A stretch of DNA of 64,000 bases. It comes from an uncultured bacterium (GTDB taxonomy: Bacteria; Krumholzibacteriota; Krumholzibacteriia; JACNKJ01). Location: positions 2,944,001 through 3,008,000 of the forward strand of contig CAVOFT010000001.1 in assembly GCA_963695095.1 (NCBI GenBank). Direction: 5' to 3'. Positions 1-64,000 of the stretch are shown piece by piece. Under the pieces are notes generated by a model. It had not been told where the DNA came from. It did no database searches and saw only the letters and a program-made list of their open reading frames with translations. The translations under genes and the position numbers were made by a program. Within the stretch, counting starts at the first letter, position 1. The number at the start of each line of letters is the position of its first letter.

Positions 1-58
1 TCACGAAGAGGACGAGCAGGCGGTTGGTGGCGGAGAACGCGATGATGCGCCGGATCAT
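1..58 (-). CDS. cusA: CusA/CzcA-family RND efflux permease, N-terminal fragment (runs off the window)
   Basis: Reads MIRRIIAFSATNRLLVLFV, typical of a CusA N-terminus; ATGA overlap with the upstream adaptor stop at 55-57. Confidence 0.75.
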   Translation of the reverse strand, partial: MIRRIIAFSATNRLLVLFV

Positions 59-1428
59 GGCTGGCTCCCGTCGCCCATCTCCATGCCCGGCATGGAGCTC
101 GTCGTCGCGCCGCCGGCGGCGTTGATGGCGCTGCGCAGCCGCGACTCGGAGTCGAGCAGGAAGTTGGCGCGCACCACCACCTGCTCACCGGCGGCGACGC
201 CGGCGCGCACCTGGACCTGCCCATCGGTGCGCACGCCGAGCGTCGACCTCACGCGGCTCGAAGACGCCGGCGCTGGTCGCCACGAAGACGACCTGCCGCG
301 AGACCCGAGTCGAGCACGGCATCGTCCGGGATGAGCACGCCCTCGGCGGACTCGAGGCCCAGCTCGACGTTGGCGTACATGCCGGGTTTCAGGGCGAAGT
401 CGGCATTGGCCATCTCCACGCGCACCCGGATCGTGCGGGTGGCGGCATCGAGAGTCGGGTAGATGTAGCTCACGCCTGCCCGTGTTCCTGAACGCGGGGT
501 CGTAGGGCAGGATGACGTCCACGGCCTGCCCCAGGCGCACGAGCGGCGCTTCTTGCTCGTAGATCTCGGCGTCGATCCAGACCCTGGCCAGGTCGGAGAT
601 CGTGAACAGCGTCATGCCCGGCTCGACGCGGCTGCCCGCGAACACTCCCTTGGTGGTCACGAAGCCACTCGCGGGAGCATCGAGGGTGACAATGCGCTGC
701 GCCTCGCCGCCTGCGTCCAAGCGATCCAGGAGCGTCGGCGGGACGGCGAAGGACAGCAGCCGCTCGCGGGCGGAGGCCAGGAGATCATCGGCCCCTTGCC
801 GCACCTCGGGCAGGCTCGACTCCGTGAATCGAGCGGCGGCCCTCCGCGCGCGCAGGTACTCCTCCTGGCTTGCCACCAGCTCCGGCGAGTAGAGGCCGAG
901 GAGCGGATCGCCCTTGCGCACGAGCTGACCGGTGAAGTCCACGAAGAGGCTCTCGACCCAGCCGGAGACGCGCGTATGGACTTCGTGGGTGCGGGTCTCG
1001 TCAGCGACCACGAGGCCCACCGCCCGCACGCTCCGCGAGAGGCGACCCTGGATGGCGACTGTCGTGCGCACGCCGGCGAGGGCCACCTCTTCGGCACTGA
1101 CGCGCACCGTGCTGTAGCCGGGAACGGCCGCTGCCTGCGCGCCCCCCGGTCCTGCCGCGCCATGCCCACCAGAATGGGCCATCGCCGCGGCGTCTTCACC
1201 GTGCGCCATGGTCGCGCCCGATGAGTCCGGTTCGGCCTTGGGGATCGGCACGAGATCCATGCCGCAGATCGGGCAGTCGCCGGGGCGATCCGCCACGTAG
1301 GTGGGATGCATCGGGCAGTGATACTGCTGCGTGGAGTCCTGATCGCCATTGCCGCAAGAGACCAGCCAAAGCAAGGACAGGGTCAGGACCAGAACAGCGA
1401 TCCACCGAGAGTAGTGGCTGCGGCTCAT
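55..1428 (-). CDS. cusB: CusB-type RND periplasmic adaptor with heavy-metal-binding domain; apparent indel frameshifts at ~250-475
   Basis: Lipoprotein-like signal (LVSC), YHCPMHP...CPICGMDL motif, adaptor core; IYPTLDAATRTIRVR segment lies in another frame (249-473); start overlaps TolC stop (ATGA). Confidence 0.85.
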   Translation of the reverse strand: MSRSHYSRWIAVLVLTLSLLWLVSCGNGDQDSTQQYHCPMHPTYVADRPGDCPICGMDLVPIPKAEPDSSGATMAHGEDAAAMAHSGGHGAAGPGGAQAAAVPGYSTVRVSAEEVALAGVRTTVAIQGRLSRSVRAVGLVVADETRTHEVHTRVSGWVESLFVDFTGQLVRKGDPLLGLYSPELVASQEEYLRARRAAARFTESSLPEVRQGADDLLASARERLLSFAVPPTLLDRLDAGGEAQRIVTLDAPASGFVTTKGVFAGSRVEPGMTLFTISDLARVWIDAEIYEQEAPLVRLGQAVDVILPYDPAFRNTGRRELHLPDSRCRHPHDPGARGDGQCRLRPETRHVRQRRAGPRVRRGRAHPGRCRARLGSRGRSSSWRPAPASSSRVRSTLGVRTDGQVQVRAGVAAGEQVVVRANFLLDSESRLRSAINAAGGATTSSMPGMEMGDGSQP

Positions 1429-2729
1429 TTCAGATCTCCTTCCGTCCCACTTTCGGGGGCGGGAGCGGTGAGTGCATCGAGGCGGGCGAGCGCGATGAAC
1501 CGATCGGCCACGCGCCGGGCGAGCCCGGCGCGGGCCTCGAGCCACAGATTCAAGTCCTCGATCACGGTGGAAAAGTCGCCGCGCCCGCCCAGGTAGGCAC
1601 TTCGCGCAGCGTCGAAGGCAAAGCCCGTCTGCGGAACAAACGATTCCTCGTAACGAACGATCTGCTCCTCGCTGCGCTCGTAGTCCGCGCGCAAGCTAGC
1701 CGCCTGCGCACGCGCGGCGGCCTCAGCGTCACGCAGTTCGTGTTGCGACATCGCAAGCTCGGCACGGGCGGCGCGGATCAGGGGCTTCTGCTTGCTGCCT
1801 GCCCAGAGCGGAATCTCCATACCCAGGCGCAGGTTCACCACTGGGTCCAGTTCGCCGCGGAAGCCAAGACCGGCGCCGACCATGAAATCGGGACGCAGGT
1901 CCAGCTTCGCTGCGCGAAGCTGCTGGGCGGCTGCTGAGACCCCCGCGCTGCGGACGGCGACATCGCCGGAGCCGGCGACGGCGAGGCTGTCCCAGGCCGC
2001 CGCGGGCGCCGCGGGGCGGGGAAGCGAGGTCACGAGTCCGAGCGGGGCCTCGGCGGGCAGGTCGAGAGTCCGGTTCAGCGCCGCCACCGCCATCGCCCGT
2101 TCCGCGCTGAGATCCCGCGCGCGCTCCTCGATGCGCGAAAGCGCCAGTCGGGTCTTGAACACCGCCTCCAGATCCGACTCGGCCACGCTCTGGCGCCCGC
2201 TGATCGTCGCCGACAGAAGCGCCAGCAGCTCGCGGCCGCCGTCCAGCGCGGCTGCTTCATGGTCCATCGCGTAGACCCGCGCGTAAAGCTCCCGCACCTG
2301 GCGCGCTACCTCCCGTCGCACCACTTCGAGCTCGCGCTCGCTCACCGAGGCCGCCTCGCGGGCAGCGGCGCGCCGAGCGCTGCGCTTGCCGGGGAAGGGA
2401 ATGCCTTGCGCAAGCTGGGGCCCGATCATCGACATCGGCATGTCCCCCACCGTCCACTCGGGGAAGTTCTCATCCTGGAGCATGAGTTCGAGGATGGGGT
2501 CGGGCAGCGCGCCGGCAGCGGATACCCGCTGCTCAGCGGCCTCCGCGCGGGCCGCCATTGCGGCGATCGCCGGCGCCCGCTGCATCGCCGCCGCCACCAA
2601 GCGCTCCACCGGCGGAGCGACGCCCGCTGTATCGAGCGCGGCGGGAGTGTCCGCAGTCGCGCGCAGCGCGGGCCCGCCGGTCGCCGCGAAGGCGCAGAGC
2701 AACAGCCATTGCCATCTGGGGAATCTCAT
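1425..2729 (-). CDS. TolC/CusC-family outer membrane efflux protein
   Basis: Signal peptide, ALPDP and QGIPFPGKR motifs, helical repeats; first gene of the efflux operon. Confidence 0.85.
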   Translation of the reverse strand: MRFPRWQWLLLCAFAATGGPALRATADTPAALDTAGVAPPVERLVAAAMQRAPAIAAMAARAEAAEQRVSAAGALPDPILELMLQDENFPEWTVGDMPMSMIGPQLAQGIPFPGKRSARRAAAREAASVSERELEVVRREVARQVRELYARVYAMDHEAAALDGGRELLALLSATISGRQSVAESDLEAVFKTRLALSRIEERARDLSAERAMAVAALNRTLDLPAEAPLGLVTSLPRPAAPAAAWDSLAVAGSGDVAVRSAGVSAAAQQLRAAKLDLRPDFMVGAGLGFRGELDPVVNLRLGMEIPLWAGSKQKPLIRAARAELAMSQHELRDAEAAARAQAASLRADYERSEEQIVRYEESFVPQTGFAFDAARSAYLGGRGDFSTVIEDLNLWLEARAGLARRVADRFIALARLDALTAPAPESGTEGDLK

Positions 2730-2800
2730 CGGGGCTCCTCACGACCGAATCTCACACGAGGCGCGGCCCCCAGCGGCGGGGGCACTGCTCTGAAGAGAGC

Positions 2801-2815
2801 GCAATGGCCGTGCCG
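2801..2815 (-). promoter_or_regulatory. Sigma-54 (-24/-12) promoter of the efflux operon
   Basis: Minus strand CGGCACGGCCATTGC = GG-N10-GC, close to TGGCACG-N4-TTGC; ~70 nt upstream of the TolC start and next to a sigma-54 activator gene. Confidence 0.75.
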
Positions 2816-2962
2816 AGCCCGCTGCCGGGTGTCGGCGTTGAGAGCAGAGGAGTTAGGGGGGCGCGCGGCGCCGCACGCGAGCCGCGAGGAAAAGAGCTTT
2901 CAAGGCCGCGGGCAAGGGGCTTTCAAGCGAGGCCGCAGCGCGAGCCTCGCCCGGCGCGGAGC

Positions 2963-4314
<1,352 letters not shown>

Positions 4315-4318
<4 letters not shown>

Positions 4319-6120
4319 GGGCGCAGCTCCGGTTCGCGGGGGATCAGCAAGCTCAAGCGGCTCCCGGCGCCCTCTTCGCTCTCCACCGCGACGCGACCGC
4401 CGTGCAACTCGGCGCACTTCTGCACCGTGCTCATGCCGAGCCCCACGCCCCCCTCCCGCGTCGTGAAGAAGGGATCGAAGAGCCGCGCGCGCAGGGCGGG
4501 CCCCATGCCGCGGCCTTCGTCGCTCACGGTCAGGCGCAGCCACGCTCCTTCACCAACAGCTTCGAGCGCGATCATCGCGCCCATTGTTGAGGCCTGGGAA
4601 GCGTTGTCCAGCAGGTTGACGAGAGCGCGGCGAAGCATCTCAGGGTCGCCGTGGAAGTACAAGTCCGGATCGGGCGGGCTGAGCGCAAGGCGCTGGCCGC
4701 GCGCCTCGCGCTCGGCGGCGCTGAGCCCGCCGGCCTCGCGCAGCAGATCGCCGGCCAGGAGCGGGGCAAGATGCACGACGACTGGGCGGCTATAATCGAG
4801 CAGTTCGCCCAGCATGCGCTCCAGGCGCTCGCCCTGCTCGCGGGCGATCTGCAGCTGCTCGCGCTCCACCGCGCTGAGCGCGGCGCGGCGGGCGAGACTG
4901 GAGAGGTTCATCTTCATCGCCGCGAGTGGATTCCTCATCTCGTGGACGAGGCCGGCGGCCACGCGGCCGAGTTCGGCCTGCTGCTCGGCGCGAGCCAGCT
5001 CGCGGCCGCTGCGGGCGAGGGCCTCGCGGCCGCGGGCAAGCGCGGCGACCATCTCGCCGAAGCGCTCGCCGAGGCGGCCGATCTCGCCAGGCCCACGCAG
5101 CAGTTCAGGCATCGCAAGATCGCCGCCCGCCACGCGCTCGCTGGCCAGGGCGAGGTCGACCAAGGGCCGCGAGAGCCGCCGGGAGAGCGTGACGGCGAGG
5201 GCGAGGGCGATGAGCACGGCGGCCAGGCCGAGCAGGGCGATCTGCCGCGCGAGGCGGCCCAGCGGCGCGAAGGCCTCGGCGGTGCCGATCTCGGCGAGCA
5301 GGGCCCACTGCTGGCGGGGCAGCCATTCCCAGGCGCCCAGCACCTCGTCGCCGAGCACGCCGCGGTAGACGCTGCTGCCGCTGGCGCCCGCGAGGGCAGC
5401 GTGCACGCCGGCCGTGGGCATCTTGTGCGTGAGGGCGGGCGGATGGTGCATGTTGCGCGACGGCGTGAGCATCGTGGTGTCGGCGCCGACGAGGTAGGTC
5501 TCGCCCGTGGCGCCCAGGCCGGTCGTGTCGGCGAGGATGGGCTGGATCGTGCTGCCCGGGCGCATCACGGCGAGGAGCACCCCGCGCAGCTCGCCCGCCA
5601 CGCTGATCGGCTGGGCGAGGTGCATCACCGGATCGCCGTCGGGGTCGAGCGCGACGCCGCCCAGCACGGGGCCGCCGGACTCGAGCGCGAGGCCCAGCTC
5701 GGGCAGCGTGGGCGGCAGGCGGTGCTCGGGCGCCGGCGCGCCGGCTTCGGCGAGGATCTCGCCATCGAGACCGACGAGCAGGCAGCGGCGATAGGCGCTC
5801 TGGCGGCCGAGCAGCAGGGCGAGCTGCGCGTCGAGTGCCGCGCGATCGGGCGCGGGCCGCGCCAGCTCCTTTTCGATCAGGGTGTCCAGCAGGGCCATGT
5901 CCCCGAGGCGCTCCTCGAACCAGCTCTCCAGGCGCGCACGGCGCTCGCGGGCGACGCCGCGCATGTGGCTCATCGCCTCGGCCTCGATGGCCTGGCGGGC
6001 GCGAGCGTAGGCGAGGGCGCCCACGGCGGCGGCGGTGAGCAGGCTGAGCAGGGCGAGCGAGAGGAAGAGCCGCCAGCCGAAGGCGCCGAGGAAGGGCGTG
6101 TCCCGGCGGGCGGCGCCCAC
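4315..6120 (-). CDS. Sensor histidine kinase (Cache-like periplasmic domain, HAMP, HisKA, HATPase)
   Basis: Two TM segments, H-box HEMRNPL, NLLDNA, DEGRG, FFTT, GVGLG. Confidence 0.93.
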
Positions 6121-6123
6121 GCG

Positions 6124-6539
6124 CTAGGCCTCCGCCCCGAGGGCGGCGAGCACGCGGGCGAGCCGCTCGTTCACCTGGGCCGCGATGGGCGCGAGCTTGG
6201 GATTGTCGATCATCCCCATCAGGCTGGCGATGTCCAGCACGCCCACGCGCGTCTTGCCGCCGGCGACCTCGCGCAGGGTGACGTTGCAGGGCAGCAGCAG
6301 GCCGATGTCGGGCTCGGCCTCGATGGCGCCGTGGGCCAGCGGCGGATTGCAGGCGCCGAGGATGAGCTGGGCGGGCACTTCCAGGGCCGAGCTTCGCGCG
6401 CAGGGTGGCCTGCACGTCGATCTCGGTGAGGATGCCGAAGCCCTCGGCCTTGAGCAGGGCCTCGGCGCTTCGGCCGCCACTGGGCCACGCTGCCGGGGAG
6501 GTCGAGATAGAGCCCGTAGGCGTTGCGGCTGGCTTGCAT
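6124..6539 (-). CDS. DUF302 domain protein (frameshifted in this sequence)
   Basis: GFGILTEIDVQATL, ILGACNP and IGLLLPCNV motifs spread over different frames. Confidence 0.8.
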
Positions 6540-6595
6540 TGGCTTCTCCTTCGCTGGCGCCGCCGGCGCTAGTCCTCGCAGTCGAGGCGCTTGCA

Positions 6596-6874
6596 TCAGC
6601 CGTCCCAGAGGCGCTCGTAGTCGATAAGGCGCTTGTCGATCCAGGCCTCGGCCACCGCTCGCTCGGGCCAGGCCCGCAGGAGCGCTTCACCCCGCTCGCC
6701 GGCTTCCAGAGCGACGAAGCGCTCGCCGCAGGCGAACAGACGCAGCACTTCGCCGCCGAAGACCGGCTCCTCGCGAAGGATCGGGCAGGCCTCGCGCAGC
6801 GCGGCGGCCTCGGCGGTGCTCACGGCGCGGGGCTTGGGGGTGAGGGTGGCGAGCAGGGTCTCGAGCGCGTCCAT
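6596..6874 (-). CDS. Hypothetical protein (92 aa)
   Basis: Plausible ORF co-oriented with neighbours; no recognised domain. Confidence 0.55.
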   Translation of the reverse strand: MDALETLLATLTPKPRAVSTAEAAALREACPILREEPVFGGEVLRLFACGERFVALEAGERGEALLRAWPERAVAEAWIDKRLIDYERLWDG

Positions 6875-6902
6875 GCTTGCAGCCTAGCGAAATGCCGGTG
6901 GA

Positions 6903-6949
6903 TTGTACACGTGTACAAATGAGCGGGACTTGCCACGTGGCAAGTCCCG
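6903..6949. repeat. Pair of perfect palindromes with CACGTG cores
   Basis: TTGTACACGTGTACAA (6903-6918) and CGGGACTTGCCACGTGGCAAGTCCCG (6924-6949). Confidence 0.9.
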
Positions 6950-6992
6950 GGGGAGGTGCAAGCAGGGGAACGTGAGGCGCTGAGTCGCCGGC

Positions 6993-9900
6993 TCAGCGCA
7001 GGAGGATCAGGCGTTTGCTCTCCGTGTGCCCCAGCGCGGCAAAGCGAATGAAGTAAACGCCACTGGCCTGCGGGTTCCCGGCGGCGTCGCGGCCGTCCCA
7101 GGTGAGAGCCTGCTCGCCGGCGGCAAAGGGGCCGTCGGCGAGGGTGGCAATGCGGCGGCCGGCGAGGTCGAAGATCTCCAGGCGCATGCGCCCCGGCACG
7201 GCGAGCGTGAAGGGCAGCGTGACGGCCGGGTTGAAGGGGTTCGGATGCGGGGCCAAGAGGCGCGTGGCGAAGGCCGGCGGCAGCGTGACCGCGAGCGTGC
7301 GCAGAAGCTGCCAGTCCTCGCCGGGCAGGCGGCCTTCGAGGCGGTAGCTCAGCTCGCCCCCGGGGGCGAGCTGGGGATTCTCGTCGTGGGCGCTGAAGCG
7401 GCCGGAGCCGGCGGCCTGCCAGGCGACGTCCCAGCTCGCCGCGCCGCGTGTGCCGGTGAGGCGGAAGTCGGCGAGGGCGTCGGCTTCCCAGGCAAGATCC
7501 ACGGCGCCGGCGGTCGGCGTCGCCGTGAAGCTGGCGAGGGCGACGGGGGTCACATCGCAACCCTGTCCGAGAGCCCCGATCAGCACGCTACAGTCATTGT
7601 TCTCCGGAAGGCAGGGGGAGTCGGACTGGAGTTGGTAGTTGCCACCGTAGGTGCCATTGCCCAACGCGCCACAGAACTGGGGATCAACGGAGATGTTGCC
7701 ATCCTGGCCAAGGAACGGCGCCAGGGTTCCCTCCCAGTCCCCCACCTGGCTGCCAACGAAGTTGCAGCAAGTGATGCCGAGCAGATGGGCAGGGTAGTCC
7801 GTGTAGGCGCCGGGGTGGTTCAGAGAGCGAGCAATCAGGGTGTTCTCAAGGCTGATCGGCGCGTTGATGTCGATGGCGGCGCCACCGTCGAAGCTGCAAC
7901 CATTGGCGACGAAGGTACAGCCCGCCACCTCCGTGTAGCCTCCGTACGAGATGTAGAGCCCACCACCATACCAGGAGGCCCAGTTGTCAGCGATGATGCA
8001 GTTATGCAGTATCAACTGGTTGTTTGAGCTGTGGATGGCAGCACCATTCCGGGCGGCACGATTGCCGAGGAAAGTGCAGCGCTCGAACCGCACAGTGCTG
8101 CCGTTGATGTACGCAGTACCGTTCTCGGAACTTATGCATAGCTCAAAGCGGCAGTCCTCTAGCGTGACGGTCGAGTTGGTGCAGTACAGCCCACCGCCGC
8201 TGCCGCGGCCGTTGCGCACCGTCAAACCGGCGACGTAGCAGCCGGCGGGCAGCCCGCTCGCGCGGAGCCCGCTGGAGACACCGTCGCAATCGAGAATGAC
8301 CGTTTGCGGTGCGCTCGGCACGCCGATCAGGGCGACCCCAGCGCGCAGAACACAGCCACCGCTCGGTGGCATGTACGTCCCCGGCGCAATGAAGACCGTG
8401 TCGCCGATGTCGGCGTGGCTGAGTCCCTCTTGGATGCTCGGGTAGTCCGCAGGGATGAAGACGTTTGGATTGGAGATGGTGAAGGTACCCGACGTGTCGG
8501 CTGGTTCGCCATCGCCTGCATCGCAGATTCTCAGAAGGCACGTGTCGGAATACGGACCAATTGCTGGCCAGAGCTGGCCATGCTGAGCCGCAGGGAGGCT
8601 GGGATAGAGAACCTCCCATGGCCCAGAGGCACCCTGGCGTGAGAGTTCGATGCGAACACTGGCTGGGCCTTCTGCTGTCGTCCAGCGAATCTCGAGATTG
8701 CTGCCTGCATCGACCTCTGTGCCCGCTAGGGGCTTCGTTAAGGCGATCTGCTCGCCGGGGCGATGACCCGTTGCTCTCGCGGAGCGCCCAGGTCCCTCAG
8801 CATGCTCCGCGCGCACCTGGTACTCGTGATCACCCGGGCTGCAATCGGCATCGAGGTGGCCAGTCTGCCCCGGATCCGCCCCGGCCAGAATCAGTTCAGC
8901 ATCGCGAAAGATAGAGAAGCCGAGGTTGCCGCTGCCGCTCCACTCCCAGGCTAGCTGAATGCCCTCCCAGTTGTCCTCGCTTGCGGTCAGATTCGTTGGC
9001 ACGGCCTGCCCATGGCACGCCTGCTTGTGGGTCCCGATCAGCACGCCGTAGGGATTGTTCTCGGGCAAGCACCAGGACTCGGCGGCAACGTGGAAGTCAT
9101 CGCCTGCGGGATCGCAGAGCGCGGGATCGATAAAGATGACTCCCTCCTCGCCTTCCTGGAACAGATTGTCGTGGAAGACCGTCCGATCTACTCGCCGGGC
9201 GCCATGGAGCGGCAAGCTGTTGTGCACGAAGACACAACGACTGACCGTGACATGTTCAACGGAATGGACTGCGGCGGCTTGCTGCGATAGGTACCGCTGA
9301 TCATAGAACAAGCAATTCCTGAGTGTTGTCGGCACCTCCGTGTAGATCGCTTGGCCCAGGTGATCGCCCCAGTGGGCGTAGGCGAAGTTGTGGGCAAACA
9401 CGGAGTACTCGACGCGCAATGAACCCGATCCGTAGGCAGCAATTGACGCCCCACGGGTGATGCAATCCTCCCAGCCTTCCTGGTTTACGGAGTGGAGTCG
9501 ATTGCGCAGGAACCAGCACTCCCGCAGTGTCACATCTGCGTCGCTGCAATACAGCGCACCACCGCGGAACACGCCGCCCCAGTTGCTGTAGCCGTTGTTA
9601 TCGAGGCAGCGAACCCTCTCTAGCGTCAGAGCAGCGCCGGCAAGGTAGATCGCACCGCCATTCCATGACCCGCCTGGCAGCCAGCAATCGCGAATGATGA
9701 GATCGCACAGGCTGGGCGCGCTACCCTCGACCCGAATGGCACTGCCTGGACCGAGTGCCCCCCTCGCCACGGTGAAACCTCTGAAGACGCTGCTGACTGT
9801 CTCACCCGCGACGAACTCGATGCCGCGGCCGTTGTCGGCGCAGTCGATCACCGTCGCCTCAGCACCGGCCTCGGAGGTCAGTACCAGGTCTACGCCGTGG

Positions 9901-10079
9901 AAGCTGAGGTTGTGATTGCCAGTACCCGTGTAGGTCCCCGGCGCGACGAGCACGGTGTCGCCCTCGGCGCAGGCGTCGATGCCGGCCTGGATGGTGGCGT
10001 ACTCGCTGGGCACGCGGTGCGTGGCGGCATGGGCGGTGGGGGGAAGCAGGAGAACGAGGATCGCAAGAGCGGCGCGCAT
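6993..10079 (-). CDS. Secreted tandem beta-helix protein with FN3/Ig-like domains and C-terminal FlgD-Ig-like domain
   Basis: Signal peptide; two VPxxYxxIQ...GDTV modules, each ending in a DPxxC...C-LPENN Cys motif; C-terminal PNPFNP...WDGRD...SGVY. Confidence 0.88.
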   Translation of the reverse strand: MRAALAILVLLLPPTAHAATHRVPSEYATIQAGIDACAEGDTVLVAPGTYTGTGNHNLSFHGVDLVLTSEAGAEATVIDCADNGRGIEFVAGETVSSVFRGFTVARGALGPGSAIRVEGSAPSLCDLIIRDCWLPGGSWNGGAIYLAGAALTLERVRCLDNNGYSNWGGVFRGGALYCSDADVTLRECWFLRNRLHSVNQEGWEDCITRGASIAAYGSGSLRVEYSVFAHNFAYAHWGDHLGQAIYTEVPTTLRNCLFYDQRYLSQQAAAVHSVEHVTVSRCVFVHNSLPLHGARRVDRTVFHDNLFQEGEEGVIFIDPALCDPAGDDFHVAAESWCLPENNPYGVLIGTHKQACHGQAVPTNLTASEDNWEGIQLAWEWSGSGNLGFSIFRDAELILAGADPGQTGHLDADCSPGDHEYQVRAEHAEGPGRSARATGHRPGEQIALTKPLAGTEVDAGSNLEIRWTTAEGPASVRIELSRQGASGPWEVLYPSLPAAQHGQLWPAIGPYSDTCLLRICDAGDGEPADTSGTFTISNPNVFIPADYPSIQEGLSHADIGDTVFIAPGTYMPPSGGCVLRAGVALIGVPSAPQTVILDCDGVSSGLRASGLPAGCYVAGLTVRNGRGSGGGLYCTNSTVTLEDCRFELCISSENGTAYINGSTVRFERCTFLGNRAARNGAAIHSSNNQLILHNCIIADNWASWYGGGLYISYGGYTEVAGCTFVANGCSFDGGAAIDINAPISLENTLIARSLNHPGAYTDYPAHLLGITCCNFVGSQVGDWEGTLAPFLGQDGNISVDPQFCGALGNGTYGGNYQLQSDSPCLPENNDCSVLIGALGQGCDVTPVALASFTATPTAGAVDLAWEADALADFRLTGTRGAASWDVAWQAAGSGRFSAHDENPQLAPGGELSYRLEGRLPGEDWQLLRTLAVTLPPAFATRLLAPHPNPFNPAVTLPFTLAVPGRMRLEIFDLAGRRIATLADGPFAAGEQALTWDGRDAAGNPQASGVYFIRFAALGHTESKRLILLR

Positions 10080-10246
10080 GAGAACCTCACATCCCTCGGC
10101 GGACCGGCCCGCCGGTTGCCCGACGCTGACCCGCGCGGGGAGCGCGCGTCAGCGGCCTGGATTAGGTTCTTAGCAAGGACTCGCCGCCGGACTCCTCGGG
10201 CTCGGGAATGCCCAATTCTACCAGGGCGAAGCAGGGCGCAGCAAGG

Positions 10247-10336
10247 GGATTGTACACGTGTACAGCGCCGGTGTGCTGCGCAGAGCCCCAGCGAGAAGCC
10301 CCTCGCGCGAGCCGCGCCGCGTTGCCGCGTGGCAAC
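10247..10336. repeat. Second copy of the palindrome pair
   Basis: GGATTGTACACGTGTACA (10247-10264, identical to 6900-6917) and GTTGCCGCGTGGCAAC (10321-10336). Confidence 0.85.
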
Positions 10337-10710
10337 TCAGCCGGGCGGCTGCTGCCCCCGCTCGCGCTCGATGAGTCCGAGCATGTGCCCCTCGGGGTCG
10401 CGGAAGAAGGCCAACCGACCGACACCCGCCACCGCGAAAGGCCCCTGCAGGATCTCGCGCCCCAGCTCGCGGGCGCGGGCGCAGCTGGCCTCGATGTCCT
10501 CCACCTCCACGTAGAGGCAGCGGTGCGTGGGTAGCGCCCCCTTGCCCGTGAAGATCCCGCCGCCGATGTCGCCCGGCTTGCCGCTGCCCTTCTGCTCCCA
10601 GATCCCGCTGGCCGGGTCCTGCGGCAGCTTCCAGTCGAAGAGCGCGCGGTAGAAGGCGCTGAGCGCCTCGCCGTCGACGGCGTTGATCTCCCACCACACC
10701 ACCCGGTTCT

Positions 10711-10714
<4 letters not shown>
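10337..10714 (-). CDS. VOC/glyoxalase-family protein
   Basis: [10 protein letters not shown]...FYRALFDW...YVEVEDI...[12 protein letters not shown] overlap with metH stop. Confidence 0.88.
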
Positions 10715-16278
<5,564 letters not shown>

Positions 16279-16281
16279 GGC

Positions 16282-17070
16282 CTAGTTCCCCTTGGCCCCG
16301 CGTCCGAGACCGGCAACGACAAAGGTGTTGCCGGCGCTCCTGTCGCGGGTCACCTCGATCAGGCCCTGCGCCGCGGCGTCCTCGAGCAGGTCGCCGAAGG
16401 TGGAGAAGCCGGCGTTCTGCTCGTTGAAGGAGGGCTGCTTGCGCTTCATCGTGTCCTTGACCAGGGACGAGTAGAGCGTGCCGCGTCCCTCGCGCATGAG
16501 GGCCGTGACGGTGGACAGCAGCAGCTGGAAGGCCTTCTGCTTGGGCATGGGCAGCTTCTCGAGCGTACCTCTGGCCGCCTTGGGCGCGATGGCCTTGCCG
16601 AGATCCTCGACGAAGATGAACTCGTCGCAGGCGTCGACCAGCAGATCGCTGGCCGCCTCCCGGAGCGCCATGCCGACGATGATGCGTCGGTTCTCGCGCA
16701 GCTTGTTGACCAGCGGCGTGATGTCGCTGTCGCCCGAGATGATGACGAAGGTGTCGATGTGCTCCTTGGCGTAGCACAGCTCCATGGCGTCGACGACGAG
16801 GCGGATGTCGGCGCTGTTCTTGCCCGAGATGCGCGGCTTGGGAATCTCGATCAGCTCGATTCCCGCGCTGTGCAGGTCGTCCTTCTCCTTGGGGTAGCGC
16901 GACCAGTCGGCGTAGGCGCGCTTGACGACCACCTTGCCCTTTTCGAGCAGACGGTCGAGGACGGGCCTGATCTCGAAGCGGCTGCTGCGGCCGCGGGGGG
17001 CGCGGCCCAGGGCCACGTTGTCGAAGTCGATGAAGAGCGCGATCTGGCTCTCCTGGCGGGTACCGTTCAC
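16282..17070 (-). CDS. NYN (LabA/DUF88) domain protein with C-terminal OST-HTH/LOTUS domain
   Basis: IALFIDFDN, GKNSADIRLVVDA, ISGDSD, CDEFIF; GTG start after GGAGG. Confidence 0.9.
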   Translation of the reverse strand: MNGTRQESQIALFIDFDNVALGRAPRGRSSRFEIRPVLDRLLEKGKVVVKRAYADWSRYPKEKDDLHSAGIELIEIPKPRISGKNSADIRLVVDAMELCYAKEHIDTFVIISGDSDITPLVNKLRENRRIIVGMALREAASDLLVDACDEFIFVEDLGKAIAPKAARGTLEKLPMPKQKAFQLLLSTVTALMREGRGTLYSSLVKDTMKRKQPSFNEQNAGFSTFGDLLEDAAAQGLIEVTRDRSAGNTFVVAGLGRGAKGN

Positions 17071-17236
17071 GGCACCTCCGTTTCGGGATGCGGGAAAGGC
17101 AGCGGCGGCGCCAAGGCTGGCGCGCCGCGGGGAAGATGGCCTACTCTGGCACGGCAGCGGGCAGAGGGTCAATCACCGGAATTGCCATCCCGAGCGGCGG
17201 CGGCTATGCTGAAGTCGGGTGTCGGAAGGGGGAATC

Positions 17237-17887
17237 GTGCCAAATTGCCTCCTCCGGGTCGGCTTGGCCGGGATGCTCGTCGCAGCGAGCTTCCAGTGCG
17301 CCCCCGCAGCGGGCAGCGTGCGCTTCGCCGCCTTCGGCTGGGAGAGCGGCGGCCTCGGTCCCGCCGCGCTCGGCGATACGCTCTGGATCGCCGGCCTTGT
17401 CGACAGGGTCTTTGCCGATAGCGGGATTCCCTACTGGCCCGGCAGCCGCGAATACACGGTGCTCCTCCGCGATCTCATCTCCTGGGGCGAGCAGGAGGCG
17501 GACATTTACGACTTCTGCCTTTACTCCGGCGGTCGCCTGGAGATCTACGCGGGATTGGAGCACGACGCGGACTACCTGGCGACGAACGCCGGGGCGGAGC
17601 CGCCCGCAGCCTTCGGCAATGGGGATCTCTGGCTCTCCGCCGCCATCGTGGACTTCCGCTTCATCCGCGGCGACTATGGGCGGAGCTTCTACTGCCGGCT
17701 CGAGTTCGATGGCGGCCTGGCCCTGCCCTGGTTCCGCCGTCCCGGCGACTGCGCTGCCGGGTGCGATGCGGCTGCGGGCGACTACCTGGCGGCGGGCTAC
17801 ACGCTGGCGTTCGACGAGGCCTGGATCTGGACCCACTCGGGAACGGACATGCCCGACAGCTTCAGTGCGATCAAGTCGCTCTACTGA
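17237..17887 (+). CDS. Secreted hypothetical protein with C-terminal SFSAIKSLY tag
   Basis: Signal-like N-terminus; ends DSFSAIKSLY-stop. Confidence 0.7.
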   Translation: MPNCLLRVGLAGMLVAASFQCAPAAGSVRFAAFGWESGGLGPAALGDTLWIAGLVDRVFADSGIPYWPGSREYTVLLRDLISWGEQEADIYDFCLYSGGRLEIYAGLEHDADYLATNAGAEPPAAFGNGDLWLSAAIVDFRFIRGDYGRSFYCRLEFDGGLALPWFRRPGDCAAGCDAAAGDYLAAGYTLAFDEAWIWTHSGTDMPDSFSAIKSLY

Positions 17888-17888
17888 T

Positions 17889-19121
17889 TCAGTACAGCGA
17901 CTTCACCCGACCCCAGCTCGATTCGGCCGTGGCGGTCGCGCAGGCCGCGCAGCCCGCTCCGTAGGCGCCGATACCGAGCGGGAGGCAGGGGCTGTCCGCG
18001 CAGAGCGCAAAGTCGCCACCCGGCTCATCGCAGAAGAGCGGATTTGCGATCAGGGTGCCGGTTTCGCTGCCCACCAAATCGTCGCCGCCCGTGTTGCCCC
18101 ACACGCAGGTCTGCGCGAAGGCGACTGTTCGAGCTCGCCGCGATATCGAAGGTGGCGCTGCCGTGATTGAACGCGATCAGGTTTCGGGTCACGTCGAGGA
18201 TTGCATGGCCGTAGGCGATACCTGCCCCCGCCGGGGCCGTGTTGTCGGCGATCGTGTTCTCGATCAGGTTCGCCGCTGCCGTACCAGACGTAGATCCCGC
18301 CGCCATCGGAGAACCACTGGGTGCCGGCATCATTGAAGGCGATCTCGTTGCCACGGAGCGATGGCCTGGGAGTTGTAGTGCTCGAGGGCCAGCCCACCGC
18401 CGTGGCCGTCGACGGCATTTCCCACGATTGCGCAGTCGCTCACCTCGCCTGAGAAGCACGTCAGTGCTGATACCGCCGCCGACGAAGTCAGCCACGTTGT
18501 CGGTAATCCTGCAATTCAGCAGGCGCGCGCTGCCTTGCATGTAGACGCCACCGCCCCGGCTCTCGGACCGCCGCGGAGAGGGCCTGACAGTGGTGGATAC
18601 CGCTGTTCTCCGCCACGCTGCCGGAGCCGATGTAGAGGCCGCCGCCATGGTCGGCCGCGCACCAGGCGATGACGCAGTTGTTGATGGTGACGCCCACGAA
18701 AGCGCCCAGCCATCAGCCCACCGCCGTCGGTGCTGTAGGCGCCGACATTGTCCCGGGCGTCCGCACCAGTGATGCGGCAGTAGGCGAAGCTCGAGCCGCC
18801 ATCCGCTCCCGCGGGAATCTCGATGTGCCCCCAGGTCGTGCCGGCGATGTGCGGAACAAAGAGGATGGAGTCACCCGCTGTGCCCGCGGCCTGGATGAGA
18901 CCCTCCACGGCGAGCACGTAGTTGCCGTCAAAGCGGATCTCGACGCCGGGCTCGATGCTCAGCGTCTCACCAGCGGGGATCCTGATGTGCCCGGCGACGA
19001 CGTAGGGCGAGCCCGCCGCCGTCCATATCCCGGAAACATCGCCGGGACCGACCGGCGTCGCTGCGGCTGGGGCCGCGGCAATCAGAGTAAACAGCGCTAC
19101 GAGAGCGAATCCCTTCATCAT
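17889..19121 (-). CDS. Secreted beta-helix protein with C-terminal SWGRVKSLY tag (several frameshifts)
   Basis: MMKGFALVALF signal, SGIWTAAGSPY...IEPGV, GGG(I/L)Y repeats, NPLFC...SPC; pieces in ORFs 18516-19265, 18025-18648, 18050-18418 and 17889-18104. Confidence 0.75.
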
Positions 19122-19312
19122 CCCCACCTCCCGGATAGGTTCCGAAGCTCCTGCTGCTCCATTTTGACAGCGTGGCCGGCGTCGATCAACCCCGATCCGC
19201 GTTGCCGATCTTCGAATCGATGATTCCGGTAAGCGATGCTGAATCCTCCGGCCGTCGGTGGGCATCGAAACCGCACTGGAAGCAAATCCCCGATTCCGAA
19301 CCGGAGGTCCCC

Positions 19313-20387
19313 ATGCGTCGCTCCCTATCGCCCTTGGTGCTGGGCCTGGCCTTGCTCGCCACGGCCAGCCAGGCGATCGCCGTTCCCCGCACCATGCTCT
19401 TCGAGAAGTTCACGAACACCGGTTGACCCGCCTGCGCATTGGCGGAGCCAATCTTCTTGCAGTTCGTCGACGATCACCCGACCGACACGGTGGCCATCCT
19501 CTGGCATGCGAACTTCCCCTACCCGGTCGATCCCTTCTACACCCACAACATCACGGACAACCAGGGCCGCATCGATTGGTATGCGATCGCCAGCGTGCCC
19601 AGGATCAAGGTGGACGGGATCACGTCCTCGACCAGCTACTGCCGGGATGACCACCAGCTACAACAATCGCCTGGCGGTGCCGACCGATCTCAGCCTCGAG
19701 ATCACGGGCAGCTGGGACCCGCAGACCCGCGCCGTCTCCGTGACCGCGACGGCGACGACGACGAGCGCTCTCACCAACGATTACGTGCTGCACATCGTGC
19801 TCACCGAGAGCGAGGTCTACTACGAGGCCACGAACGGCATCGACTGGCACGAGCACACGATGCGCGACGCTCTGCCGAGCTTCGCCGGCTCGCCGGTCAC
19901 CTTCAGCGGCGACTTCCCGCAGACGGCCGTGGTCACGGCCGACTTCACGCTGCCCATGGGCGCGCCGCCGCACGAGTACCGGCCCGAGTTCTGCAAGATC
20001 GTCTGCTTCGTGCAGCAGGTGAGCACGAATTCGGGCTTCCGCGAGGTGCAGCAGGCGGCCGCCGTCGCGCTCACTGATCTTGCGCAGACCCCGGTGGCCG
20101 AACTGGCCGCGGCGCCCAGCCTGGGGCAGCCCTACCCGAACCCCTTCAACCCCGAGACGGCAATTCCCGTGCGGCTCGCCGCACCGGGCGATGTCGCCTT
20201 GCGGATTCTCGACGTGGCTGGACGGCGCCTGCGCACGCTGCAGGAAGGTCATCTGAGCGCCGGCAGCCATCAACTCCACTGGGACGGCCGCGATGACGCG
20301 GGCCGGCCCGTGGGCAGCGGCGTCTACCTGGCCCAGCTCATCCACGCCGGCGGTCGCGAGAGCCGCCGGCTCGTGCTCCTGAAGTAG
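19313..20387 (+). CDS. Putative secreted Omp28-like thioredoxin-fold selenoprotein (U38-P-A-C) with C-terminal FlgD-Ig-like domain; one indel near 19640
   Basis: GGAGG RBS, signal peptide, VPRTMLFEKFTNTG-TGA-PAC continues in frame into ORF 19439; Omp28-like VLTE...HEHTMR and IVCFVQ; C-terminal PNPFNP...LVLLK. Confidence 0.8.
19432..19462 (+). promoter_or_regulatory. Candidate bacterial SECIS element
   Basis: ATTGGC-GGA-GCCAAT hairpin (19438-19452) begins 11 nt after the TGA at 19424-19426; possible lower stem CTGCG/TGCAG. Confidence 0.65.
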
Positions 20388-20416
20388 ACGCAGCGATTCA
20401 ACCGGTTCAGCGAAGC

Positions 20417-20460
20417 GAAGACGCGCCGTCCTCCCTCGGGAGGCGGCGCGTCTTCTTTTC
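20417..20460 (+). terminator. Rho-independent terminator
   Basis: GAAGACGCGCCG(T)CCTCCC / GGGAGGCGGCGCGTCTTC stem followed by TTTT, between convergent genes. Confidence 0.8.
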
Positions 20461-20476
20461 CCGCCGCCTGGGCCGC

Positions 20477-21388
20477 CTAGGGCAGCTTGAGCAGCTTCAC
20501 CGCCTGTCCGTCGGGCTGTCCCGCCAGCCGGGCAAAGTAGGCGCCCGCGGGCAGGTCCCCAGCATCCCAGCGCGCGCCGCCCTCGCGCAGCGGCAGCTCG
20601 GCCACCTGGCGCCCGGCGACATCGAAGATGGCCGCGCGCGCACCCGGATCCGCAGCGAGCGCGCGCAGTTCCACGAAGCGCGTGAAGGGACTGGGCCAGG
20701 CCCGCAAGGCGAGCGCGGGGGTGGCCGGCGGCGCCGCCGTCGGATCGCAGGAGTACGCGAAGGCGACATCATCGAGCCAGCCCTGGTCGCCGATCACCTC
20801 CATGTTGTCGATCACGATGATGCAGTAGCAGAAGGGCTCGCTGGCCCGCGGCTCCGACAGCGCCAGCACGGTCGGCCCGCCGTCCTCGACGATCGTGAGC
20901 GCAATGGTCTGCGCCAGCGGATCGTAGGCCAGGGTCATGCGGTAGGCGTAGACGTACTCCAGCGGCGAGGTCACGCTGACGATCTCCTGCTCGCCGCTCG
21001 TCTCGTCGTAGCTGTAGATCGCGACAGCGCTCAGGCCGATCTTCGCGATGAAGCCCCAGTAGTGCCCCTCTTCCTGGCTGCCGCCGCCGATGAAGAAGCG
21101 GAAGTGCCCGCCGTAGTCGGTGCTCGAGGAGAAGCCGAAATCCGCCGCCACGGAGGCCTCCGCGCTGTAGCACTCGCCGCAGGGCTCCCGGTAGATCATC
21201 TCGCCGTAGGTGTTGGCCTGGGCCACCACCCGCTGGCCCTGGATGTAGAGCAGGGACGCGAGCGGCTCCCAGGGAGCCGTGAGCGGGCCATCCGCACGAT
21301 TGAAGTTGTCGAAAAACAGATCGGCGGCCGCCGGCTGGATGCCGAGGCCGCCGCAGATCAGGACCGTCACCAGCACTGCACGTCGCAT
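20477..21388 (-). CDS. Secreted beta-sandwich protein with short C-terminal secretion-type domain
   Basis: Signal peptide, FFDNFNRADG, C-terminal WPSPF...IFDVAGRQV...WD...GAYF. Confidence 0.75.
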   Translation of the reverse strand: MRRAVLVTVLICGGLGIQPAAADLFFDNFNRADGPLTAPWEPLASLLYIQGQRVVAQANTYGEMIYREPCGECYSAEASVAADFGFSSSTDYGGHFRFFIGGGSQEEGHYWGFIAKIGLSAVAIYSYDETSGEQEIVSVTSPLEYVYAYRMTLAYDPLAQTIALTIVEDGGPTVLALSEPRASEPFCYCIIVIDNMEVIGDQGWLDDVAFAYSCDPTAAPPATPALALRAWPSPFTRFVELRALAADPGARAAIFDVAGRQVAELPLREGGARWDAGDLPAGAYFARLAGQPDGQAVKLLKLP

Positions 21389-21431
21389 CGTCCACCTCCC
21401 GATTCAAACCGGACCCTTCGCCGCTGGCGCG

Positions 21432-23069
21432 TCAACGCGCGCGGAGGCGAAGCACCTTGACGCCGCCGCGAGCGGCAGCGTCCATTCGCTCCAACAGGTA
21501 GATGCCCGTCGGCGTGGGCCGGCCGCTTTCATCGCGACCGTCCCAGACGCCGCGCCCGCCCGGCAAGGCCAGGCGCCGGACGCAGCGGCCGCGGATATCG
21601 AAGACGGCCACGCTCGCGTCGCCGCCCCGCGCGCCGGGGGCGGCCAGGCGCAGCTCGTTCACGAAGGGCTGCGGCCACGCGACGAGCGCCGGCGCCGCGG
21701 GCAGCGGGTCCACGGCCGTCTCGTCCTCGGCCACCGCCGTGCTAAAGAGCGCCGCCGGCGCGGCGACGGGCCGGCGTTCGACCCTGCCACTGAGGTCTGC
21801 GGCTTCCAGGTAGTACTCGATCTCGGCGCCCGGCGCCTGCGCGGGCAGCCAGGCGCGCAGGCTGTCGCCGCCGATCGGCACGAGGGCGCTCAGCGCAAAG
21901 TCCGTCTCCCCCGCCAGGCGCCAGTGGAGCGCGCAGCCGGCGAGATCCAGCCCCGCCTCGCTGCGGTCGTCGACGAAGGCCGCTACGGGCCAGGCCATGG
22001 CGGCGGGAATCTCGACCGGCGGCGGCGCCGCGTCCACGCGCAGCATGCCGCGGTCGAAGATGCCCATCGCGCGGCAGTGGAGGGCGTCGTAGTAGTACCA
22101 GGAGCCCGTGAAGCCGATCACCTCGTAGCCGGGCATGGCATCGCGGTAGAGCTGCAGCGCCGGCGCATCGCCAGCGCACTGGAAGAGCGGCACCAGCACC
22201 TTCTTGCCGAGGATGAGCGCGTTCGTGTAGGCGGCCACGCCCACCCCGCCGATGGGCCCGCAGTCGACGCGCAGCACGCGCAGGGGATTGCCATAGCAGC
22301 TCGTCAGGCCGCCCAGGAGCGCGGCGTTCTGTTCCACGTAGGGCGCATCCGGGTGGCTCGGGGAGAGCTGCTTGACGATCACCGTCTCCTCGTCGAGGAA
22401 CTTCGCCACGCAGTCGATGTGCTGGATGCCGTTGCCCTCGGTGTTGGGCAGCACGACGAGTTCGTCCACGCCGCACCAGCTCGCCAGTGCGGCGCGGAAG
22501 GCCGCTTCGCTCAGGTGATCGTTCTCGCTGAGCTGGGCCTCGGAGCAGAAGGCGCGGCCATGGCCGTCCCACATGATGTTGCCGCCGGTGAGATAGAAGG
22601 GCGGCTGCCAGAGCGGCTCGCCGCCCAGGTAGGCGGCGAACTGGGCCGGCGTGTCGTCGTCCTGCTCGTAGCCCGTGGTCTCGCGCGGAATCCAGGGATA
22701 GCCATCGAACCAGGGGTCGAGGATGCCCCAATCCCCGCTCCCATCGAAGAGGCACTGCGGGCCCCAGTCCCGGCTCCAGTGCGAGTAGCTGTCGGCGATC
22801 ACCCACCGGACATTGGCCATGTTGACGCCCCAGGCCGTGAAGTTGCCCGTGGCGCCGGCGACCTGGGTGGAAAGGATGACGACGTAGAGCTTCGCGTCCT
22901 CGGCCATCTCGGCAACCAGCGAGCCCGGAATGCCCAGCGGCCAGCGGATCATGACCCCCTCCACCGGCTCCCACTCGGCGCACATGCGCACGGGGCCGGG
23001 CGGCTGGGCCGCGGCGAGGGCGGGCAAGAGCAAGCAGAGCGCAGCGGCGGCGAGACGCTGGCGCGGCAT
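21432..23069 (-). CDS. Secreted agmatine/peptidyl-arginine deiminase-family protein with C-terminal FlgD-like domain
   Basis: AEWEP, WSRDWGP, GGNIMWDG, QHIDC, YTNALI, DALHC motifs; C-terminal WPQPF...WDGRD...GIY. Confidence 0.88.
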   Translation of the reverse strand: MPRQRLAAAALCLLLPALAAAQPPGPVRMCAEWEPVEGVMIRWPLGIPGSLVAEMAEDAKLYVVILSTQVAGATGNFTAWGVNMANVRWVIADSYSHWSRDWGPQCLFDGSGDWGILDPWFDGYPWIPRETTGYEQDDDTPAQFAAYLGGEPLWQPPFYLTGGNIMWDGHGRAFCSEAQLSENDHLSEAAFRAALASWCGVDELVVLPNTEGNGIQHIDCVAKFLDEETVIVKQLSPSHPDAPYVEQNAALLGGLTSCYGNPLRVLRVDCGPIGGVGVAAYTNALILGKKVLVPLFQCAGDAPALQLYRDAMPGYEVIGFTGSWYYYDALHCRAMGIFDRGMLRVDAAPPPVEIPAAMAWPVAAFVDDRSEAGLDLAGCALHWRLAGETDFALSALVPIGGDSLRAWLPAQAPGAEIEYYLEAADLSGRVERRPVAAPAALFSTAVAEDETAVDPLPAAPALVAWPQPFVNELRLAAPGARGGDASVAVFDIRGRCVRRLALPGGRGVWDGRDESGRPTPTGIYLLERMDAAARGGVKVLRLRAR

Positions 23070-23125
23070 GGCAGCCTCCGTTATCATGCGTCGAGCGAGT
23101 ATAGCAGAATCAGGAGTGAGCCACC

Positions 23126-24139
23126 TTGGACTTCGACTTCACCGCCGACAGCAGCTCTTCGCGCCCCTTCGGCGCCGAGGCCCAGGCGCGCCTCGGCGCG
23201 GCGCGCGCGCTCGTCGTGGGCGTCGGGGCGACGGGCAGCGCGCTGGCCGAGGGCCTGGCCCGCGCGGGCATCGGCGCGCTCACGCTCGTCGATCGCGATC
23301 TCGTGGAGACGGGCAACCTCGGCCGCCAGTGTCTCTACGCACGCACGGACATCGGCCGGCCGAAGGCGGCCGCCGCCGCGGATCGCCTGGCCGCGATCAA
23401 CCCCGCGCTCGCCCTCGACGCGCGCGTCGCCGAGGCCACGCCAGAGCTGCTCGAGGCGCTCGCCCCCGGCGCCCAGCTCATCCTCGACGGCACGGACAAC
23501 TTCGCCACCCGCGCGCTGATCAACGAGCTGGCCTGCCGGGAAGCCATCCCCTGGATCTACAGCGGCGCCATCGGCGCCACCGCCCTGAGCCTGCCCATCG
23601 TGCCGGGCGAGACGGCCTGTCTGGCCTGCCTCTATCCCGAGCCGCCCGCCGCCGAGCAGGAAGAGCGCTGCGACGTGGTCGGCGTGCTGCAGGCCGCCGT
23701 GCTGCAGGCCGCGGCCTGGAGCCTGGCCGAGGCGCTCAAGCTGCTCGGCGGTCGCAGCGAGGCGCTGCGCCGCGAGCTGTGGACCGTGGATCTCTGGCGC
23801 GGGCAACAGGGGCGCCTGCGCGCCGCGCATCCGCGCGCGGGCTGCGGGGTCTGCCAGCAGCGGCGCTTCCCGTTGCTCGCGGCTTCGCGCGCGGAGCCGC
23901 GCATCGCCTTGATCTGCTCGCGCGCCGTGCAGGTAACCCCACCTGCGGGCACGCCCCCACCCGACCTCGACGCCCTCGCGCGCCGCCTGAAGGCCGCGCC
24001 CCCCGGGGCCGATGTCCTGCGCCTGACCCTGGACGGCCAATCCATCTGCGTCTTTCCCGATGGCCGATTGCGCCTCGACGGGGCGCAGGATGCCGCGCAG
24101 GCCCTCGCCGTGTACCGCAAGCTCTTCGGCGGCGGCTAG
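23126..24139 (+). CDS. ThiF/MoeB-family adenylyltransferase
   Basis: GVGATGS, VDRDLVETGNLGRQ, DGTDNF, CLAC and CGVC zinc motifs. Confidence 0.9.
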   Translation: MDFDFTADSSSSRPFGAEAQARLGAARALVVGVGATGSALAEGLARAGIGALTLVDRDLVETGNLGRQCLYARTDIGRPKAAAAADRLAAINPALALDARVAEATPELLEALAPGAQLILDGTDNFATRALINELACREAIPWIYSGAIGATALSLPIVPGETACLACLYPEPPAAEQEERCDVVGVLQAAVLQAAAWSLAEALKLLGGRSEALRRELWTVDLWRGQQGRLRAAHPRAGCGVCQQRRFPLLAASRAEPRIALICSRAVQVTPPAGTPPPDLDALARRLKAAPPGADVLRLTLDGQSICVFPDGRLRLDGAQDAAQALAVYRKLFGGG

Positions 24140-24209
24140 GCGCCTTCCCCTGCGCCTGCGCGGCGTGCTATGCTTGACGCGGTCGTGTCGGAGCCATTGA
24201 AGGACATCC

Positions 24210-25352
24210 ATGCCGCGCAGCACCCGGTTCCACGCCATCTTCGGCGTCGCCTTGGCCATCTTCATCCTCATCGCCCTCGATGCTGCCGCCCTGGCGCGCA
24301 GCGTGCGGGTGAGCCCCGAGCCCAGCGCTCTGCAGATCGCCATCGCGCTGAGCCTCGAGGGCGACACCCTGCTCCTCGCGCCGGGCCTCTACTGCGATGC
24401 ACCCATTCCCACCAGGGTCGGCCCGACGACGCTCGTGATCGAGCGCCCGCTGATCATCCTCGGCGAAGGCGGCGGCGAGGGCGAGGATGAGGCCATCCTG
24501 CACGGGGGTCTGGCGGCGCGCGTGCTGCTCATCGAACCCGGGGCGGCGGGCACCGTGATCCAGAATGTCTCGCTGCGCGGCGGCCTCGCCTGGGCCGGCG
24601 GGGCCATCTACCAGCGCGCGGCGCTGCTGCGCCTGGTCGCCTGCAATCTGCGGGAGAACATCGCCCGCACCGACGGCGGCGCCATCTACGCCGAAGCGGG
24701 CAATCTGGCGCTCGAGGCCTGCGTCTTCGACGGCAACCGCGCCGGCGAGCGCGGCGGGGGCATCTTCCTGACCAACGCCGCCGCCCAGCTCACTGCTTGC
24801 ACGCTGATCGGCGACGACGCCGCGGCCGGCGGCGCGCTCTATCTCGGCCCCGGCGGCCAGGGCCAGCTGAACTCCTGCCTCGTCATCGACGGCAGCGCGG
24901 ACCGCGGCGGCTGGGCCTGCGTGGAGGATGGCTTCCTCTCCGCTCGGCAGTCCACCTTCTTCGGCCTGCCCGGCGAGCCCGAAAGCGGAGGCATCGCCCT
25001 GCGCGGCTCGCTGGGCAGCGCCTTCATCGAGACCAGCATCCTCTGCTTCGCCGGTGCGCCGGCCCTGAGCGGCCTGCGCGACGGCGCCGCCATGCTCGTC
25101 TGCTGCAATGTCTTCGGCAATCGCGGCGGCGACTGGACGGGCATGCTCGCCGCGCAGGCCGCCGAGGGCGGCAACCTCTCGGCCAATCCGGGCTTCTGCG
25201 GCCTGCAGCGCGGCAATTTCAGTCTCGATCCCAGTTCCCCCTGCGCGCCGGCGAACAATCCCTGTGGCGAACTGATCGGCGCCCTCGACGTGGGCTGCGT
25301 GGACAGCCTGCCCGATGACGCCAGCGCTGCGCGCTCGGCGCGGGAGGACTAA
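24210..25352 (+). CDS. Secreted beta-helix protein (no C-terminal sorting module)
   Basis: Signal, GDTLLLAPGLY, GGAIY repeats, GNLSANPGFC...SPCAPANNPC. Confidence 0.82.
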   Translation: MPRSTRFHAIFGVALAIFILIALDAAALARSVRVSPEPSALQIAIALSLEGDTLLLAPGLYCDAPIPTRVGPTTLVIERPLIILGEGGGEGEDEAILHGGLAARVLLIEPGAAGTVIQNVSLRGGLAWAGGAIYQRAALLRLVACNLRENIARTDGGAIYAEAGNLALEACVFDGNRAGERGGGIFLTNAAAQLTACTLIGDDAAAGGALYLGPGGQGQLNSCLVIDGSADRGGWACVEDGFLSARQSTFFGLPGEPESGGIALRGSLGSAFIETSILCFAGAPALSGLRDGAAMLVCCNVFGNRGGDWTGMLAAQAAEGGNLSANPGFCGLQRGNFSLDPSSPCAPANNPCGELIGALDVGCVDSLPDDASAARSARED

Positions 25353-25436
25353 CCGCCGCTGGCAGCGCGCCTGAACGCTGCTATACTCTCCCGTGTGCGT
25401 GGATTCAGAGCGAGCGACCCTAGCGGGGAGGGCGAG

Positions 25437-26549
25437 ATGTCGACTTCCACGATCGCGGCTGCCTGTGCGCTGCTGCTGGCCGTCCCGGCCGGCGCGGTAG
25501 TCATCCACATTCCGGGCGATCAGCCCACGATCCAGGCGGGCATCGCGGTGGCCGCGCCGGGCGACGTCCTGCTGATCGCTGCGGGCAGCTACACGGAGCC
25601 GATGCAGGAGACCCCTGCCTTCCCGAGCATGCTCGTGCTCCCCGCGGGTGTATCGCTGATCGGCGAGGGCGAGGTGATCCTCGACGCTGCGGGGGCAGGC
25701 CGCCTCATATCCGTCGCGACAGGCTGGCCCGGGCAACCCGTCAATCGGCTCGAGAATCTGGCCCTGCGCCACGGGTTCACGCAGGGCAGCGGGGGCGCCG
25801 TCTACATTCCCTATGCCGCCGTCGACATGCTGAACGTCCGCTTCGAGGACAATGAGGCGCTCGTGGCCGGCGGCGCATTGCGCTGCGACTTCGGCACGAT
25901 CACGATCGAGGACTCGCAATTCACAGGCAACCACGCCGAGGACGGTGGCGCCATCTCGAACGGCAGCAGTGGCTTCAACGTGCGGCGTTGCACCTTCACC
26001 GGGAATGCCGCCTCACCCGGCGGAGGTGGCGCCTTCCACTTCAAAGGCGAGCAGACAAGCCAGATCGAGGAATGCCTGGTAGTTGATTGCCTGAGCCGCT
26101 GGGGCGCCTGGTTCAAGCTGGAGGACCATGTCAGCCTGCTTGTCATCGGCTGCAGCTTCATCGGCCACGGCACGTCCTACCTGAACACCGGCATCCACAT
26201 CTACGATTACTGCTCGCTGACGCTCAACAACTCGATCCTGACCGGAGCCATCGGCCGCGCAATCACCTTCCACCAGAACGTCGCCACGAATTTCGATGAG
26301 TGCAACGACATCTGGGGCAACGGTCTGGATTATCCGACCGAGATCGCCCACTGGCTGGGTACGAACGGCAACTTCAGCGCCGATCCCCTGTTCTGTGCTC
26401 CGAGCGGCAACGACTTCCACCTGAGCACGCTATCGCCTTGCGCGCCCAGCAACAACGACTGCGGTCTGCAGATCGGGGCCTTGCCGGTCGCCTGCGAGAC
26501 CACGGCCTCCGCGAACGCGAGCTGGAGTTCCGTCAAGTCGCTATACTGA
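25437..26549 (+). CDS. Secreted beta-helix protein with C-terminal SWSSVKSLY tag
   Basis: HIPGDQPTIQAGI...GDVLL, GGA repeats, GNFSADPLFC...SPCAP. Confidence 0.85.
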   Translation: MSTSTIAAACALLLAVPAGAVVIHIPGDQPTIQAGIAVAAPGDVLLIAAGSYTEPMQETPAFPSMLVLPAGVSLIGEGEVILDAAGAGRLISVATGWPGQPVNRLENLALRHGFTQGSGGAVYIPYAAVDMLNVRFEDNEALVAGGALRCDFGTITIEDSQFTGNHAEDGGAISNGSSGFNVRRCTFTGNAASPGGGGAFHFKGEQTSQIEECLVVDCLSRWGAWFKLEDHVSLLVIGCSFIGHGTSYLNTGIHIYDYCSLTLNNSILTGAIGRAITFHQNVATNFDECNDIWGNGLDYPTEIAHWLGTNGNFSADPLFCAPSGNDFHLSTLSPCAPSNNDCGLQIGALPVACETTASANASWSSVKSLY

Positions 26550-26644
26550 TTCGACGCATGGCCAGCGGTCACCCGAAATCGCGTGCTGCACGCGCCGACG
26601 CCGGCTGCTATAATCGTATGCAGCTACTGCTCGGGAGGTGTGTG

Positions 26645-27712
26645 ATGACTCGTTCCATCCTGGCCCTGGCCTGCTTGTTCGCCATTTTCGTGGCCGGTGC
26701 CGCCTCGGCGGCCATCCTCAACGTCCCCGGCGACTACGCGACGATCCAGGCGGCCATCGATGCCGCGGCTGTGGGCGACGAGATCGTCATCGCCGCCGGC
26801 AGCTATGCGAGCGAGGCCTTCATCGACCACGGCGGCTTCACGATCCGCGGCACGGGCGAAGTGATCCTGGGTCCGAGCAGCGGCGGCATCGCCTTCATCT
26901 GCTCGCTGGACGCCGACTACCTGCCCGTCATCTTCGAGCACCTCACCTTCGAGGGCTTCGCCATCGGCATCTCCTATGACATGGATTTCGCAGCGGAGAT
27001 CCGCGACTGCGTCTTCCGCCTGAACGAGAACGGGATCCACGGCTGCGGCGACGGGCCTCTGATCCTGCGCGACTGCCTGTTCGAGGACAACCATGCCACC
27101 TGGGCCGGCGGCGCGATCAGCAGCTGCGGCGCCGTGCTGGACGTGGCCGACTGCGTCTTCCGGAACAACACGGCAGGCGTCATGGGCGGCGCCATCTTCT
27201 CGGACACGCCCTTCGGCCCGCGCAGCTTCTCGAACTGCCTCTTCGTCGGCAACGACGCGCCCAAGGGCGCCGCCGTGCAGGTGGAGTTCGGCGGGCCCGT
27301 GGACTTCAGTCGCTGCACCTTCCACGCAAACGGCCGCAGCGGCGCCGCCGTGCTCAACGTCGAGATGGCCTCCAGCACCCTGAACCTGAGCCGCTGCATC
27401 GTGACGGGCAGCCCGGGCAGCGCCTTCTCCTGCACCGATGGCGGCGTGCTGAACATCAGCTGCACGGATGCCTGGAACAACGCGGAGGGCGACTGGACCG
27501 ACTGCGCCGCCGGCCAGCTCGGCGTGGACGGCAACTTCAGCGCCGATCCGCTCTACTGCGATCTCGCCAACGGCGACTTCGCCTTCGACGCCGACTCGCC
27601 CTGCGCGCCGGGCGGGAATGCCTGCGGCGTCACGATCGGCGCCTACGGCGTGGGCTGCGGCCTCACGGCCGCCGAGGAGAACAGCTTCAGCGCGGTGAAG
27701 AGCCTCTACTAG
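26645..27712 (+). CDS. Secreted beta-helix protein with C-terminal SFSAVKSLY tag
   Basis: GGAGG RBS, signal, NVPGDYATIQAAI, GNFSADPLYC...SPCAP. Confidence 0.85.
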   Translation: MTRSILALACLFAIFVAGAASAAILNVPGDYATIQAAIDAAAVGDEIVIAAGSYASEAFIDHGGFTIRGTGEVILGPSSGGIAFICSLDADYLPVIFEHLTFEGFAIGISYDMDFAAEIRDCVFRLNENGIHGCGDGPLILRDCLFEDNHATWAGGAISSCGAVLDVADCVFRNNTAGVMGGAIFSDTPFGPRSFSNCLFVGNDAPKGAAVQVEFGGPVDFSRCTFHANGRSGAAVLNVEMASSTLNLSRCIVTGSPGSAFSCTDGGVLNISCTDAWNNAEGDWTDCAAGQLGVDGNFSADPLYCDLANGDFAFDADSPCAPGGNACGVTIGAYGVGCGLTAAEENSFSAVKSLY

Positions 27713-27769
27713 CGTCCGCGGGCGCGCGCAGCGGGCTCTCGCGGAAGGGACCGCCCAAGGGAGGAGAGC

Positions 27770-28840
27770 GTGCGCGTTCACTTGTTTGCGCTCTACGGCA
27801 TCCTGGCATTGGCCTCGGCCGCAGCTGCGGCGGAGATCCACGTGCCGGGGGATCAGCCCACGATCCAGGCGGCCATCGATGCTGCGGCCCCTGGCGATGA
27901 GATCGTCATCGCCGCGGGCACCTACAGCGTGCCCGCGCCACACATCCTTCCCCCCGGTGGCCTCCGCTTCCGCGGAACGGGCGAGGTCCAGCTGTCCGGC
28001 AGCACCGGCGCCTTCTTTGAAGTCATCGATCCGCAGAACCTGGATCTGTTCCGCTTCGAGAATCTGCGCTTCCTGGGCAACCCCGTCGGCATCCGCACGC
28101 CCGTCCCCGGCAATCCCTTTCCGGAGACCCGCCTCGAGGTGGAGGACTGCGCCTTCGTCGACAACGGCGTGGGGATCAGCGCGCGCAACGCCGGGCTGTT
28201 CAATCTGAGGAATTGCCGCTTCGAGGGCGGCAGCACCGGCGTCTATCTGCTCTTCGCCTGGATGTTCGCCGAGGATTGCGTCTTCATCGGCCCCGAAACC
28301 GGCATCCGCGCCGACGACGGCCTGGCGGACCGGGTGGTCGAGCGCTGCCTCTTCGTGGACTGCCACGGTTTCTACGGTGCCGTGGCGATCGATGTGCCCG
28401 CCCAGTTCGCGCTCATCCAGTGCACTTTCGACCGCTGCGGCGCGGCGAACGGCGCGGCGATCTCTTCGATCGCGGCGGCGACCATCGTCCTCGACCGCTG
28501 CATCGTGGTCAATGGCCCCGGCCTGGCCTTCGGCTGCATTGGCGGCTTCCCCAATCTTTTCATCATCACCTGCTCCGACCTGTGGAACAACGCCGGCGGC
28601 AACTGGCACGCTTGCGCCTACGGTGGACCCGAGGAGAACGGCAACTTCTCGGCGGATCCGCTGTTCTGCGCCACCGCTCGCGACGACTACTCCATTGACG
28701 CCGACTCGCCCTGCGCCGCGGCCGGCAACACCTGCGAGGTCATCGTCGGCGCCTTCGACGTAGCTTGTGGCACCACCGGCGTCGGGGAGCTGCCACCAGG
28801 GGACAACACCAGCTTCAGCGCAGTGAAGAGCTTCTACTAG
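27770..28840 (+). CDS. Secreted beta-helix protein with C-terminal SFSAVKSFY tag
   Basis: GGAGG RBS, HVPGDQPTIQAAI, GNFSADPLFC...SPC. Confidence 0.85.
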   Translation: MRVHLFALYGILALASAAAAAEIHVPGDQPTIQAAIDAAAPGDEIVIAAGTYSVPAPHILPPGGLRFRGTGEVQLSGSTGAFFEVIDPQNLDLFRFENLRFLGNPVGIRTPVPGNPFPETRLEVEDCAFVDNGVGISARNAGLFNLRNCRFEGGSTGVYLLFAWMFAEDCVFIGPETGIRADDGLADRVVERCLFVDCHGFYGAVAIDVPAQFALIQCTFDRCGAANGAAISSIAAATIVLDRCIVVNGPGLAFGCIGGFPNLFIITCSDLWNNAGGNWHACAYGGPEENGNFSADPLFCATARDDYSIDADSPCAAAGNTCEVIVGAFDVACGTTGVGELPPGDNTSFSAVKSFY

Positions 28841-28857
28841 CGCGAAGCCAGACCAGA

Positions 28858-28899
28858 CGCGGAATCCCCGGGGCTTGCCAGGCGCCGGGGATTTCGCGT
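28858..28899 (+). terminator. Stem-loop after the beta-helix gene array
   Basis: GCGGAATCCCCGG / CCGGGGATTTCGC inverted repeat. Confidence 0.6.
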
Positions 28900-29004
28900 T
28901 AATAGAGCAGTTTCGGCCGCGTCCCCGGGCCGCCGCGGAGAGTCGACCTCCTCCCGCGGGCGGCCCGCTGCGAGCGGCCTGCGATCCGCTGGCAAGGAGG
29001 CGCC

Positions 29005-30642
<1,638 letters not shown>

Positions 30643-30683
30643 GCCCGCGCCGCGCGTCCGCTTCGACCGCGATCCGCCCCCGG

Positions 30684-30705
30684 GGGCCGCTTGCCGCGGC
30701 CCCCG
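30684..30705 (+). repeat. 22-bp terminator-like direct repeat, left copy
   Basis: GGGCCGCTTGCCGCGGCCCCCG followed by TTTT; identical copy at 31800-31821. Confidence 0.85.
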
Positions 30706-30834
30706 TTTTCATTGCGGACTTCGGGCGTGGAGGCAGTGCGGTCGGTCCCTGCCGAGAGCTTGGTCCGTGCACTTACCCTGACCTCAGAGGCGGGAAGCGG
30801 CGCGCCGACGCTGGTTCCGCGCCAGCGGCCCGAC

Positions 30835-31700
30835 TCGCGACGGCGGCTATTCCAGCATTCATGCCTACGCCGAGGCCGTGCTGGGCTTCGGGCAGGCGAA
30901 GACCTATCAGTTCATCCGCCTCGCCGAGGCGCTGGACGGCCTACCCAAGCTGCGAGCGTGCGTCGAGGCCGGCGAGATGCCCTGGACCAAGGCCCGCAGC
31001 GTGGCGGCGGTCGCCACGCCCGTCCGGCCAGGGCAACCTGCTGGCACCTGCCGCCGAGCGGGCGACCGCCGCCGAGCCGCTGCCTGCCCCTGCCCCGCAG
31101 CCCGCCCCCGCGCCGAAGGTGCAGGTCAGCTTCGCGCTCGAGCCGGAGCAGCACGCCCGCTGGCTGGCCATCCTCGAGCGCCTGCGCAAGCAAGGCTACG
31201 CCGAGGCCAAGGGCGAGCTGCTGCTGGCTGCGTTCGCTGCCCTGGCCGAGGCGGAGTGTAGGCGTGTACAAAACGAGGCCGAGTGTACACGTGTACAAAA
31301 CGAGCCCCCGTATCAGGTCGTGATCTACCGCTGTGAGGCCTGCGGCGAGGCCCGCCTGCCGGGCGGGCGCTCCCTGGCGCCGTCGGTAGCCGCGCAGGCG
31401 GCCTGCGACTGCCGCACGCAGCGGGAAGACGCGCCCAACCGGGCATCGATCCCGCCGTCTCTTCGACGGCAAGTGCTTGCGCGCAACGGCCACCGTTGCC
31501 AGGCGCCGGGCTGCCGAGCAACGCGCTTCCTGGAGGTGCATCACCGGGAGCCACGCCGGCGGGGCGGGCGCAATAGCACGGCGAACCTGATCACCCTCTG
31601 CGCAGCCTGTCACCGCCTGCTGCACGAAAGCGGCGCTGGGCTTGCCGCCGCCCTACCCGCAGCGGCCCTGCCGGCCGCGGCCTTGCCGAAGCCCGGCTGA
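30835..31700 (+). pseudogene. HNH endonuclease of the DUF222-like helical + HNH type, N-terminally truncated and frameshifted
   Basis: GYSSIHAYAEAVLGF...LPKLR...GEMPWTKAR, frame change near 31020, then CEAC, RCQAPGC...LEVHH...GG.N...NLITLCAACH. Confidence 0.75.
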
Positions 31701-31799
31701 TCGACGCTGACCGGGATCCGCATCCCGACAAGGCCTCTGGCCTGAGCCAGCGGAGGCGCTGCTGCGCATTCCCTCCAAGAGATCACGGCAGCCCCTTGA

Positions 31800-31821
31800 G
31801 GGCCGCTTGCCGCGGCCCCCG
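31800..31821 (+). repeat. 22-bp direct repeat, right copy
   Basis: Identical to 30684-30705. Confidence 0.85.
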
Positions 31822-31859
31822 CTTCTTCTGTAGGCTTGGCAGTGGCGGAGGTGAAACCG

Positions 31860-32597
31860 ATGCGCGGATCTCTGTGGCTGTTCGCTGTGGCGCTGCTCTT
31901 CGCCGGCCTCGCCTGCGATGAAGACCCGGCCGGTCCGCCGGCGGGCCCGCCGCCGGGCATCGTCGGCACGGTGCTGGACGCCGACGGCCTGCCCGTGGCC
32001 GGCGCCCCGGTGGGCTTGATCTACGGCGTGCCGGTGGCTCCGGATTTCTGGCCGCCTGCGGAAGTCGGTGGCGGCTCGCCGCGGGCCGCGCGCGAGGTGG
32101 CCGATCTCCGCTTCGAGCTCAGCGAGGCCAGCACCGTGCGCTTCCTCGTGCAGGACTTCCTCTACCGGCCTCGCCGTGTGCTGATCGACGGCGCCATGCT
32201 GCCAGGCGGCGAACACAGCATTCTCTTCGACTGGGCCGACGAGACGGGCTCCCCTCTCCCGAACGGGCTCTACGGCACGCGCCTGGAGATCACGCGGGAG
32301 GGCTTCCATGACGTGCAGCAGCAGGGCGGCCTTCTGCGCAACTCGCTGAGCTGGGACTTCGGTGGCGAGATCGGCCCCCTGCTCACGACGGACGCCGACG
32401 GCAGCTTCCGCATTCCCTTCAGCGAGCTGCCGATCGGCGCGTGGGCCTACTGCTGGGATCGGGACATCTGCACGATTCCCGACACGCTCTGGGTGCAGTC
32501 GGGGGTGCCGGGCTTCCGCGCGCGCCGGCTCCTGCGCATCGATGGCTTCGACGCCGATCTTCCCGTCACCCTGCGCTGGACTCAGCGGCGCGATTGA
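31860..32597 (+). CDS. Putative lipoprotein with internal FlgD-like Ig segment
   Basis: Lipobox FAGLAC; GTVLDADGLPVAGA; W..E.G.PLPNGLY. Confidence 0.7.
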   Translation: MRGSLWLFAVALLFAGLACDEDPAGPPAGPPPGIVGTVLDADGLPVAGAPVGLIYGVPVAPDFWPPAEVGGGSPRAAREVADLRFELSEASTVRFLVQDFLYRPRRVLIDGAMLPGGEHSILFDWADETGSPLPNGLYGTRLEITREGFHDVQQQGGLLRNSLSWDFGGEIGPLLTTDADGSFRIPFSELPIGAWAYCWDRDICTIPDTLWVQSGVPGFRARRLLRIDGFDADLPVTLRWTQRRD

Positions 32598-33472
32598 TCC
32601 CCGCGCCGGCGGCGGCCGTCCGGCTTGCTCAAGGCCTCCGCATCGCTCCCAGCGCGCTCGCCGCCCCCCTTCGCGCCCGCCGCAGCCGCCCGCGCCCGCG
32701 CGGGTTCCGGCGCCGGCGCGGGCCGCGCCGGCGGCAACGTCGACCCGCCGCGGTCGATCCAGGCCAGGGTGCCGCTGATCTGCGCCTTGAAGCGCAGCAG
32801 CGCCCACTCGGGTTCGAGCCGGCGCAGCGCGAAGGGATCCCGGCCCGTGCTCATGGCGCCGGTCGCGGGGAAGAGCACCGAGGTGTAGCCGAAGGCGGCC
32901 AGCCGCGCCGGATCGATGAACCCCTCGCCCCCGGGCGGACAGGCAAAGTGACGCACTGGGTAGCCGAGCTGCTGCTCGATGTCCAGGCCCATGCGCCAGA
33001 TCTCGCGCTCGATCTCCGATTCGCCCGCCAGGCCCGCACAGTCGATGCTGCTGCGCCCGTGATTGCCCACCTGCAGCAGGGCCGGGTCCAGGGCGCGCAA
33101 TTCGCACCAGCTGGCCCGCGCGCTCGGACCTGTCTCCGCGGGCAGAGGTTCGGCCGGCACCTGCTCGGGCGCCACGTAGAGAATGCCCCGGGCGCCGAGC
33201 ACCTGCATCGCCGGGTAGGCCAGACGCACGGTGTTGCGCAGGCCACCGGTGAAGGCCAGCACGGCAAGCCGGCCCGACCGCGGGCGCGCGATCGCCTCGG
33301 CGAAGTCGTCCATGCCGAGGAAGCGGAAACCCGAGGTGTGCAGCACGGCGAGCTGCCACTTGAAGAGGGCAAGGGGAAAGCCCGTCGGATCGGCAGGCCC
33401 CTCGGCGAGGCGCGGATACTCGAGCACTAGCGGCCGCGGGGCGATTCGCCGCGTGAGGGCGTTCAGGCCCAT
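32582..33472 (-). CDS. Polysaccharide deacetylase-like protein (NodB fold, degenerate active site)
   Basis: FKWQLAVL, LAFTGG in place of TFDDG, SWCEL, VGNHG, HFACPPG. Confidence 0.6.
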   Translation of the reverse strand: MGLNALTRRIAPRPLVLEYPRLAEGPADPTGFPLALFKWQLAVLHTSGFRFLGMDDFAEAIARPRSGRLAVLAFTGGLRNTVRLAYPAMQVLGARGILYVAPEQVPAEPLPAETGPSARASWCELRALDPALLQVGNHGRSSIDCAGLAGESEIEREIWRMGLDIEQQLGYPVRHFACPPGGEGFIDPARLAAFGYTSVLFPATGAMSTGRDPFALRRLEPEWALLRFKAQISGTLAWIDRGGSTLPPARPAPAPEPARARAAAAGAKGGGERAGSDAEALSKPDGRRRRGDQSRR

Positions 33473-33667
33473 CCGGTCGAGCCAGATGAAGGGCGCGTAG
33501 TCGCCAAGCCAGCGCAAGGCCGACCTCGCTTGCGAAAGGGTTGAGCGGGCCCATCCGGCGGGAGCCAGACCGAATGCTAGGATAGCGCAATCCCTCCGGT
33601 TTGGCAAAGTTCGAGAAATGAACTTCTGCCGATTGCTTGCATGAAAAACGAGATATATTCAATTCGA

Positions 33668-33699
33668 AGCTTGATATTCTCAAGCTATGTGACGATAAT
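33668..33699 (+). promoter_or_regulatory. Sigma-70-like promoter with overlapping inverted-repeat operator
   Basis: TTGATA (33671)-N17-GATAAT (33694); AGCTTGA-N5-TCAAGCT (33668-33686) covers the -35 box. Confidence 0.6.
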
Positions 33700-33721
33700 G
33701 GCCATGAAAGGCGAGGTGGCG

Positions 33722-34087
33722 ATGGATATCTCCAAGGCGACATGCCCGGGCTGCGGCCAGCCGATGCGCATCCGCCAGGTCCACTGCGAACCCTGCGGGG
33801 TCAATCTGGACGGGGATTTCGAGGTGTCGGCCCTGGCCCGGCTCTCCCTGGAGGAGCAGCTCTTCCTCACCGCCTTCCTGCGCCAGCACGGCAACATCCG
33901 GCGCATGGAGCGGCTCTTCGCGATCAGCTACCCCACGGTGAAGAACCGGCTCAATGCCCTCGCCGCCAAGCTCGACCGCCAGTTCAAGGTGCCCACGCCC
34001 GAGCTGCAGGTGCTCGAAGCGCTCGAGCGCGGCGAGATCGACGTCGAGCAGGCCCTCGCGCGGCTCGAGCCCGGCGAGCGCGACTGA
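33722..34087 (+). CDS. DUF2089 family protein (Zn ribbon + HTH)
   Basis: CPGCG...CEPC, GNIRRMER...ISYPTVKNRL, C-terminal LERGEIDVEQA. Confidence 0.9.
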   Translation: MDISKATCPGCGQPMRIRQVHCEPCGVNLDGDFEVSALARLSLEEQLFLTAFLRQHGNIRRMERLFAISYPTVKNRLNALAAKLDRQFKVPTPELQVLEALERGEIDVEQALARLEPGERD

Positions 34088-34113
34088 CCCAAGGACCAGC
34101 CGAGGAGGCTGCC

Positions 34114-34599
34114 ATGTCCGAAGAACGCAAGAAGGTCCTGGAGCTGCTGGCCGGCGGCAAGATCACCGCCGAGGAAGCCGATCGCCTGCTGGAGCGCCTG
34201 CAGGGGCGCGGCCAGGGCGGTCCGGGCCACGGCCACGGCTGGGGCCGCCGGCATCGCCTGCGCGCCGCGCTGGGCGGGTCGGCGGCGGACCCGGAGACCG
34301 CCGCCGGCACGGATGGCGGCGAGGGCGAGTCCGCCCGACCGCTCCCCCGCTACCTGCGCGTCGTCGTCGACAGCGAGAGCGGCGAGAAGGTGAACATCCG
34401 CGTGCCGCTCAAGCTCGTGCGCACGGGCATCAAGCTGGGCGCCATGCTGCCCAAGGACGCCAAGGCGAAGATCGAGGCCAAGGGCATCGACCTGGAGAGC
34501 CTGGGCGGCAAGGACGCGGAGGAGCTGATCGCGGCGCTCGAAGAGCTGCAGGTCGACGTCGAGGACGGCAAGGACACCGTGCGCATCTTCTGCGAGTAG
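34114..34599 (+). CDS. SHOCT-like domain protein (DUF2089 partner)
   Basis: MSEERKKVLELLAGGKITAEEADRLL; KVNIRVPL; ends VRIFCE. Confidence 0.85.
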   Translation: MSEERKKVLELLAGGKITAEEADRLLERLQGRGQGGPGHGHGWGRRHRLRAALGGSAADPETAAGTDGGEGESARPLPRYLRVVVDSESGEKVNIRVPLKLVRTGIKLGAMLPKDAKAKIEAKGIDLESLGGKDAEELIAALEELQVDVEDGKDTVRIFCE

Positions 34600-34638
34600 C
34601 CGGCGCGGGGCGCCGGCGGCCCTCCCATCGCGGCGCCC

Positions 34639-36372
34639 CTACTGCGTGGCGAAGAGGCGCTGGTAGCCCTCGTGCTCGGCGAGCAGGCCGGCATGCGTGC
34701 CCTCGTGCAGGATGCTGCCCCCCTCGAGCCAGAGCACGCGATCGGCGCGCTGGGCCGTGGCCTCGCGGTGCGTCGAGACCAGGATGCCCGCATCGGGCAG
34801 CTGGCTGCGCAGGTGGCCCCAGAACTGCTGCTCGGTGCGAGCGTCCAGGGCACTGGTGACGTCGTCGAGCACCAGCACGGACGGCGCGCCGGCCATGGCG
34901 CGGGCGATCGCCACCCGCTGCTGTTGGCCGCCGGAGAGGCCCTTGCCCCCCTGGGCGACCTCCTTGTCCACGGGCACCTCGCGCGTCAGGCGCGCCGTGC
35001 GCAGCGAGCGCAGCACGGCGTCCCCGCTCACGGTTTCGCGGTCGAGGCTCACGTTCATGCCCACGCTGCCGGCGAAGAGCTGCGGCTCCTGCGGCGCGTA
35101 GCCGATGTGCCGGGCGCGCACCTCGTCCTTGATGGCGGCCAGGGGCTGCGAACCCAGGCGCACCTCGCCCGCGTCCGGCGTGAGCAGGCCGGTGGCGCAC
35201 TCGAGCAGGGTGGACTTGCCGCAGCCCACCGGGCCGACCAGGGCCACGGTCTCGCCCGGCCGCACGCTGAGCGTGACATTGCGCAGCACGGCGAGCGGCT
35301 CGCCCTCGGCCCGCGGGTAGGCAAAGGAGAGCTGCTCCATCCTGAGCACGGGGTGCCGTTCGGGCAGATCCTCGCTGCCGGGCACGCGCTCGGGCGCCGC
35401 CTCCAGCTCCTGCATGCGCTTGATCGAGGTGTGCGTCACGCTCGTGCTCACGAAGAACCAGCTGATCGTCCACAGCGGCATCGTCAGGCCCGACAGGTAG
35501 GCGACGAAGGCGTAGAAGTCGCCGAGGGTGAAGCGGGGATCCGTGAAGACGAACCAGCCGCCGAGAAAGAGCACGATCACCAGGCCCACCTGGTTCATGA
35601 TCGAGAAGAAGCCCTCGAGCACGGCCTGCAGGGTGACCACGCGCTTCTCGGTGCGCTCACGCTCTTTCAGCACGCCGTCGAAGAGGCGCTCCTGCGCGCC
35701 CTCCATGCCGAAGCCCAGCACGATGCGCGAACCGGAGAAGCCGGCCTCGAGGGTCTCCACCGTGCGGCTCATCGCCTGCTGGCGCTCGTTGTAGCGGCGG
35801 TGCTGGAGCGTCTCCGTCCTGGAGAGCAGCCAGACGATCAGCGGCAGGGGCAGCGTGGAAGCCAGGGTCAGCTTCCAGTGCAGGCCGAACATGACGGCCA
35901 GGCTGAAGGCCAGCGTGAGCCCCGCCTCGATGGGCCGGAACACGCCCGAGCAGGCGTACCAGCCCAGCTTGTCGCCCTGGTCGATGTCGTCGGTGAGCCG
36001 CGCCACCAGATCGCCCGGCTTGAAGCGCTGGAAGAAGTCGTGCCGCTTGGCCAGGATGCGCCGCAGCTCCTCCAGGCGGATGCGCATGGCCACGGCCAGG
36101 TTCATCCAGGCGCGGCTGGAGGGCAGGAAGGCCTGGGTCAGGCTGCGCAGGAAGCCCATCGCCAGCAGGACGAGCACCCAGTTGCGCGCGCTCCCCAGGT
36201 TGGGCCGGCCCTCGGCATCCATCACGACCAGGGCATCGATGATGAACTTGAAGATCAGCGGATAGAGCGTGCGCGTGGCGATGCCCAGCACCGTGAGCAG
36301 GAAGACCACGCTGAGGCCGCCCCGCTCGCGCCGCCAGAAGGGCGCGAACCAGCTAAGCACTCTTTTCAGCAC
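34639..36372 (-). CDS. ABC exporter, fused permease/ATPase
   Basis: TM domain, GPVGCGKS, LSGGQQQR, LDDVTSALD. Confidence 0.92.
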   Translation of the reverse strand: MLKRVLSWFAPFWRRERGGLSVVFLLTVLGIATRTLYPLIFKFIIDALVVMDAEGRPNLGSARNWVLVLLAMGFLRSLTQAFLPSSRAWMNLAVAMRIRLEELRRILAKRHDFFQRFKPGDLVARLTDDIDQGDKLGWYACSGVFRPIEAGLTLAFSLAVMFGLHWKLTLASTLPLPLIVWLLSRTETLQHRRYNERQQAMSRTVETLEAGFSGSRIVLGFGMEGAQERLFDGVLKERERTEKRVVTLQAVLEGFFSIMNQVGLVIVLFLGGWFVFTDPRFTLGDFYAFVAYLSGLTMPLWTISWFFVSTSVTHTSIKRMQELEAAPERVPGSEDLPERHPVLRMEQLSFAYPRAEGEPLAVLRNVTLSVRPGETVALVGPVGCGKSTLLECATGLLTPDAGEVRLGSQPLAAIKDEVRARHIGYAPQEPQLFAGSVGMNVSLDRETVSGDAVLRSLRTARLTREVPVDKEVAQGGKGLSGGQQQRVAIARAMAGAPSVLVLDDVTSALDARTEQQFWGHLRSQLPDAGILVSTHREATAQRADRVLWLEGGSILHEGTHAGLLAEHEGYQRLFATQ

Positions 36373-38149
36373 CGCGCGCCTCCTCCAGTTGCAGGGCCAC
36401 GAGGTCGGCGTAGCGGCCGCCCTGGGCCATCAGCTCCGCGTGGCTGCCGCTCTCAGTTATGCTCCCATCGACGAAGAGGATCCGATCCGCCCGCCGCACC
36501 GTGGACAGGCGGTGGGCGACCACCAGGGTGGTCCGCCCGCGGGTGAGGCGCTCGAGCGTCTCCTGGATGCGCCGCTCGGTGCCGGGGTCCACGCTGCTCG
36601 TCGCCTCGTCGAGGACGAGGATGGGCGGGTCCACGGCGAGCGCGCGCGCGAAGGCCATCAGCTGGCGCTGCCCATAGGAGAGGTCGCGGCCGCGGCTCTC
36701 GAGCAAGGAAGCGTAGCCCTGGGGCCGGCGGCGGATCACCTCGTCCAGGCCCGCCGTGCGCGCGGCCTCCTCGACCTGGCCCTCGCCGATCTCCGGGCGG
36801 AAGGCGCGCAGGTTGTCCGCCACGCTGGCCGGGAACAGGTAGAGGTCCTGCAGCACCAGCCCCAGGCGCCGACGCAACTCGCGCGGATCGAAGTCGCGCA
36901 GGTCGTTGCCGTCCATGGTGATCCGTCCCTCGCTGGGATCCATGAAGCGGCAGAGCAGGCTGACCAGGGTGCTCTTGCCCCCGCCCGTGGGGCCGACCAG
37001 GGCCACGGTTTCGCCCGCGGCGAGCGAGAAGCTCACGTCGTGCAGCACCGGCTTGCCGGGCTCGTAGGCGAAGCCCACGGATTCGAAGCGGATCAGCGCC
37101 GGCTCGTCGGGCACCGGCACCGGCTCGGCCGGCGCCGCCACCGCGGGCGCCGTGTCGAGCACCTGGAAGATGCGATCCGCCGCGCCGCCCGCGCGCTGGA
37201 TCTCGGCGAGCTGCTCCGACAGCGCGATGATCGGCCAGTAGATCTGGGCGATGAGCTGGGCGAAGGCGACCAGGGTGCCCACGGTGATCGTGCCCTCCCC
37301 CACCCAGCGGGCGCCGAGCCAGAGGGCGACCACCGTCATCGCGACTTCGAGGAAGCCGAGGGCGTGGAAGAGCCCGTACTCGAGGAAGTAGAGCTTCACC
37401 GAGAAGCGGTTGTAGCGGCGGTTCTCGGCCGCCACGCGCTCGCGCGCCCAGTCGCTGCGGCCCACGGCCTGCAGGAAGCGCGCGGCGGGCAGGGTCTCGG
37501 CGACGAGGCCCACCAGGCGCGCGTAGAGCGAGCGCTCCTTGCGGAAGCGCGGCCGCATCAGGCGGAAGATGGCGAAGGTGCCGGCCAGCATGAGCGGGAT
37601 CACCACGGCCGCCACGCCGAAGAGGCGCATGTCCAGCTTGGCCAGCACGACGAGGGCGCCGACCAGGGTGCCCAGGGCGTGCAGGATCTGCATCATCATC
37701 GTGCTGGTGAGGGCGACCAGGCGCTGGCTGTCGGACTCGATGCGGCTGACCAGCGTGCCCACGGGCAGCTTCTCGAGCCAGAGCACGCCGAGGCGGAAGA
37801 AGTGCCCGAAGAGCGAGCGCTTGATGGCGTTCACCGCCATCACGCCCGCCTTGCCGAGCAGGATGCCCGAGGCCAGCGCGGCCAGGCCCATGCCCACCAT
37901 CAGGCCCAGGTAGAGCAGGGCCGAGCGGAAGAGGCCGCCCAGGTCGCCGCCCGGCACGTCGACGTCGATGATGTGACGCAGCACCAGGGGCTGCCCCAGG
38001 TGCAGGGCGACGCCGACGAGCCCGAGCGCGAAGGCCGTCAGGAAGGCGGCCAGGTGCGGGCGGACGTAGGGGTGGATGCGGCGGAACATCTCCCAGGTCG
38101 GGAGCCGACCGGCTTCATCCAGGTCGCTGCTGTCGCGCTCCCACCACAT
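36353..38149 (-). CDS. ABC exporter, fused permease/ATPase (probable heterodimer partner)
   Basis: TM domain, GPTGGGKS, LSYGQRQ, LDEATSSVD, AHRLST. Confidence 0.92.
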   Translation of the reverse strand: MWWERDSSDLDEAGRLPTWEMFRRIHPYVRPHLAAFLTAFALGLVGVALHLGQPLVLRHIIDVDVPGGDLGGLFRSALLYLGLMVGMGLAALASGILLGKAGVMAVNAIKRSLFGHFFRLGVLWLEKLPVGTLVSRIESDSQRLVALTSTMMMQILHALGTLVGALVVLAKLDMRLFGVAAVVIPLMLAGTFAIFRLMRPRFRKERSLYARLVGLVAETLPAARFLQAVGRSDWARERVAAENRRYNRFSVKLYFLEYGLFHALGFLEVAMTVVALWLGARWVGEGTITVGTLVAFAQLIAQIYWPIIALSEQLAEIQRAGGAADRIFQVLDTAPAVAAPAEPVPVPDEPALIRFESVGFAYEPGKPVLHDVSFSLAAGETVALVGPTGGGKSTLVSLLCRFMDPSEGRITMDGNDLRDFDPRELRRRLGLVLQDLYLFPASVADNLRAFRPEIGEGQVEEAARTAGLDEVIRRRPQGYASLLESRGRDLSYGQRQLMAFARALAVDPPILVLDEATSSVDPGTERRIQETLERLTRGRTTLVVAHRLSTVRRADRILFVDGSITESGSHAELMAQGGRYADLVALQLEEARGAEKSA

Positions 38150-38185
38150 GGGGACTCCTTGCCGGAGGGCGGCGTCGCCGCCATG

Positions 38186-38221
38186 AAAAAAGCACCTCAC
38201 CCGCCGAGGCAGGTGAGGCGC
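38186..38221 (-). terminator. Rho-independent terminator
   Basis: CCTCACC/GGTGAGG stem with a T6 tract on the minus strand, after the 38248 gene. Confidence 0.7.
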
Positions 38222-38247
38222 CTAAGAGCGGATCGCTGCAGTCTAGA

Positions 38248-38865
38248 CTAGTAGAGCGCCTTGATGCTGCTGATCGTCGCGCCCTCGACCGGGATGTAGC
38301 CGCCCGGGAACTCGCAGAAGATGCCTTCGCGAGTCGGAGTCTCCACCACCAGGTTGTCCCAGTAAATGGTGGAGCCGGGATCCGTGTAGGTGCGCACCTC
38401 GACGACCAGGCCCGTATGGCCGCCGGTCATGGTCCAGGTGTAGCTGGTGACGTCCCAGCCTAGGCCGAGGCCGTAGTCGCTGTTGCCGCTGGCGCTGCCG
38501 TTGTAGGCGTTCACGTCCGTCGGGCTGTCGTTGTAGTGGCCCCAGATGCGGCCGCTCGGCGAAACAGCGGGCGTGTCGTCGTAGCGGGCGATGCTGGCCG
38601 TCACGACGTCGCCATCCATCAAGCCACGGATCCAGCAGACATAGCCCTGAGGCGTGCTGGTGTAATCGTCCACGGTCTTCAAGCTGTACATGCCAGCGTA
38701 GACGGGCTCGGGCGAGGTCACGTTGTAGGTGAGCATTCCGGGAGGCGAAAGCGGAAAGACGGACAGCAGGGTGCTCGTCCCATCCTCCCAGCCGAAGGTG
38801 AAGGTCTCCGCGGCGGCGGGGACCGCCAAGGCGACCAGAGCCAGAAGTAGAAGCAGTTTCTTCAT
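38248..38865 (-). CDS. Secreted hypothetical protein with C-terminal TISSIKALY tag
   Basis: MKKLLLLLALVALAVPAAA signal; jelly-roll-like sequence ending IYWDNL; ends PVEGATISSIKALY. Confidence 0.8.
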   Translation of the reverse strand: MKKLLLLLALVALAVPAAAETFTFGWEDGTSTLLSVFPLSPPGMLTYNVTSPEPVYAGMYSLKTVDDYTSTPQGYVCWIRGLMDGDVVTASIARYDDTPAVSPSGRIWGHYNDSPTDVNAYNGSASGNSDYGLGLGWDVTSYTWTMTGGHTGLVVEVRTYTDPGSTIYWDNLVVETPTREGIFCEFPGGYIPVEGATISSIKALY

Positions 38866-39020
38866 GCCAATCCCCCTAGGGTGCGATGCTTGATGTTCCA
38901 ACGGGTACGCGCGTAGTCCCGCCGCGCCCGCCCTCCGGGCCGGCCCTGGCGGAACGCTTCATCATACCATCTTCCATACCGGAGCGACAAGTCCGGCTAA
39001 GTGAAGTTTTCGCAAAGGGC

Positions 39021-40218
39021 CTACTTGATGACGCCCAAATCCTTGCCCACGGCCGTGAAGGCCGCGATCGCCTTGTCCAGCTGCGCCCGGTCGTGGGCCG
39101 CGGAGATCTGCACGCGGATGCGGGCCTTGCCCTGGGGCACCACGGGGTAGAAGAAGCCGATCACGTAGATGCCCTTGGCCAGCATGGCCTCGGCGAACTG
39201 CTGGCTGAGCTTGGCGTCCCCCAGCATGATGGGCACGATGGGGTGCACGCCGGGCACGATGTCGAAGCCGGCGGCGGTCATCTTCTCGCGGAAGTACTTG
39301 GTGTTGGCCTCGGTCTTGTCGCGGAGCGCCGTGCTGGCCATGATGATCTCGAGCGTCTTGAGCGCCGCGGCGACGATGGCCGGCGCCACGGTGTTCGAGA
39401 ACAGGTAGGGCCGGCACCGCTGGCGCAGCAGGTCGATGATCTCCTGGCGCCCGGTGGTGAAGCCGCCCGAGGCGCCGCCCAGGGCCTTGCCGAGGGTGGA
39501 GGTGATCACGTCCACGCGGCCGAGCACGCCGCAGTGCTCCACGCGTGCCGCGGCCGGTCGGGCCGAAGAAGCCGGTGGCGTGGGAGTCGTCGACCATGAC
39601 CATGGCGTCGTACTTGTCGGCGAGGTCGCAGATCTTGTCGAGCTGGGCGACGGTGCCGTCCATCGAGAAGACGCCGTCGGTGGCGATCATGATGCGCTTG
39701 GCGCCGGCCGCCTTGGCCTCGTCCAGCTGGGCCTTCAGGTCGGCCATGTCGTTGTTCGCGTAGCGGTAGCGCTTGGCCTTGCAGAGGCGGATGCCGTCGA
39801 TGATCGAGGCGTGGTTGAGCGCGTCGCTGATGATCGCGTCCTCTTCGCCCAGCAGCACCTCGAAGAGGCCGCCGTTGGCGTCGAAGCAGGCGGCGTAGAG
39901 GATGGTGTCCTCGGTGCCGAAGAACTCGGCGATCTTCGCCTCGAGCTCCTTGTGGATGTCCTGGGTGCCGCAGATGAAGCGCACCGAGGACAGGCCGAAG
40001 CCGTGCGTGTCCATGCCGGCCTTGGCCGCCTCGATGATCTCGGGGTTGTTGGACAGGCCCAGGTAGTTGTTCGCGCAGAAGTTCAGCACCTCGACGCCCG
40101 TGTTGAGCTTGATGGAGGCCTTCTGGTCGCTGACGATGATCCGCTCCCGCTTGTAGAGCCCCGCGGCCTCGATCTCGGCCAGCGTGGTCTTCAGCTCGGT
40201 GCGCACTTTGTCGAACAT
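39021..40218 (-). CDS. kbl: Glycine C-acetyltransferase (2-amino-3-ketobutyrate CoA ligase); frameshift near 39542
   Basis: [53 protein letters not shown]. Confidence 0.95.
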
Positions 40219-40268
40219 GGAATCCTCCTGCCCGCTACGCGCGGTGCGTCTTGAGATAGAGGGAGCGC

Positions 40269-41249
40269 TCAGGCCAGCAGGCCCGCCGCCTGCTTCTTCT
40301 GCAGGGCGGCCAGCATGTCCTTGGTCATGGCGTCGAGGTCGTAGGCCGGCTTCCAGCCCCACTCGGCGCGCGCGGCGCTGTCGTCGATGGAATTGGGCCA
40401 GCTGTCGGCGATCGCCTGGCGGCGATCCGGCTCGTACTTGCAGGTGAAGGCCGGCATCGCCTTGCGGATGCTCGCCGCCAGCTCGCCGGCCGAGAAGCTC
40501 ATCGCGGCGATGTTGAAGTCGTTGTGGTGCTTGAGCGACTCGAAGGGCGCGTCCATCAGGTCCAGCGTGGCCTTGATGGCGTCGGGCATGTACATCATCG
40601 GCAGCTTGGTGTCCTCGCGCACGAAGCAGGTGTAGTGGCCCTGCTTGACGGCGTCGTAGTAGATGGCCACGGCGTAGTCCGTGGTGCCGCCGCCGGGCAG
40701 CGTCTCGTGGCTGATGATGCCCGGGTAGCGCACGCCGCGGCAGTCGAGGCCGAAGCGCTTGACGTAGTAGTCGGCCAGCAGCTCGCCGGCCACCTTGGTG
40801 ACGCCGTACATCGTCGTCGGCTTGAGCACGGTCTCGTTGGGCGTCATCTCCAGCGGGGCGCCCGGGCCCCAGACGGCGATCGAGCTGGGCACGAAGATGC
40901 GCAGGAGCTTCTTCTCCACGCCCACGTCCAGCACGTTCTTGAGGCCGACCATGTTCACGTCCCAGCAGAGCGCCGGGTTCTCCTCGCCCACCGCCGAGAG
41001 GATGGCCGCCATGTGGTAGATGGTGTCGATCGCGTACTTGTCCACCACCTCGGCCACGGAGGCCTTGTCGGAGACGTTGATGAAGGCGAAGGGGCCGCCG
41101 TCCAGCAACTCCTTGCTGGGCTTCGTCTTGCGCCCGGTGGCGATGACGTTCTCGCCGCCGAACTTCTGGCGCAGGGCGACGGTGAGCTCGGAGCCGATCT
41201 GCCCGACGGCGCCGGTGACCAGGATTCGCTTCATCTGTCGGGTGGCCAT
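40269..41249 (-). CDS. tdh: L-threonine 3-dehydrogenase (SDR/epimerase type)
   Basis: [40 protein letters not shown]; directly upstream of kbl. Confidence 0.9.
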
Positions 41250-41405
41250 GCCTAGCCTCGCTGGGTGGGTGTGGACGGACGCCTGCGGGGGCCGCGCGAC
41301 CCGCCCCCGGGGGCGGCCTAGGCGCGGCAAACCGGCGCCAATCTAGTGCAATCGGACCCGGGAATCAAGATGGGGCGGCCCGGATCCGCGTCTCCCACCC
41401 CCGAA

Positions 41406-41440
41406 CGAAAACGGGGAGGAGACCCGCAGGTCCCCTCCCC
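41406..41440 (-). terminator. Rho-independent terminator
   Basis: GGGGAG-GAGACC / GGTC-CCCTCCCC stem followed by GTTTTCG on the minus strand. Confidence 0.65.
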
Positions 41441-41507
41441 GATGCAGGCGCTTCTCCGCGTCCCCTCGCGCGCGAAACAACGCGCGCTTGGAGACGCGAA
41501 GGCGCGC

Positions 41508-43517
41508 CTACTTCAGCAAGAGCATCTTGCGGGTCTGCTCCCCGTCCGCGTGCTGGAGGCGGTAGAAGTACATGCCCGTCGCCAGGGTGTTGCCCGCGTC
41601 GTCGCGGCCGTTCCAGATGATCTCCTGCGGTCCCGCCGTCTGCGGCCCGTCCACAAGGGTCGCCACGCGGCGGCCGCTGGCGTCGAAGACCAGCAGCTTC
41701 GCGTCGCCCGCGCTGGGCAGCGTGAAGCGGATCGTCGTCTTCGGGTTGAAGGGGTTGGGCAGGTTCTGCTCGAGGCGCAGCGCGAAGGCTGCCGGCTCCT
41801 CGGGCACGCCCGTCAGATCCGGGTTCAGCCAGTTCATCGCCCGCTGCATGAGCAGCGCCCGATCCGCGGCGTTGTTGATCGCCTCGAAGCCGAAGCCCAG
41901 GTAGACGACGCGATAGGTGCCCGTGTCCGCGGCAACGGCGCCATTGTAGGTGGTGCCGTACCTGAAGATCACGTGCGCTGCCGCATCATAGGCGCTGATC
42001 GCGTCCGGGTACTCCTGGTTGTTCGCGCCGTCGCCGCCGCTGATCGTCAGCATCATGCCGTCGCTGATCGGATCGCCGGCCACGCCGTCCAGGGTGTAGT
42101 CGTTGGTGTCATCGAGCACGAAGTTGGCGTGCAGGTACTGGCGATACCAGGCCAGCACTGAGGACCCCAGCTGCGTCGCCAGCTCCCAGCCGACGTCCTG
42201 CCCGCTCACGAGGAGCGCGCCGCCGCCGTCCAGGTAGGCGCCGAGGGCGGCCCGGTCGGAGGCGTCCAGGGTCGGGAAGGCGAAGCCGACGTTCCAGACG
42301 ACGACGTCGAAGTTCGACAGCAGCGCGCCGGTCAGGGCCGCGCCGCTGCGATCCCAGATCGCGAAGCTGCGGCCGGTGCTGCCCAGCGCGGGGCCGTAGT
42401 AGCTCGACTCGAAGGTCTCGCCGCCGTCGTCGTCCACCAGCAGCACCTGCGTATCCGCCGTGATCGCCGAGTAGCGCAGCCGGCGATCGTCGGTCCGGTT
42501 GCCCTGGCTGTGGATGACCAGCTCCGCGGCGCCGCCGCCCGTTGCGCCGGTCTCGATGACGACGTTGTAGGTGGCCCGCTCGCCGGGCGCCAGCGTCACC
42601 TGGAGGGCGCTGTAGTTGCTGACGCCATCGGTGATGTAGGCGCTCCAGCTGCCGGGCAGGTCGCCGGTATCCAGGCTGAGATCGTAGGTGTCGGTGGCGT
42701 CGCCCACGTTGAACAGGGCGAAGTCGCCGAACTCATGGCTGCCGCTGGCCACCGCCACCCGGTCGCCCAGCGAGTAGTAGCGGAAGGCCCAGTCGCCGGT
42801 GGGCACCGACGTGCAGGACTGCTGCATCGCCTTGTCGCTGTCGCGCTGCAGGAAGGCGACGACGCGCATGTTGGCGGGGTTCCACAGCGGATCCATCGTG
42901 AAGTTGCCGGTCACGGTCTGCGTCTGCCCGGCCGTGTTGATGGTGACGGGCACGTCCGCGACGATGTCGCGCAGGACGTCCTGCTCGTAATCGCCGCTGT
43001 AGAGGCAGTCGTTCTCGATGATGCACACACGCACGCGCAGCGTGCTGATGTCGGCGACATCGTCCTCGAGATCGACCTTCACAGTGGCATAGGGGCTGGG
43101 GCCGAAGCTGTAGCCCGTGACTTCCATCGCCCAGGGCGTGGCGTCGGCGATGTGCGCCTGCACGATGGCATCGTAGGGCCCGCCGTCGATGACGTCGGTA
43201 CCGGCACCCACGAGCACCTCGGTGCCCATCCAGATCAGGGTGGGGAAGGCACTGACGCCGTAGTAGCTGAGACGCGCCATGCCGTCAGGGCAGCTGCCGA
43301 GACCGCCGCTTGAGCTGCTCAGGTAGCGAATGGAATTGAACTCTGTCCCGTCGTAACGGCCCGACATCACGGCCAGGCCTGCGTATGCACGCGGACAGTA
43401 GACTCACCAAGTCGCCGAGCCCATCTCGGCGATGACGGTGCGGGGCACCAGGGCGAAGGCCTGCGCGCTGATGAGCATCAGCAGCGCGGCGGCCAGGGTG
43501 ATCTGGAGACGCTTCAT
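41508..43517 (-). CDS. Putative secreted Omp28-like thioredoxin-fold selenoprotein (W-U38-V-Y-C), 669 aa, with C-terminal FlgD-Ig-like domain
   Basis: GGGAGG RBS, ATG 43517, signal peptide, VPRTVIAEMGSATW-TGA(43406-43404)-VYCP in frame with ORF 41508-43370; YGVSAFPT cis-Pro-like motif, VVAFLQ, PNPFNP...MLLLK. Confidence 0.85.
43378..43394 (-). promoter_or_regulatory. Candidate bacterial SECIS element
   Basis: Minus strand CC-GCGT-GCAT-ACGC-A-GG hairpin; core stem starts 11 nt after the in-frame TGA. Confidence 0.55.
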
Positions 43518-43675
43518 GGAACCCTCCCATGGGCAGTGAAGGAGCCTGACCTGCGCGCGCAGGCCGACCTGAGATCAGGATAATCCTACCATGTATGGCC
43601 GGCCGGCGCCCGTGGAAAGGTCAGTCGCACTGACTTTCAAAAACCGGCAACTAACCGCCCAAGCGCTCGAACGGG

Positions 43676-44011
43676 CTAGTGCGGCGAGCCGGCGGCGCAG
43701 TCCGGGCAGGGGCAGAGGGCCCGCAGGTGCTCGAAGGTGAAGATGCCCGTGTTGTGCCCGTCGCTGAAGACGGGCTGCACGGCATAGTGCCCCACGAGGG
43801 CCAGGCTCACCGGATGCACATCGGCGGCCACCCGCTCGGGATCGAGCAGGGGTGAGCCGCTCACCTCGTCCACGCAGCCGGCGCAGCGGCAGGCCAGGCG
43901 CAGCAGGCGCGCCGGATAGACGCTGCGGTGCCCGTCCGCCCAGTCGATGGCGACGTCGTGCTCGCCGTGGCGGCTGATCGATGTCGGACGCGTGCGGGGG
44001 TCGTCGGCCAT
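43676..44011 (-). CDS. DUF971 / gamma-butyrobetaine hydroxylase-like N-terminal domain protein
   Basis: WADGHRSVY, LRLACRCAGC, VGHYAV...FSDGHNTGIF. Confidence 0.9.
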   Translation of the reverse strand: MADDPRTRPTSISRHGEHDVAIDWADGHRSVYPARLLRLACRCAGCVDEVSGSPLLDPERVAADVHPVSLALVGHYAVQPVFSDGHNTGIFTFEHLRALCPCPDCAAGSPH

Positions 44012-44064
44012 GCCCACCTCTCTGCAGCCCGCTGGGCGCATTTGCACCCGCCCCCGGGGGCGGG

Positions 44065-45172
44065 CTAGAAGCTCAGCTTGATCTCGCCCCCCAGCTCGCC
44101 GCTGTGCGTGCGGATGCTGATCTGCGCCGCGAGCTGCGCGGCCAGGTCGCGGAAGGCCTTGCCGTGCGGGCTCTCGGCGTCCATGGCGCTGGGCAGCCCG
44201 CGGTCGCCGCGCTCGCGGATGCCGCCGGCCAGGGGCAGCTCGCCGAGGAAGGCGCAGGCCCATGGCCGCCGCCGCGCGCTTCGTGCCGCCGTTGCCGAAG
44301 ATGTCGTCGCGCTCGCCGCAGTGCGGGCAGGCGTAGTAGCTCATGTTCTCGACGAGGCCGAGCACGGGCGTCTTGAGCATCTCGAACAGCGTGATCGCCT
44401 TCTGCGCCACCTTGAGCGCCACGTCCTGCGGCGTGGAGACCACCACCGCGCCCGTGAGGGCCAGCTTCTGGCAAAGGCTGAGCTGCACGTCGCCGGTGCC
44501 GGGCGGCAGGTCGACGATGAGGTAGTCCAGCTCGCCCCACTCCACGTTGCCGAGGAACTCGTCCAGCGCCTTCGCGAGCATGGGCCCGCGCCAGACCACG
44601 GCCTGCTTCTCGTCGATGAAGAAGCCCATGGAGATCACCTTCACGCCGTGCCGGGTGACGGGCACGATGCGGCCCCCGCTCACCTGCGGCGCCTCGGTGA
44701 TGCCCATCAGCGCCGGCACGCTGGGCCCGTAGATGTCCGCGTCCATCAGCCCGACGCGCGCGCCCTGGGCGGCGAGCGCGACGGCCAGGTTCACGGCCAC
44801 GGTGCTCTTGCCCACGCCGCCCTTGCCGCTGGCCACGGGCACGATGTGCTTGACCCCCGGCACCTGCCCGCCCACCGGGCCCGTGCCGGCGGCCGTGCCC
44901 GCGCTCGGCCCCTGATGCCCGCGCACCTGGGCGGTCATCTTGATGTCCACGGACTCCACGCCGGGCACCTCGCTCACGGCGTTCATGGCCGCGTTCTTCA
45001 TCAGGTCCTTCACGGGGCAAGCCGGCGTGGTCAGCTCGATCGAGAAGGCGACGCGCCCGCCGGCGATCTTCATGTCCTTGATGAAGCCCAGGCTGACGAT
45101 GTCCTGCCTCAGGTCCGGGTCTTCCACGTGGCGCAGGGCGGCCAGCACCGCCTCTTCAGTGACCTTGCTCAT
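44065..45172 (-). CDS. mrp: Mrp/NBP35 (ApbC) Fe-S cluster carrier ATPase; frameshift near 44250
   Basis: [55 protein letters not shown]; corrected frame ends GEIKLSF-TAG. Confidence 0.92.
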
Positions 45173-45260
45173 GGCTTCTCCTTCGTCGGGTCCGGGCTGC
45201 CGGCGGCCGCCCTGCGGCTGCCAACGGCCCTTGCGAAAGTGGACGGCGCAGGCGCGCCCG

Positions 45261-47718
45261 TCAAGGCCGACCGGCCTCGCCGGCGCGGCCGGCCCCGCCG
45301 GCCCCGCTCGCGAAGAGCGCGGCATGGCGCAGCGGCGCGGCCGGCGCTCCCGTCTCGACGCGCAGGCCGGCCGTGAGGGTGAGCGCGGCCGGGGCCAGGC
45401 AGCGCTGATCGTCGCAGGCCTGATAGCTCAGGCGCAGGCGCAGCTCGCGCGGGCCGGGCGCGGCCGCCGGCCCGGCCGCGAGCAGGGCCCGGAAGCGCAG
45501 CTCCCCCACCGGCGCCGGCAGGCGCTGCGCTTCGCCGAGGCTGAGGCCCTCGCCGCGCGATGAGCTCGAGGCGCGGCGGGGCCAGCGCCTCGCCACCGGC
45601 GCCGCCCTCCAGGTGCCAGCCCGCGTCGGCCACGGCCCGCAGCAGGAGCGGCAGGCTCTCGCCGGGCGCCAGGCTCTCGCGGCCCAGGTAGAGCTCGGCG
45701 GCGACGGGCGCCTGGCGCCGGGCGTCCTCGGGCGGGCCCTCCGCGCCGGCCAGCGGCGCGAGGCCGCGCGCCGCGCCCGCGAGGTAGTCGGCCAGCGCGG
45801 CCTGCAGGCTGAGCGTGCCCCGCGGCGCCCGCGCCATCACCGGCTGGAATACCGTGAGGGCGGCCCGCGCCGCCTCGCGGTAGCGCGCCACGCCGCTCGC
45901 CTCGGCCAGGCGCAGCAGGACCTGCGCCGCCACGCCGTTGCCGCTGGGCAAGGCGCCGTCGTAGGGATCCCGGCGGCGGAGGAAGAGGACCTCCTCGTCG
46001 TCGGCCGTGAAGAAGAAGCCGGCGCCCGCGGGGTCGGCGAAGTGCGCGAGCAGCGTGTCGGCCTGCTCGCGCGCCGCGGCGAGCCAGCGCGCGTCGCCCG
46101 TGGCCTCGTGGAGCTCGAGCAGGCCGAGGGCGAGGAAGGCGTGGTCGTCCAGGTTGGCGGCCAGGCGCGCCTCGCCCTCGCGCCAGACGGCGAGCAGGCG
46201 GCCGTCCGCGCGCAGCGAGCCGAGGACGAAGTCCGCCGTCCGGGCGGCGGCCGCTATCCAGACGGGCTCATCGAGCAGGCGGCCCGCGCGGGCGAGGCCC
46301 GCGATCATGAGGCCGTTCCAGGCGGTGAGCACCTTGTCGTCGCGCTCGGGCCAGACGCGCTGGCCGTCGCGGGCCGCGCGCAGCGTCTCGCGCCAGGCGG
46401 CGAGAGCGTCGAGCGCGACGCCCTCGCGGGCGGCGGCCTCCGCGAGCGGCTGCGGCAGGTAGAGGATGCTCTCGCCCGTCGAGCGGCCGCTGGCTTCCTC
46501 GCGGAAATTGCCCGCGGCTTCCACGCCGTAGATGCGGGCGAAGCGCGCGGCGTCCGCCTCGCCGAGCAGCGCGGCCAGCTCGGCCGGGCGCCACAGGTAG
46601 AAGAGGCCCTCCTCGCCCTCGCTGTCGGCGTCCAGGGCGGCGTGGAAGCCGCCGGCGGCGTCGCGCATGTCGCGCAGGGCCCAGCCCGCGATGCCGCGGG
46701 CCACCGCGGCGAGATCCGCGCGGCCGGTGCGCCTGGCCGCCTCGGCGTAGACGGGCAGCAGGAGCGCGTTGTCGTAGAGCATCTTCTCGAAGTGGGGCAG
46801 GAGCCAGCGGGCGTCGGTGCTGTAGCGGTGAAAGCCGCCGCCGAGCTGGTCGTGGATGCCGCCGGCGGCCATGGCCGCCAGCGTGCGCGTCACGAGGTCG
46901 AGCAGGGCGGGATCGCCCGAGCGGGCGTGCTCGGCGAGCAGCAGGGCGAGGGCCTGGTGCGGCGGAAACTTGGGCGCGCTGCCGAAGCCGCCCTGGAGGG
47001 AGTCGAAATCGGCGGCGAGCTGGCCGAGGGCCGCGTCCACCAGCTCGCGGCCCGGCTCGCTGCCGCCGGCGGGCAGCTCGCCCTGGGCGACGATGGCCGC
47101 GGCGACGGCCTCGGCCTGCTTGAGCACCTCGTCGCGCCGCTCGTCCCAGACCTGGCGCAGGTCGACGAGCATCGTCTTGAAGCCGGGCTGGCGCGGGCCG
47201 CGGTCCTCGCGCGGAAAGTAGGTACCGCAGAACCAGGGCTTGCCGTCGGGGGTGAGCCAGAGCGAGTTGGGCCAGCCGCCGCGGCCGGTGAAGAGCTGCG
47301 TGGCCGTCATCATCACGGCGTCCAGGTCGGGAAGCTCCTCGCGGTCCACCTTCACGCAGACGTAGTGCGCGTTCATCAGGGCCGCCGTCTCGGCGTCCTC
47401 GAAGGACTCGTGCTCCATGACGTGGCACCAGTGGCAGGTGGAGTAGCCGACCGAGAGGAAGATGGGCCTGTCCTCGCGCGCGGCGCGGGCCAGCGCCTCC
47501 TCGCCCCAGGGATACCAGTCCACCGGGTTGCGCGCGTGCTGCCGCAGGTAGGGGCTGGACTCGAAGACGAGGCGGTTGAAGTCGGGGCCGCCGTCGGCGG
47601 GCAGGGCGGCGATGGCCGCGGCGTCGGGCAGGGGCTGGCGCATGGCGGGCTCCGTCTCCGCGCTCGCCGCGGCGGGCGCGGCGAGGCTCAGGGCGAGGAG
47701 TAGCGTTGAGAAGCGCAC
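45261..47718 (-). CDS. YyaL/DUF255 (SPATA20-like) thioredoxin + alpha/alpha-barrel protein with C-terminal DsbD-N-like domain; frameshift near 45560
   Basis: [53 protein letters not shown]-terminal YQACDDQRC in ORF 45261-45596. Confidence 0.9.
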
Positions 47719-47764
47719 CCCGCCAACATCGGCCCGCGGCAGCTATCCCGCAAGTGTCGACGAA

Positions 47765-48481
47765 TCAACCCATTCCGCTCTCGTTGTCCTGATCGCCACC
47801 GTTCGGACCCTCGCGCAGGCGGCGCCGCGCCCAGGGCACGAGGAGGGCGAGGGCCGCGAGCACGCCGAGCGCGATGGCCACGAGGCGCAGGGGCAGGGGC
47901 CCGCCGGCGAGGAGCTGGGCCAGGGCGTCGCTGCCGGCCACGTAGAAGAGGTGGCCGGGCAGCATGGCCAGCCAGGTCCAGAAGAGGTAGGTCCAGAAGC
48001 CCACGCTGCTGAGGCCGAAGGCGAAGTTGAGCAAGCTGTAGGGGAAGACCGGAAAGAGGCGGGCGAGGGCCACGGACAGGGCGCCGCGCGAGGCCGTCCA
48101 GCGCTCGACGGCCTGGAAGCCGCGGCGGTGCGCGAGGCGCCGGTGCACGAAGTCGCGGGCCAGGCCGCGCGCGAGCAGGAAGGCGAGGGCGGCGCCCAGC
48201 GTGGTGCCGGCGCTGGCCACGACGAGGCCCTTCAGCGTGCCGAAGAGGGCGCCGGCCGCGAGGGTGAGCGGCAGGCCGGGCAGGGCGGACATGCCCAGCA
48301 GGGCGAAGAGGCCCATGAAGACCAGCGCGCCGAGGCGATCGTGCGCGGCGATCCAGAGGCGCAGCTCGCCTAGCCCTGAGCCCAGGCCCAGCGCGTGGCC
48401 GACGACGAAGAAGATCGCCACGAGGAGCGGCAGCAGAACGGCGCGCAGGATCAGCGAGCGCGGGACGGCCGGCTTCGTCAT
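47765..48481 (-). CDS. TVP38/TMEM64 (VTT/DedA) family membrane protein
   Basis: LPGLPLTLAAGALFG, RLFPVFPYSLLN, MLPG. Confidence 0.9.
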   Translation of the reverse strand: MTKPAVPRSLILRAVLLPLLVAIFFVVGHALGLGSGLGELRLWIAAHDRLGALVFMGLFALLGMSALPGLPLTLAAGALFGTLKGLVVASAGTTLGAALAFLLARGLARDFVHRRLAHRRGFQAVERWTASRGALSVALARLFPVFPYSLLNFAFGLSSVGFWTYLFWTWLAMLPGHLFYVAGSDALAQLLAGGPLPLRLVAIALGVLAALALLVPWARRRLREGPNGGDQDNESGMG

Positions 48482-48703
48482 CGCTTCCACGCAGGCTCCT
48501 TCCGCGGCGGGCTGGGCCCTGCCGGCGCTCCGGCGGCCGCCCCCGGGGGCGGGTCGGCGGTCGCCCCCGATAGCGGGTCGGCCCGCGGCCGGCGGCGCCG
48601 CCACGCTAGACCATTGCCGCGGGTCGGGGCAAGAGCGGCGTGTTGACGGGCCGCCCCCGGGGGCGGATTGAATGCTAACTCACTGTTTAAGAAGCATTTC
48701 GAT

Positions 48704-48750
48704 GGGCTATTCACGGCGTGAATGGATATCATTCACGGCGTGGATAGCCC
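48704..48750. repeat. Imperfect inverted repeat built from two ATTCACGGCGTG(A/G)AT units
   Basis: GGGCTATTCACGGCGTGAATG-GATAT-CATTCACGGCGTGGATAGCCC. Confidence 0.7.
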
Positions 48751-48760
48751 GGCCGACTCA

Positions 48761-48860
48761 AAATGTCGGCACTTACCCCGCTCTGCCGACATTTCGCGTT
48801 GACAGCGGCTCAGATACCCGACGCAAAATGTCGGCATGACTCGTCAGAGTGCCGACAAAA
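48761..48860 (+). promoter_or_regulatory. Two TGTCGGCA-N12/13-TGCCGACA inverted-repeat operators flanking a TTGACA box
   Basis: 48764-48791 and 48829-48857; TTGACA at 48799-48804; the second repeat overlaps the abiEi start. Confidence 0.7.
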
Positions 48861-49475
48861 CGAGGCAGCCGAAGGGCGCCGCCGATCCGCTGGAGCTCCT
48901 CCGTGCAGCGGGTCTCGGCGCCTTCTTCCGGCCGAGCCAGCTCGAAGCAGGCGGGCCTCACCCGCGATCGGCTGCCGGCGCTGCTGCGGTCGGGCCGGAT
49001 CGAGCGCGTCGGCCGCGGGCTCTACCGCTTCGCGGACGCCGAGCCCAGCGCGGACTACTCGGTCGCCATGGCCTGCGCGCGGGTGCCCACCAGCGTGGTC
49101 TGCCTGCTCACCGCGCTGCGCATCCACGAGATCGGCACGCAGGCGCCGGCGGCGGTGTGGCTCGCGATCCCCCACAAGGCGCGGGTGCCCCGCCTGCGCG
49201 AACTGAAGCTGCGGGTCGTGCGCTTCAGCGGCAGCGCCTGGACACTCGGCGTCGAGGACACCGCGTTCGAAGGCGTGCCGGCGCGCATCACGTCCCCCGC
49301 GCGAACGGTGGTCGACTGCTTCCGCTTCGAGCGCCTCCTTGGCCCGGAAGTGGCAATGGAGGCGCTACAGGACGGCCTGAGGCGGCGCAAGTTCACGATC
49401 GCCGAGCTGTCCCGTATCGTTCAGGTCCTCCCGTCTCGCCGCCTGAGTGCGGCACTCGACCTGCGGTCGATCTGA
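48836..49475 (+). CDS. abiEi: AbiEi-family type IV TA antitoxin / transcriptional regulator; frameshift near 48950
   Basis: FRPSQLEA then GLTRDRL..L.RSGRIERVGRGLY, VVCLLTALRIHEIGTQ, ITSPARTVVDCFR. Confidence 0.85.
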
Positions 49476-49659
49476 GGCGCTGCCGGCGAGTGGGCTAATG
49501 GGTCAGTTTGCAAGCGCGGTCAATCGGTTGGCTTGGAATGCCTTGAAGGCGGCACGTAGGTTGCGACGGGTTCCGCTTCTGCTGTAGAATACGGTCGAGA
49601 TCGGCGAGGCGGCCCGATTTCCCCCTTCCCTCCCGCCTCCCCGAATCGGAGGGGTTGCT

Positions 49660-50223
49660 TTGACGCCACTGAACCCATACGTCTTCGATTTCCGCAAGGC
49701 GCTTCAGGCAACTGCAGTACTGGTGCGAGCGGATTCCGGCTCCGCGCCGTCATCTTACCTGCGCATTCTCAAACTCCTGTATATCGCCGAGCGCCGCTGC
49801 ATTGAGCAGCGGGGAGTTCCGATTTCCGGGGACCGCTTCTTCGCGCTTGAGAAGGGGCCGGTCAACCACCACGTGATGAATCTGATCAAGAACCGCCATG
49901 ATCGCTCTGCCGAGTGGTTTGGATTCATTGAAACCGACCAAACCAAAATCAAGATCGTGCGCGATCCAGGAAACGGAGCCCTAAGCCAGTTCGAGATTGA
50001 CGCGCTTCAGTGGGCAGTATCCCAGTACTCAAGCATGGACGAATGGGACATCGTTGATGCCACCCATGAGTTTCCCGAATGGAAGGAAACCTACCCCGGC
50101 GATAGCCGAGCCGCGGAGATCCCGTTTGAGCTTATCCTCAAGAAGGTGGGCTGGACAGAGGCCCAAGCCAGGGAACTGATCCAAGAGGCAGAGCGGGACA
50201 GCGAGCTCTCCAAGTTCCTTTGA
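49660..50223 (+). CDS. Panacea (DUF4065/SocA-like) antitoxin domain protein
   Basis: ILKLLYIAER, PISGDRF.ALEKGPV, THEFPEWK; visibly AT-richer. Confidence 0.82.
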   Translation: MTPLNPYVFDFRKALQATAVLVRADSGSAPSSYLRILKLLYIAERRCIEQRGVPISGDRFFALEKGPVNHHVMNLIKNRHDRSAEWFGFIETDQTKIKIVRDPGNGALSQFEIDALQWAVSQYSSMDEWDIVDATHEFPEWKETYPGDSRAAEIPFELILKKVGWTEAQARELIQEAERDSELSKFL

Positions 50224-50619
50224 GCCCAGGCGGGCAAGCGATTCGACTTGGGACCGCCTTCTACTTCCAGGCAAGGTCCAGCCCCGCGCCCCACCTGTAT
50301 GTCGTGATTTCAGATCCGGCCGACAATCCCGATGGGATTGTCGTCGTAAACGTTAGCACCTTCAGGCCTTACAAGGATCCGAGCTGTATTCTGGAGCGCG
50401 GAGAGCACCCCAGGATAACGCGGAGAAGCTGCATCGAGTACGATCGGGCCAGAATCCCAAGCATTGAGCGCATAGAGAACGGGCTTGCATCTGGAGCACT
50501 CAGGGCTGTCGAAGACATGCCCGCCCCGACCTTGCAGAAGATCCACTACGGAGCGAGGATCACCAACAGGCTCCAGGGCGAAGCGGTGGCCATCCTCGAA
50601 GTCCCAGGGCCTCATCTAG
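50220..50619 (+). CDS. Putative toxin partner of Panacea (PemK/MazF-like fold suspected); probable true stop at 50617-50619 after an indel
   Basis: 4-nt overlap with antitoxin; HLYVVISDP...VVVNVST...DPSCIL..GEHP.I...S.I.Y; AT-richer like its partner. Confidence 0.6.
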
Positions 50620-50716
50620 CCGGGGCACACCTTCACTTCACCGCGCGCGGCTACCCCTTGCCAACCCGCCCCCGGGGGCGGCACACTGGGGGCCCCTCTC
50701 CGGAAGGAGCGACGCC

Positions 50717-50965
50717 ATGCCCGAGCCCAAGATCGCCGCGCGCAAGCCCGCCGTGCTCGAACTCGCCGCCGGCACGCACGCCTGGTGCGCCTGCGGGGAG
50801 TCCAAGAACCAGCCCTTCTGCGACGGCAGCCACAAGACGACGGCCTTCCGCCCGCACGTGTTCACGCTGGCGGAGCCGAAGAAGGTGGCCCTGTGCCAGT
50901 GCAAGCACACGGGCGGGCTGCCCTTCTGCGACGGCGCGCACAAGAGCCTGCCGGCCGAGGACTGA
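50717..50965 (+). CDS. CDGSH iron-sulfur domain protein (two motifs)
   Basis: WCACGESKNQPFCDGSH and LCQCKHTGGLPFCDGAH. Confidence 0.93.
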   Translation: MPEPKIAARKPAVLELAAGTHAWCACGESKNQPFCDGSHKTTAFRPHVFTLAEPKKVALCQCKHTGGLPFCDGAHKSLPAED

Positions 50966-51044
50966 GTCGTGGGTTGCTTGGCCGCACGCGTAGGAGGCCG
51001 TGGTGCTGGGTTTTCTCGCCGATAGCTGTTGCAGTCCGACGCTG

Positions 51045-51774
51045 ATGCCGGCCGGGCCGAGCTTCGACCCGTGGCTGCTCCTCGGCACGGGGCTGACGAT
51101 CAGCCTCGGCCACTGCATCGGCATGTGCGGGCCGCTGGTGGGCGCCGTGGCGATGGCGCAGCCCGAGGGGGCGCGCAGCGCGCGGCGGCTCGTCCCCGGC
51201 TTCCTGCTCTATCATCTGGGACGCGTGGGCGCCTACGCGCTCATCGGGCTGGCCCTGGGCCTGGTGGGCTCGGCCGCGGACCTGGCCGGGCAGGGCCAGT
51301 GGCTGCGCGGCGGGCTGTCGCTGGCGGTGGGTCTGGCGATGGCGCTGCTCGGGCTCGGCCTCGGGCGGCTGGCTGCCGGCGCGGCACTGGCCGGGCGGCG
51401 CGCGGCTCACGGGCCTTGTAGTGACGCGCTTCCGGGCCTTGATCGGGCGGGGCGGCTTGCTTGGGAAGTTGGGCCTGGGCGTCGCCAACGGCTTCCTGCC
51501 CTGCGGGCCGGTCTACGTGGTGGCGCTCGGGGCGATGGCCGCGGGCAGTCCCTGGCGCGGCGCGGGGGCCATGCTGCTCTTCGGCGCGGGGACGGTGCCG
51601 GTGATGCTGGCCTTGTCCCTCGGCGTCGGGCGCCTGAGCCCGCGCGTGCAGGGGCGCTTCAATCGCGTCGCGGCCGTGCTGGTGCTGCTGATCGCGGCGC
51701 AGCTCCTGCTGCGGGGCGCGGCGGCGTTTGGGTGGGTGGGGCATTTGAGGTTCGGGGAGGTTGTGGTTTACTAG
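51045..51774 (+). CDS. DsbD_2 / TauE-SafE-like membrane protein (often cbb3-oxidase associated); frameshifted near 51400
   Basis: HCIGMCGP, YHLGRV.AY, NGFLPCGPVY, FGAGTVP. Confidence 0.85.
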
Positions 51775-51870
51775 TGAATCGATTCCTGCGCGAGATCCAG
51801 GTCGGGTAGATTATATGGATTGCGAAGAACGCCTTGTGGAATGATCTCGGCACCAACTCTGGAGGTGTCC

Positions 51871-53778
51871 GTGCAGCTCTACAGTGGCATGTCCGCCGAC
51901 TTCATGCGCGCTGCTACTCGCAATCAGATCGCCGGCATGCTGAAGCAGGCTTTCTTCGCCTACTACCGCTACGAGTCGGGCGAGGCCGAAGTCCGCTCAT
52001 GGCAGAACTCCCTGCGTGCGGTCACGGACGTCTTCGAGGACGCGAGCCTCACTGATCACGGCGTGTTCCTGGAGTACCAGTTGCCGCTCACCTCTCGCCG
52101 GCTGGACTGCTTGGTCTGCGGGCAGGACACGAGCCGGCGCGATCGTGCCGTGCTCATCGAGCTGAAGCAGTGGGACCGCTGCAGCGAGACCCCCGGCGAG
52201 GACTTGGTGTGTACATGGGTGGGGGGTGCAGAGCGAGACGTGCTGCACCCCTCGGTTCAAGTGAGGCAATATCACCGCTACCTCGCAGACACGCACACAG
52301 CCTTTCATGAGGGAGCCGCGCCAGTCCTGCTCGACTCCTGCTCCTACCTGCACAACTACCAAGCGCTGGAGGGCGATCATCTGTTCGCCCCCAAGTTCGA
52401 GCAGATCCTAGCCGTCAGCCCGGCCTACGCGGCTGACGACTTCGACGCGATCAGCGGCTACCTGCGCGATCGCCTGCAGGCGGGGCAAGGACGGGAGGTC
52501 CTCGATCGCGTCGCACAGAGCCAGTACCGACCCAGCAAGAAGTTGATGGATCATGTAGCCGGCATGATCCAGGGCAACCCAGCTTACGTCCTCCTGGACG
52601 AGCAGCAGGTGGTCTACCGAAAGGTGCTGGCCTGCGCCGAGGCGGGCATGGGCGACCGGCGGAAGACAGTGGTCATCGTCCGGGGCGGGCCGGGCACGGG
52701 CAAGTCGGTGATCGCCCTCAACCTGATGGCCGACCTGTTGCGGAAGGGACGCAACGCACACTACTCCACGGGCTCCAAGGCCTTCACTGAGACACTGCGC
52801 CGGATCGTCGGCTCACGGGGCTCGGCGCAGTTCAAGTACTTCAACAGCTATGCCGAGGCCGGCGCCGGTGACATCGACGTGCTCATCGCCGACGAGGCAC
52901 ACCGCATCCGCGAGACCAGCAACAACCGCTTCACCCCGAGGGTCATGCAAAGCACGAAGCCTCAGATCGAGGAGCTCGTCGAAGCTTCCCGGATCGGGGT
53001 GTTCTTTGTAGACGACCGGCAGGTGGTGCGGCCGAACGAGATCGGATCGTCGGAGTTCATCCGCGCCCACGCCAGCCGGCTGGGCTGCCGGATCCTCGAC
53101 TTCGAGCTGGAGGCACAGTTCCGCTGCGCGGGTTCGGACGGCTTCGTACGCTGGCTGGAGAACACGCTCGGCCTCGTGCGCACCGCCAACGTACTCTGGG
53201 ACGGCAGCGAAGGCTTCGACTTCCGTATCCTCGACTCGCCGCAATCCCTCGAAGACGCGATCCGCGCCAAGTCCGTGGAGGGATTCTCAGCGCGCATGTC
53301 GGCAGGCTTCTGCTGGCCGTGGTCCAAGCCGAACTCGGACGGCACGCTCGTGGAGGATGTCCGGATCGGCGAGTACCGGCGCCCCTGGAACGCGAAGTCG
53401 AGCGCGGGCCGCCTGGCGGCCGGGATTCCGAAGGAAACGCTCTGGGCACACTTGCCCGGCGGCATCGATCAGGTGGGTTGCATCTACACGGCCCAGGGCT
53501 TCGAGTTCGACTACGTCGGCGTGATCTGGGGCCCGGATCTCCGCTACGATCTGGAGAAGAACGCCTGGATCGGGGATCGCGAGCAGTCCTGCGACACGGT
53601 CGTGAAGCGCTCGGGCGATCGCTTCGCGGAACTCGTGAAGAACACCTACCGCGTCCTGCTCTCGCGGGGGCTCAAGGGCTGCTACGTGCACTTCATGGAC
53701 CGGGAGACCGAGCAGTTCATCAGGACCCGCCTGGAGACGACGGCGGCAACAACGGACGGCGGCGGGCATGCGCACTGA
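51871..53778 (+). CDS. DUF2075 (Schlafen group 3-like) nuclease-helicase
   Basis: GGAGG + GTG start; PD-(D/E)xK-like EY...RRLD...IELKQW; Walker A GGPGTGKS, DEAH, QFRC.GS, GCIYTAQGFEFDY, NTYRVLLSRG. Confidence 0.9.
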   Translation: MQLYSGMSADFMRAATRNQIAGMLKQAFFAYYRYESGEAEVRSWQNSLRAVTDVFEDASLTDHGVFLEYQLPLTSRRLDCLVCGQDTSRRDRAVLIELKQWDRCSETPGEDLVCTWVGGAERDVLHPSVQVRQYHRYLADTHTAFHEGAAPVLLDSCSYLHNYQALEGDHLFAPKFEQILAVSPAYAADDFDAISGYLRDRLQAGQGREVLDRVAQSQYRPSKKLMDHVAGMIQGNPAYVLLDEQQVVYRKVLACAEAGMGDRRKTVVIVRGGPGTGKSVIALNLMADLLRKGRNAHYSTGSKAFTETLRRIVGSRGSAQFKYFNSYAEAGAGDIDVLIADEAHRIRETSNNRFTPRVMQSTKPQIEELVEASRIGVFFVDDRQVVRPNEIGSSEFIRAHASRLGCRILDFELEAQFRCAGSDGFVRWLENTLGLVRTANVLWDGSEGFDFRILDSPQSLEDAIRAKSVEGFSARMSAGFCWPWSKPNSDGTLVEDVRIGEYRRPWNAKSSAGRLAAGIPKETLWAHLPGGIDQVGCIYTAQGFEFDYVGVIWGPDLRYDLEKNAWIGDREQSCDTVVKRSGDRFAELVKNTYRVLLSRGLKGCYVHFMDRETEQFIRTRLETTAATTDGGGHAH

Positions 53779-54328
53779 CGACACCTGGATCCAGACCTAC
53801 CGCGGCTGCCAGTTCTGGCCGATGGACCCGCAACCGGCGGACATCGACATCCGTGATGCGGCCCACTCGCTCAGCCTCCTCTGCCGCTTCAATGGCCACT
53901 GCCGGGAGTTCTACTCGGTCGCCGAGCACTGCGTGCGCGTCTCGCGCGCATGTGCGCCGGAGCATGCCCTCTGGGGGCTGCTTCACGACGTTGCCGAGGC
54001 CTACATCGGGGACATCGCCAGGCCAGTCAAGCAGCAGTTCCCAGCTATCGCGGAGATGGAGGATCGCCTGCTCAAGGCAGCCGCGGAGCATTTCGGCCTG
54101 GCTTGGCCGATTCCCGACGAGGTGGGCAAGATCGATGAGATCTTGCTGGCCACCGAGGCCCGCGACCTCATGGAACAGCCCCCTGCCGATTGGAAGCTGA
54201 GCGCTTTGCCTCTCACGGATCCGATCCGCCCGATGACACCGCTCCAGGCCGAGCAGGCGTTCCTCGAGCGCTTCGCCAAGCTCACAGCCAGCAGGAATGC
54301 CCCGCAGCTGGCGCAGGGTCGCCCATGA
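53768..54328 (+). CDS. HD-domain phosphohydrolase (YfbR/YfdR-like nucleotidase)
   Basis: AHSLS..CRFNGH...FYSVAEH, LLHDVAEAYIGDI..PVK, D...LATE.RDL. Confidence 0.88.
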   Translation: MRTDDTWIQTYRGCQFWPMDPQPADIDIRDAAHSLSLLCRFNGHCREFYSVAEHCVRVSRACAPEHALWGLLHDVAEAYIGDIARPVKQQFPAIAEMEDRLLKAAAEHFGLAWPIPDEVGKIDEILLATEARDLMEQPPADWKLSALPLTDPIRPMTPLQAEQAFLERFAKLTASRNAPQLAQGRP

Positions 54329-55257
54329 CCGGCTGGCTGGCGAACACGGATACGGACTGGTTCCAGTTCCTCCGTGGCTTGGAGGATGTCGAAGAGGTCA
54401 ACTTCTGGCAGCCGTCGGGAGGCCGGGGCTTCCACGTCCTGAAGCCGGGCGAGCCGCTCCTCTTCAAGCTGAAGTCGCCGCACAACGTCATCGCGGGCTA
54501 CGGGCACTTCGTGCGCCACTCCGTCCTTCCGGCGTGGCTCGCCTGGGACTCGTTTGGCGTGACCAACGGCGCGCCTGATTACGCCGCGATGAGGACTCGC
54601 ATCGAACGCTATCGCTCCGGCCAGCCCAAGGATCCTGCTGGCAACTACGCGGTCGGTTGCTTGGTCCTGGCCCAGCCTTTGTTCTTCCCGAGGGAGCTCT
54701 GGATTCCCCAGCCGGCCGACTGGCCCCGAAACGTCGTGCAGGGCAAGAGCTACGGCCTCGACCGAGGGGAGGGGCTGCGCATCTGGGATGCCTGCCAGGC
54801 GGCAACCGCAGCCTTGAGCAAGGTGCTCCAGCTTCCCCTGGGGCGGGAGAACGAACGGCGCTATGGCGAGCCTCAACTCATCGCGCCGCGACTTGGCCAG
54901 GGGAGCTTTCGTATCGTGGTGCTGGAGAGCTACCGTCGCGCCTGTGCGGTTTCCACTGAGCACTCCCTGCCCGCGTTGGAAGCGGCGCACATCAAACCCT
55001 TCGCCGAGGGCGGCGAGCACAAGGTCGGCAACGGACTTCTGCTTCGCAGCGACATCCATCGCTTGTTCGACAAAGGCTACCTAACCATCACTCCCGGCCA
55101 TAACATTGAGGTGAGCCCTCGCTTGCGCGAGGACTTCAGCAATGGGCGCAGTTACTATCCCTTTCATGGGGAGAAGATCGCCTTGCCAGCCGACAGGGCG
55201 GAGCATCCAGATCCGGCAATGCTCCATTGGCACAACGAGAAACGGTTCCTTGGATGA
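54325..55257 (+). CDS. HNH endonuclease with N-terminal putative PUA/EVE-like recognition domain
   Basis: ATGA overlap; TD..WF, EVNFWQP, LKPGEPLLFKLK..N.IAG.G.F; RLGQGSFR..V..Y...CAV, LEAAHIKP, NGLLLRSDIHRLFD. Confidence 0.88.
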   Translation: MTGWLANTDTDWFQFLRGLEDVEEVNFWQPSGGRGFHVLKPGEPLLFKLKSPHNVIAGYGHFVRHSVLPAWLAWDSFGVTNGAPDYAAMRTRIERYRSGQPKDPAGNYAVGCLVLAQPLFFPRELWIPQPADWPRNVVQGKSYGLDRGEGLRIWDACQAATAALSKVLQLPLGRENERRYGEPQLIAPRLGQGSFRIVVLESYRRACAVSTEHSLPALEAAHIKPFAEGGEHKVGNGLLLRSDIHRLFDKGYLTITPGHNIEVSPRLREDFSNGRSYYPFHGEKIALPADRAEHPDPAMLHWHNEKRFLG

Positions 55258-55370
55258 CAAGATTGGAGGAGTGCCAGAGGGCTGGTTGCCGATACCAGTC
55301 CGCCCACATGGCGAGGACATGACGCCGTTCAGGCCAGTGTCGAGTGCATGACCTTCCCTCGAGGTAGCGG

Positions 55371-55718
55371 TTGACCAACCCCCACGCCCTCATCCTCATC
55401 CGCACGCTCCACACGACGATCTACCTCGTCATGGTCGCCGCGATCGCCGTCATCTGGCATGCCGCCCTCACCGGCCGCTTCGGCCCCGCGCTCTGGATCG
55501 CCCTCGCGCTGCTCGCCGTCGAGAGCGCCGTCTTCCTCGGCAACGGCCGCCGCTGCCCCCTCACCGCGCTCGCCGTCCGCTACGGCGCCGAGAAGGGCTA
55601 CGCCTTCGACACCTTCCTGCCCGAGCGCGCCACCCGCTACACCTTCCGCGTCTTCGGGACGCTCATGCTGCTCGGCCTCATCGCCCTCCTCCTCCGCTGG
55701 ACGGGCCTCCTCGCCTGA
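55371..55718 (+). CDS. Small membrane protein
   Basis: Three hydrophobic segments, CPLT motif, GAGG RBS. Confidence 0.7.
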   Translation: MTNPHALILIRTLHTTIYLVMVAAIAVIWHAALTGRFGPALWIALALLAVESAVFLGNGRRCPLTALAVRYGAEKGYAFDTFLPERATRYTFRVFGTLMLLGLIALLLRWTGLLA

Positions 55719-55796
55719 CGTGGGCACCTTTGCCCGGACCGAAATGCCGCGCAGGCGGCGTGAAAAGCCGCTATACTTGGCGCGACCAGGAGGTGG

Positions 55797-58184
55797 GTGA
55801 TGTGCGGACGGTCGCTTGCGGCATTCTCTATCCTGATGGTTCTTCCGATATCGGCTGCAACCGCAGCCACGATCCACGTCCCCGCTGACCAGCCCACGAT
55901 CCAGGCGGGTGTCGATGCCGCGGCGCCGGGGGACACGGTCCAGCTTGCCGCGATGGTCTTCACCGGCCCGGGCAACACCGACCTCGGCTTCGGGGGCAAG
56001 GACATCGTCCTGCGCGGAGCGGCGCCGCCCGACAGCTCGGCCATCGATGGCGAAGGTCAGCACCAGGGCTTCTACCTCCATCAGGGCGAGACGGCCGCGG
56101 CCCGCATCGAGCGCCTCACCCTCAAGAACATCGATGGCTACGCCTTTCACGCCTACCAGGCCTCGGCCACGCTCGCCGACATCCGCCTCTTCGATTGCGT
56201 GCACGGCGTGGCCTTCCACACCTCGACGAGCGCGGTGCACGGCCTGCTCTGCGTGCGCACCTCCGATGCGCTAGCGGTCTACGCGGCGAGCGCGAGCGCC
56301 ACGGATGTCGACGTGCGCGAGGGCGGCCTCTACAACGCGCTGGACATCAACTCGGGTGCGAGCCTGACCGTGGACGGCCTGCGCGTCACCGGCAGTTACG
56401 CGCGCTATGGCGTGGTGGACTGCGCGGGCACCCTGGTCCTCCGCAACGCCTACTTCAGCGGCAACCGGCTGAGCCCGCTCAATCCGCGGGCTGTGATCTA
56501 CGGCCACGGGGACGGCGCCGCGCTCGACCTGCAATGGGTGACCATCGTCGACAACGCCACCGACGGCATTCGCACCGAGGACGCCTGTGCGCTCACCGCT
56601 CGCAACGTGACGATCGCGCGCACGGGGGGCGAGGGCTTCGAGCTCAGCGCCGAGGGCTCGGCCGACATCGCCCAGGCGATCGTCGCCTTCTCGACGAAGG
56701 TCGGCATCTTCGCCTGGCCGGGCGGCACGGTCACGCTGGCCTGCTCGGATGTCTACGGCAACGCCCTCGGCGACTTCGGCGGCGCGCTCGGCGATCCCAC
56801 CGGCACCGACGGCATGATCAAGGCCGAACCCATGTTCTGTCAGCTCGGCGGCCCCGACCAGCCGCCCACCCTGAGCGTGAACTCGCCCTGCGCCCCGGCC
56901 AACAGCGACTGCGGGCTACTCATGGGCGCCCACGGCACGGCCTGCGATCTCGTGATGGTCACCGTCTCGGGCACCGTCCTCGACCCGGGCAACCAGCCGG
57001 TGGCGGGGGTCGCCATCGAGGGCTTCTACGACCCCTTGCTGACGGACTCCGCGGGGCACTACGCCTTCGACACCGTCCAGGGCTGGACCGGCGTGCTGCA
57101 TCCGGTGCTCATGAGCCTGCACTTCGACCCGGTGGAGCGCCTCATCGGTCCGCTCATCGTCGACTTGCCGAACCAGGACTTCCTCGCCTATGCGCAGACG
57201 GCCATCCGCGTGCCGCAGGACTTCGCCACCCTGGCCGAGGCGCTGGAGTTCGCCCTCGACGGCGACACCGTGCTGGTGGCGCCCGGCGTCTACACGGGGC
57301 CGGCCAACCGCAACCTCAGTTGCGGCGGCAAGGCGATCGCGGTGCTGGGGACAGGGAGCGCCGGGGCCACCATCATCGACTGCCAGGGCCAGGGCCGCGC
57401 ATTCACTCTGCTCGACGGGGAATCGCCGGCCACGCTCATCGGCGGCCTGACGATCCGCAACGGCCACAGCTCGGCCGCGCTCACGCCGCCGTACAAGGGC
57501 GGCGGCGGCATCTACGTGCAGGACGGCTCGCCCACACTCCGCGACCTTGTCATCGAGGACTGCCTCAGCGACGAGGCCGGGGGCGGGCTCCTGCTGAAAA
57601 GCTCGTCCGCCCTCGTGCAGCGCGTGCACTGCCGCGGCAACGAGGCCCCCGGCCTGGAGGGCATCGGCGGCGGCGCCTTCGCGATCGGCGGCGCCCCCAC
57701 CTTCCGCGACTGCCTGTTCACGGACAACTTCGCCTTCCGCTACGGCGGCGGCCTGCACATCGCCAACGGCACGATCCGGGTCGAAGGCTGCACGGTGGTC
57801 GGCAACACGGCGGGCTGGAGCGGCGGCGGCATCAGCAGCCACAAGTCGAGCAATCCGCCGCAGCTCAGCATCACGCGCAGCCTGATCGCCGACAACCACG
57901 CCACGAGCGGTGGCGCGCTCTTCAACCACGCCCTCTGGCCGGCGCCCGCCTACGACTGCTGCCTCTTCTGGGGCAACGACTCGCCACGCGTCTGGGGCAG
58001 CATCAACGATCCCGTCGGGACGAACGGCAATTTCGCGGCCGATCCCCTGCTCTGCGATCCCGGCGGCGGCGACTTCGGCCTGCAGGCGGGATCGCCCTGC
58101 CTGCCCGAGAACAATGGCTGCGCTGTCCTGATCGGCGCTCTCGGCCAGGGCTGCGACACGCTGCGCGCGGGAGGTCAGCGATGA
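55797..58184 (+). CDS. Secreted tandem beta-helix protein (two modules with an Ig-like linker)
   Basis: HVPADQPTIQ and RVPQDFATL modules, each ending in (E/D)PxxC...SPC.P.N..C. Confidence 0.85.
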   Translation: MMCGRSLAAFSILMVLPISAATAATIHVPADQPTIQAGVDAAAPGDTVQLAAMVFTGPGNTDLGFGGKDIVLRGAAPPDSSAIDGEGQHQGFYLHQGETAAARIERLTLKNIDGYAFHAYQASATLADIRLFDCVHGVAFHTSTSAVHGLLCVRTSDALAVYAASASATDVDVREGGLYNALDINSGASLTVDGLRVTGSYARYGVVDCAGTLVLRNAYFSGNRLSPLNPRAVIYGHGDGAALDLQWVTIVDNATDGIRTEDACALTARNVTIARTGGEGFELSAEGSADIAQAIVAFSTKVGIFAWPGGTVTLACSDVYGNALGDFGGALGDPTGTDGMIKAEPMFCQLGGPDQPPTLSVNSPCAPANSDCGLLMGAHGTACDLVMVTVSGTVLDPGNQPVAGVAIEGFYDPLLTDSAGHYAFDTVQGWTGVLHPVLMSLHFDPVERLIGPLIVDLPNQDFLAYAQTAIRVPQDFATLAEALEFALDGDTVLVAPGVYTGPANRNLSCGGKAIAVLGTGSAGATIIDCQGQGRAFTLLDGESPATLIGGLTIRNGHSSAALTPPYKGGGGIYVQDGSPTLRDLVIEDCLSDEAGGGLLLKSSSALVQRVHCRGNEAPGLEGIGGGAFAIGGAPTFRDCLFTDNFAFRYGGGLHIANGTIRVEGCTVVGNTAGWSGGGISSHKSSNPPQLSITRSLIADNHATSGGALFNHALWPAPAYDCCLFWGNDSPRVWGSINDPVGTNGNFAADPLLCDPGGGDFGLQAGSPCLPENNGCAVLIGALGQGCDTLRAGGQR

Positions 58185-59500
58185 AGGCCGCAATCGGCAT
58201 CCTGCTGCTCAGCGCACTGGCGGCGACGGCGCCGGCCGTGGCGAGCGTTTTCCATGTGCCGGCGGAGTACCCCAGCATCCAGTCGGCGCTGGCCGCGGCG
58301 GCCGCAGGGGACACGGTCCTGGTGGCCTGCGGCACCTACTACGAGCACGGGCTGTCTCCGCGCGAATCGTGCCTGATCCGGGGGGAAGGCGGCAGTGCGG
58401 ATTGCGTGGTCATCGATGCCCAGGAGCAGGGCAGTTGCATCATCGCCCAGGCCCGCTACGTGCGCCTGGAGCACCTGACGCTGCGCAATGGCTACTCGAA
58501 CTACCGCGGCGGCGGTCTTGACGCGGGCATCGTTCCCAGCCTGGTGGACGTTGTGGTCGAGAACTGCTTCGCCGCGCAGGATGGCGGCGGAGTCAGCGCC
58601 TCCGGCATCGCTTTCCAGGATCTGGTCCTCAGGAACAACCGCGCCGATCGCGGCGGCGGGCTGTTTCTGCTCGAGTACGGCGGCGCGAGCAGCGGCTTGC
58701 TGGCGGTGGGGAACGAGGCCGAGTCCGGGGCGGCGATCTACATCCAGGACTGCATGTGGCCAAGCAACGCGAAGCTCGATGGCCTCACGCTCGTGGGCAA
58801 CCGCAGCACGGCGGGCGAGGGCATTTTGACGATGTCGGCCATGACCGGCGAATGGGTGAACTGGCTCGCCGTCTCGCGGAGCATCTTCGCCGACAACGAG
58901 GGTTTCGCGCTTGCGTGTCCCGGCGGCTGGTTCAACATGTACGACGTCTCGGACCCGGCCGGCTCGGAGATGGACGCCTTCGTATCCAGCTCCTGCTTCT
59001 GGAACAACTCGCTGGGCGACTTCGGCGGCGAGATCGCCGACCTCACCGGCTTCTACGGCAACCTCTTCGTCGATCCGCGCTTCTGCACGCCGGAGCTGGG
59101 CAACTACGCTCTGCGCGAGGATTCGCCCTGCCTTCCCGAAGGCAACCTCTGCCGGGTGACCATGGGGGCGATCGGCGAGCCCTGCGTGCTGACCGGCGTG
59201 GAGGCCGAAGCCGGGGCACCCGCGGCCTTCCGGGTCGGCAGCTTCCCCAATCCCTTCAACCCCAGCACGCAGATCCGCTTCGTGCTGCCGCGGGCCGCGC
59301 GCGTGAGCCTGCGCGTCTTCGACATCGCCGGCCGCCGCGTGGCCACCCTGCTCGACGGCGCGCGCAGGGATGCCGGCGAGCAGGCGCTGGTCTGGGATGG
59401 GCGCGACGATGCGGGTCAGGCCCTGCCCAGCGGCGTCTACCTCTACCGCCTCGAGGCCGGGGAGCTGCGGGCCACGAGGAAGCTGACCCTGCTCAAATGA
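58181..59500 (+). CDS. Secreted beta-helix protein with C-terminal FlgD-Ig-like domain
   Basis: ATGA overlap; MKAAIGILLL signal, HVPAEYPSIQ, DPRFC...SPC, PNPFNP...WDGRD..SGVY...LLK. Confidence 0.87.
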   Translation: MKAAIGILLLSALAATAPAVASVFHVPAEYPSIQSALAAAAAGDTVLVACGTYYEHGLSPRESCLIRGEGGSADCVVIDAQEQGSCIIAQARYVRLEHLTLRNGYSNYRGGGLDAGIVPSLVDVVVENCFAAQDGGGVSASGIAFQDLVLRNNRADRGGGLFLLEYGGASSGLLAVGNEAESGAAIYIQDCMWPSNAKLDGLTLVGNRSTAGEGILTMSAMTGEWVNWLAVSRSIFADNEGFALACPGGWFNMYDVSDPAGSEMDAFVSSSCFWNNSLGDFGGEIADLTGFYGNLFVDPRFCTPELGNYALREDSPCLPEGNLCRVTMGAIGEPCVLTGVEAEAGAPAAFRVGSFPNPFNPSTQIRFVLPRAARVSLRVFDIAGRRVATLLDGARRDAGEQALVWDGRDDAGQALPSGVYLYRLEAGELRATRKLTLLK

Positions 59501-59742
59501 TCCGCTGATCCGCGTCGCCTCTCGAGGCCCCGCACCCTGGACCGCCCTCGCGCGGCTCGCCCTGCGCGCCATCACCCCCGCAATCGCCGCTGAGGGCGCC
59601 AATCGGTCATTGATATGAGCTCCCGCGCCCGGTACTCTGGCGTCGCTAGCCCGCCCCCCCAGCGGGTGAAGCGCCCTGTCGCGACCCGATTCGCCGCAGT
59701 GTCCCGTCCAGCCTCCCGCTCGCCTGCAGGAGAACGCTGAAC

Positions 59743-60831
59743 ATGTCTGCCTTCGCTCCACGTTTCACCGTCACGAATCCGATCACGGCGGCGCTCACCG
59801 CCATCGAGCGCGCGCGGGGCTTTCTCGAGGCAGCCAAGCTCTCGGAGGCCTGGATCGCGCGCATGAGCCAGCAGGCCTTGCTGCTAGAGGCCCACCACAC
59901 CACCCACATCGAAGGCACCGCGCTGACCCTGGACGAGGCCCGCCGCCTCTGGACCGGCGAGGCCGTTGCGGAGGCCGATCGCAACGACGTCCGCGAGCTT
60001 CTGAACTACCGGGACGCCTTCGAGCTCGTCTCCGAGTACCTCGGCAGCGGGGACCCGATCACCGAAGGCCTCATCCGGGAGATCCACAAGCGGCTGGTGC
60101 GCGGGGTCCGCGGCGGCGCCGCCCAACCGGGGGCCTACCGCAAGACCCAGAACTACGTGATCAACAGCCGCACGGGCGAGGTCATCTACACGCCGCCTTC
60201 TCCCGAGCAGGTAGCGCCCATGATGGCGGATCTCGTCGGCTGGCTCCGCGACGAGTCCGCAGTGCACCCCGTGCTCGTCGCGGGCATAGCGCAGTTCCAG
60301 CTCGTGCACATCCATCCCTTCGTCGACGGCAATGGCCGCACCTCCCGCCTACTCTCCACGCTCTGCCTCTACCGCGCCGGCTACGACTTCAAGCGGCTCT
60401 TCACACTCAGCGAGTTCTACGACCGCGATCGCAGCGCCTTCTATGCCGCCTTGCAGAGCGTTCGGAAGCAGGGCATGGACCTGACCCCTTGGCTCGAGTA
60501 CTTCGTCTACGGCCTTGCGCAGCAACTCGAGGAAGTGAAGGTGCGGGGTACGGCGGTCATCAGCGCCGACCTTTTAGCGAAGGAGCAGAAGCTCGGCGCG
60601 CGCCCGGCGGCGGTCTTGGCTGCCATCCACGAGGCGGGCAGCATCAGCCTCGGCGAGCTGGAGCCGCTCTTCCCCGATGTCAGTCGCCGCTCCCTCCAGC
60701 GCGACCTGAAGCTGCTCGTGGACCGAGGGTTGATCGTGGCCCAGGGCGCTCCGCAGCTCACGGACCCGAATCGCAGCTACGGGCCCGCGCCGACTCCGCC
60801 GCCGGGACCCTCCGCGGGCCCGCCCCGATAG
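59743..60831 (+). CDS. Fic family protein with C-terminal HTH
   Basis: Canonical [31 protein letters not shown]. Confidence 0.93.
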
Positions 60832-60846
60832 CGTCCCCCGCCGCCG

Positions 60847-60902
60847 AGCTGTGACAAGCTGTGACAGGGAGCTGTGACAAGCTGTGCCAGCTAGCTCTGA
60901 CA
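60847..60902 (+). repeat. Five near-tandem copies of AGCTGTGACA
   Basis: Exact at 60847, 60857, 60870; one mismatch at 60880 and 60893. Confidence 0.85.
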
Positions 60903-61065
60903 CGGCCGCAACGCCACCCGCCCCCGGGGGCGACCCCGCCGCCCGCAATTCCAACATCCTGCAACCACTGAACCATTGATTACAGGCCCTTTGCTCGGTA
61001 TTCTGCCGGCGCCGCCTGTCGGCCCCGCCGCCGCGGCCTAACCCGAGCCCTGTCCCCAGGATGGC

Positions 61066-63723
61066 ATGCCCTCATCCCCCGAGCATCGCGAGGCCCCCGC
61101 GGGCAGCCGAGGCGCCGGCGCCCCCGCCGAGCCGCCCCTGGCCGCCTGCCCCCTGCCCGGGCTCGCGCCGCCTGAACCCACCGAGGCGCAGAAAGCCGCC
61201 TGGCAAGCCGCCCTCGCCGCCGGGAAGTGCCTCCACTGCGCGGGCGAACTCGGCAAGGGCTGGCGCGCCGAGGACGGCCCCTTCTGCTGCCGCGGCTGCC
61301 GCGCCGTCTACGAGCTGCTCCACGGCGAGGGCCTCACGCGCTACTACGACCTGCGCCAGGGCCCACAGGCCCCCGTGCCCAGCCTGCGCCCGGACAGCTT
61401 CGCCTGGCTGGACCGCCTCATCGAAGAGCGCGCCGCGGCTGGACCCGCCCCCGGGGGCGGCCCCGCGGCTGGCCCTGCCGAAGCGGCCGCCGCCGGCCAG
61501 GCCGAAGCCGCCGCGGCGCCCGGCGCCGACCCGCTGCTGCGCCTCACCCTCGACATCCAGGGCGTCCACTGCGCCGCCTGCGTCTGGCTCATCGAGGAGC
61601 TCTTCCAGCGCGAGGCGGCCGGCATCGAGCTGCGCATCAACCCCGCCATCGGCAGCGTGGACCTCACCTGGAACCCGGCCGCGGGCGAGCTCAAGCGCTA
61701 CCTCGCCGAGGTGGAGCGCTTCGGCTACCGCCTCGGCCCCGCGCGCAAGAGCGCCGCCCCGCGCTCGCGCGCGCTGCTCTTCCGCATGGCCGTCTGCATC
61801 GCCGTCGCCATGAACGTGATGATGTTCAGCCTCACCTACTACTTCGGCCTCGCGCCCACGGACGGCGCCCTCTTCCGCTTCTTCGGCTGGCTGAACCTGG
61901 GCCTGGCCACCGTGTCGATGGTCGGTCGGCGGGCCGGTCTTCCTGCGCGGCGCGCCTCGCGGGCCTGCGCCGCCGCGTGGCCCACCTGGACCTGCCCATC
62001 GCCCTCGGCATGACTGCTGGCCTACGCGGGCTCGGTCTACGCCTACTTCGAGCGGCGGCCCGCACGCGGCCTACTTCGACACCCTCACCGTCTTCGTCGC
62101 CCTCATGCTCGTGGGCCGCTGGGCGCAGGAGCGCATCCTCGAGCGCAACCGCAACTCCCTGCTCGCGGGCGGCGGCGCGGACCTGATCACCGCCAAGCGC
62201 CGCGTGGCCGGCGAGGCCCGCCTCGAGGCCGTGGGCGCGGCCGCGCTCCGGGCCGGCGACGAGCTCTGGATCGCCCCCGGCGACCTGGTGCCCGTCGAGG
62301 GCATCCTCCTGCGCCAGGAGGCCGAGCTCTCGCTGGACTGGATCACCGGCGAGTCCGCCCCCGCCCACTTCGCCGCCCGGCGACCGCCTGCCCGCCGGCG
62401 CCTTCAACGCCAGCCGCCAGGGCTTCGCCGTGGCGGCCGCGCGAGGACTTCGCCGACTCGCGCCTGGAGACCTGCTGCGCAGCCGCGAGGGCGAGGGCGC
62501 CTGGCGCCCAAGCTGGTGGCACCGCGTGAGCACGGTCTACGTGACGCTGGTGCTCAGCGCCGCCGCGCTCGGCTTCGCCATCTGGTTCTGGGTGGTGGGC
62601 GACCTGCGCCGCGCCCTCGAGGTGACCGTGGCCGTGCTGGTCGTCACCTGCCCCTGCGCGCTGGGCCTGGCCACGCCGCTGGCCGAGGAGCTGATCCACA
62701 CGGCCCTGCGCCGCCGCGGCGTGTTCCTGCGCACGCGGCAGCTTCCTGGAGAAGGCCCTGCGCGTGCGCAAGGTGCTGCTGGACAAGACCGGCACGCTCA
62801 CGCTCGACCGCCTGCGCCTCGCGCCCGAGTCCCGCCGCGCGCTCTGGGCCCTGCCCGCCGCCGAGCAGGCCGCCCTCTGGACGATGTGCGCGCGCAGCAA
62901 CCACCCGGTGAGCCGCAGCCTCGCCGAGGCCCTGGCGCGCGGGCGGCGGCGCCGGCGGGCCTCGACCCGGCCGAAGCCGGCGATGGCTGGCGAAGAACTG
63001 CCCGGCCAGGGCCTGCGCTGGGCGCCGACGCCGACGGCGAGTACCGCCTCGGCCGCCCGGCCTTCGCGCTCGCCCGCGCGGCCGGTGGCGAACCCGCCCC
63101 CGGGGGCGACTCGGCGCGAAACGCTGCTTCACGCGCGACGGCGCCCTGCTCGCCGCCTTCCGCTTCGAGGAGGACTACAAGCCCGACGCCGCCGCCGAGC
63201 TCGCCGCGCTCTGCCGCCGCAGGGCTACGCGCTGCACCTGCTCAGCGGCGACACGCCAGGCCAAGGTGGACCGCGCCGCCGCGGCGCTGGGCATCCCGGC
63301 GCGAGCAGGCCCACGGCGGCCTCGACGCCCGAGGCCAAGGCCGCGCTCGTGCGCGACCTCGACGCCAGCGACACGCTGATGGTCGGCGACGGCCTCAACG
63401 ACAGCCCCAGCTTCGAGGCCGCCCTCTGCGCCGCCACCCCGGCCGTGGACCGGCCCGTGCTGCCCGGCAAGGCCGACTTCTACTTCCTGGGCGACGGCAT
63501 CGCCGCCCTCCGCCGCGCGCTGGCCGCCGCCGGCCGCCTGCGCGGCGTGCTGCGCGACAATCTCATCTTCGCGCTCGTCTACAACGTGGCCGCCGTGGCG
63601 CTCTGCCTGGCGGGGCTGGTGACCCCGGTCGTGGCGGCCATCCTGATGCCGGTCAGCTCGGTCGGCATCGTCGCCTTCACCGCCTGGCGGCTCTCGGGCC
63701 GGAGGCTGGCATGGATGTCGTGA
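61066..63723 (+). CDS. ccoI: CcoI/FixI heavy-metal P1B-type ATPase (multiple frameshifts)
   Basis: CLHC...FCCRGC..VY, HCAACVWLIE, ITGES, TCPCALGLATP, DKTGTLT, HPVS, MVGDGLND across frames. Confidence 0.88.
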
Positions 63724-63947
63724 TCGGCCTCGTCTTCGATCAGCCTCGCGCTGGTCGCGCTGGGCTTGGTCTTCTTCTTCGCGCGCCTGCAGGGCGGCGA
63801 CTTCGATCACGGCGACCGGCTCTCGCTGCTGCCCGCTGCGCGAGGACAGGCGAGCAGGGCGCCGCGGCCGCCAAGGCCGACAGCGACGACAAGGGCCCCG
63901 TGCCCGCGGATCCCAAGGAGGGAGGAGTAGTCAATGGCCGCGGCTAA
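63711..63947 (+). CDS. ccoS: cbb3-type oxidase assembly protein CcoS (frameshifted)
   Basis: MDVVIGLVF / ISLALVALGLVFFF...GDFDHGDRLSLLP; lies between ccoI and ccoN. Confidence 0.7.
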   Translation: MDVVIGLVFDQPRAGRAGLGLLLRAPAGRRLRSRRPALAAARCARTGEQGAAAAKADSDDKGPVPADPKEGGVVNGRG

Positions 63948-64000
63948 TGCCGCAGACCCGCACCGTCGTCTACGACGACGACATCGTGCGGGCCTTCTCC
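63947..64000 (+). CDS. ccoN: cbb3-type cytochrome c oxidase subunit I, N-terminal fragment
   Basis: TAATG overlap; MPQTRTVVYDDDIVRAFS resembles the CcoN YD..IVR.F start; gene context. Confidence 0.65.
   Translation, partial: MPQTRTVVYDDDIVRAFS

Follow-up and report, generated by a model that had tools for sequence, protein, structure and literature searches.

Omp28-related selenoproteins with a UxxC motif are already known as a kind and are curated as NCBIfam NF045500 ('Omp28-related selenoprotein'), in which an N-terminal thioredoxin-like domain with the pattern E/D-x-F-T-x-x-x-U-x-x-C is followed by an Omp28-type region. A thioredoxin-like UxxC family was predicted in 2008 by Zhang and Gladyshev under the name 'hypothetical protein GOS_C', for which their report gives 74 Sec-containing and 312 Cys-containing sequences (PMC2398784). 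The surface protein HBP35 of P. gingivalis was reported to be secreted by the Por/type IX system (PMC3120885), and its thioredoxin activity was reported to be abolished on mutating the two active-site cysteines (PMC2907840). In our literature search, no publication was seen that links selenoproteins to Omp28, type IX secretion or Krumholzibacteriota, and Omp28, the outer membrane and T9SS are unmentioned in the main texts of deep-Sep and BSepDB.

The window analyzed here, a stretch of 64,000 nucleotides from the genome of an uncultured member of the Krumholzibacteriota, contains what is, judging from its sequence and that of its relatives, a real but mis-annotated selenoprotein gene (Table 1). 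Its product was reconstructed as a read-through protein (P0126) of 357 amino acids, with the TGA translated as U and a four-letter step at the frame break discussed below. By its profile scores this protein is a divergent, secretion-tailed member of the Omp28-related selenoprotein kind, divergent because it reached 31.6 bits along positions 38-272 of the 377 positions of NF045500, far below the cut-off of 200 bits; two intact orthologs likewise scored below it (28.3 and 33.7 bits). It shares with NF045500 the thioredoxin-like domain, the U-x-x-C pattern and the Omp28-type region that follows, but differs from that kind in having a type IX sorting domain. Compared by eye, the GOS_C sequences in supplementary file 4 of PMC2398784 resemble the window protein in a V-E-D-F-T-G-L-N-U-P-Y-C-P motif and again at a later W-H and P-x-x-x-x-N-G. 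The Pfam Omp28 profile (PF11551) matched the read-through protein across the frame break with 51.8 bits (gathering score, 34.9) and the second frame alone with 41.6 bits, while NF045500 weakly matched residues 25-107 of the first frame. The Omp28 family outer membrane lipoproteins (NF033782) are a poorer match (25.6 bits, below the cut-off of 150); unlike them, the window protein has no Cys before residue 38 and has a predicted Sec instead of Cys, and it is not a lipoprotein because its leader lacks a lipobox cysteine.

Table 1. Features of the Omp28-like selenoprotein locus, in window coordinates.
Feature	Position	Strand	Evidence or remark
Shine-Dalgarno GGAGG	19303-19307	+	5 nt upstream of ATG 19313; identical in all 4 sequences of the ortholog alignment
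Start codon and predicted Sec-type signal peptide, residues 1-23	19313..19381	+	Ends A-I-A; no lipobox Cys
First coding frame, codons 1-109 (signal peptide and thioredoxin-like domain)	19313..19639	+	Translation, ortholog alignment
In-frame TGA, predicted selenocysteine 38	19424-19426	+	Invariant in 4/4 orthologs
Motif U-P-A-C, residues 38-41	19424-19435	+	Translation
SECIS-like hairpin, 6-bp stem ATTGGC/GCCAAT, loop GGA	19438..19452 (+12 to +26 after TGA)	+	Homolog comparison
Extra T, +1 frame shift	19640	+	Single gap column in G001, G002, G007
Second coding frame, codons 110-357 and stop TAG (20385-20387)	19641..20387	+	Rest of Omp28 region and C-terminal sorting domain
Pfam Omp28 (PF11551), residues 90-252 of read-through protein	19580..20069	+	Spans frame break
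Type IX secretion type A sorting domain / FlgD Ig-like domain, residues 274-354	20133..20375	+	TIGR04183 and FlgD_ig matches
G+C-rich hairpin then TTTT, ~30 nt past stop	20416..20460	+	Likely terminator

The gene had originally been predicted from the window's letters alone, and most of that prediction can be read directly at the locus. It had placed a ribosome-binding site and an ATG at 19313, where GGAGG indeed stands upstream, and a signal peptide, which is seen in the translation as the hydrophobic leader MRRSLSPLVLGLALLATASQAIA; the leader was judged from sequence features, and similar leaders were seen in the homolog translations. The leader of this frame continues with V-P-R-T-M-L-F-E-K-F-T-N-T-G, the TGA and P-A-C, so that the predicted motif EKFTNTG-TGA-PAC is present as described. 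The hairpin was likewise found where it had been proposed, exactly 11 nt past the TGA (spacer, 19427-19437; ATTGGC, 19438-19443; GGA, 19444-19446; GCCAAT, 19447-19452). The prediction that standard annotation would truncate the gene was also borne out, since the window product is public as a 246-aa fragment and the orthologs are public as proteins of 275-314 aa that start past the TGA. Downstream of the stop codon the gene has its own terminator-like hairpin, which folded with -40 kcal/mol (z -5.0; a fold as good was given by none of 200 shuffles); it was not listed by a simple terminator scan, though the fold shows a hairpin. The next genes in the window encode a Porphyromonas-type peptidyl-arginine deiminase family protein (21435-23087, minus strand; 110 bits) and a ThiF-family protein (23126-24136, plus strand; 202 bits), neither of which has an obvious functional link to the selenoprotein gene.

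One part of the original prediction did not hold: 19313-20387 had been taken as a single reading frame, but the span of 1075 nt is not divisible by 3, and the break at 19640 had been overlooked. Past residue 109, the frame that starts at 19313 reads as Arg-rich nonsense and ends at a TGA (20075-20077), and the Omp28 part and the type IX tail sit in the frame of an open reading frame at 19236..20387. The DNA was aligned with three orthologs, two from same-genus genomes and one from a same-family genome, and exactly one extra base was found in the window only, the T at 19640 in 'CTAC T GCC'. The orthologs from the same genus each run in one frame (357 and 354 aa), with the TGA at codon 38 as the sole irregularity; across the junction, one continuous frame gives ...TSY-AGM... 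or ...SY-NSL... in the orthologs, and database relatives read ...T-Y-A-G-M-T-T.... We also considered whether 22 nt inserted between the copies of a 9-nt direct repeat, ACCAGCTAC (at 19631 and 19653), had caused the frame change, and rejected this because the ortholog lengths fit one extra base.

The break is not an isolated case in this genome. A six-frame codon-usage census of the 3.64 Mb assembly gave at least 190 same-strand switches of coding frame without a stop, defined as switches with a stop in neither frame within 75 nt, of which 154 were of the +1 type and 36 of the -1 type. They lie mostly away from homopolymer runs; examples are found at C1:1766815-1768222 and C1:631255-634969 and, in the window itself, near 39545, 44253, and 45558 on the minus strand. 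Among five high-scoring plus-strand pairs inspected, a non-random pick, three cut one Pfam domain or known architecture: Molybdopterin was split into 1-225 and 274-353 in a molybdopterin oxidoreductase, Proton_antipo_M into 1-186 and 187-293 in a complex I-type antiporter-like subunit, and the third was a tricorn-type protease. The other two gave no informative domain matches. These genome-wide breaks look like insertion-biased consensus errors. None of the public sequencing runs checked contains the stretch (best share of words, 0.10), and none of the contigs that could be placed on it covers position 19640.

Because the break is one of many in the assembly and is absent from all three orthologs, the extra T is most likely a consensus error of the two-contig assembly, and the organism itself probably has an intact gene. 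Among the alternatives the best survivor, although an unlikely one, is that a genuine selenoprotein gene of this lineage was inactivated in this strain by a real one-base insertion at 19640, in which case a product without the Omp28 and sorting domains would result. The assembly does carry an insertion that the three orthologs lack, 19640 does not lie within a homopolymer run, and other Omp28-like paralogs in the genome could compensate for the loss. Against such a pseudogene, the census, in which a molybdopterin oxidoreductase and a complex I-type subunit are also hit, points to consensus errors and not to some 190 pseudogenes; moreover, a strong coding signal and ortholog-level conservation are retained on either side of the break, and there is no second lesion.

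As for the TGA, the genome (3.64 Mb in 2 contigs) was searched for the selenocysteine machinery, which had been suggested as a check on the prediction. Profile searches identified selA (429.8 bits; cut-off, 267.9), selB (336.8 bits; cut-off, 242), and selD (342.4 bits, over its curated cut-off), and tRNA-Sec (selC) scored 71.9 bits against a gathering score of 47, so that all four components exceed their curated cut-offs. The selD gene (G000:C1:69142-70107, minus strand) has one in-frame TGA of its own and is thus probably a selenoprotein gene too. Since TGA ends 676 of the 1455 strong coding segments that reach their stop, it is an ordinary stop codon in this genome, and a reassigned code is excluded.

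Homologs were searched in six frames in 41 genomes (this genome and 40 relatives) and were found in 19, including 11 of 11 searched same-family genomes and 6 of 6 of a second family; a single genome gave as many as 8 matches, and many matches contained exactly one TGA. The homologous places were realigned by tblastn, in which a few six-frame rows were not recovered. At 47 distinct homologous sites, the codon aligned with residue 38 was TGA in 29 and TGC or TGT in 18, and no other codon was seen, which is the interchange between TGA and Cys that had been expected of homologs of a selenoprotein. A 166-nt contig of a relative (X4, ~92% alike) covering 19309-19474 has no difference listed at the TGA, which is a weak hint. 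Two other searches added little: a search for related loci with one ortholog returned 80 loci, all of which matched the C-terminal part only (query residues 188-357 at most) and were uninformative on the Sec site, and a word-indexed search with the first 125 residues of an ortholog, which is insensitive at 40% identity, returned one protein that was N-terminally truncated. From the codon comparison and the machinery, the TGA at 19424-19426 can be taken with near certainty to encode selenocysteine, and the original reading of the product as a Sec-containing redox protein fits the machinery, the interchange of TGA and Cys, and a hairpin present in the Sec forms only.

In relatives, the Omp28-like genes form tandem arrays of three or four paralogs in which Sec (TGA) and Cys forms are mixed (e.g., L055 at G004:C14:76500-82700, L049 at G009:C5:43500-49800, and L067 at G007:C60:3000-7800). 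Because these arrays mix the two forms, they suggest repeated switching between Sec and Cys after duplication. The window contains a second Omp28-like gene (41508-43517, minus strand), with an in-frame TGA at codon 38 (43404-43406). It encodes a signal peptide followed by ...A-E-M-G-S-A-T-W-U-V-Y-C-P and ~630 further residues up to a type IX tail, has a small GCGT-GCAT-ACGC hairpin from 11 nt past the TGA, and is probably another hidden selenoprotein gene.

The minimal SECIS element of E. coli fdhF begins 11 nt after the UGA and has a bulged U. The hairpin in the window resembles it in lying within the coding sequence, in starting 11 nt past the UGA, and in having G in the loop, but differs from it in its 3-nt G-G-A loop and in the lack of a bulged U; some paralogs have a loop of 5 nt instead of the 3-nt G-G-A. 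Folding of the window RNA alone did not single it out: the minimum-energy fold took another pairing (CCGCC/GGCGG), and the fold was no better than shuffles (z -0.37, 66 of 200 as good; z -0.17, 77 of 200). RNAalifold predicted no pairs from the 29 Sec homologs, and Rfam gave no meaningful family match to the hairpin.

The comparison of homologs gave a clear result. In an ungapped alignment of the 29 Sec forms, with the 6-bp helix extended by one pair, 82.3% of the cells were paired as against 64.7% in shuffles, all seven pairs were changed on both sides, and the covariation score was 0.54 (shuffles, 0.21; none of 500 reached the observed score); these shuffle figures overstate the significance because the homologs are kin. 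Two contrasts are independent of the kinship problem: pairing fell to 29-53% when the partner columns were slid as a control, and in 16 Cys forms only 22.3% of the cells in the same columns were paired (two of the 18 were dropped because their motif stood in a different register). G-G in the loop was at least 90% conserved in the Sec forms. The rival CCGCC/GGCGG pairing was hardly distinguished from shuffles (62.8% as against 59.5%; 27 of 500 shuffles reached its covariation score). The orthologs have the stem ATCGGC/GCCGAT where the window has ATTGGC/GCCAAT, a compensatory change from T:A to C:G. The backing for the hairpin thus comes from the comparison across homologs and not from the window sequence alone, and it strongly supports a SECIS-like element with a stem of 6-7 bp and a G-G-A loop, 11 nt past the UGA, that has been kept by compensatory changes.

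With these results in hand, it is very unlikely that the TGA is a true stop, with the 37 codons upstream of it forming a small or spurious open reading frame and the real start lying downstream as in the public calls. Gene callers do place the ortholog starts past the TGA, TGA is a common stop in the genome, and a TTG is available at 19439; yet a conserved ribosome-binding site, a signal peptide, and an E-x-F-T-N motif all lie upstream in the same frame, the products of a downstream start would be leaderless while keeping a secretion tail, the Cys homologs read straight through position 38, and the hairpin covaries in the TGA forms only. Low-level read-through of UGA occurs in bacteria, and the codon might on that ground be decoded as Cys or Trp by a near-cognate tRNA instead of as selenocysteine. 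We consider this just as improbable as a true stop, given the complete Sec machinery in the genome, a position-locked, covarying hairpin confined to the Sec forms, and a codon that interchanges strictly with Cys. The least credible alternative is a real break at 19640 that ribosomes overcome by +1 frameshifting as part of a genome-wide habit, an idea that takes in the excess of +1 switches and their presence in genes expected to be needed, but is at odds with the break being conserved in none of the three orthologs, with a TAC-T-GCC lacking any slippery or stop-codon context, and with 66 junctions showing no obvious common motif by eye, while an insertion-biased error of long-read assembly fits the same numbers.

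The original prediction had also assigned the product an outer-surface-type C-terminal domain, and this domain could be identified as a type IX secretion sorting domain: the read-through protein matched TIGR04183 (type A sorting domain) with 26.9 bits against a cut-off of 23, and FlgD_ig with 39.7 bits against a cut-off of 27. The genome also encodes SprA (532 bits summed) and PorU (438.4 bits), both over their cut-offs, and a PorV-like gene adjoins porU, with 112 bits and thus below its cut-off of 250. In the PorU search, the tail region of the model also matched ~40 other open frames. We infer from the sorting domain and the machinery of the genome that the product is a cargo of type IX secretion.

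An AF2 model of the read-through protein was built from an alignment of 37 rows, in which P0126 was joined by 27 translated loci (of 42) and by 9 of the 20 best-ranking database proteins. Its mean pLDDT was 88.1, and blocks near residue 110, where the two frames join, reached ~96. A strand at residues 28-34 is followed by a helix at 39-54, and in the model U38, at the N-terminus of this helix, takes the classic position of the thioredoxin CxxC motif. The best PDB match by Foldseek was HBP35 of P. gingivalis (5Y1A; E 8.2e-15, TM 0.57/0.64, 353 aligned columns), and the modeled protein shares its three domains: thioredoxin-like, beta, and type IX C-terminal. The two differ in that HBP35 has Cys where the window protein is predicted to have Sec. 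They share 12% identity in the structural alignment, and 5Y1A was not among the matches of a PDB sequence search with E up to 1. The hemin binding of HBP35 cannot be inferred for the window protein.

Taken together, the locus in all likelihood encodes an exported selenoprotein of 357 residues, the T at 19640 being most likely a consensus error and the gene probably intact in the organism. UGA-38 would code for the leading residue of a U-x-x-C redox motif, where helix 1 of the thioredoxin-like domain begins, and SelB with Sec-tRNA(Sec) would read the hairpin as a SECIS element, whereby this codon would be recoded. The N-terminal leader would then direct export through the Sec translocon, and the sorting domain would hand the protein to the type IX secretion system, which would bring it to the cell surface or the extracellular space. 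By analogy with HBP35, it may serve there as a selenol/thiol-disulfide oxidoreductase.

These findings correct the annotation of a gene of which the public call keeps a tail fragment, and of orthologs that lose the signal peptide and the active site. They add to a known selenoprotein kind a divergent secretion-tailed branch that current curated models miss, and allow Sec and Cys forms to be cleanly compared around a very small bacterial SECIS element. They also remind us that, in a near-complete assembly with so many frame breaks, other 'broken' genes should not be taken as biology without reads. We see an even chance that this bacterial family puts selenocysteine enzymes on its cell surface via type IX secretion, by means of an HBP35-shaped, secretion-tailed branch of the Omp28/GOS_C proteins with its own compact SECIS element and mixed tandem arrays of Sec and Cys forms. 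If true, this protein would be the first selenoprotein to be described as a cargo of type IX secretion, and would imply a selenium-based redox chemistry outside the cell.

Follow-up and report, generated by a model that had tools for sequence, protein, structure and literature searches.

The gene at 43517-41508 on the minus strand of the window (the whole stretch of DNA that was analysed, 64 000 nucleotides) very probably encodes a 669-residue exported selenoprotein, an HBP35-like extracytoplasmic oxidoreductase. With translation table 11 this strand yields an open reading frame (ORF) of 620 amino acids at 41508-43370, which has a GTG start, the N-terminus MMSGRYDG and, as the original prediction stated, no signal peptide. 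The frame from ATG 43517 runs to 669 residues with one TGA only, at codon 38 (43406-43404; context ...GSATW-U-VYCP...), and its downstream part is the listed ORF in the same frame. That reading through a single TGA joins this ORF to a start codon with a ribosome-binding site and a signal peptide, as had been predicted, is thus confirmed. From the data below we infer that selenocysteine (Sec) is inserted, how the protein is exported, that it is redox-active and what it acts on (other secreted proteins or small oxidants).

Reading frame and conservation of the in-frame TGA

The signal peptide was assigned by inspection and is present only if the TGA is read through. The hydrophobic leader is kept in all 30 aligned loci, the AlphaFold model has a helix at residues 2-16 and most orthologs carry a GGAGG-like motif upstream of the aligned ATG; no such motif was seen, by inspection, at the GTG or ATG codons downstream of the TGA. 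A protein starting 3' of the TGA, one of the outcomes that would have refuted the original prediction, is very unlikely, as the leader is conserved as protein upstream of this codon. A terminator-like hairpin is placed 67 nt 3' of the TAG stop (Table 1).

The tRNA-Sec and SelB that the prediction presupposed are both encoded in the genome. All four components of the Sec machinery that we searched for score above their cut-offs: tRNA-Sec (71.9 bits, cut-off 47), selB (336.8 bits, cut-off 242), selA (429.8 bits, cut-off 268) and selD (342.4 bits, cut-off 125). The selD gene itself contains one TGA, making it another candidate selenoprotein of this genome; a regular expression for the selD Sec motif, meant for a comparison of SECIS shape within the genome, returned no match.

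An alignment of 30 loci of the same phylum, the window among them, shows TGA at the position of codon 38 in 28 cases and TGC (Cys) in two, and upstream of it the signal peptide and a VPR..E..ATW motif are conserved. Exactly one TGA is present at 44 of the 46 places that reach E ≤ 2.9e-30, and none at the other two. Relatives are present in 84 of the 201 sampled genomes of the phylum and the matches are confined to two families (f1, 10/11; f4, 73/87). Counted from the ATG, the orthologs have 660-673 amino acids; the frame outside the TGA is intact and is 41-80% identical to the full-length orthologs. A second, larger subfamily has TGA at this codon in all 20 members examined. A search with a Cys-codon pattern gave 31 loci in other lineages, labelled Eisenbacteria, Krumholzibacteriia, Holophagae, WOR-3, Phycisphaerae, Thermoplasmata and Bacteroidales, and a Cys-form paralog (L055) is found in the same genome. 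The pattern E-x(5-7)-CxxC occurs in 114 of the best 150 cluster representatives. Judged from these alignments and the Sec machinery, the TGA at 43406-43404 almost certainly encodes selenocysteine. The 28/30 count, with TGC as the only other codon, is more than chance would give, and the proposal of a hidden family of exported UxxC selenoproteins with FlgD-Ig tails is supported by a TGA that is conserved and alternates with Cys.

Table 1. Features of the 669-residue gene and of its paralog in the window; domain boundaries are given as residues counted from ATG 43517.
Feature	Position	Strand	Basis
Shine-Dalgarno-like GGGAGGG, 4 nt 5' of ATG	43522..43528	-	Direct reading
ATG 43517 and signal peptide, residues 1-22, MKRLQITLAAALLMLISAQAFA, A-F-A cleavage-type end	43452..43517	-	
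Thioredoxin-fold domain, residues 24-125	43143..43448	-	AlphaFold models, Z 7-8.7, A3 profile
In-frame TGA, codon 38, candidate selenocysteine U38	43404..43406	-	Alignment and Sec machinery
TGT, Cys41, putative resolving cysteine of U-x-x-C	43395..43397	-	Invariant in alignments A2 and A3
SECIS candidate region, two hairpins	43358..43396	-	Sequence, folding, ortholog pair counts
Omp28-like β-sandwich, residues 127-238	42804..43139	-	HBP35/Omp28 structure matches
Second all-β Ig-like sandwich, residues 245-352	42462..42785	-	Model secondary structure
Class I glutamine-amidotransferase-like/ThuA-like α/β domain, residues 355-567	41817..42455	-	Structure matches
FlgD-Ig-like/T9SS type A sorting domain, residues 587-667	41517..41759	-	PF13860, TIGR04183
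TAG stop codon	41508..41510	-	
Terminator-like hairpin, 13-bp stem (10 G-C pairs) followed by TTTTCGTT	41412..41441	-	Consensus scan
Paralog: signal peptide, TGA codon 38, Omp28 domain, FlgD-Ig tail	19313..20387	+	

Candidate SECIS hairpins and the paralog

SECIS elements are recognized by a stem-loop shortly 3' of the UGA and a G in the apical loop. The TGA is followed by an 11-nt spacer, GTCTACTGTCC, and then by hairpin 1, with the core GCGU-GCAU-ACGC at 43392-43381, extendable to 43396-43377. Hairpin 2 lies at 43379-43358 and has an 8-bp stem and the loop CGUGAU. The two adjacent hairpins compete, and either is a candidate SelB site. The paralog likewise has an 11-nt spacer, followed by a 6-bp hairpin of another sequence, AUUGGC-GGA-GCCAAU; the hairpin with the same spacing in both genes, as stated in the original prediction, is confirmed. 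In 15 of 20 members of the larger subfamily all six base pairs of the stem are perfect and the loop is GGUC; the other five have a 5-bp variant. A candidate hairpin at 11-nt spacing with a G-first loop is seen in three subfamilies.

Support for the hairpin comes from comparison only, with pairs counted for the named structures. In the 28 Sec-form orthologs 77-79% of the pair cells are paired (21-24% unpaired), sliding the partner columns lowers this to 25-54%, and compensatory changes are found (one pair is C-G in ten, U-A in six and G-C in three). RNAalifold gave no consensus structure for these 28 sequences. Single-sequence folding energies were the same as those of shuffled sequences (z = 0.07 and -0.16) and are therefore not usable as evidence. 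The pairing is largely retained in the two closest Cys-form relatives (3/4 in both; 7/8 and 5/8), so part of it may stem from the C-P-R-A-x-A-G codons. The covariation that had been proposed as a check, like the conservation of the hairpin, is moderate in these alignments.

The paralog also has a TGA (19424-19426) as codon 38, counted from ATG 19313, in the context ...NTG-U-PAC..., which is the motif position at which the original prediction had placed it; the spacing V24-P25-R26-T27...E31...U38-x-x-C41 is common to both genes. Its downstream frame passes Pfam PF11551 Omp28 (41.6 bits; gathering score 34.9) and its N-terminal frame scores 19.6 bits against the NCBIfam model NF045500. There is a +1 frame change near 19640-19650, so the paralog as assembled is not intact. 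Of the claim of two independent TGAs, the second TGA at codon 38 stands, although in the present assembly the gene that carries it is frameshifted. Two genomes of the same genus have intact single-frame orthologs of the paralog type, four members in all, with TGA at the same place. In nine sequencing runs searched for reads over this frame change, at most 0.10 of the sampled words occurred, and four aligned runs gave no cover at 19528-19650.

Domain architecture, export and comparison with HBP35

The AlphaFold models (pLDDT 86.0 and 89.4) place U38 and C41 at the N-terminal start of helix 41-54, and thioredoxin structures match across residues 25-125 with Z scores of 7-8.7. The A3 profile spans the motif in both a thioredoxin (PDB entry 1fo5, CPHC) and HBP35 (PDB entry 5y1a, CGYC); ATW-U-GYCP stands opposite AEWCGYCP of HBP35, and Cys41 falls on the later of the two motif cysteines in HBP35 and in the M. 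jannaschii thioredoxin. Thioredoxin folds have a conserved proline ahead of strand 3, in the cis-Pro loop. In the model the residue directly before strand 93-96 is P92, which is invariant in 30 sequences. In the modelled fold, U38-x-x-C41 is the CxxC redox motif of a thioredoxin domain.

The whole N-terminal module is best matched by HBP35. Chain A of 5y1a superposes on model range 22-238 with a Z score of 22.1 and an r.m.s.d. of 2.4 Å over 205 residues; the full model gives a Z score of 22.9, and the r.m.s.d. is 2.2-2.4 Å over 205 residues across both models. Foldseek returned 5y1a with an E value of 1.7e-9. The Omp28 domain of 2r2c chain B matches residues 127-238 (Z score 8.2, r.m.s.d. of 1.9 Å over 95 residues), and the Pfam model PF11551 gives a weak, sub-threshold match to residues 174-234 (22.7 bits; gathering score 34.9). 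The likeness to Omp28 of P. gingivalis (PF11551, 2r2c) is limited to one of five domains and the Sec motif lies outside it. The label 'Omp28-like' that had been given to the protein is appropriate for the β-sandwich but not for the module as a whole, for which HBP35 is the better match.

The α/β domain at residues 355-567 matches PDB entries 2gk3 (Z score 17.1), 4jqs (16.2) and 3rht (16.2), and also the GH42 structure 5xb7 (17.8). There are no Cys or His residues among the invariant columns of alignment A2 in this domain, and because of this a catalytic glutaminase role was rejected. With the nucleophile missing, it is probably a binding or scaffold domain, as far as the alignment indicates.

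The C-terminal domain scores above the cut-offs of both TIGR04183 (30.9 bits, cut-off 23) and PF13860 (40.6 bits, cut-off 27). Of the type IX secretion system (T9SS) machinery, PorU and SprA are present, at 438.4 bits (cut-off 420) for the former and 423.7 bits (cut-off 200) for the latter, and the genome has 148 FlgD_ig matches. These matches support the tail being a T9SS-type sorting domain and the 669-residue protein a predicted T9SS cargo. Together with the conserved upstream signal peptide, they agree with the earlier description of the protein as exported and FlgD-tailed. Cys-rich secreted proteins, on which the original prediction suggested that the family might act, are also encoded in the window.

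HBP35 from Porphyromonas gingivalis shares with this protein the module of thioredoxin fold plus Omp28-like β-sandwich, the signal peptide and the C-terminal domain of T9SS type. The redox motif of HBP35 reads AEW-C-GY-C-P, compared with ATW-U-VY-C-P here, so that HBP35 has a Cys where the 669-residue protein has a Sec codon. HBP35 is shorter (344 amino acids) and lacks the Ig-like and glutamine-amidotransferase-like domains, the identity is only about 16-17% and the host phyla differ. In the parts of the published work available to us, the C48S/C51S double mutant of HBP35 is described as having lost insulin-reducing activity, its gene as complementing an E. coli dsbA mutant and its hemin binding as mapping to residues 135-344 (PMC2907840); its secretion is described as Por/T9SS-dependent (PMC3120885).

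We propose that translation would begin at ATG 43517 and that the UGA at codon 38 would be decoded as Sec by SelA, SelB, SelD and tRNA-Sec, with the mRNA hairpin 11 nt 3' of the UGA assisting. The signal peptide would carry the protein across the inner membrane, and the FlgD-Ig-like domain would mark it as T9SS cargo, so that its destination would be the cell surface or the exterior. The HBP35-like module would be the working part, in which U38 would replace the attacking cysteine of CxxC and C41 would resolve, which would make the protein a thiol-disulfide (selenylsulfide) oxidoreductase outside the cytoplasm.

Bacterial selenoproteins with a UxxC motif in a thioredoxin fold (thioredoxin-, DsbA/DsbE- and peroxiredoxin-like) carry Sec in place of the first CxxC cysteine, where helix 1 begins. 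They have Cys homologs and a SECIS hairpin just 3' of the codon, and their genes are routinely truncated by gene callers. These known selenoproteins are cytoplasmic or periplasmic, whereas the 669-residue protein is predicted to be at the cell surface or extracellular, and it has in addition the Omp28 sandwich, the Ig-like and glutamine-amidotransferase-like domains and the T9SS tail.

Alternative readings, annotation and meaning

If the TGA were an ordinary stop, the product would be the 619/620-residue protein and the upstream 37 codons would be a separate small ORF or untranslated. Public gene calls follow this reading, placing the start 3' of the TGA for 12 of 14 homologs (the window's own 619-residue call included), and no other stop codon is as common in the window as TGA, which closes 18 of 31 ORFs (for this reason a global reassignment of TGA was rejected). 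We nevertheless consider it very unlikely, as the 37 codons are kept as a signal peptide and first thioredoxin strand in 30 of 30 loci, while two orthologs and many distant relatives have a Cys codon in one continuous frame. The short product would have neither a signal peptide nor strand 1 nor the catalytic residue of the fold and yet keep the secretion tail, and the absence of a GGAGG-like motif at the downstream start codons also counts against it. That the TGA arose through faulty sequencing or assembly, or through a recent loss-of-function mutation leaving a pseudogene, would be in keeping with frame changes in the paralog, kbl (∼39545) and a DsbD_2 gene (∼51300-51420), all within the 64 kb; since three or more other genes in the window are affected, single-base errors do occur in this assembly. 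The TGA at codon 38 is nevertheless confirmed by independent assemblies: the same codon is TGA in 27 other genomes, the 20 examined members of the second subfamily agree and the remaining frame is intact and similar to full-length orthologs. Such an error or mutation is accordingly the least credible of the readings, and we regard it as extremely unlikely.

Readthrough of the UGA might also insert something other than Sec, or something else besides it, such as Cys or near-cognate Trp, which would give a de facto CxxC thioredoxin in the case of Cys. Misinsertion of Cys at UGA by the Sec machinery is known from other organisms when selenium is scarce, and Cys works at this position in relatives. 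Against this stand the complete and specific Sec machinery of the genome, selD with its TGA as a further candidate selenoprotein and a conserved hairpin at canonical spacing; if Cys were the product, one would hardly expect 28 of 30 lineages to have retained TGA over TGC or TGT. We therefore consider this reading improbable, and the Sec-containing 669-residue protein remains our preferred interpretation.

Public records name members of the family 'hypothetical' or 'T9SS type A sorting domain-containing protein'; without the signal peptide and active site, both the function and the location are lost from annotation. The top NCBIfam match on the N-terminal module is NF045500, 'Omp28-related selenoprotein' (Omp28_seleno, 377 positions), which aligns residues 28-235 with profile positions 41-264 (E = 1.3e-13). 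It embodies the same concept, an Omp28-related protein with selenocysteine, and because it exists the kind is already known; we have filed the 669-residue protein as a new, unannotated member of a kind that is itself in NCBIfam. The length of the profile is near that of the paralog-type proteins (about 350-380 amino acids), and the 669-residue protein has ∼330 extra residues in its Ig-like and glutamine-amidotransferase-like domains. Its score is 51.1 bits, under the 200-bit cut-off, and no protein exceeds this cut-off in 121 genomes of its own phylum (best 71.8 bits), in 301 genomes of the Parabacteroides phylum or in the four genomes with Cys forms. NF045500 thus fails to capture the family, and the NCBI pipeline would leave the protein unnamed. 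Within the titles and the opening parts of abstracts that our search covered, we found no literature on selenoproteins of the Omp28 type, of the HBP35 type or exported by T9SS, or on selenocysteine in Eisenbacteria; the few matches were, by title, oral-microbiome studies or otherwise unrelated.

The occurrence of TGA in three sets (28/30 orthologs, 20/20 members of the larger subfamily and four intact paralog-type proteins) points to a real, selenium-dependent redox function outside the cytoplasm in an uncultured candidate phylum. The subfamilies, of about 370, 670 and 900 amino acids and sometimes in tandem copies, extend across the candidate phylum. That this is the first described T9SS-cargo selenoprotein, with Sec at the catalytic site of an HBP35-like oxidoreductase that is displayed on the cell surface or released and that is expanded into several subfamilies, is a tentative suggestion to which we give slightly less than an even chance. 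If true, these bacteria would spend selenium on extracellular redox chemistry, possibly in folding or isomerizing Cys-rich T9SS cargo after export or in detoxifying surface oxidants or metalloids. A Sec active site on a T9SS-routed surface protein would be unusual, and HBP35 supplies an experimental frame for it (insulin reduction, dsbA complementation and Cys/Ser variants). The understanding of selenoproteins is unchanged by these results; the gain is a well-supported family and a location. An upstream Mrp/ApbC-like gene was considered as a conserved functional neighbour and rejected: it occurs in only seven of the 29 other loci, all in the same genome family, and is read as synteny among kin rather than as a partner.

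The predicted selenocysteine codon and its reading frame

Translation table 11 gives the gene under study as a 620-residue ORF (41508–43370, minus strand) that begins MMSGRYDG and has no leader. The original prediction joined this ORF through one TGA to an ATG at 43517 with a ribosome-binding site and a signal peptide, and all of these sequence details are correct: the ATG is in frame and is preceded by GGGAGGG at 43528–43522. The matching TGA that it placed in the paralog at 19313 is likewise present (plus strand, codon 38, 19424–19426), with the spacing V24-P25-R26-T27...E31...U38-x-x-C41 common to both genes.

We used the first 240 residues as the query in a six-frame search of 201 genomes of the window's phylum. 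Relatives were found in 84 of these and in two families only, f1 (10 of 11 genomes) and f4 (73 of 87); the remaining seven families gave none (0 of 102). At E ≤ 2.9e-30 there were 46 places, 44 with exactly one TGA and two without. In a codon alignment of 30 stored loci, the window's own included, 28 carry TGA opposite codon 38 and two carry TGC, and upstream of this position the hydrophobic leader, VPR, E31 and A-T-W are conserved at the protein level. Complete orthologs have 660–673 residues from the aligned ATG, which mostly follows a GGAGG-like motif, and are 41–80% identical to the window's protein over the full length. Coding conservation on both sides, with cysteine as the sole alternative, marks the TGA as a predicted selenocysteine codon and excludes an ordinary stop, an error and a pseudogene. 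By this comparison the gene is a real, conserved selenoprotein gene, mis-annotated in public records. The window's genome (3.64 Mb, two contigs) has tRNA-Sec, selA, selB and selD; as selD has an in-frame TGA, SelD is probably itself a selenoprotein. Reassignment of TGA is excluded, as it terminates 18 of the 31 window ORFs taken as genes.

The frame of the gene is unbroken, unlike those of three others in the window. That of the paralog is lost after ...VDGITSSTSY and continues in that of the ORF at 19236–20387, which bears the paralog's Omp28 and FlgD_ig matches. This break could be an assembly indel or could reflect a real pseudogene; two congeneric genomes carry orthologs in a single frame. 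At the kbl break, ggcacgCgtggagcac looks like one extra C relative to the expected reading, and only the C-terminal 117 residues of the DsbD_2 gene are called (Pfam profile positions 118–197 of 199). That three genes break within 64 kb, a housekeeping gene among them, is more suggestive of assembly indels than of decay. The 549-residue ORF at 43676–45325 (minus strand) combines an Mrp/ApbC-like P-loop NTPase (ParA, FeS_assembly_P) with a DUF971/GBBH-like_N domain across an Arg/Pro-rich, apparently out-of-frame junction; relatives match the two parts separately, and either the presence of two genes or a further frame error may account for this ORF.

Features of the gene under study, its paralogs, the selenocysteine machinery and the interrupted genes
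Feature	Location	Strand	Detail
Signal peptide and region up to U38	read from ATG 43517	-	MKRLQITLAAALLMLISAQAFA-LVPRTVIAEMGSATW
TGA codon 38	43406–43404	-	followed by VYCPRAYAGLAVMSGRYDG
TAG stop	41510–41508	-	ends 669-residue read-through frame
Signal peptide	residues 1–22
Thioredoxin fold	residues 24–125		AlphaFold model; U38 and C41 at N-terminus of helix 41–54
Beta-sandwich	residues 127–238		AlphaFold model
Second beta-sandwich	residues 245–352		AlphaFold model
Alpha/beta domain	residues 355–567		AlphaFold model
Beta-sandwich tail	residues 587–667		AlphaFold model
Terminator-like hairpin after upstream gene	43659–43646		consensus scan
Strong terminator-like hairpin after gene under study	41441–41412		consensus scan
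Hairpin, gene under study	11 nt past UGA		GCGU-GCAU-ACGC
Hairpin, paralog	11 nt past UGA		AUUGGC-GGA-GCCAAU
Hairpin, large subfamily	11 nt past UGA		UUCCGC-GGUC-GCGGGA
Paralog	19313–20387	+	+1 break near 19640–19650, inside tgccgggatgacc
kbl (2-amino-3-ketobutyrate CoA ligase-like aminotransferase)	39021–40240	-	two frames, break near 39545
DsbD_2 (CcdA-like) membrane protein	50994–51774	+	two frames, break near 51300–51420
tRNA-Sec	window's genome		71.9 bits (cut-off 47)
selA	window's genome		429.8 bits (cut-off 268)
selB	window's genome		336.8 bits (cut-off 242)
selD (locus L018)	G000:C1:69142–70107 (window's genome)		342.4 bits (cut-off 125); one in-frame TGA

Fold, proposed active site and predicted export

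Alignments of 25 and 30 sequences yielded confident AlphaFold models (whole protein, pLDDT 86.0 and pTM 0.72; residues 1–245, 89.4 and 0.84). Structure comparison matched residues 22–238 to HBP35 of Porphyromonas gingivalis (5y1a_A; Z 22.1, r.m.s.d. 2.4 Å over 205 residues), well clear of the next unrelated entries; Atu2684 (2axo) follows with Z 17.5. Foldseek concurs (5y1a, E 1.7e-9). Thioredoxins match residues 25–125 with Z 7–8.7 and the Omp28 domain 2r2c matches residues 127–238 with Z 8.2. E31 and P92, which may correspond to the buried acid and cis-proline of thioredoxins, are invariant in the alignment of the N-terminal module. The sequence profile places ATW-U-GYCP opposite AEW-C-GY-C-P of HBP35 (E 0.0035) and also opposite CPHC of a Methanocaldococcus thioredoxin. 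In the HBP35 study, the recombinant protein reduces insulin faster than E. coli thioredoxin, the C48S/C51S double mutant is inactive and an hbp35 plasmid complements an E. coli dsbA mutant (PMC2907840). U38 therefore stands where this proven redox site has its attacking cysteine. The selenocysteine would be the nucleophile of an HBP35-like thioredoxin-fold oxidoreductase, predicted to be exported by the type IX secretion system (T9SS); HBP35, to which the protein is likened in its predicted mode of action, is a T9SS-exported thioredoxin-fold oxidoreductase with cysteine. Residues 355–567 have a class I glutamine-amidotransferase/ThuA-like fold (2gk3, Z 17.1; 4jqs, 16.2; 3rht, 16.2; GH42 5xb7, 17.8), and since its invariant positions among the aligned orthologs comprise neither Cys nor His, the domain is taken as non-catalytic.

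The C-terminal tail scores above the cut-offs of TIGR04183 (30.9 bits; cut-off 23) and PF13860 (40.6; 27). PorU (438.4 bits; cut-off 420) and SprA (423.7; 200) are found in the window's genome along with 148 FlgD_ig matches, most at the ends of long frames. The FlgD-Ig-like domain is therefore predicted to serve as the sorting domain for many T9SS cargo proteins in this lineage. Terminator-like hairpins past the upstream gene and past the gene itself suggest, from consensus scans only, a single-gene transcription unit.

An 849-residue Thioredox_DsbH (DUF255) protein (45169–47718, minus strand) lies about 1.7 kb upstream, and a homolog of the Porphyromonas-type peptidyl-arginine deiminase (21432–23087, minus strand) lies farther away. 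The original prediction offered Cys-rich secreted proteins of the neighbourhood as possible substrates of the selenoprotein; beta-helix proteins with 2.8–4.2% Cys are indeed encoded at 6993–10079, 26300–27712, 27770–28840 and 55797–58184. Four ORFs end in ...SFSA[VI]KS[LF]Y or ...ISSIKALY immediately before the stop (17219–17887, 26300–27712 and 27770–28840, plus strand; 38248–38901, minus strand), and two of the four encode beta-helix proteins rich in Cys (4.2%). The shared ending could represent an additional tail of the sorting or beta-signal type, separate from that of FlgD-Ig.

Family breadth and public gene calls

Within NCBIfam the N-terminal module matches NF045500 ('Omp28-related selenoprotein') best, but it scores 51.1 bits where the cut-off is 200, a value reached in none of 121 genomes of the window's phylum and none of 301 of that of Parabacteroides. 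This kind of protein is thus already known to curators, and the present family, judged by these scores, is beyond the model. Nothing on Omp28-, HBP35- or T9SS-linked selenoproteins was found in the searchable literature outside subscription journals. The protein is no conceptual surprise; its importance lies in annotation and in the notion of cell-surface selenium-based redox chemistry.

A second subfamily in f4 (about 840–1100 residues, mostly 880–920; ∼30% identity) has TGA at the aligned position in 20 of 20 fetched members (e.g. L097–L116; context ...G-U-P-Y-C-P-S-A-V...), which were picked from matches with one TGA and so show its location, not its frequency. Intact, TGA-bearing members of the short paralog type (about 350–380 residues) occur in two genomes of the window's genus (NAG-U-PYCP, NCG-U-PGCP, NTS-U-PYCP, NTA-U-AACG). 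Tandem TGA-bearing copies in relatives' genomes, three in G069:C7:309959–315085 and two each in G006:C3:118834–120806 and G097:C2:1054629–1057610, indicate that the family has expanded locally. A Cys paralog (..FSNTG-C-VPCP..; L055, G000:C1 about 1717600–1719400, frame 2), preceded by an N-terminal extension, is encoded in the window's genome as well; a VDD.D/GATase1-like region resembling the middle of the selenoprotein lies in the neighbouring frame.

A Cys-codon pattern scan of 185,579 species genomes gave 31 Cys-form loci, in records labelled Candidatus Eisenbacteria, Krumholzibacteriia, Holophagae, WOR-3, Thermoanaerobaculales, Phycisphaerae, Thermoplasmata and Bacteroidales. At E ≤ 0.001 the N-terminal profile matched 5526 cluster representatives, of which 1703 remain at 1e-10 and 73 at 1e-30. 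Among the best 150 representatives, 114 carry E-x(5-7)-CxxC, mostly W-C-x-Y-C-P; in 30 of the other 36 the first residues align with query positions 39–107, and some motif-less calls open MYCP.., MFCP.. or VYCP.., directly past the missing residue. In a word-indexed database 12 of 14 homologs begin downstream of the TGA, the window's own 619-residue call among them, under the names 'hypothetical protein' or 'T9SS type A sorting domain-containing protein'.

Hairpins downstream of the TGA

Pairs were counted in 28 Sec-form orthologs over 72 gap-free columns for two named structures. The two-hairpin structure (columns 21–24/29–32 and 34–41/48–55) has 77.1% of cells paired versus 33.6–42.6% with the 3' partners slid, a covariation score of 0.255 versus at most 0.141, and both-sided changes in six pairs; pair 24:29 is C-G in 10, U-A in six, G-C in three and unpaired in nine. 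An extended first hairpin (columns 17–24/29–36) is 79.0% paired versus 25.0–54.0% slid. In the loop of hairpin 2, G43 and T44 are invariant. Other results weigh against a firm case: RNAalifold predicted no structure for the same 28 orthologs, and single-sequence folding energies past the TGA are unexceptional. In the first 17 of the 31 Cys-form loci (the other 14, short or weak matches, were left out) pairing drops to some 34%, 43% and 46% in the three helices, and the two closest Cys forms retain 3/4 pairs, and 7/8 or 5/8; this contrast is confounded by divergence and codon constraints.

The GCGT-GCAT-ACGC hairpin originally predicted 11 nt past the TGA is present, and in all three subfamilies a short hairpin whose loop starts with G begins at exactly this distance. 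E. coli fdhF has the same 11 nt SECIS spacing. In the large subfamily the hairpin has six perfect pairs in 15 of 20 members and a 5-bp/5-nt-loop variant in five, with U-A, C-G and G-C all occurring as the closing pair. This common element is the best independent support for a putative SECIS, which very likely lies downstream of codon 38, either of the two hairpins being the candidate.
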